Shown here: one piece after another, positions 1 through 33,978 of the stretch
Layout: each line of letters begins with the position of its first letter
Numbering within the stretch: position 1 is the stretch's first letter
NCBI GenBank assembly: GCA_032718475.1
Contig: JAUCBJ010002282.1
Location: 1-33,978, forward strand
DNA: 33,978 nucleotides
Direction: 5' to 3'
Source: Nemertoderma westbladi
Taxonomy: Eukaryota; Animalia; Xenacoelomorpha
The notes under the pieces: model-generated
What the model was told of the DNA's origin: nothing
Seen by the model: the letters and a program-made list of their open reading frames with translations, nothing else
The model's database searches: none
Program-made: the position numbers and the translations under genes

Positions 1-3000
1 GTTGAATCGCGTCAGTGGGTACCATACACGGATCGGTAACTATAGCAGGTTGAATCGCGTCAGTAGGTACCATACACGGATCGCTAACTATAACAGGTTG
101 AATCGTGTCAGTGGGTACCATACACGGATCGCTAACACCATAACAGGTTGAATCGCTTCAGTGGGTACCATACACGGATCGGTAACTATAGCAGGTTGAA
201 TCGCGTCAGTAGGTACCATACACGGATCGCTAACTATAACAGGTTGAATCGTGTCAGTGGGTACCATACACGGATCGCTAACTATAGCAGGTTGAATCGC
301 GTCAGTGGGTACCATACACGGATCGCTAACTATAGCAGGTTGAATCGCGTCAGTAGGTACCATACACGGATCGCTAACTATAGCAGGTTGAATCGCGTCA
401 GTGGGTACCATACACGGATCGCTAACTATAGCAGGTTGAATCGCGTCAGTAGGTACCATACACGGATCGCTAACTATAGCAGGTTGAATCGCGTCAGTAG
501 GTACCATACACGGATCGCTAACTATAGCAGGTTGGATCGCGTCAGTGGGTACCATATACGGATCGCTAACACTATAGCAGGTTGAATCGCGTCAGTAGGT
601 ACCATACACGGATCGCTAACTATAGCAGGTTGAATCGCGTCAGTAGGTACCATACACGGATCGCTAACTATAGCAGGTTGAATAGCGTCAGAGGGTACCA
701 TACACGGATCGCTAACTATAGAAGGTTGAATAGCGTCAGTGGGTACCATACACGGATCGCTAACTATAGCAGGTTGAATCGCGTCAGTAGGTACCATACA
801 CGGATCGCTAACTATAGAAGGTTGAATAGCGTCAGTGGGTACCATACACGGATCGCTAACTATAGCAGGTTGAATCGCGTCAGTAGGTACCATATACGGA
901 TCGCTAACACTATAGCAGGTTGGATCGCGTCAGTGGGTACCATACACGGATCGCTAACTATAGAAGGTTGAATAGCGTCAGTGGGTACCATACACGGATC
1001 GCTAACTATAGCAGGTTGAATCGCGTCAGTAGGTACCATACACGGATCGCTAACTATAGCAGGTTGAATCGCGTCAGTAGGTACCATATACGGATCGCTA
1101 ACACTATAGCAGGTTGGATCGCGTCAGTGGGTACCATACACGGATCGCTAACTATAGCAGGTTGAATCGCGTCAGTGGGTACCATACACGGATCGCTAAC
1201 ACTATAGCAGGTTGAATCGCTTCAGTGGGTACCATACACGGATCGCTAACTATAACAGGTTGAATCGTGTCAGTGGGTACCATACACGGATCGCTAACTA
1301 TAGCAGGTTGTATCGCGTCAGTGGGTACCATACACGGATCGCTAACTATAGCAGGTTGAATCGCGTCAGAGGGTACCATACACGGATCGCTAACTATAGC
1401 AGGTTGGATCGCGTCAGTAGGTACCATACATGGATCGCTAACTATAGCAGGTTGAATCGCGTCAGTGGGTACCATACACGGATCGCTAACTATAACAGGT
1501 TGAATAGCGTCAGTGGGTACCATACACGGATCGCTAACACTATAGCAGGTTGGATCGCGTCAGTGGGTACCATACACGGATCGCTAACACTATAGCAGGT
1601 TGAATCGCGTCAGTGGGTACCATACACGGATCGCTAACACTATAGCAGGTTGAATAGCGTCAGTGGGTACCATACACGGATCGGTAACACTATAGCAGGT
1701 TGAATAGCGTCAGAGGGTACCATACACGGATCGGTAACTATAGCAGGTTGAATCGCGTCAGAGGGTACCATACACGGATCGCTAACACTATAGCAGGTTG
1801 AATCGCGTCAGTGGGTACCATACACGGATCGCTAACACTATAGCAGGTTGAATAGCGTCAGTGGGTACCATACACGGATCGGTAACACTATAGCAGGTTG
1901 AATAGCGTCAGAGGGTACCATACACGGATCGGTAACTATAGCAGGTTGAATAGCGTCAGTAGGTACCATACACGGATCGCTAACTATAGCAGGTTGAATC
2001 GCGTCAGTAGGTACCATACACGGATCGGTAACTATAGCAGGTTGAATAGCGTCAGTGGGTACCATACACGGATCGCTAACTATAGCAGGTTGAATCGCGT
2101 CAGAGGGTACCATACACGGATCGCTAACTATAGCAGGTTGAATAGCGTCTGTGGGTACCATACACGGATCGCTAACTATAGCAGGTTGAATCGCGTCAGT
2201 AGGTACCATACACGGATCGCTAACACCATAACAGGTTGAATCGCTTCAGTGGGTACCATACACGGATCGGTAACTATAGCAGGTTGAATAGCGTCAGTAG
2301 GTACCATACACGGATCGCTAACTATAGCAGGTTGAATCGCGTCAGTAGGTACCATACACGGATCGGTAACTATAGCAGGTTGAATAGCGTCAGGGGTTCC
2401 ATACACGGATCGCTAACACTATAGCAGGTTGAATAGCGTCAGTGGGTACCATACACGGATCGGTAACACTATAGCAGGTTGAATAGCGTCAGAGGGTACC
2501 ATACACGGATCGGTAACTATAGCAGGTTGAATCGCGTCAGTGGGTACCATACACGGATCGCTAACTATAGCAGGTTGAATCGCGTCAGAGGGTACCATAC
2601 ACGGATCGCTAACTATAGCAGGTTGAATCGCGTCAGTGGGTACCATACACGGATCGCTAACTATAGCAGGTTGAATAGCGTCAGAGGGTACCATACACGG
2701 ATCGCTAACTATAACAGGTTGAATCGCGTCAGTAGGTACCATACACGGATCGCTAACTATAGAAGGTTGAATCGCGTCAGTGGGTACCATACACGGATCG
2801 CTAACTATAGCAGGTTGAATCGCGTCAGTAGGTACCATACACGGATCGCTAACTATAGCAGGTTGAATCGCGTCAGAGGGTACCATACACGGATCGCTAA
2901 CTATAGCAGGTTGAATCGCGTCAGTGGGTACCATACACGGATCGCTAACTATAGCAGGTTGAATAGCGTCAGTGGGTACCATACACGGATCGCTAACTAT

Positions 3001-6000
3001 AACAGGTTGAATCGCGTCAGAGGGTACCATACACGGATCGCTAACTATAACAGGTTGAATCGCGTCAGTGGGTACCATACACGGATCGCTAACTATAGCA
3101 GGTTGAATCGCGTCAGAGGGTACCATACACGGATCGCTAACTATAGCAGGTTGAATCGCGTCAGAGGGTACCATACACGGATCGCTAACTATAGCAGGTT
3201 GAATCGCGTCAGTAGGTACCATACACGGATCGCTAACTATAGCAGGTTGAATCGCGTCAGTAGGTACCATACACGGATCGCTAACTATAGCAGGTTGAAT
3301 CGCGTCAGTAGGTACCATACACGGATCGCTAACTATAGCAGGTTGAATAGCGTCAGAGGGTACCATACACGGATCGCTAACTATAGAAGGTTGAATAGCG
3401 TCAGTGGGTACCATACACGGATCGCTAACTATAGCAGGTTGAATCGCGTCAGTAGGTACCATACACGGATCGCTAACTATAGAAGGTTGAATAGCGTCAG
3501 TGGGTACCATACACGGATCGCTAACTATAGCAGGTTGAATCGCGTCAGTAGGTACCATATACGGATCGCTAACACTATAGCAGGTTGGATCGCGTCAGTG
3601 GGTACCATACACGGATCGCTAACTATAGAAGGTTGAATAGCGTCAGTGGGTACCATACACGGATCGCTAACTATAGCAGGTTGAATCGCGTCAGTAGGTA
3701 CCATACACGGATCGCTAACTATAGCAGGTTGAATCGCGTCAGTAGGTACCATATACGGATCGCTAACACTATAGCAGGTTGGATCGCGTCAGTGGGTACC
3801 ATACACGGATCGCTAACTATAGCAGGTTGAATCGCGTCAGTGGGTACCATACACGGATCGCTAACACTATAGCAGGTTGAATCGCTTCAGTGGGTACCAT
3901 ACACGGATCGCTAACTATAACAGGTTGAATCGTGTCAGTGGGTACCATACACGGATCGCTAACTATAGCAGGTTGTATCGCGTCAGTGGGTACCATACAC
4001 GGATCGCTAACTATAGCAGGTTGAATCGCGTCAGAGGGTACCATACACGGATCGCTAACTATAGCAGGTTGGATCGCGTCAGTAGGTACCATACATGGAT
4101 CGCTAACTATAGCAGGTTGAATCGCGTCAGTGGGTACCATACACGGATCGCTAACTATAACAGGTTGAATAGCGTCAGTGGGTACCATACACGGATCGCT
4201 AACACTATAGCAGGTTGGATCGCGTCAGTGGGTACCATACACGGATCGCTAACACTATAGCAGGTTGAATCGCGTCAGTGGGTACCATACACGGATCGCT
4301 AACTATAGCAGGTTGAATAGCGTCAGAGGGTACCATACACGGATCGGTAAATATAGCAGGTTGAATAGCGTCAGGGGGTACCATACACGGATCGCTAACA
4401 CTATAGCAGGTTGAATAGCGTCAGTGGGTACCATACACGGATCGGTAACACTATAGCAGGTTGAATAGCGTCAGAGGGTACCATACACGGATCGGTAACT
4501 ATAGCAGGTTGAATCGCGTCAGTGGGTACCATACACGGATCGGTAACTATAGCAGGTTGAATCGCGTCAGAGGGTACCATACACGGATCGCTAACTATAG
4601 CAGGTTGAATAGCGTCAGTGGGTACCATACACGGATCGCTAACTATAGCAGGTTGAATCGCGTCAGTAGGTACCATACACGGATCGCTAACTATAGCAGG
4701 TTGAATAGCGTCAGTGGGTACCATACACGGATCGCTAACTATAGCAGGTTGAATCGCGTCAGTAGGTACCATACACGGATCGCTAACTATAGCAGGTTGA
4801 ATCGCGTCAGAGGGTACCATACACGGATCGCTAACTATAGCAGGTTGAATCGCGTCAGAGGGTACCATACACGGATCGCTAACTATAGCAGGTTGAATCG
4901 CGTCAGTGGGTACCATACACGGATCGCTAACTATAGCAGGTTGAATAGCGTCAGTGGGTACCATACACGGATCGCTAACTATAACAGGTTGAATCGCGTC
5001 AGAGGGTACCATACACGGATCGCTAACTATAACAGGTTGAATCGCGTCAGTGGGTACCATACACGGATCGCTAACTATAGCAGGTTGAATCGCGTCAGAG
5101 GGTACCATACACGGATCGCTAACTATAGCAGGTTGAATCGCGTCAGAGGGTACCATACACGGATCGCTAACTATAGCAGGTTGAATCGCGTCAGTAGGTA
5201 CCATACACGGATCGCTAACTATAGCAGGTTGAATCGCGTCAGTAGGTACCATACACGGATCGCTAACTATAGCAGGTTGAATCGCGTCAGTAGGTACCAT
5301 ACACGGATCGCTAACTATAGCAGGTTGAATAGCGTCAGAGGGTACCATACACGGATCGCTAACTATAGAAGGTTGAATCGCGTCAGTAGGTACCATACAC
5401 GGATCGCTAACTATAGAAGGTTGAATAGCGTCAGTGGGTACCATACACGGATCGCTAACTATAGCAGGTTGAATCGCGTCAGTAGGTACCATATACGGAT
5501 CGCTAACACTATAGCAGGTTGGATCGCGTCAGTGGGTACCATACACGGATCGCTAACTATAGAAGGTTGAATAGCGTCAGTGGGTACCATACACGGATCG
5601 CTAACTATAGCAGGTTGAATCGCGTCAGTAGGTACCATACACGGATCGCTAACTATAGCAGGTTGAATCGCGTCAGTAGGTACCATATACGGATCGCTAA
5701 CACTATAGCAGGTTGGATCGCGTCAGTGGGTACCATACACGGATCGCTAACTATAGCAGGTTGAATCGCGTCAGTGGGTACCATACACGGATCGCTAACA
5801 CTATAGCAGGTTGAATCGCTTCAGTGGGTACCATACACGGATCGCTAACTATAACAGGTTGAATCGTGTCAGTGGGTACCATACACGGATCGCTAACTAT
5901 AGCAGGTTGTATCGCGTCAGTGGGTACCATACACGGATCGCTAACTATAGCAGGTTGAATCGCGTCAGAGGGTACCATACACGGATCGCTAACTATAGCA

Positions 6001-9000
6001 GGTTGGATCGCGTCAGTAGGTACCATACATGGATCGCTAACTATAGCAGGTTGAATCGCGTCAGTGGGTACCATACACGGATCGCTAACTATAACAGGTT
6101 GAATAGCGTCAGTGGGTACCATACACGGATCGCTAACACTATAGCAGGTTGGATCGCGTCAGTGGGTACCATACACGGATCGCTAACACTATAGCAGGTT
6201 GAATCGCGTCAGTGGGTACCATACACGGATCGCTAACTATAGCAGGTTGAATAGCGTCAGAGGGTACCATACACGGATCGGTAAATATAGCAGGTTGAAT
6301 AGCGTCAGGGGGTACCATACACGGATCGCTAACACTATAGCAGGTTGAATAGCGTCAGTGGGTACCATACACGGATCGGTAACACTATAGCAGGTTGAAT
6401 AGCGTCAGAGAGTACCATACACGGATCGGTAACTATAGCAGGTTGAATCGCGTCAGTGGGTACCATACACGGATCGCTAACTATAGCAGGTTGAATCGCG
6501 TCAGAGGGTACCATACACGGATCGCTAACTATAGCAGGTTGAATCGCGTCAGTGGGTACCATACACGGATCGCTAACTATAGAAGGTTGAATAGCGTCAG
6601 TGGGTACCATACACGGATCGCTAACTATAGCAGGTTGAATCGCGTCAGTAGGTACCATATACGGATCGCTAACTATAGCAGGTTGAATCGTGTCAGTGGG
6701 TACCATACACGGATCGCTAACTATAGCAGGTTGAATCGCGTCAGTGGGTACCATACACGGATCGCTAACTATAGCAGGTTGAATAGCGTCAGTGGGTACC
6801 ATACACGGATCGCTAACTATAGCAGGTTGAATCGTGTCAGTGGGTACCATACACGGATCGCTAACTATAGCAGGTTGAATCGCGTCAGTAGGTACCATAC
6901 ACGGATCGCTAACTATAGCAGGTTGAATCGTGTCAGTGGGTACCATACACGGATCGCTAACACCATAACAGGTTGAATCGCGTCAGTGGGTACCATACAC
7001 GGATCGGTAACTATAGCAGGTTGAATCGCGTCAGTAGGTACCATACACGGATCGCTAACTATAACAGGTTGAATCGTGTCAGTGGGTACCATACACGGAT
7101 CGCTAACACCATAACAGGTTGAATCGCTTCAGTGGGTACCATACACGGATCGGTAACTATAGCAGGTTGAATCGCGTCAGTAGGTACCATACACGGATCG
7201 CTAACTATAACAGGTTGAATCGTGTCAGTGGGTACCATACACGGATCGCTAACTATAGCAGGTTGAATCGCGTCAGTGGGTACCATACACGGATCGCTAA
7301 CTATAGCAGGTTGAATCGCGTCAGTAGGTACCATACACGGATCGCTAACTATAGCAGGTTGAATCGCGTCAGTGGGTACCATACACGGATCGCTAACTAT
7401 AGCAGGTTGAATCGCGTCAGTAGGTACCATACACGGATCGCTAACTATAGCAGGTTGAATCGCGTCAGTAGGTACCATACACGGATCGCTAACTATAGCA
7501 GGTTGGATCGCGTCAGTGGGTACCATATACGGATCGCTAACACTATAGCAGGTTGAATCGCGTCAGTAGGTACCATACACGGATCGCTAACTATAGCAGG
7601 TTGAATCGCGTCAGTAGGTACCATACACGGATCGCTAACTATAGCAGGTTGAATAGCGTCAGAGGGTACCATACACGGATCGCTAACTATAGAAGGTTGA
7701 ATAGCGTCAGTGGGTACCATACACGGATCGCTAACTATAGCAGGTTGAATCGCGTCAGTAGGTACCATACACGGATCGCTAACTATAGAAGGTTGAATAG
7801 CGTCAGTGGGTACCATACACGGATCGCTAACTATAGCAGGTTGAATCGCGTCAGTAGGTACCATATACGGATCGCTAACACTATAGCAGGTTGGATCGCG
7901 TCAGTGGGTACCATACACGGATCGCTAACTATAGAAGGTTGAATAGCGTCAGTGGGTACCATACACGGATCGCTAACTATAGCAGGTTGAATCGCGTCAG
8001 TAGGTACCATACACGGATCGCTAACTATAGCAGGTTGAATCGCGTCAGTAGGTACCATATACGGATCGCTAACACTATAGCAGGTTGGATCGCGTCAGTG
8101 GGTACCATACACGGATCGCTAACTATAGCAGGTTGAATCGCGTCAGTGGGTACCATACACGGATCGCTAACACTATAGCAGGTTGAATCGCTTCAGTGGG
8201 TACCATACACGGATCGCTAACTATAACAGGTTGAATCGTGTCAGTGGGTACCATACACGGATCGCTAACTATAGCAGGTTGTATCGCGTCAGTGGGTACC
8301 ATACACGGATCGCTAACTATAGCAGGTTGAATCGCGTCAGAGGGTACCATACACGGATCGCTAACTATAGCAGGTTGGATCGCGTCAGTAGGTACCATAC
8401 ATGGATCGCTAACTATAGCAGGTTGAATCGCGTCAGTGGGTACCATACACGGATCGCTAACTATAACAGGTTGAATAGCGTCAGTGGGTACCATACACGG
8501 ATCGCTAACACTATAGCAGGTTGGATCGCGTCAGTGGGTACCATACACGGATCGCTAACACTATAGCAGGTTGAATCGCGTCAGTGGGTACCATACACGG
8601 ATCGCTAACACTATAGCAGGTTGAATAGCGTCAGTGGGTACCATACACGGATCGGTAACACTATAGCAGGTTGAATAGCGTCAGAGGGTACCATACACGG
8701 ATCGGTAACTATAGCAGGTTGAATCGCGTCAGAGGGTACCATACACGGATCGCTAACACTATAGCAGGTTGAATCGCGTCAGTGGGTACCATACACGGAT
8801 CGCTAACACTATAGCAGGTTGAATAGCGTCAGTGGGTACCATACACGGATCGGTAACACTATAGCAGGTTGAATAGCGTCAGAGGGTACCATACACGGAT
8901 CGGTAACTATAGCAGGTTGAATAGCGTCAGTAGGTACCATACACGGATCGCTAACTATAGCAGGTTGAATCGCGTCAGTAGGTACCATACACGGATCGGT

Positions 9001-12000
9001 AACTATAGCAGGTTGAATAGCGTCAGTGGGTACCATACACGGATCGCTAACTATAGCAGGTTGAATCGCGTCAGAGGGTACCATACACGGATCGCTAACT
9101 ATAGCAGGTTGAATAGCGTCTGTGGGTACCATACACGGATCGCTAACTATAGCAGGTTGAATCGCGTCAGTAGGTACCATACACGGATCGCTAACACCAT
9201 AACAGGTTGAATCGCTTCAGTGGGTACCATACACGGATCGGTAACTATAGCAGGTTGAATAGCGTCAGTAGGTACCATACACGGATCGCTAACTATAGCA
9301 GGTTGAATCGCGTCAGTAGGTACCATACACGGATCGGTAACTATAGCAGGTTGAATAGCGTCAGGGGTTCCATACACGGATCGCTAACACTATAGCAGGT
9401 TGAATAGCGTCAGTGGGTACCATACACGGATCGGTAACACTATAGCAGGTTGAATAGCGTCAGAGGGTACCATACACGGATCGGTAACTATAGCAGGTTG
9501 AATCGCGTCAGTGGGTACCATACACGGATCGCTAACTATAGCAGGTTGAATCGCGTCAGAGGGTACCATACACGGATCGCTAACTATAGCAGGTTGAATC
9601 GCGTCAGTGGGTACCATACACGGATCGCTAACTATAGCAGGTTGAATAGCGTCAGAGGGTACCATACACGGATCGCTAACTATAACAGGTTGAATCGCGT
9701 CAGTAGGTACCATACACGGATCGCTAACTATAGAAGGTTGAATCGCGTCAGTGGGTACCATACACGGATCGCTAACTATAGCAGGTTGAATCGCGTCAGT
9801 AGGTACCATACACGGATCGCTAACTATAGCAGGTTGAATCGCGTCAGAGGGTACCATACACGGATCGCTAACTATAGCAGGTTGAATCGCGTCAGTGGGT
9901 ACCATACACGGATCGCTAACTATAGCAGGTTGAATAGCGTCAGTGGGTACCATACACGGATCGCTAACTATAACAGGTTGAATCGCGTCAGAGGGTACCA
10001 TACACGGATCGCTAACTATAACAGGTTGAATCGCGTCAGTGGGTACCATACACGGATCGCTAACTATAGCAGGTTGAATCGCGTCAGAGGGTACCATACA
10101 CGGATCGCTAACTATAGCAGGTTGAATCGCGTCAGAGGGTACCATACACGGATCGCTAACTATAGCAGGTTGAATCGCGTCAGTAGGTACCATACACGGA
10201 TCGCTAACTATAGCAGGTTGAATCGCGTCAGTAGGTACCATACACGGATCGCTAACTATAGCAGGTTGAATCGCGTCAGTAGGTACCATACACGGATCGC
10301 TAACTATAGCAGGTTGAATAGCGTCAGAGGGTACCATACACGGATCGCTAACTATAGAAGGTTGAATAGCGTCAGTGGGTACCATACACGGATCGCTAAC
10401 TATAGCAGGTTGAATCGCGTCAGTAGGTACCATACACGGATCGCTAACTATAGAAGGTTGAATAGCGTCAGTGGGTACCATACACGGATCGCTAACTATA
10501 GCAGGTTGAATCGCGTCAGTAGGTACCATATACGGATCGCTAACACTATAGCAGGTTGGATCGCGTCAGTGGGTACCATACACGGATCGCTAACTATAGA
10601 AGGTTGAATAGCGTCAGTGGGTACCATACACGGATCGCTAACTATAGCAGGTTGAATCGCGTCAGTAGGTACCATACACGGATCGCTAACTATAGCAGGT
10701 TGAATCGCGTCAGTAGGTACCATATACGGATCGCTAACACTATAGCAGGTTGGATCGCGTCAGTGGGTACCATACACGGATCGCTAACTATAGCAGGTTG
10801 AATCGCGTCAGTGGGTACCATACACGGATCGCTAACACTATAGCAGGTTGAATCGCTTCAGTGGGTACCATACACGGATCGCTAACTATAACAGGTTGAA
10901 TCGTGTCAGTAGGTACCATACACGGATCGCTAACTATAGCAGGTTGTATCGCGTCAGTGGGTACCATACACGGATCGCTAACTATAGCAGGTTGAATCGC
11001 GTCAGAGGGTACCATACACGGATCGCTAACTATAGCAGGTTGGATCGCGTCAGTAGGTACCATACATGGATCGCTAACTATAGCAGGTTGAATCGCGTCA
11101 GTGGGTACCATACACGGATCGCTAACTATAACAGGTTGAATAGCGTCAGTGGGTACCATACACGGATCGCTAACACTATAGCAGGTTGGATCGCGTCAGT
11201 GGGTACCATACACGGATCGCTAACACTATAGCAGGTTGAATCGCGTCAGTGGGTACCATACACGGATCGCTAACTATAGCAGGTTGAATAGCGTCAGAGG
11301 GTACCATACACGGATCGGTAAATATAGCAGGTTGAATAGCGTCAGGGGGTACCATACACGGATCGCTAACACTATAGCAGGTTGAATAGCGTCAGTGGGT
11401 ACCATACACGGATCGGTAACACTATAGCAGGTTGAATAGCGTCAGAGGGTACCATACATGGATCGCTAACTATAGCAGGTTGAATCGCGTCAGTGGGTAC
11501 CATACACGGATCGCTAACTATAACAGGTTGAATAGCGTCAGTGGGTACCATACACGGATCGCTAACACTATAGCAGGTTGGATCGCGTCAGTGGGTACCA
11601 TACACGGATCGCTAACACTATAGCAGGTTGAATCGCGTCAGTGGGTACCATACACGGATCGCTAACACTATAGCAGGTTGAATAGCGTCAGTGGGTACCA
11701 TACACGGATCGGTAACACTATAGCAGGTTGAATAGCGTCAGAGGGTACCATACACGGATCGGTAACTATAGCAGGTTGAATCGCGTCAGAGGGTACCATA
11801 CACGGATCGCTAACACTATAGCAGGTTGAATCGCGTCAGTGGGTACCATACACGGATCGCTAACACTATAGCAGGTTGAATAGCGTCAGTGGGTACCATA
11901 CACGGATCGGTAACACTATAGCAGGTTGAATAGCGTCAGAGGGTACCATACACGGATCGGTAACTATAGCAGGTTGAATAGCGTCAGTAGGTACCATACA

Positions 12001-15000
12001 CGGATCGCTAACTATAGCAGGTTGAATCGCGTCAGTAGGTACCATACACGGATCGGTAACTATAGCAGGTTGAATAGCGTCAGTGGGTACCATACACGGA
12101 TCGCTAACTATAGCAGGTTGAATCGCGTCAGAGGGTACCATACACGGATCGCTAACTATAGCAGGTTGAATAGCGTCTGTGGGTACCATACACGGATCGC
12201 TAACTATAGCAGGTTGAATCGCGTCAGTAGGTACCATACACGGATCGCTAACACCATAACAGGTTGAATCGCTTCAGTGGGTACCATACACGGATCGGTA
12301 ACTATAGCAGGTTGAATAGCGTCAGTAGGTACCATACACGGATCGCTAACTATAGCAGGTTGAATCGCGTCAGTAGGTACCATACACGGATCGGTAACTA
12401 TAGCAGGTTGAATAGCGTCAGGGGTTCCATACACGGATCGCTAACACTATAGCAGGTTGAATAGCGTCAGTGGGTACCATACACGGATCGGTAACACTAT
12501 AGCAGGTTGAATAGCGTCAGAGGGTACCATACACGGATCGGTAACTATAGCAGGTTGAATCGCGTCAGTGGGTACCATACACGGATCGCTAACTATAGCA
12601 GGTTGAATCGCGTCAGAGGGTACCATACACGGATCGCTAACTATAGCAGGTTGAATCGCGTCAGTGGGTACCATACACGGATCGCTAACTATAGCAGGTT
12701 GAATAGCGTCAGAGGGTACCATACACGGATCGCTAACTATAACAGGTTGAATCGCGTCAGTAGGTACCATACACGGATCGCTAACTATAGAAGGTTGAAT
12801 CGCGTCAGTGGGTACCATACACGGATCGCTAACTATAGCAGGTTGAATCGCGTCAGTAGGTACCATACACGGATCGCTAACTATAGCAGGTTGAATCGCG
12901 TCAGAGGGTACCATACACGGATCGCTAACTATAGCAGGTTGAATCGCGTCAGTGGGTACCATACACGGATCGCTAACTATAGCAGGTTGAATAGCGTCAG
13001 TGGGTACCATACACGGATCGCTAACTATAACAGGTTGAATCGCGTCAGAGGGTACCATACACGGATCGCTAACTATAACAGGTTGAATCGCGTCAGTGGG
13101 TACCATACACGGATCGCTAACTATAGCAGGTTGAATCGCGTCAGAGGGTACCATACACGGATCGCTAACTATAGCAGGTTGAATCGCGTCAGAGGGTACC
13201 ATACACGGATCGCTAACTATAGCAGGTTGAATCGCGTCAGTAGGTACCATACACGGATCGCTAACTATAGCAGGTTGAATCGCGTCAGTAGGTACCATAC
13301 ACGGATCGCTAACTATAGCAGGTTGAATCGCGTCAGTAGGTACCATACACGGATCGCTAACTATAGCAGGTTGAATAGCGTCAGAGGGTACCATACACGG
13401 ATCGCTAACTATAGAAGGTTGAATAGCGTCAGTGGGTACCATACACGGATCGCTAACTATAGCAGGTTGAATCGCGTCAGTAGGTACCATACACGGATCG
13501 CTAACTATAGAAGGTTGAATAGCGTCAGTGGGTACCATACACGGATCGCTAACTATAGCAGGTTGAATCGCGTCAGTAGGTACCATATACGGATCGCTAA
13601 CACTATAGCAGGTTGGATCGCGTCAGTGGGTACCATACACGGATCGCTAACTATAGAAGGTTGAATAGCGTCAGTGGGTACCATACACGGATCGCTAACT
13701 ATAGCAGGTTGAATCGCGTCAGTAGGTACCATACACGGATCGCTAACTATAGCAGGTTGAATCGCGTCAGTAGGTACCATATACGGATCGCTAACACTAT
13801 AGCAGGTTGGATCGCGTCAGTGGGTACCATACACGGATCGCTAACTATAGCAGGTTGAATCGCGTCAGTGGGTACCATACACGGATCGCTAACACTATAG
13901 CAGGTTGAATCGCTTCAGTGGGTACCATACACGGATCGCTAACTATAACAGGTTGAATCGTGTCAGTAGGTACCATACACGGATCGCTAACTATAGCAGG
14001 TTGTATCGCGTCAGTGGGTACCATACACGGATCGCTAACTATAGCAGGTTGAATCGCGTCAGAGGGTACCATACACGGATCGCTAACTATAGCAGGTTGG
14101 ATCGCGTCAGTAGGTACCATACATGGATCGCTAACTATAGCAGGTTGAATCGCGTCAGTGGGTACCATACACGGATCGCTAACTATAACAGGTTGAATAG
14201 CGTCAGTGGGTACCATACACGGATCGCTAACACTATAGCAGGTTGGATCGCGTCAGTGGGTACCATACACGGATCGCTAACACTATAGCAGGTTGAATCG
14301 CGTCAGTGGGTACCATACACGGATCGCTAACTATAGCAGGTTGAATAGCGTCAGAGGGTACCATACACGGATCGGTAAATATAGCAGGTTGAATAGCGTC
14401 AGGGGGTACCATACACGGATCGCTAACACTATAGCAGGTTGAATAGCGTCAGTGGGTACCATACACGGATCGGTAACACTATAGCAGGTTGAATAGCGTC
14501 AGAGGGTACCATACACGGATCGGTAACTATAGCAGGTTGAATCGCGTCAGTGGGTACCATACACGGATCGGTAACTATAGCAGGTTGAATCGCGTCAGAG
14601 GGTACCATACACGGATCGCTAACTATAGCAGGTTGAATAGCGTCAGTGGGTACCATACACGGATCGCTAACTATAGCAGGTTGAATCGCGTCAGTAGGTA
14701 CCATACACGGATCGCTAACTATAGCAGGTTGAATAGCGTCAGTGGGTACCATACACGGATCGCTAACTATAGCAGGTTGAATCGCGTCAGTAGGTACCAT
14801 ACACGGATCGCTAACTATAGCAGGTTGAATCGCGTCAGAGGGTACCATACACGGATCGCTAACTATAGCAGGTTGAATCGCGTCAGTGGGTACCATACAC
14901 GGATCGCTAACTATAGCAGGTTGAATAGCGTCAGTGGGTACCATACACGGATCGCTAACTATAACAGGTTGAATCGCGTCAGAGGGTACCATACACGGAT

Positions 15001-17388
15001 CGCTAACTATAACAGGTTGAATCGCGTCAGTGGGTACCATACACGGATCGCTAACTATAGCAGGTTGAATCGCGTCAGAGGGTACCATACACGGATCGCT
15101 AACTATAGCAGGTTGAATCGCGTCAGAGGGTACCATACACGGATCGCTAACTATAGCAGGTTGAATCGCGTCAGTAGGTACCATACACGGATCGCTAACT
15201 ATAGCAGGTTGAATCGCGTCAGAGGGTACCATACACGGATCGCTAACTATAACAGGTTGAATCGTGTCAGTGGGTACCATACACGGATCGCTAACTATAG
15301 CAGGTTGAATCGCGTCAGTAGGTACCATACACGGATCGCTAACTATAGCAGGTTGAATCGCGTCAGAGGGTACCATACACGGATCGCTAACTATAGCAGG
15401 TTGAATCGCGTCAGTAGGTACCATACACGGATCGCTAACTATAGCAGGTTGAATCGCGTCAGTAGGTACCATACACGGATCGCTAACTATAGCAGGTTGA
15501 ATCGCGTCAGTGGGTACCATACACGGATCGCTAACTATAGCAGGTTGAATCGCGTCAGTGGGTACCATACACGGATCGCTAACTATAGCAGGTTGAATCG
15601 CGTCAGTGGGTACCATACACGGATCGCTAACTATAGCAGGTTGAATCGCGTCAGTAGGTACCATACACGGATCGCTAACTATAGCAGGTTGAATCGCGTC
15701 AGTAGGTACCATACACGGATCGCTAACTATAGCAGGTTGAATCGCGTCAGAGGGTACCATACACGGATCGCTAACTAAAGCAGGTTGAATCGCGTCAGAG
15801 GGTACCATACACGGATCGCTAACTATAGCAGGTTGAATCGCGTCAGTGGGTACCATACACGGATCGCTAACTATAGCAGGTTGAATCGCGTCAGTAGGTA
15901 CCATACACGGATCGCTAACTATAGCAGGTTGAATCGCGTCAGTAGGTACCATACACGGATCGCTAACTATAGCAGGTTGAATCGCGTCAGAGGGTACCAT
16001 ACACGGATCGCTAACTATAGCAGGTTGAATCGCGTCAGTAGGTACCATACACGGATCGCTAACTATAGCAGGTTGAATCGCGTCAGTGGGTACCATACAC
16101 GGATCGCTAACTATAGCAGGTTGAATCGCGTCAGAGGGTACCATACACGGATCGCTAACTATAGCAGGTTGAATCGCGTCAGTGGGTACCATACACGGAT
16201 CGCTAACTATAGCAGGTTGAATCGCGTCAGTAGGTACCATACACGGATCGCTAACTATAGCAGGATGAATCGCGTCAGTAGGTACCATACACGGATCGCT
16301 AACTATAGCAGGTTGAATCGCGTCAGTGGGTACCATACACGGATCGCTAACTATAGCAGGTTGAATCGCGTCAGTGGGTACCATACACGGATCGCTAACT
16401 ATAGCAGGTTGAATCGCGTCAGTGGGTACCATACACGGATCGCTAACTATAGCAGGTTGAATCGCGTCAGTAGGTACCATACACGGATCGCTAACTATAG
16501 CAGGTTGAATCGCGTCAGTAGGTACCATACACGGATCGCTAACTATAGCAGGTTGAATCGCGTCAGAGGGTACCATACACGGATCGCTAACTATAGCAGG
16601 TTGAATCGCGTCAGAGGGTACCATACACGGATCGCTAACTATAGCAGGTTGAATCGCGTCAGTGGGTACCATACACGGATCGCTAACTATAGCAGGTTGA
16701 ATCGCGTCAGTAGGTACCATACACGGATCGCTAACTATAGCAGGTTGAATCGCGTCAGTAGGTACCATACACGGATCGCTAACTATAGCAGGTTGAATCG
16801 CGTCAGAGGGTACCATACACGGATCGCTAACTATAGCAGGTTGAATCGCGTCAGTAGGTACCATACACGGATCGCTAACTATAGCAGGTTGAATCGCGTC
16901 AGTGGGTACCATACACGGATCGCTAACTATAGCAGGTTGAATCGCGTCAGTAGGTACCATACACGGATCGCTAACTATAGCAGGTTGAATCGCGTCAGTG
17001 GGTACCATACACGGATCGCTAACTATAGCAGGTTGAATCGCGTCAGAGGGTACCATACACGGATCGCTAACTATAGCAGGTTGAATCGCGTCAGAGGGTA
17101 CCATACACGGATCGCTAACTATAGCAGGTTGAATCGCGTCAGTGGGTACCATACACGGATCGCTAACTATAACAGGTTGAATAGCGTCAGTGGGTACCAT
17201 ACACGGATCGCTAACACTATAGCAGGTTGGATCGCGTCAGTGGGTACCATACACGGATCGCTAACACTATAGCAGGTTGAATCGCGTCAGTGGGTACCAT
17301 ACACGGATCGGTAACTATAGCAGGTTGAATCGTGTCAGTGGGTACCATACACGGATCGCTAACTATAGCAGGTTGAATCGCGTCAGTA
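1..17388. repeat. Minisatellite array A, left arm (48-bp unit ACTATAGCAGGTTGAATCGCGTCAGTGGGTACCATACACGGATCGCTA, with 50-bp +AC variants), ~360 copies, running off the window start
   Basis: Directly visible head-to-tail repetition with a small set of recurrent variant sites (CAG-TG/TA/AG-GG, AATC/AATA, TAGC/TAAC/TAGA, CGCT/CGGT, +AC). Lies in the presumed PBRM1 intron that follows the BD6 exon. Confidence 0.99.
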
Positions 17389-17419
17389 CACTGAAAAAAT
17401 TGTTCGGCGGTTCTTTTTT

Positions 17420-17775
17420 TAACCTCTGGTATAAAATTTTCAACCGATGGTTGCTCTTTTAAAACCGCTGGTTACAAATTGGCATATGCTAAAACGGTGG
17501 TTTAAATTTTCCCAAAGTGCAGTGTTACATTGAAACGGTGGTTTAAATTTTCCCAAACTGCAGTGTTACATTGAAACGGTGGTTTTCCGGATTGTAATTG
17601 CTATCATAAAACAGAAACAGTGTTTGACTTAGGAATAAACGGCGGTTCATATTATTTGATACAAAGTAACCGGTGGTTTAAAACTTACATTAATCGATTG
17701 GTTGAAAAATACATATAACCGTTGATTTAAACAGTAAACGGTGGTTGAAAACTTAGAATAACCGGTGGTTTACAA
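17420..17775. repeat. Left subterminal repeats of the transposon: dispersed AA(C/A)C-NNN-GGTT motifs and a 41-bp tandem repeat (~17492-17585)
   Basis: aaccgatggtt, aaccgctggtt, aaccggtggtt and several aaacggtggtt. AAACGGTGGTTTAAATTTTCCCAAA(G/C)TGCAGTGTTACATTG occurs twice plus a partial third copy. Confidence 0.85.
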
Positions 17776-18637
17776 AAATTCAAATCACAGTTTGTTTACA
17801 ACACAGTAAACGGTAGTGATCAATAACATAATATCCAATCATGTAAACAATCTTAAGACGTTTGTTAAGTACGTTTTTATGGAACATGTTTTATCAGGTA
17901 AATATTTAACAATTGTTTAACATGATTTATATGTTTTACATTATTTATAACATAAATCAAGCATTCCCTTATATTTGTTGAATGCTACTACTATATCATG
18001 TTGAACAAAAATGTGTTATAAATTACAATGTATGTCTTAGGGATGTTTGAATAAACCGCCATAAGTTGACCACTAATTCTGCAATTTGTTCATACTGTCA
18101 TAGGCCTATCATAATTCAGTCATTGTGAAAGTGCCATTGCCATCCTGCGCTGTCCTGCAATCGCAGAATCGGTACCGGTACAATCCTGAAATTTGATTAC
18201 AGTGATGCAGTGTATCACTGCCACTGGTACAGTAGTGGTACCGGTTGCCGGTAGTACAGAACAGTAGTACAGTACTGCTGTACACTGTAGTAGGGCTGTG
18301 CTGTGTAGGGTAGTGTACTCTTTTTGTTTTGTAGTTGTACCGGTACTATTTCTGTATTTCTTGGATTGTAGCTATATTTGTGTGTATATTACTGTATTAT
18401 GAGTACGGTACCTGAGTACGGTATATTATATTTCTGTATTTGGTTTATTATTTTGGTTTGGTTAGGCCTATGCAGGAATGCAGCTATGCGGTTGGTTAGT
18501 TCTGTAGTTCAGTAGTTGGCCAGGCCTTAACCCTAATTAAAACTGTCACATAGGCTGATAGGCCAGTAGGCGTAACCGGGTGGTGAATTTTTAGGGGGGT
18601 CAGGGGTGGAAATTCTCTGCTACACCAGTACCTACCG

Positions 18638-19378
18638 GTGTACCTACCACTCTACCAGTATACCGAGACCCGACACAACTTTAGGAGTAGGAAGGCCAAT
18701 AAACGATTGTCCTCAACACCATCAACAGCTGCTAACGATAAAGCCGGTACTGAGGTACAGTTGCCTAGTAAGGTTTCAGACATTTCGCCATTGGATATAG
18801 CTAAAGTTAATCTCAAGGAGCCAGATGCAAAAGTGACCAAACGGAAAGTAATAAATCGTCCTCCTTTGCTCTGCTTATCGGATGATGATAATATAGCTGA
18901 GGGATTGGAGATAGTCCCACATCCACGAGGTGCAAAGAGGAAAGTAAGCATTTTTGATTCTTCTTCTGATGATGAATCCTCGGAATTATCTTATGGATCT
19001 AAATCGTCTAGTACCTGCAGTGGTCCATCTGATAGTCGAGATGAGGGTGACTATGTTGGTGAGTTGGTTTGGGCGCGGCAACGTATAACAAAACCATTCT
19101 GGCCTGCCCGAACTGAAAGAGCTCCAGAGGGTTCCGCAATGCCCAAGCCAAAGCATCCAGGGGACAACTTCAAGTGGATTTACTTCTTTGGTTCTAACAA
19201 TTTCTCATGGATTAAAGACACTGCGGAATACATTGTTCCATATTTTGAAAATCGCGAGCAGCATGGGAAAAGGAAGGCTTCGTCTACAGTCAAATTTCTA
19301 AAGGGACTTGATGACATTGATGAAGAATATACCGCAATGTCTGTTAGGAAAAATGATAGTCCATATCAGGAAGAGTGA
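18638..19378 (+). CDS. PWWP-domain ORF carried inside the transposon (domain ~19052-19330, preceded by a basic and Ser/Asp-rich disordered region)
   Basis: VGELVWAR...KPFWPAR...WIYFFGSNNFSWIK...IVPY...KFLKGLDDI follows the PWWP pattern (G.LVWAK, P[WF]WP, V.FFG, W, C-terminal helix). The frame is open from 18587. No ATG precedes the domain (the track start is GTG), so this is probably a spliced terminal exon or a captured fragment. Confidence 0.8.
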   Translation: MYLPLYQYTETRHNFRSRKANKRLSSTPSTAANDKAGTEVQLPSKVSDISPLDIAKVNLKEPDAKVTKRKVINRPPLLCLSDDDNIAEGLEIVPHPRGAKRKVSIFDSSSDDESSELSYGSKSSSTCSGPSDSRDEGDYVGELVWARQRITKPFWPARTERAPEGSAMPKPKHPGDNFKWIYFFGSNNFSWIKDTAEYIVPYFENREQHGKRKASSTVKFLKGLDDIDEEYTAMSVRKNDSPYQEE

Positions 19379-19499
19379 ATGGTTCAATACATTATCATTT
19401 AGGATTTAGGAAACTGTAAATTAATTTATTCAATAATTTGATTATCATTTATATTTGATAAACATATTTGATATTTGATATTATATTTGATATTCAACA

Positions 19500-19985
19500 A
19501 ACCATTTATTTGAAACCTGAAACACCGGTTGATCTTAAATTAACCACAGGTTAAACCATGTATTTGAAACCCGAAACACCGGTTGATCTTAAATTAACCA
19601 CAGGTTAAACCATATATTTGAAACCTGAAACAACGGTTGATCCACATTAAACGCAGGTTTAACCATTTATTTTGAAAAAAAACACCGGTTGATCTTAAAT
19701 TAACCACAGGTTAAACCATATATTTGAAACCCGAAACACCGGTTGATCTTAAATTAACCACAGGTTAAATCATTTATTTGAAACCTGAAACACCATTGAA
19801 CTTAAGCACAACCACTGGTTGTTATACGAAAAACAACCTGAGGTTTAATTTATAAAATTTAACCACAGGTTATCTTTGAATCGATAAACCTCTGGTTCCT
19901 CGAATTAACCGCAGGTCAAAAATTCACCAAATTAACCTGGGGTTATTTTCGAAAACCAGAGGTTTTTTAAAAAAGAACCACTGGT
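19500..19985. repeat. Right subterminal repeats of the transposon: ~5.5 x 54-bp tandem unit (~19500-19795) followed by further AACC-NNN-GGTT motifs
   Basis: TTTGAAACCYGAAACACCGGTTGATCTTAAATTAACCACAGGTTAAACCATNTA starts at about 19509, 19563, 19617, 19671, 19723 and 19777. Then aaccactggtt, aacctgaggtt, aacctctggtt, aacctggggtt and aaccagaggtt. Confidence 0.9.
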
Positions 19986-19999
19986 ACGATTTTTCAGTG

Positions 20000-21646
20000 T
20001 AGGTACCATACACGGATCGCTAACTATAACAGGTTGAATCGCGTCAGTGGGTACCATACACGGATCGCTAACACTATAGCAGGTTGGATCGCGTCAGTGG
20101 GTACCATACACGGATCGCTAACACTATAGCAGGTTGAATCGCGTCAGTGGGTACCATACACGGATCGGTAACTATAGCAGGTTGAATCGTGTCAGTGGGT
20201 ACCATACACGGATCGCTAACACTATAGCAGGTTGAATCGCGTCAGTGGGTACCATACACGGATCGGTAACTATAGCAGGTTGAATCGTGTCAGTGGGTAC
20301 CATACACGGATCGCTAACACTATAGCAGGTTGGATCGCGTCAGTGGGTACCATACACGGATCGCTAACACTATAGCAGGTTGAATCGCGTCAGTGGGTAC
20401 CATACACGGATCGCTAACTATAGCAGGTTGAATCGCGTCAGAGGGTACCATACACGGATCGCTAACTATAACAGGTTGAATCGTGTCAGTGGGTACCATA
20501 CACGGATCGCTAACTATAGCAGGTTGAATCGCGTCAGTAGGTACCATACACGGATCGCTAACTATAGCAGGTTGAATCGCGTCAGAGGGTACCATACACG
20601 GATCGCTAACTATAACAGGTTGAATCGTGTCAGTGGGTACCATACACGGATCGCTAACTATAGCAGGTTGAATCGCGTCAGAGGGTACCATACACGGATC
20701 GCTAACTATAGCAGGTTGAATCGCGTCAGTGGGTACCATACACGGATCGCTAACTATAGCAGGTTGAATCGCGTCAGTGGGTACCATACACGGATTGCTA
20801 ACACTATAGCAGGTTGAATAGCGTCAGTGGGTACCATACACGGATCGCTAACTATAGCAGGTTGAATCGCTTCAGTGGGTACCTAGAAGATGGTCTTGGT
20901 ATCAGGGAGCGATATACTCTACTTTTACAAGCGTTTGTTGATAGCTTAATACGCGGCGGCATACACGGATCGCTAACTATAGCAGGTTGAATCGCGTCAG
21001 AGGGTACCATACACGGATCGCTAACTATAGCAGGTTGAATCGCGTCAGTAGGTACCATACACGGATCGCTAACTATAGCAGGTTGAATCGCGTCAGTAGG
21101 TACCATACACGGATCGCTAACTATAGCAGGTTGAATAGCGTCAGTAGGTACCATACACGGATCGCTAACTATAACAGGTTGAATCGCGTCAGAGGGTACC
21201 ATACACGGATCGCTAACTATAGCAGGTTGAATCGCGTCAGTGGGTACCATACACGGATCGCTAACTATAGCAGGTTGAATAGCGTCAGTGGGTACCATAC
21301 ACGGATCGCTAACTATAACAGGTTGAATCGCGTCAGTAGGTACCATACACGGATCGCTAACTATAGCAGGTTGAATAGCGTCAGTGGGTACCATACACGG
21401 ATCGCTAACTATAACAGGTTGAATCGCGTCAGAGGGTACCATACACGGATCGCTAACTATAGCAGGTTGAATCGCGTCAGTGGGTACCATACACGGATCG
21501 CTAACTATAACAGGTTGTATCGCGTCAGAGGGTACCATACACGGATCGCTAACACACTAGCAGGTTGAATCGCGTCAGAAGGTACCATACACGGATCGCT
21601 AACTATAGCAGGTTGAATCGCGTCAGGGGTTCCATCACACACGGAT
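20000..21646. repeat. Minisatellite array A, right arm (~32 copies), ending ~8 nt from the exon boundary at 21655
   Basis: Same 48-bp unit resumes exactly in register after the transposon. It ends in a degenerate unit (CAGGGGTTCCATCACACACGGATG) next to aacttac, the reverse complement of the donor. Confidence 0.98.
20884..20960. other. 77-bp unique insertion within one array-A unit
   Basis: The unit is split as GGGTACC|insert|ATACACGG with no loss of repeat bases and only a 1-bp (C) junction ambiguity. No TIR, poly-A tail or TSD. Confidence 0.9.
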
Positions 21647-21654
21647 GAACTTAC

Positions 21655-21846
21655 CCACACAGATCATCCCTTTTCGAGATGTACAACATCTGTAGATCCA
21701 CGGAATCCTCGTAGATCTCGGAATCCAGTTTACTTATCCTCCGCGCGCGATCTAACACTGCGAATATGTCGGTCTGCAGTCGGTCCAACCGTCGGTACCG
21801 GCCCTTCTCCAGGTTGTGTCGGATTATATCGAACGACATCGGACGT
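21655..21846 (-). CDS. PBRM1: Polybromo-1 coding exon, C-terminal part of bromodomain 6
   Basis: Acceptor tttatttag|A and donor TGTGG|gtaagt. 192 nt, phase 2 to phase 2. Encodes RPMSFDIIRHNLEKGRYRRLD...DSEIYEDSVDLQ...RDDLC, matching the recalled BD6 pattern FDII..N....RYRRLD...SEIYEDAVELQ...RDELC. Confidence 0.95.
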
Positions 21847-21986
21847 CTAAATAAATTAAGAAATGTTTTACGGATAATAATAATTTATTGTCAAATAAAT
21901 AATTCAAAACGGAATGAATTAAATATATTTCTGGGTATTATTCTTGCAGCCCAGTGTTCGATATTTGGGATAAATGGGTTAATAGC

Positions 21987-22021
21987 GAGTATCGCACGTG
22001 AGAGTATCGCACGTGAGAGTA
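21987..22021. repeat. 15-bp tandem duplication (GAGTATCGCACGTGA x2.3)
   Basis: Directly visible in the intron between the two BD6 exons. Confidence 0.85.
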
Positions 22022-22152
22022 GGTTTCAGTTGAGCATAAAATACCCGAGGGGAAAAATATTCAGCCGGAAGTAAATTAGGGGGGGGATTATGCGTGTTCA
22101 CGTTTAATGACTAACTATTGAGTTAGTTGGGCTATCCGAGAGGCAACTGTGA

Positions 22153-22170
22153 GGGGGGGGGGGGGGGGGG
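22153..22170 (+). repeat. G18 homopolymer
   Basis: Directly visible. Confidence 0.9.
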
Positions 22171-22393
22171 TTGATGGAAATCCCGTATAATATATCTTCG
22201 CTGCAAAATAGCAACAAAATGAAGGGAGCGGAGCAGGTTACAGCGGAATATTATTCTAAACGCAATTATTATCGTTTATAATATTAATATTTGCTCGTCG
22301 TTTTGACCTTGGAGAAAGATTAATTTTAACTACGTCAAGACTGGTGCGTTGGTTTCCCGGGTAACCGGGAAATTGAAACTGAAAGTAATTAAC

Positions 22394-22785
22394 CTTTTAG
22401 CGTTAACGTCCTCGTCGTTGCTGGCCTCCTCGCTGGGTAAATCCATCAAGGAGTCGCTATAGCAACGCCCACCGTCGTCCTCCCTGGAGAGGACGGTGAG
22501 GAAGAGCTGAGTGAGGAGGTCGCGGACACACTGCTGTACGTTTACGGAGTCCTGTCCAACCGAACCCTGGATGCTGGACTTCTTCTCGAGAAGAACCCGC
22601 TGGAGAGTGAGCGCGTCCTTGTAGATGAGCGACTCCGGGTCGTTGTATTTACATCCGTTGTCCAGCATCAGTATAAAATCGGACACCATGTCGTCCAACA
22701 TCTCGTACGTGTGCGACTCCATCCGCTGGTAGATCCGCTGCATATCCATTGGTTTACGAATGACGTCATAATATTCCGGTAACTC
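22394..22785 (-). CDS. PBRM1: Polybromo-1 coding exon, rest of bromodomain 5 and start of bromodomain 6
   Basis: Acceptor tttgttgccag|GAG and donor AAAAG|gttaat. 392 nt, phase 0 to phase 2. Encodes ELPEYYDVIRKPMDM...YNDPESLIYKDAL...DDGGRCYSDSL. The PESLIYKDAL and GRCYSDSL motifs are characteristic of polybromo. Confidence 0.95.
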
Positions 22786-22918
22786 CTGGCAACAAAGTAT
22801 TTACTTACTATAGTATTTATTTACTTACCTTTTTATAAGACACCTAGGCTCCGCGGTTTTAGGAGGAATAAAAGAGTTTTGTTTGTCACATATATAAACC
22901 ATTTTTAGCAAATCAGAG

Positions 22919-22945
22919 CCCCCCCCCCCCCCCCCCCCCCCCCCC
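22919..22945 (+). repeat. C27 homopolymer
   Basis: Directly visible. Confidence 0.9.
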
Positions 22946-23197
22946 TTCTTACTGCTAGCTGAACAACCTCCGTCGGCTTTGTTTTCTTCTATTTGGAATT
23001 TAATTTTCATTAGGAATACATTTTGGGTGGACTATATTGATTTCGGTGGACTAAGTTGTCAACTGTTTTTTTGGAATGAGCATGGTCGATTACGTGACAA
23101 AATTCGAGCAGAATTTTTGTTTCGTACTTTTCAAGGAAAAAATACCGCCAATTTTGAAATTAAATTGTCTGATTCCATTTCTGAGGGCAATTTTCAT

Positions 23198-23216
23198 GGG
23201 GGGGGGGGGGGGGGGG
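23198..23216 (+). repeat. G19 homopolymer
   Basis: Directly visible. Confidence 0.9.
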
Positions 23217-24203
23217 TTACCCCCTCCTCGGGTATAATTTCCACCTCTTTGGTAATTTTTCACCTGATGCAGAATTTAATGGGGATTTCAAATCTTAAAA
23301 CGGCTTGGAGAGATCTTTTTTAGTTCTCAAGTTATCGCTGTCTTCCCGTCTACCATAATGCACGTCAAATTCAGAAGACAGACATATTAGACCAAACATT
23401 AAAGATGACGCCGGAAATGAAATCACAGGCCACGAAAACCACCATACTGAAAATTTTAGTGAGTTGGTATGAAGCCATAGTGTCAAACATTACTGACCGA
23501 TTAATAGACTACAGACAGTCAGGTTTGAGTGGGAAGGTTCAAACTTTAAAGCAAATTATCTCGGAATTATATTTTTCGATTTTAAAATTTTTCAAAATAC
23601 TACTCAACCACCATTTTTCACATAAATTCGATAGTTTATGGCTTGTTTGAAGGTTTTCTTCTAGATCTTCAAAAACTCTAGCACGTTTTTGAAAAAAATG
23701 AAAAAAATCAAATATTATTGCGTATTTTATAATTAATGTAATTAATTAAAATTGATTAATTTAATTAAAAATTGATAATTTAAAAAATCGACCGGAGAGC
23801 TTTTGTCCAAAAAGTCCAAAAAGGTTGGTTTCAAAACATTTAGACAAATATTGAGGGACTAGTAGTAAAAATTAGTAGTTAAAAAAATAGTAGTAAAAAT
23901 TCAATCTAAATTTTTGTTGCTGTTTGGCCTCCCCACGTTGGCTTACCCGAGAATATGTAAAAAAAGGCATGTTCTTAGATAAAATTGTCATTACGGGGGG
24001 GGGTTTTCGGGGTCTGTTTTGTTGTTTGTCGGAAAGACAAAATAATGTAAATTTTATAGGCCTATTTATGGAAACATGCCACACAGTCAAATCCAAATCG
24101 TCATATCTGCAAAACTAAACATGTAGGGAAATCATAACTTTAATAGGATTCGCATCGAAACAGGTGCCTGACTTAAAGTTTAGTTTCAGTTTAACAGACT
24201 CAC

Positions 24204-24385
24204 CGGCCGACTGGGTAGTTTAAAGAAAGCCTGATAAAGTTGTCTCCCTTTACTATCTGTATAATCACGTATGGTTTCGTACAACATCTTTAGATGGGTC
24301 TGCAATTCCGTTTTAGGGACGAAGAATTTCGTTGTCGCTTTTTGTTTTCCTGGAGTTCGAATCTTCGGTATAAGAAGTGGAGCAT
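24204..24385 (-). CDS. PBRM1: Polybromo-1 coding exon, BD4-BD5 linker and start of bromodomain 5 (APLLIPKIRTPGKQK...LKMLYETIRDYTDSKGRQLYQAFFKLPSRP)
   Basis: Not in the ORF track; translated by hand. Acceptor cgtttag|AT and donor CCG|gtgagt. 182 nt, phase 1 to phase 0. YETIRDYTDSKGRQL...F.KLPSR resembles recalled PBRM1 BD5 (YEAVKNYTDKRGRRL...FLRLPSR). Confidence 0.92.
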
Positions 24386-24465
24386 CTAAACGATTAAATT
24401 AGATTGAATGATAAAGGAAACTTAATAGAACCTAGTATAACATTATTACCAAACGGTGGAACCTA

Positions 24466-27400
24466 TACTTACCAACTGGAGGTGGACCCAACTCAGCTCT
24501 CGCCCTACTCACCAACTGGAGGTGGACCTAACTCCGCTCTCGCCTCTCGCCCTACTCACCAACTGGAGGTGGACCTAACTCCGCTCTCGCCTCTCGCCCT
24601 ACTCACCAACTGGAGGTGGACCTAACTCCGCTCTCGCCTCTCGCCCTACTCACCAACTGGAGGTGGACCTAACTCCGCTCTCGCCCTACTCACCAACTGG
24701 AGGTGGACCTAACTCCGCTCTCGCCTCTCGCACTACTTACCAACTGGAGGTGGACCTAACTCCGCTCTCAACTCTCGCACTACTCACCAACTGGAGGTGG
24801 ACCTAACTCCGCTCTCGCCTCTCGCCCTACTCACCAACTGGAGGTGGACCTAACTCCGCTCTCGCCTCTCGCCCTACTCACCAACTGGAGGTGGACCTAA
24901 CTCCGCTCTCGCCTCTCGCCCTACTCACCAACTGGAGGTGGACCTAACTCAGCTCTCGCCTCTCGCACTACTTACCAACTGGAGGTGGACCTAACTCCGC
25001 TCTCAACTCTCGCACTACTCACCAACTGGAGGTGGACCTAACTCCGCTCTCGCCTCTCGCCCTACTCACCAACTGGAGGTGGATCTAACTCCGCTCTCGC
25101 CCTACTCACCAACTGGAGGTGGACCTAACTCCGCTCTCGCCTCTCGCCCTACTCACCAACTGGAGGTGGACCTAACTCCGCTCTCGCCTCTCGCCCTACT
25201 CACCAACTGGAGGTGGACCTAACTCCGCTCTCGCCTCTCGCACTACTTACCAACTGGAGGTGGACCTAACTCCGCTCTCGCCTCTCGCACTACTTACCAA
25301 CTGGAGGTGGACCCAACTCCGCTCTCGCCTCTCGCCCTACTCACCAACTGGAGGTGGACCTAACTCCGCTCTCGCCTCTCGCCCTACTCACCAACTGGAG
25401 GTGGACCTAACTCCGCTCTCGCCTCTCGCACTACTCACCAACTGGGGGTGGACCTAACTCCGCTCTCGCCTCTCGCACTACTCACCAACTGGAGGTGGAC
25501 CTAACTCCGCTCTCGCCTCTCGCCCTACTCACCAACTGGAGGTGGACCTAACTCCGCTCTCGCCTCTCGCACTACTCACCAACTGGGGGTGGACCTAACT
25601 CCGCTCTCGCCTCTCGCACTACTCACCAACTGGAGGTGGACCTAACTCCGCTCTCGCCTCTCGCACTACTCACCAACTGGAGGTGGACCTAACTCCGCTC
25701 TCGCCTCTCGCCCTACTCACCAACTGGAGGTGGACCTAACTCCGCTCTCGCCTCTCGCACTACTCACCAACTGGGGGTGGACCTAACTCCGCTCTCGCCT
25801 CTCGCACTACTCACCAACTGGAGGTGGACCTAACTCCGCTCTCGCCTCTCGCCCTACTCACCAACTGGAGGTGGACCTAACTCCGCTCTCGCCTCTCGCA
25901 CTACTCACCAACTGGGGGTGGACCTAACTCCGCTCTCGCCTCTCGCACTACTCACCAACTGGGGGTGGACCTAACTCCGCTCTCGCCTCTCGCACTACTC
26001 ACCAACTGGAGGTGGACCTAACTCCGCTCTCGCCTCTCGCCCTACTCACCAACTGGAGGTGGACCTAACTCCGCTCTCGCCTCTCGCCCTACTCACCAAC
26101 TGGAGGTGGACCTAACTCCGCTCTCGCCTCTCGCCCTACTCACCAACTGGAGGTGGACCTAACTCCGCTCTCGCCTCTCGCCCTACTCACCAACTGGAGG
26201 TGGACCTAACTCCGCTCTCGCCTCTCGCCCTACTCACCAACTGGGGGTGGACCTAACTCCGCTCTCGCCTCTCGCCCTACTCACCAACTGGGGGTGGACC
26301 TAACTCCGCTCTCGCCTCTCGCACTACTCACCAACTGGAGGTGGACCTAACTCCGCTCTCGCCTCTCGCCCTACTCACCAACTGGAGGTGGACCTAACTC
26401 CGCTCTCGCCTCTCGCCCTACTCACCAACTGGAGGTGGACCTAACTCCGCTCTCGCCTCTCGCCCTACTCACCAACTGGAGGTGGACCTAACTCCGCTCT
26501 CGCCTCTCGCCCTACTCACCAACTGGAGGTGGACCTAACTCCGCTCTCGCCTCTCGCCCTACTCACCAACTGGAGGTGGACCTAACTCCGCTCTCGCCTC
26601 TCGCACTACTCACCAACTGGAGGTGGACCTAACTCCGCTCTCGCCTCTCGCCCTACTCACCAACTGGAGGTGGACCTAACTCCGCTCTCGCCTCTCGCAC
26701 TACTCACCAACTGGAGGTGGACCTAACTCCGCTCTCGCCTCTCGCACTACTCACCAACTGGAGGTGGACCTAACTCCGCTCTCGCCTCTCGCCCTACTCA
26801 CCAACTGGAGGTGGACCTAACTCCGCTCTCGCCTCTCGCCCTACTCACCAACTGGAGGTGGACCTAACTCCGCTCTCGCCTCTCGCCCTACTCACCAACT
26901 GGAGGTGGACCTAACTCCGCTCTCGCCTCTCGCACTACTCACCAACTGGGGGTGGACCTAACTCCGCTCTCGCCTCTCGCACTACTCACCAACTGGGGGT
27001 GGACCTAACTCCGCTCTCGCCTCTCGCACTACTCACCAACTGGAGGTGGACCTAACTCCGCTCTCGCCTCTCGCCCTACTCACCAACTGGAGGTGGACCT
27101 AACTCCGCTCTCGCCTCTCGCCCTACTCACCAACTGGGGGTGGACCTAACTCCGCTCTCGCCTCTCGCCCTACTCACCAACTGGGGGTGGACCTAACTCC
27201 GCTCTCGCCTCTCGCACTACTCACCAACTGGAGGTGGACCTAACTCCGCTCTCGCCTCTCGCCCTACTCACCAACTGGAGGTGGACCTAACTCCGCTCTC
27301 GCCTCTCGCCCTACTCACCAACTGGAGGTGGACCTAACTCCGCTCTCGCCTCTCGCACTACTCACCAACTGGAGGTGGACCTAACTCCGCTCTCGCCTCT

Positions 27401-30400
27401 CGCCCTACTCACCAACTGGAGGTGGACCTAACTCCGCTCTCGCCTCTCGCACTACTCACCAACTGGAGGTGGACCTAACTCCGCTCTCGCCTCTCGCACT
27501 ACTCACCAACTGGAGGTGGACCTAACTCCGCTCTCGCCTCTCGCCCTACTCACCAACTGGAGGTGGACCTAACTCCGCTCTCGCCTCTCGCCCTACTCAC
27601 CAACTGGAGGTGGACCTAACTCCGCTCTCGCCTCTCGCCCTACTCACCAACTGGAGGTGGACCTAACTCCGCTCTCGCCTCTCGCACTACTCACCAACTG
27701 GGGGTGGACCTAACTCCGCTCTCGCCTCTCGCACTACTCACCAACTGGGGGTGGACCTAACTCCGCTCTCGCCTCTCGCACTACTCACCAACTGGAGGTG
27801 GACCTAACTCCGCTCTCGCCTCTCGCCCTACTCACCAACTGGAGGTGGACCTAACTCCGCTCTCGCCTCTCGCCCTACTCACCAACTGGGGGTGGACCTA
27901 ACTCCGCTCTCGCCTCTCGCCCTACTCACCAACTGGGGGTGGACCTAACTCCGCTCTCGCCTCTCGCACTACTCACCAACTGGAGGTGGACCTAACTCCG
28001 CTCTCGCCTCTCGCCCTACTCACCAACTGGAGGTGGACCTAACTCCGCTCTCGCCTCTCGCCCTACTCACCAACTGGAGGTGGACCTAACTCCGCTCTCG
28101 CCTCTCGCCCTACTCACCAACTGGAGGTGGACCTAACTCCGCTCTCGCCTCTCGCCCTACTCACCAACTGGAGGTGGACCTAACTCCGCTCTCGCCTCTC
28201 GCCCTACTCACCAACTGGAGGTGGACCTAACTCCGCTCTCGCCTCTCGCCCTACTCACCAACTGGGGGTGGACCTAACTCCGCTCTCGCCTCTCGCACTA
28301 CTCACCAACTGGAGGTGGACCTAACTCCGCTCTCGCCTCTCGCCCTACTCACCAACTGGAGGTGGACCTAACTCCGCTCTCGCCTCTCGCCCTACTCACC
28401 AACTGGAGGTGGACCTAACTCCGCTCTCGCCTCTCGCCCTACTCACCAACTGGAGGTGGACCTAACTCCGCTCTCGCCTCTCGCACTACTCACCAACTGG
28501 AGGTGGACCTAACTCCGCTCTCGCCTCTCGCCCTACTCACCAACTGGAGGTGGACCTAACTCCGCTCTCGCCTCTCGCCCTACTCACCAACTGGAGGTGG
28601 ACCTAACTCCGCTCTCGCCTCTCGCACTACTCACCAACTGGAGGTGGACCTAACTCCGCTCTCGCCTCTCGCCCTACTCACCAACTGGAGGTGGACCTAA
28701 CTCCGCTCTCGCCTCTCGCCCTACTCACCAACTTGAGGTGGACCTAACTCCGCTCTCGCCTCTCGCACTACTCACCAACTGGGGGTGGACCTAACTCCGC
28801 TCTCGCCTCTCGCACTACTCACCAACTGGGGGTGGACCTAACTCCGCTCTCGCCTCTCGCACTACTCACCAACTGGAGGTGGACCTAACTCCGCTCTCGC
28901 TTCTCGCCCTACTCACCAACTGGAGGTGGACCTAACTCCGCTCTCGCCTCTCGCACTACTCACCAACTGGGGGTGGACCTAACTCCGCTCTCGCCTCTCG
29001 CACTACTCACCAACTGGGGGTGGACCTAACTCCGCTCTCGCCTCTCGCACTACTCACCAACTGGAGGTGGACCTAACTCCGCTCTCGCCTCTCGCCCTAC
29101 TCACCAACTGGAGGTGGACCTAACTCCGCTCTCGCCTCTCGCACTACTCACCAACTGGAGGTGGACCTAACTCCGCTCTCGCCTCTCGCACTACTCACCA
29201 ACTGGGGGTGGACCTAACTCAGCTCTCGCCTCTCGCACTACTCACCAACTGGGGGTGGACCTAACTCCGCTCTCGCCTCTCGCACTACTCACCAACTGGA
29301 GGTGGACCTAACTCCGCTCTCGCCTCTCGCACTACTCACCAACTGGGGGTGGACCTAACTCCGCTCTCGCCTCTCGCACTACTCACCAACTGGGGGTGGA
29401 CCGCTCTCACCTCTCGCACTACTCACCAACTGGAGGTGGACCTAACTCCGCTCTCGCCTCTCGCCCTACTCACCAACTGGAGGTGGACCTAACTCAGCTC
29501 TCAACTCTCGCACTACTCACCAACTGGAGGTGGACCTAACTCCGCTCTCGCCTCTCGCACTACTTACCAACTGGGGGTGGACCTAACTCCGCTCTCGCCT
29601 CTCGCACTACTCACCAACTGGAGGTGGACCCAACTCCGCTCTAGCCTCTCGCACTACTCACCAACTGGAAGTGGACCTAACTCCGCTCTCGCCTCTCGCA
29701 CTACTCACCAACTGGAGGTGGACCTAACTCCGCTCTCGCCTCTCGCACTACTCACCAACTGGGGGTGAACCTAACTCCGCTCTCGCCTCTCACCCTACTT
29801 ACCAACTGGAGGTGGACCTAACTCCGCTCTCGCCCTACTCACCAACTGGGGGTGGACCTAACTCAGCTCTCAACTCTCGCACTACTCACCAACTGGGGGT
29901 GGACCTAACTCTGCTCTCAACTCTCGCACTACTCACCAACTGGAGGTGGACCTAACTCCGCTCTCGCCTCTCGCACTACTTACCAACTGGGGGTGGACCT
30001 AACTCCGCTCTCGCCTCTCGCACTACTCACCAACTGGAGGTGGACCTAACTCCGCTCTCGCCTCTCGCACTACTCACCAACTGGAGGTGGACCCAACTCC
30101 GCTCTCGCCTCTCGCACTACTCACCAACTGGAAGTGGACCTAACTCCGCTCTCGCCTCTCGTCCTACTCACCAACTGGAAGTGGACCTAACTCCGCTCTC
30201 GCCTCTCGCACTACTCACCAACTGGGGGTGGACCTAACTCAGCTCTCAACTCTCGCACTACTCACCAACTGGGGGTGGACCTAACTCAGCTCTCAACTCT
30301 CGCACTACTCACCAACTGGAGGTGGACCTAACTCCGCTCTCGCCTCTCGCACTACTTACCAACTGGGGGTGGACCTAACTCCGCTCTCGCCTCTCGCACT

Positions 30401-31756
30401 ACTCACCAACTGGGGGTGGACCTAACTCCGCTCTCGCCTCTCGCACTACTCACCAACTGGAGGTGGACCCAACTCCGCTCTCGCCTCTCGCACTACTTAC
30501 CAACTGGAAGTGGACCTAACTCCGCTCTCGCCTCTCGCACTACTCACCAACTGGATGTGGACCTAACTCAGCTCTCGCCTCTCGCACTACTCACCAACTG
30601 GGGGTGGACCTAACTCAGCTCTCAACTCTCGCACTACTCACCAACTGGAGGTGGACCTAACTCCGCTCTCGCCCCTCGCACTACTCACCAACTGGAGGTG
30701 GAACCAACTCCGCTCTCGCCTCTCGCACTACTCACCAACTGGAAGTGGACCTAACTCCGCTCTCGCCTCTCGCACTACTCACCAACTGGAGGTGGACCTA
30801 ACTCCGCTCTCAACTCTCGCACTACTCACCAACTGGAGGTGGACCTAACTCCGCTCTCGCCTCTCGCACTACTCACCAACTGGGGGTGGACCTAACTCAG
30901 CTCTCAACTCTCGCACTATACTCACCAACTGGAGGTGGACCTAACTCCGCTCTCGCCTCTCGCACTACTCACCAACTGGGGGTGGACCTAACTCAGCTCT
31001 CGCCTCTCGCACTACTTACCAACTGGAGGTGGACCTAACTCCGCTCTCAACTCTCGCACTACTCACCAACTGGAGGTGGACCTAACTCCGCTCTCGCCTC
31101 TCGCCCTACTTACCAACTGGAGGTGGACCTAACTCCGCTCTCGCCTCTCGCACTACTCACCAACTGGAGGTGGACCTAACTCAGCTCTCGCCTCTCGTCC
31201 TACTCACCAACTGGAGGTGGACCTAACTCCGCTCTCGCCTCTCGCACTACTCACCAACAGGAAGTGGACCTAACTCCGCTCTCGCCTCTCGCACTACTCA
31301 CCAACTGGGGGTGAACCTAACTCCGCTCTCGCCTCTCGCCCTACTTACCAACTGGAGGTGGACCTAACTCCGCTCTCGCCCTACTCACCAACTGGGGGTG
31401 GACCTAACTCCGCTCTCGCCTCTCGCACTACTTACCAACTGGAGGTGGACATAACTCCGTTCTCGCCTCTCGCACTACTTACCAACTGGAGGTGGACCTA
31501 ACTCCGCTCTCGCCTCTCGCCCTACTTACCAGCTGGGGGTGGACCCAACTCAGCTCTCGCCTCTCGCACTACTCACCAACTGGGGGTGGACCTAACTCCG
31601 CTCTCGCCTCTCGCCGTACTCACCAACTGGAGGTGGACCTAACTCCGCTCTCGCCTCTCGCCCTACTCACCAACTGGAGGTGGACCTAACTCCGCTCTCG
31701 CCTCTCGCCCTACTCACCAACTGGAGGTGGACCCAACTCCGCTCTCGCCTCTCGCA
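24466..31756 (-). repeat. Minisatellite array B: 47-bp unit made of the PBRM1 exon 3' end plus 5' splice site, ~155 copies
   Basis: Minus-strand unit is CGAGAGGCGAGAGCGGAGTTAGGTCCACCTCCAGTTG|GTGAGTAG(G/T)G. The first unit overlaps coding sequence REARAELGPPPV. Occasional 40-bp units lack one 7-bp CTCTCGC sub-repeat. Confidence 0.98.
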
Positions 31757-31879
31757 GTTGTTTCTCCAACGTTGTCGCCGCTTTATAGACGTGCGATTCG
31801 TCTTCATTATAATGTTTCGCGTTGCTAAACAGCAACTCGAAATTCGACAATAACAAATCTTCGTTGGGATAATTATCGC
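31718..31879 (-). CDS. PBRM1: Polybromo-1 coding exon, C-terminal half of bromodomain 4 (DNYPNEDLLLSNFELLFSNAKHYNEDESHVYKAATTLEKQLREARAELGPPPV)
   Basis: Not in the ORF track; translated by hand. Acceptor cccctccccag|GC and donor GTTG|gtgagt. 162 nt, phase 1 to phase 1. Contains the F.NA..YN bromodomain motif. LEKQLREARAELGP resembles the recalled vertebrate BD4 end LEKLLKEKRKELGP. The last 37 nt are the first unit of array B. Confidence 0.92.
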
Positions 31880-32556
31880 CTGGGGAGGGGAAAATTGAGT
31901 AAAAATAAGTTCAGTTATTGTAATAATATATTTATTATATATCTATCTATAACCGACATACTGCATTGCAGCTGCATTAGGAATGCCGCTGTATTATATA
32001 TGCGTCTACCAAACCCCAACCATTGTTACCAGTAACATAAGTCGTCCACATGCTCAAGCATCCTTTGTTTGAGGTTATCCTCGTACGATCAGACATTTTC
32101 TGAGGACTGTCTAAGTTAAATGTCAAAATGTTGGTCTTCTTCGAGATAATAAAATGAAATGACCAACAACAGAAGCAGCCTGCTCCAATGAGCTGAGGAG
32201 CCTTTGGACTCCCTCTAGTAATTCAGAGATAATAAGAAAGAGAAACTTGAAGAAGTCAACAAACACAACAGCCAGCAGCCATATACACAGCTGCCTTAGC
32301 CACATCATCCTTGGCAGCCTTAGTGTTTTTGAGCCGGGACTCATTTTGTGCTTAGTGAGGACCTCTCGGCACTACCGAATCTTTTTTCCCATATAATACA
32401 TAACCTTAAATTGATACGGTACTTTTGTTGCTCAATTCTTATAAAAGATAAGCGATATGGAGATACAAAATAAATTGAACTGTAGTATTTTACTATATTG
32501 ATTCCAAAGTTACTGCGATTCTAATTATTGTACTCTTCAACTCCTGATGCTGCCTA

Positions 32557-32776
32557 AAGGCCATGATACACCACAGGAGCGGTGAGCGGCAGCGGCGGGC
32601 GGCCGCGGCGAGCGGCCGATGTGAGCGCCGACTTTTAGTATGATACACTATAGGAGCGGCGAGCGGCAGCAGCCATTTGTGGTGTATCATCACCCATAGA
32701 AAATAATGTGTTTCTATTTTTTAAAAGTGGCCGCTCGTCGCTGCCGTTCGCCGCTCCTGTGGTGTATCATGGCCTT
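32557..32776. mobile_element. 220-bp MITE with ~50-bp terminal inverted repeats
   Basis: AAGGCCATGATACACCACAGGAGCGG is a perfect 26-bp inverted repeat at both ends, extending to ~50 bp with 5 mismatches. Flanked by TA at 32555-32556 and 32777-32778. GC-rich within an AT-rich intron. Confidence 0.9.
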
Positions 32777-33243
32777 TACTCAATGTTAAATAATTTAGTG
32801 TTTCTCGAATATTTGTTACGTAACTAGAGAACCGCTAACACCATAAACCAATATTGGATATTGTGTTCCGTTTTGGAGTTCGCCTTGCTGACACTCAAGT
32901 TGGAATAACATTTGAATATGTGAACGGATTTTGCTCAAATTACGTGGCAAACCTTTTCTATTTCCTTGCTCTTTCAACAAATTTAACACAAATTCAATAA
33001 AATTCCACCAAAAATATTTTATTTCACTTTATTCGCCGGGAAAAAAGTAAATTCAATGTTTGTTTGTTTGAATGTTGTAAATTGAATGCAATCAATTACA
33101 CTAGTACTATAATAATTAATTAGCAGATGGATAACCTTTGCATTTAATTGACAAATTCAAAACAATCTCCAAAAAAAATAATTGTCAAAGTGGCTTTGGA
33201 GTACGAATTGCACATAAATTATATTCTAGAACTGTATACTAAC

Positions 33244-33367
33244 TTTTTATTTTAGTTTCTATAGACCGCAAGTCTATAGGCTCCCGTATAGTCTGGAAGT
33301 AATCTGGGTAGAGTTTAAAGGAAGGCAGGTCGTAAAATATTTCGGATAAACGTTCACCGCTTTTATC
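33244..33367 (-). CDS. PBRM1: Polybromo-1 coding exon, N-terminal part of bromodomain 4 (DKSGERLSEIFYDLPSFKLYPDYFQTIREPIDLRSIETKIK)
   Basis: Acceptor ttttttttcag|GAT and donor AAAA|gttagt. 124 nt, phase 0 to phase 1. Contains the bromodomain ZA-loop motif LP...YPDY...I..P.DL. Joins in frame with the exon starting at 31879 (A+GC=Ser). Confidence 0.9.
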
Positions 33368-33673
33368 CTGAAAAAAAAAACAAATTAACCTACAGATAAA
33401 GGTGGGAATGTAATTCAAATAAAATAACATTTTCAAATATTCAACATAATACAATTTAATAGAAAATCGCATAATAGAGTCAAAATATAATGTCATAATT
33501 TAGTAGGTTTTAAAGTTAAAATATAAATTAAGTTTACTTATTGTGTAATATGGACCCGAAATGGGGCGTCCAGTTTCAGACAACCCTCTGAACAGAGAAA
33601 CCAAAATATTTTTCCAAAGTACCAACATTACACCTATCTGGCCCGGGCTATTTTTACTGCGGAGATGGACCGC

Positions 33674-33702
33674 GGGGGGGGGGGGGGGGGGGGGGGGGGG
33701 GG
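33674..33702 (+). repeat. G29 homopolymer
   Basis: Directly visible. Confidence 0.9.
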
Positions 33703-33978
33703 TGGGGCATTTTAGAACTTTTTTATCTTGGTTGAAAGATACAATTTTTTAGATATACTGTACAGGTGTTCGTTAAGTTATTATACAGTACTTACCATGC
33801 CCCACAATCTAGCGTAGTAATTTAGTGACAATTTAAATTAAGTCCCCTTTAAAAGTTTATACATTTTTACACCCAAGGTTTATCAAACTCCTTGACCGAA
33901 ACTACGCCATGCCACTGCTCAATTACAATTTTTGAAATTTTTTGAATGAAATGGTTGCCGTGCGCTTATGTTTAATAA

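What the first reader, a model, noticed from the sequence alone, without database searches (positions are those of the whole stretch)
17389..19999. CACTG-ended DNA transposon whose only recognisable cargo is a PWWP chromatin-reader ORF, inserted in a gene-body intron
Seen: precise TA duplication, inverted ends, subterminal repeats, no transposase, and one uninterrupted 246-codon ORF ending in a complete PWWP-like domain. A KRK-type basic motif and an acidic Ser-rich tract precede the domain. Established: PWWP domains (LEDGF, DNMT3, NSD, MSH6) bind H3K36me2/3 nucleosomes of transcribed gene bodies, LEDGF tethers lentiviral integration there, and CACTA-type elements carry accessory ORFs and capture host fragments. 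Inference: this may be a transposon family encoding its own nucleosome reader for intron targeting or anti-silencing, or a Pack-type capture of a host exon. Caveats: no ATG precedes the domain, and the residue before PFWP is Lys rather than aromatic, so the methyl-lysine cage may be incomplete.
Basis: partly seen in the sequence, partly recalled or inferred. Interest (0 to 1): 0.8.

Follow-up and report, generated by a model that had tools for sequence, protein, structure and literature searches.

The report
Transposon carrying a PWWP chromatin-binding remnant
This is a real 2.6-kb jumping-DNA element in an animal genome, likely present in several copies, that has no mobilising enzyme of its own but carries an unbroken, start-less reading frame for a PWWP chromatin-binding domain, likely the leftover tail of a gene from a larger transposon rather than a working device for landing in introns.

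Summary
Confirmed: TA|CACTG...CAGTG|TA ends, 14 palindromic subterminal repeats, no transposase in 33 frames, and a 263-codon start-less frame ending in a PWWP domain (Pfam E 1.5e-9; model matches LEDGF/HDGF PWWP folds). It lies antisense in a minisatellite intron of polybromo-1. Public DNA contigs point to a recent family, roughly 8-12 copies in two samples and about one in a third (rough depth ratios). In three of four runs about half or more of the PWWP-bearing depth lacks the front of the frame; 5 of 6 substitutions change amino acids. No separate host parent at 80% identity appeared in the one fully listed run, yet the frame is too intact to be old junk, so its source was likely itself transposon-borne. 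No partner element or RNA was found. Lys replaces one cage aromatic, so H3K36me reading is doubtful, and the intron site is uninformative (84% of the flanking window is minisatellite). Best reading: non-autonomous CMCT/EnSpm-like derivative with the last exon of a transposon PWWP gene (0.5). Four paper searches found no PWWP-carrying DNA transposon.

The parts
17387..17388 (.). left TA target-site duplication
17389..17422 (+). left terminal inverted repeat, CACTGAAAAA perfect then imperfect
17423..17830 (.). left subterminal region: 4 AACC-NNN-GGTT palindromes, AAACGGTGGTTT repeats, 41-bp tandem pair; likely transposase binding sites (inferred)
17886..17903 (+). candidate 4-codon start exon (ATG, then CAG|GTAAAT donor, phase 0); untested
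   Evidence: no RNA
18505..18630 (.). two short repeats (about 18505-18548 and 18573-18630) that are far commoner in the genome than the element; the acceptor at 18594 lies in the second
   Evidence: many loose ends on both sides and high depth
18587..19378 (+). 263-codon stop-free frame without a start codon before the domain; frame shared by other copies only from about 18659 (candidate acceptor CAG at 18656-18658, phase 0); basic and acidic/Ser-rich low-complexity front part
19058..19330 (+). PWWP domain (aa 158-248); cage positions K169, W172, F200 by alignment to PSIP1 Y18, W21, F44
19499..19965 (.). right subterminal region: 54-bp tandem x5.7 and 10 AACC-NNN-GGTT palindromes
19966..19999 (-). 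right terminal inverted repeat ending CAGTG
20000..20001 (.). right TA target-site duplication
   Evidence: contigs of X2 and X3 stop exactly at 20001
1..21640 (.). host context: 48-bp minisatellite filling a polybromo-1 intron, interrupted by the element
21654..33370 (-). host context: exons of polybromo-1 (PBRM1) bromodomains at about 33242-33370, 31713-31880, 24189-24383, 22390-22785, 21654-21848

Best explanation
The element is a transposase-less DNA transposon with CACTG ends and a TA duplication, likely an internal-deletion derivative of a larger CMCT/EnSpm-like element, and its start-less PWWP frame is likely the last exon of a gene that belonged to that larger transposon. It would move by cut and paste when a partner's transposase binds the terminal and subterminal repeats (inferred from anatomy). 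In the parent, the PWWP tail (on the transposase or on a companion protein) would tether the machinery to nucleosomes or DNA; with Lys at the Y18 cage position it is predicted to bind without H3K36me selectivity. In the 2.6-kb copies the frame is likely a passenger, not needed in cis. Shown: ends, repeats, domain, host intron, deletion variants. Inferred: copy number, partner, origin, binding.
For: Anatomy; no transposase in 33 frames. CAC..GTG termini and TA duplication fit the CMCT clade (EnSpm termini CAC..GTG; ESTA with TA duplications; PMC12730594 passages). Family: contigs of X2 and X3 stop exactly at the right TA and other flanks appear as loose ends; rough depth ratios 8.5, 12.4, 7.5-9.1 in X1, X2, X3 and 1.1 in X4. 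The frame lacks a start and sits against the right end, as a last exon would. It is too intact to have drifted long: under assumed indel rates it would likely break within 2-5% divergence, 9% on stops alone. Yet in X4, where all 4 laid contigs are listed at 80% likeness, the one contig over the PWWP runs on into the right subterminal repeats, and the X2 and X3 contigs do the same: no host parent branches off. Both indels after 18660 keep the frame (2 of 2), against 2 of 7 upstream; P about 0.06 by density, Fisher 0.17. The domain is a long unplaced branch (1.13 changes per site) among 45 relative domains, 29-43% to 41 relatives. Passenger: depth over codons 40-100 is 0.51, 0.27, 1.0 and 0.54 of that over the PWWP in X1-X4, with a 401-bp deletion and a 274-for-90 replacement seen; 5 of 6 substitutions are non-synonymous. 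PSIP1 Y18A loses H3K36me3 specificity but little affinity (PMC3663649 passages).
Against: None of the 41 relatives shows a transposase family among the Pfam families displayed (best five per protein); 15 of 41 are N-PAC/GLYR1-type host proteins with the dehydrogenase domain. The host's own proteome is not in the databases (best PBRM1 match 54%), so the lack of a close protein match does not exclude a host donor. Contigs drop rare variants, and the tables for X1-X3 were cut (43 loose ends and 93 pieces not shown; one unexplained X1 loose end at 19460). X3, the same sample as X2, shows no depth drop. Depth is not a copy number by the tool's own note, and the single-copy reference contigs are my assumption.
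Confidence: 0.5

Rival explanations
1. Pack-type capture: an empty CACTG/TA element picked up an exon of a host PWWP gene (N-PAC/GLYR1-like or another), then multiplied; the frame is neutral cargo.
For: No start codon; near-neutral substitutions, 5 of 6 non-synonymous (P 0.61 under neutrality, 0.04 if 60% were silent); copies lose the front part; relatives are host chromatin proteins, 15 of 41 N-PAC-type; host proteome absent from databases. Multicopy Pack-TIRs are known in animals (PMC8277862 passages).
Against: A capture recent enough to keep 240 codons intact should leave a near-identical parent; none branches off in X4 (4 of 4 contigs listed) and the PWWP contigs of X2-X4 run into the element's own repeats. 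N-PAC has its PWWP at the N-terminus, here it is C-terminal; the tree does not nest it in any supported N-PAC clade.
Confidence: 0.28
2. The short element is an expressed cargo-only transposon: a small upstream exon (for example ATG 17886 to donor 17897) is spliced to the acceptor at 18658 and yields a roughly 240-aa nuclear PWWP protein that helps the family (anti-silencing, decoy or tether) while transposase comes in trans.
For: Donor CAG|GTAAAT and acceptor CAG are both phase 0 and would give an open protein; both indels after 18660 keep the frame; model pLDDT 84 with a full PWWP fold; precedent of epigenetic cargo genes (TET/JBP) in EnSpm and ESTA elements (PMC12730594).
Against: Phase match has a 1 in 3 chance and was picked after the fact; no sign of amino-acid constraint; many copies lack both acceptors; no AATAAA on the coding strand after the stop.
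Confidence: 0.15
3. One reading: the PWWP reads H3K36me2/3 and steers insertions into transcribed gene bodies, as LEDGF does for lentiviruses.
For: Closest solved structures are LEDGF/HDGF PWWP domains; two cage aromatics (W, F) are kept; this copy is in an intron of polybromo-1.
Against: Lys at the Y18 position, in 0 of 45 relative domains; Y18A removes specificity in PSIP1; a single site in a window where 84% of non-element bases are minisatellite and 2180 of 2924 TA sites lie in the 48-bp array; no link to a transposase shown.
Confidence: 0.07

Closest known systems
CMCT clade DNA transposons: EnSpm/CACTA and ESTA (Kojima 2025, PMC12730594; passages and supplement rows read)
   Same: CAC..GTG termini; two fungal EnSpm consensus sequences start CACTG; ESTA makes TA duplications; 2-5 bp duplications across the clade; members carry epigenetic cargo genes (TET/JBP).
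   Different: No transposase here, so no phylogenetic placement; the ESTA termini seen start CACCAC and are fungal; cargo here is a PWWP reader, and 'PWWP' has 0 occurrences in that paper's supplement.
Pack-TIRs of animals, e.g. Ssk-FB4 of Drosophila (Tan et al. 2021, PMC8277862; passages read)
   Same: Non-autonomous TIR element with coding cargo, multicopy and apparently variable between samples.
   Different: Pack-TIRs are defined by an identifiable parent at 90% identity or more that is not linked to the element; none was seen here, and no full genome could be searched.
PWWP domains of N-PAC/GLYR1 (NDF) and LEDGF/PSIP1-HDGF
   Same: PF00855 hit; 39% identity to the two best single-domain relatives by BLASTP; FFG(S/T) strand motif; fold match to PSIP1 3ZEH and HRP3 6IIP, E 7e-6.
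   Different: Domain is C-terminal after about 150 low-complexity residues; no dehydrogenase or integrase-binding domain; Lys for cage Tyr/Phe and one extra residue in that loop; long unplaced branch.
Chromoviral integrase chromodomains and LEDGF tethering of HIV integrase (recalled, no call)
   Same: Idea of a royal-family reader tying an integration machine to chromatin.

Membership tests
CMCT / EnSpm-like DNA transposon | CA..TG (CAC..GTG) termini with terminal inverted repeats | tested here: met
   CACTG...CAGTG, 10 bp perfect, 36 nt at 75%
CMCT / EnSpm-like DNA transposon | 2-5 bp target-site duplication | tested here: met
   TA duplicated at a minisatellite TA; X2 and X3 contigs end at the right TA
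CMCT / EnSpm-like DNA transposon | subterminal repeats at both ends (recalled as a CACTA trait) | tested here: met
   14 palindromes, 0.38 expected
CMCT / EnSpm-like DNA transposon | DDE transposase with C(2)C and H(3-4)H motifs in the element or its partner | not testable with these tools
   none in the element; no genome held; partner not found
Canonical plant CACTA | 3-bp target-site duplication | tested here: not met
   duplication is TA, 2 bp
Pack-TIR | non-autonomous TIR element with non-transposase cargo | tested here: met
Pack-TIR | identifiable host parent of the cargo, not linked to the element | tested here: inconclusive
   no branching parent at 80% likeness in X4, 4 of 4 contigs listed; X1-X3 tables cut; host proteome absent from databases
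PWWP domain (PF00855) | profile match above the curated cut-off, full length | tested here: met
   38.7 bits against 25.6, 1-92 of 93
PWWP domain (PF00855) | five-strand barrel plus C-terminal helices | tested here: met
   predicted model: five strands, two helices, pLDDT 84; Foldseek top hits all PWWP
H3K36me-reading PWWP | three-residue aromatic cage (PSIP1 Y18, W21, F44) | tested here: not met
   K, W, F by alignment; definition from PMC3119473 and PMC3663649 passages
H3K36me-reading PWWP | selective binding to H3K36me nucleosomes | not testable with these tools
   needs a binding assay
N-PAC/GLYR1 | N-terminal PWWP plus C-terminal dehydrogenase-like domain | tested here: not met
   PWWP is C-terminal and alone; not nested in a supported N-PAC clade

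The most novel reading that the evidence does not exclude
An undescribed animal CMCT/EnSpm-like transposon lineage encodes its own PWWP protein, fused to or working with its transposase, that anchors the transposition machinery on nucleosomes or shields the element from silencing; the Lys-for-aromatic cage change would have retuned it away from H3K36me to another mark or to plain nucleosomes. It would be a cut-and-paste counterpart of LEDGF tethering that the element supplies itself.
Probability: 0.3. Interest if true: 0.8.

Novelty: new variant of a known kind. Interest (0 to 1): 0.52.

Why it matters
How cut-and-paste transposons in animals choose sites and dodge silencing is largely open. 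A PWWP domain that lives inside a recently active DNA transposon family did not turn up in four full-text searches (Repbase and subscription journals not searchable). If the parent element encodes it as a working protein, it is a self-supplied chromatin tether and a directly testable case. If it is a passenger, it is still a case of a transposon spreading a chromatin-reader exon through introns, which is modest.

Tried and rejected
No whole genome is held, so copy number, target sites, partner and parent could not be searched directly. No RNA holder listed; not evidence either way. Word-based homolog search with the whole ORF: 0 of 190 candidates passed. End-pattern scan of metagenome contigs: 0. 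Related-locus scans: 0 of 2 (viral) and 0 of 141 (metagenome) confirmed. ESM Atlas: best hits 0.87-0.89, PWWP clusters, leads only. Rfam: 0. Tree: element unplaced; P0014, P0024 and P0034 and some extra domains were left out because the motif pattern did not pick them up. Using absence of close protein relatives as evidence against host capture: rejected, the control failed (PBRM1 best 54%). Joints that skip the whole element are other minisatellite units and do not show an empty allele of this site. The acceptor at 18594 as start of the exon: its phase differs between this copy and copies lacking 8 nt at 18644, and it is inside a high-copy repeat. An ATG at 18660 in the other copies is out of frame by one base; a family-wide early frameshift is possible but unsupported. 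dN/dS among copies: too few differences (6). Paper searches returned 0; two gave nothing on animal CACTG/TA elements; a recalled PMC id was the wrong paper. No complex prediction was run, as no partner protein is in hand.

Full report
Observation. The element runs from 17389 (CACTG) to 19999 (CAGTG) with TA on both sides. It interrupts a 48-bp minisatellite; the unit variant with one TA at this position is 107 of 373 counted units, so the TA was duplicated exactly. The ends are inverted, 10 bp perfect and 36 nt at 75%. The palindrome AACC-NNN-GGTT occurs 14 times in the window, only in the element's two ends, against 0.38 expected. It holds a full PWWP domain at aa 158-248 (Pfam E 1.5e-9); the predicted model has five strands and two helices at pLDDT 84 and matches PSIP1 and HRP3 PWWP structures. 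It is the only Pfam hit in 33 frames of 35 codons or more. The first in-frame ATG is inside the domain.

Host. Minus-strand exons to the right encode bromodomains (4 of 5 exon frames hit PF00439) of polybromo-1; the nearest matches human PBRM1 833-895 of 1597 and ends at a GGTAAG donor. The element is therefore in an intron, antisense to the gene. The host is an animal whose PBRM1 has no match above 54% among the 120 listed of 1245 hits, so its proteome is poorly represented. The intron site says little: 84% of the non-element window is minisatellite and 2180 of 2924 TA sites lie in this array.

Family. No genome is held. Four DNA runs from three samples hold 62-74% of the element's words (one may be the window's source, X2 and X3 are one sample). 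Contigs of X2 and X3 stop exactly at the right TA, and other flanks show as loose ends, as expected of copies at different TA sites; in X4 the right end runs 75 letters into one flank. Dividing element depth by the depth of contigs I assumed single-copy gives about 8.5, 12.4, 7.5-9.1 and 1.1; the tool warns that depth is no copy number, so this is a rough hint of a recent, sample-variable burst. Copies differ inside: a 401-bp deletion up to 18957 (X1, X2) and a 274-for-90 replacement up to 18904 (X2, X4) remove the front of the frame and keep the PWWP; depth over codons 40-100 is 0.51, 0.27, 1.0 and 0.54 of PWWP depth in X1-X4. Other copies lack 8 nt at 18644 (X1-X3), so the frame is shared only from about 18659.

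Selection. Of 6 substitutions in the frame, 5 change the amino acid and none makes a stop: compatible with drift (P 0.61), not with strong constraint (P 0.04 if 60% were silent). Both indels after 18660 are multiples of three (3 and 12 nt), against 2 of 7 upstream; P about 0.06 by density and Fisher 0.17 (one upstream indel was inferred from loose ends, and tables were cut). A 720-nt frame would likely break within 2-5% neutral divergence under assumed indel rates, 9% on stops alone, so it was under selection until recently or still is.

Origin. A recent host parent should then be visible. In X4 all 4 contigs laid at 80% likeness are listed, and the one over the PWWP runs on into the right subterminal repeats; the X2 and X3 contigs do likewise. 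No parent branches off, which points to a source that already lay inside the transposon. Against this: contigs drop rare variants, the X1-X3 tables were cut, and one X1 loose end at 19460 is unexplained. HMMER over 1.84 billion representatives gave 41 relatives at 29-43%; 15 are N-PAC/GLYR1-type by their dehydrogenase domain, none shows a transposase among the displayed families. In a tree of 46 domains the element is a long branch with no supported sister. No partner came from metagenome or viral contigs, which hold little animal DNA.

Likely function. PSIP1's cage is M15, Y18, W21, F44; Y18A strongly lowers H3K36me3 specificity with much less effect on affinity (PMC3663649, passages), and most human PWWPs keep three aromatics (PMC3119473, passages). 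Here the positions are Lys, Trp, Phe; 32 of 45 relative domains have an aromatic at the first, none Lys. If made, the protein is predicted to be a general nucleosome or DNA tether. A phase-compatible splice (ATG 17886, donor 17897, acceptor 18658) exists on paper but is untested.

Comparison. Termini and TA duplication fit the CMCT clade, in which ESTA has TA duplications and members carry TET/JBP genes (PMC12730594, passages and supplement rows); membership cannot be closed without a transposase. Multicopy Pack-TIRs occur in animals but are defined by a parent (PMC8277862, passages). Searches listed no paper on a PWWP-carrying DNA transposon (listings only); Repbase was not searchable. The scan's notes hold nothing on this sequence or genome; one unchecked note, e1-6512007, reports a spindlin-like Tudor at a transposase C-terminus in another genome, a lead only.

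Verdict. Real and unusual cargo; most likely the start-less tail of a transposon-borne PWWP gene in a non-autonomous derivative (0.5), then Pack capture (0.28), expressed cargo (0.15), H3K36me intron targeting (0.07). New variant of a known kind; interest 0.52.

Noticed in passing
window 1-21640 and 24497-31756: Two polybromo-1 introns are filled by very long minisatellites: a 48-bp unit in about 390 copies (at least 19 kb) and an unrelated 47-bp unit in 155 copies. The 48-bp array has long stop-free repeat frames (935 aa on the minus strand) that are likely a by-product.
   Followed up: partly
window 20884-20959: A 76-bp non-repeat stretch interrupts the 48-bp array about 0.9 kb right of the element.
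   Followed up: no
window 18505-18548 and 18573-18630: Two short motifs inside the element occur at many more genomic places than the element itself; one holds a telomere-like TAACCCTAA core. They may be shared promoter or internal parts of several repeat families.
   Followed up: partly
window 18437-19602 in run X4: In X4 the PWWP part has about three times the depth of the element's ends, and other sequences join upstream at 18437; related elements with a different left part, possibly the autonomous partner, may exist.
   Followed up: no
window 17387-17508 and 19858-19973: Contigs of X2 and X3 match only the end 110-120 bases at about 92% and then go on differently: likely a related family that shares the ends.
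   Followed up: no
window 32572-32775: A small element of about 200 bp with inverted ends (ggccatgatacaccacaggagcgg ... ccgctcctgtggtgtatcatggcc) in a polybromo-1 intron, MITE-like (seen).
   Followed up: no
protein P0001: A beetle N-PAC with four tandem PWWP domains; other hits pair an N-PAC-like PWWP with F-box (P0022) or BTB (P0034), so this domain is shuffled often.
   Followed up: no

What the first reader, a model, noticed from the sequence alone, without database searches (positions are those of the whole stretch)
24386..31879. A 7.3-kb intron built from ~155 tandem copies of its own exon end and 5' splice site
Seen: on the sense (minus) strand the BD4 exon ends CGA GAG GCG AGA GCG GAG TTG GGT CCA CCT CCA GTT G|gtgagtaggg. 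These 37 exonic and 10 intronic nt are the 47-bp satellite unit, so every copy carries a consensus donor (TTG|GTGAGT or TTG|GTAAGT) in near-native exon context. Reading past the first donor gives GGT GAG TAG, so choosing any later donor directly includes an in-frame stop. Only 87 nt (24386-24472) separate the last full donor from the next acceptor. Established: U1 recognises GT(A/G)AGT, and premature stops trigger nonsense-mediated decay. Inference: a short intron was expanded ~80-fold by amplifying its splice junction. The cell must either pick the first of ~155 equivalent donors or use the array as a U1 sink or NMD-coupled dosage control on a conserved chromatin remodeller.
Basis: partly seen in the sequence, partly recalled or inferred. 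Interest (0 to 1): 0.88.

Follow-up and report, generated by a model that had tools for sequence, protein, structure and literature searches.

The report
Splice-donor minisatellite in a PBRM1 intron
A 47-base piece holding the end of an exon and its splice signal is repeated 156 times in an intron of an animal's polybromo-1 (PBRM1) gene; the one spliced RNA found uses the first signal, as in known human and lancelet genes with this kind of repeat, so it is likely a large but tolerated repeat rather than a control switch.

Summary
The structure is real. A 47-bp array (24473-31756, minus strand) starts in the PBRM1 bromodomain-4 exon and carries 156 intact donors. It fills 99% of a 7,332-nt intron that ends in an 87-nt unique tail. 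Any later donor brings in an immediate in-frame stop.

A spliced contig from run X4 joins 31718 directly to 24385 with no mismatch, so the first donor is used. DNA runs from two studies hold the repeat at high depth, though none spans it.

The arrangement is known: human F7 IVS7, 6-16, CBS, LMNB2 and PDGF (PMC1557585), ABCA7 (PMC5954066) and amphioxus 'mirages' (PMC3087553). F7 minigenes showed that the most upstream donor wins whatever the copy number. This scan found the same kind on other DNA (20 notes, at least 13 genomes).

It differs only in size and in being an unplaced, probably invertebrate, case. One loose end: the six-base donor core never varies among the copies (p about 0.02, one test). 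No evidence of a regulatory role; minor use of later donors could not be tested. New member of a known kind.

The parts
33244..33367 (-). PBRM1 exon, first half of bromodomain 4 (124 nt)
   Evidence: Spliced contig X4 positions 28-154; Pfam PF00439 E 8.6e-6; open frame
31718..31879 (-). PBRM1 exon, end of bromodomain 4 (162 nt); its last 39 nt are the first repeat unit
   Evidence: Spliced contig X4 positions 155-315, 0 mismatches; PF00439 E 1.6e-5; 4th of 6 domains in three homologues
31710..31720 (-). First donor TTG|GTGAGTAG, the one used; TAG at 31712-31710 is an in-frame stop if read through
   Evidence: Contig joins 31718 to 24385; translation
24473..31756 (-). 47-bp minisatellite, 156 donors (148 spacings of 47, 6 of 40, 1 of 49 nt)
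   Evidence: high repeat depth in DNA runs X1-X3
31522..31532 (-). Donor 5, CTG|GTAAGTAG: the nearest copy with a better match to U1 than donor 1; candidate for minor use
   Evidence: Sequence; 9 matches to the recalled consensus against 7 plus 2 wobbles; use not seen
24386..24472 (-). Last donor GTAAGTAT plus unique 87-nt AT-rich tail with branch-like CTAAT (-17) and acceptor; likely the ancestral short intron
   Evidence: covered without mismatch by DNA contigs of X1 and X3; ancestry is inferred
24204..24385 (-). Next PBRM1 exon (182 nt), BD4-BD5 linker and start of bromodomain 5
   Evidence: Spliced contig X4 positions 316-498; alignment to human PBRM1
22394..22785 (-). PBRM1 exon (392 nt), bromodomain 5 into 6
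   Evidence: Contig X4 positions 499-889; best hits are polybromo-1; PF00439 E 1.4e-14
21655..21846 (-). PBRM1 exon (192 nt), bromodomain 6
   Evidence: Contig X4 positions 890-1082

Best explanation
This is an exon-intron boundary minisatellite: 156 head-to-tail copies of the exon's last 39 bases plus its splice donor fill the intron, the spliced RNA found uses the first donor, and the array is likely a tolerated by-product of repeat expansion rather than a regulator. Likely history (inferred): one 47-49-nt tandem duplication across the junction of an 87-nt intron, then growth by unequal exchange and block duplication, with the edge copies lagging. Likely working (from the F7 experiments, assumed to hold in this animal): the spliceosome commits to the most upstream donor, so the later ones stay mostly silent. 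The few transcripts that use a later donor would carry a stop two codons past the exon and would be removed by NMD, which makes the expansion cheap.
For: Shown: a 3,096-nt contig in run X4 covers five exons at contiguous positions 28-154, 155-315, 316-498, 499-889 and 890-1082 with 0 mismatches and 0 gaps, joining 31718 to 24385. X4 has no contig on 31660-31717 (bin depth 4.59 = 71.1 x 4/62). The joined frame is open for 350 aa and 47% identical to human PBRM1. The array shows ordinary minisatellite turnover: 18 unit types among the first 20 copies against 4-5 per 20 in copies 61-140; an exact 18-unit block repeated at lag 16 (longest in 200 shuffles: 9); exon-type bases kept in both edge copies; one variant unit in X2 (31707, depth 78) absent from the window's copies. 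A second, donor-free 48-bp array of more than 390 copies lies in another intron of the same gene, and tandem arrays make up 77% of the window, so large intronic minisatellites are ordinary here. Published: F7 IVS7 uses only the upstream donor, unchanged with 1-12 units (PMC1557585); amphioxus mirages do not disturb splicing and show the same edge exclusion (PMC3087553).
Against: The RNA evidence is one contig from one run, labelled DNA? by the tool and judged RNA from its exon-only cover. Contigs drop rare forms and NMD would deplete later-donor products, so this shows the stable product, not the primary choice. Whether the X4 individual carries the same array is unknown. The six donor-core columns (-1, +1, +2, +4, +5, +6) are invariant while 21 of 47 columns vary: 1 of 47 rotations of that pattern is variant-free, p about 0.02 (2 of 48 in the donor-free control array). 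Pure neutrality does not predict this, though singletons alone (p 0.13) and shared variants alone (p 0.22) are unremarkable. In 6-16 and CBS nearby pseudo-donors are used (PMC1557585, introduction), and ABCA7 VNTR length raises skipping of the next exon 3.2-fold, so effects on splicing are possible.
Confidence: 0.8

Rival explanations
1. Unproductive-splicing dial: a regulated or length-dependent share of transcripts uses later donors (or skips the 182-nt next exon, a frameshift), meets a premature stop and is degraded, tuning PBRM1 dose.
For: Every later donor brings in the stop. 16 of 156 donors read GTAAGT, and donors 5 and 156 match U1 better than donor 1. The donor core is invariant. ABCA7 shows a length-dependent splicing effect.
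Against: The only spliced product seen uses donor 1 and keeps the next exon. In ABCA7, single-unit retention is about 2% and independent of length. In F7, unit number had no effect. A stop at +6 to +8 of a GTRAGTAG donor needs no selection to explain.
Confidence: 0.08
2. U1 loading platform: the copies bind U1 without being spliced, protecting the long nascent transcript or helping define the exon, and selection keeps the donor motif in the array.
For: 0 of 24 substitution alleles damage the donor core, and the only changes near it (+3 G/A, -3 T/C) are compatible with the consensus.
Against: One test at p about 0.02. Loss of one donor among 156 could hardly be selected. Exchange with the functional first donor is enough to filter shared variants (inference). 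The array has no AATAAA or ATTAAA on the sense strand for U1 to mask.
Confidence: 0.06
3. Stepwise (recursive) splicing or 3-nt microexons: the spliceosome removes the long intron in pieces using AG and GT sites inside the array.
For: Each unit has CAG three bases before the donor, and most internal copies have TTAG|GT at -17.
Against: No run of five pyrimidines before CAG and no YTRAY branch motif in the 7,245-nt array (0 and 0). The contig has no extra bases at the junction (315 to 316).
Confidence: 0.02
4. Assembly inflation: a real but much shorter array was over-expanded in the assembly.
For: No contig spans the array. The middle is very uniform and holds an exact 18-unit duplication. Depth ratios differ widely between runs, even X2 and X3 of one sample.
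Against: Repeat depth is far above the flanks in two studies: at 31707, 1,700 against about 7 (X1), 1,624 against about 20 (X2), 90 against 3-13 (X3) (the tool warns this is no copy number). A head-to-tail junction stands in X2. 40 distinct unit types are arranged in a graded pattern.
Confidence: 0.04

Closest known systems
Human F7 intron 7 37-bp VNTR, with 6-16 intron 2, CBS intron 13, LMNB2 and PDGF intron 4 (PMC1557585; parts 1, 3 and 4 of 6 read)
   Same: The first unit spans the exon-intron boundary, so the donor is repeated down the intron; the most upstream donor is used, even when later ones match U1 better.
   Different: 5-25 copies there, 156 here. F7 carries 4 exonic bases per unit, this one 38-39. 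Here the array is 99% of the intron, and the host is not a mammal. Minor use of donors 2-3, reported for 6-16 and CBS, is untested here.
Human CBS 31-bp VNTR c.1444_1467+7(16_21) (passages of PMC2630376; introduction of PMC1557585)
   Same: Unit mostly exonic (24 exon + 7 intron bases by its name), the closest match in make-up; copies differ by single-base changes.
   Different: 16-21 copies; two pseudo-donors are reported as used; length polymorphism is established there and not here.
Amphioxus 'mirages' in Adh3 and globins BflGb6/BflGb9 (PMC3087553, section 16 read; the original Adh3 paper not read)
   Same: Invertebrate minisatellites that duplicate an exon-intron boundary, leave normal splicing intact, evolve in concert and spare the edge copies.
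   Different: 3-6 units of 150-160 bp in BflGb6, and there it is the acceptor side. This array is far longer and keeps the donor in every copy.
Human ABCA7 intron 18 25-bp VNTR (PMC5954066; passages and section 21 read)
   Same: Very long donor-bearing array (up to about 427 units, 10.7 kb); use of the second donor gives a PTC and NMD.
   Different: Its unit starts at the GT and carries no exon end. Length-dependent skipping of the next exon is shown there; nothing like it is shown here.

Membership tests
Exon-intron boundary minisatellite (F7-type pseudo-donor array, amphioxus 'mirage') | Head-to-tail array of a minisatellite-sized unit | tested here: met
   47-bp unit, 155.2 copies, 95% matches
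Exon-intron boundary minisatellite (F7-type pseudo-donor array, amphioxus 'mirage') | First unit spans a real, used exon-intron boundary | tested here: met
   Array starts at 31756 inside the exon; spliced contig ends the exon at 31718
Exon-intron boundary minisatellite (F7-type pseudo-donor array, amphioxus 'mirage') | Donor sequence repeated through the intron | tested here: met
   156 of 156 copies keep GT[AG]AGT
Exon-intron boundary minisatellite (F7-type pseudo-donor array, amphioxus 'mirage') | Main mRNA uses the most upstream donor | tested here: met
   One contig of one run (X4): 31718 joined to 24385, 0 mismatches
Exon-intron boundary minisatellite (F7-type pseudo-donor array, amphioxus 'mirage') | Concerted turnover inside the array with edge copies spared | tested here: met
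   Diversity gradient, exon-type base in first and last copy, 18-unit block duplication
Exon-intron boundary minisatellite (F7-type pseudo-donor array, amphioxus 'mirage') | Copy number varies between alleles (VNTR) | tested here: inconclusive
   Depth ratios differ between runs but also within one sample; one unit variant in X2 is absent from the window; no spanning reads
Regulated unproductive splicing (AS-NMD) | Alternative choice brings in a premature stop upstream of later junctions | tested here: met
   Predicted from sequence: stop at codon 98 of the 350-aa stretch
Regulated unproductive splicing (AS-NMD) | The alternative form is made at an appreciable, regulated level | tested here: inconclusive
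   No such contig in X4, but contigs drop rare forms; no raw reads were offered
Regulated unproductive splicing (AS-NMD) | The regulated element is conserved in related species | not testable with these tools
   No close relative or genome held: best protein hit 54%, no genome, no metagenome loci
Recursive splicing | Internal acceptor (branch point, pyrimidine tract, AG) directly followed by a donor | tested here: not met
   0 YTRAY and 0 five-pyrimidine CAG in the array; CAG lies 3 nt before the GT
Intron gain by tandem duplication of exon sequence | Both splice sites of the intron come from the duplicated unit | tested here: not met
   The acceptor and branch-like site lie in the unique 87-nt tail, outside the repeat

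The most novel reading that the evidence does not exclude
The array is kept as a battery of working U1 sites. Selection preserves the donor core in all 156 copies, and array length sets how much PBRM1 pre-mRNA is diverted to later donors or exon skipping and then to NMD: a heritable, length-tunable dosage control on a PBAF subunit.
Probability: 0.08. Interest if true: 0.65.

Novelty: new member of a known kind. Interest (0 to 1): 0.24.

Why it matters
As a class it is known, and its rule (the first donor wins) has been tested in human minigenes. This case adds scale: 156 donors with nearly full exon context, against 5-25 in the exon-spanning cases read here. It is also a natural contest in which a weaker first donor 7.3 kb from the acceptor gives the stable mRNA, although a better-matching donor sits only 87 nt from that acceptor. 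With NMD blocked, this locus could show whether first-donor choice or decay of wrong products explains that result outside mammals. If array length tuned PBRM1 dose it would matter more, but nothing here shows that.

Tried and rejected
No whole genome is held, so I could not scan for other donor-spanning arrays or for the unit elsewhere in this genome. Within the window, no 9-mer of the unit occurs outside the array.

The run search listed no holder on record as RNA; X4 proved to hold spliced sequence only when laid.

No orthologous intron was found: the unit pattern had 0 matches in metagenome contigs; the exon peptide had 598 pattern hits, none confirmed; protein searches gave nothing closer than 54%. 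The organism stays unplaced, and the ancestral intron is inferred from the window alone.

Depth was rejected as a copy count (X2 and X3, one sample, disagree several-fold). Recursive splicing and microexon use were rejected on sequence. A fold of 1, 3 and 6 units gave no telling structure and had no shuffle control; it is not used.

Paper searches. None listed this locus; none of the 10 listed PBRM1 papers (of 142) held the word minisatellite. One search found nothing, so recalled reports of further human donor-bearing VNTRs are not cited. PMC10078293 (passages) did not bear on donor-spanning units. No supplements were opened. Look-ups of earlier notes for this genome and for look-alike stretches were empty.
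Full report
Observation. Tandem Repeats Finder reports a 47-bp array at 24497-31756 (155.2 copies, 95% matches, score 12941). On the minus strand it holds 156 sites [TC]TG|GT[AG]AGT, from 31717 to 24472: 140 GTGAGT and 16 GTAAGT. The 155 spacings are 47 nt (148), 40 nt (6) or 49 nt (1), so every copy keeps its donor. After the last donor come 87 unique, AT-rich bases with a branch-like CTAAT at -17 and the acceptor. The intron is 7,332 nt, 99% of it array.

The gene. Five exons (33367-33244, 31879-31718, 24385-24204, 22785-22394, 21846-21655) have AG and GT ends and join into an open 350-aa frame, 47% identical to human PBRM1 residues 506-848 of P0042. The top hits of the 392-nt exon are named polybromo-1; the best is 54% identical (sea urchin), with molluscs at 50-54% and vertebrates at 46-49%. 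So the animal has no close relative in that search and I leave it unplaced. The exon before the array ends the fourth of six bromodomains in three homologues. Reading past donor 1 gives Gly-Glu-stop; donors 2, 3, 4 and 156 were translated and all stop at codon 98.

Which donor is used. The run search listed six runs, none on record as RNA; four were laid. Run X4 covers the exons at depth 71 and not the unique intron sequence, and holds one 3,096-nt contig. Its pieces are 33243-33369 at positions 28-154 and 31718-31878 at 155-315, then 24203-24385 at 316-498, 22394-22784 at 499-889 and 21654-21846 at 890-1082, with no mismatch or gap. Records are numbered per call; I take them as one contig from equal run, length and depth. 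The 87-nt skip reported is this same contig fitting 32 bases of the last copy; one search resolves it to donor 1. No X4 contig lies on 31660-31717. Limits: one run, contigs only, rare forms dropped, NMD would hide later-donor products, and the array of that individual is unknown.

Is the array real? DNA runs from two studies show the repeat far above the flanks (at 31707: X1 1,700 against about 7; X2 1,624 against about 20; X3 90 against 3-13). The tool warns that such depth is no copy number, and X2 and X3 of one sample disagree. An X3 contig matches 23995-24526 exactly across the last donor, and X2 shows a head-to-tail junction. X1 may be the source of the assembly. Nothing spans the array, so a multi-copy array is supported and the length of 7.3 kb is not independently confirmed. 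X2 holds a unit variant (31707, depth 78) absent from the window's copies, a hint that the array differs between individuals.

How it grew (inferred). First and last copies keep the exon-type base at -17, which only 8 of 156 copies have. Diversity falls from 18 types in the first 20 copies to 4-5 per 20 in copies 61-140. An exact block of 18 units recurs at lag 16, against a longest block of 9 in 200 shuffles. The one 49-nt unit carries the longer intron start seen at the last donor. This fits one duplication across the junction of a short intron, then unequal exchange. The same gene has a second, donor-free 48-bp array of more than 390 copies in a later intron, and arrays fill 77% of the window.

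Against plain neutrality. 21 of 47 columns vary (24 alleles), but none of the six donor-core columns. The hypergeometric p is 0.021; 1 of 47 rotations of the pattern is variant-free, and it is the donor; in the control array 2 of 48 rotations are. Split by class the signal is weak (singletons p 0.13, shared variants p 0.22). It is one test and may be chance, or may reflect exchange with the functional first donor. I leave it open. Donors 5 and 156 match a recalled U1-complementary consensus better than donor 1 (9 matches against 7 plus 2 wobbles), yet donor 1 gives the mRNA seen. The array has no usable acceptor or branch motif and no AATAAA or ATTAAA.

What is known. PMC1557585 (parts 1, 3 and 4 of 6) describes the human F7 IVS7 37-bp VNTR, whose first unit spans the boundary. 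It lists 6-16 (25 pseudo-sites), CBS (15-20 repeats), LMNB2 and PDGF. It shows with 50 constructs that the most upstream donor is chosen with 1 to 12 units and against stronger later sites, unless these match U1 perfectly. The CBS repeat is named c.1444_1467+7(16_21) (PMC2630376, passages). The ABCA7 25-bp VNTR starts at the donor GT and reaches about 427 units; single-unit retention is about 2% and length-independent, while skipping of the next exon rises 3.2-fold (PMC5954066, passages and section 21). Amphioxus 'mirages' are the invertebrate version, with normal splicing, concerted evolution and spared edges (PMC3087553, passages and section 16). The scan's own notes list 20 findings with these words in at least 13 genomes (8 shown, unchecked, seen after my reading was set).

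Verdict. It is a new and unusually large member of a known kind. First-donor use is shown for one RNA contig; the neutral history is inferred; a regulatory role is unsupported but not excluded. Interest 0.24.

Noticed in passing
window 1-17387, 20002-20883, 20960-21640: A 48-bp minisatellite (359 + 18 + 14 copies, running off the window) fills the PBRM1 intron that starts at 21654, so that intron exceeds 21.6 kb. Its degenerate first unit aligns to intron bases +3 to +45, just past the donor, and it holds no GGT[AG]AG donor motif: a second array seeded next to a donor.
   Followed up: partly
window 17387-20001: A 2.6-kb insertion splits the 48-bp array. Its ends are inverted repeats (36 nt, 75%, starting TACACTGAAAAA), probably CACTG termini with a TA duplication: likely a non-autonomous DNA transposon. 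Family not determined.
   Followed up: partly
window 18587-19378 (+): A 263-codon stop-to-stop frame inside that insertion carries a full PWWP domain (PF00855, E 1.5e-9): possibly a captured host gene piece or part of the element, antisense to PBRM1.
   Followed up: partly
window 20884-20959: A 76-nt non-repeat stretch interrupts the 48-bp array.
   Followed up: no
window 33243 and 22393 (minus strand): Two used donors of this gene are weak, GTTAGT and GTTAAT, so the array's donors are among the stronger ones in this stretch.
   Followed up: no
window 32032-33085 and 23008-23880: Parts of two short PBRM1 introns are high-copy dispersed repeats (summed contig depth up to about 2e5 and 1e4 in DNA runs).
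   Followed up: no
window 22919-22945, 33674-33707, 23197-23217: Long C or G homopolymer runs in the introns; short-read contigs break at some of them.
   Followed up: no
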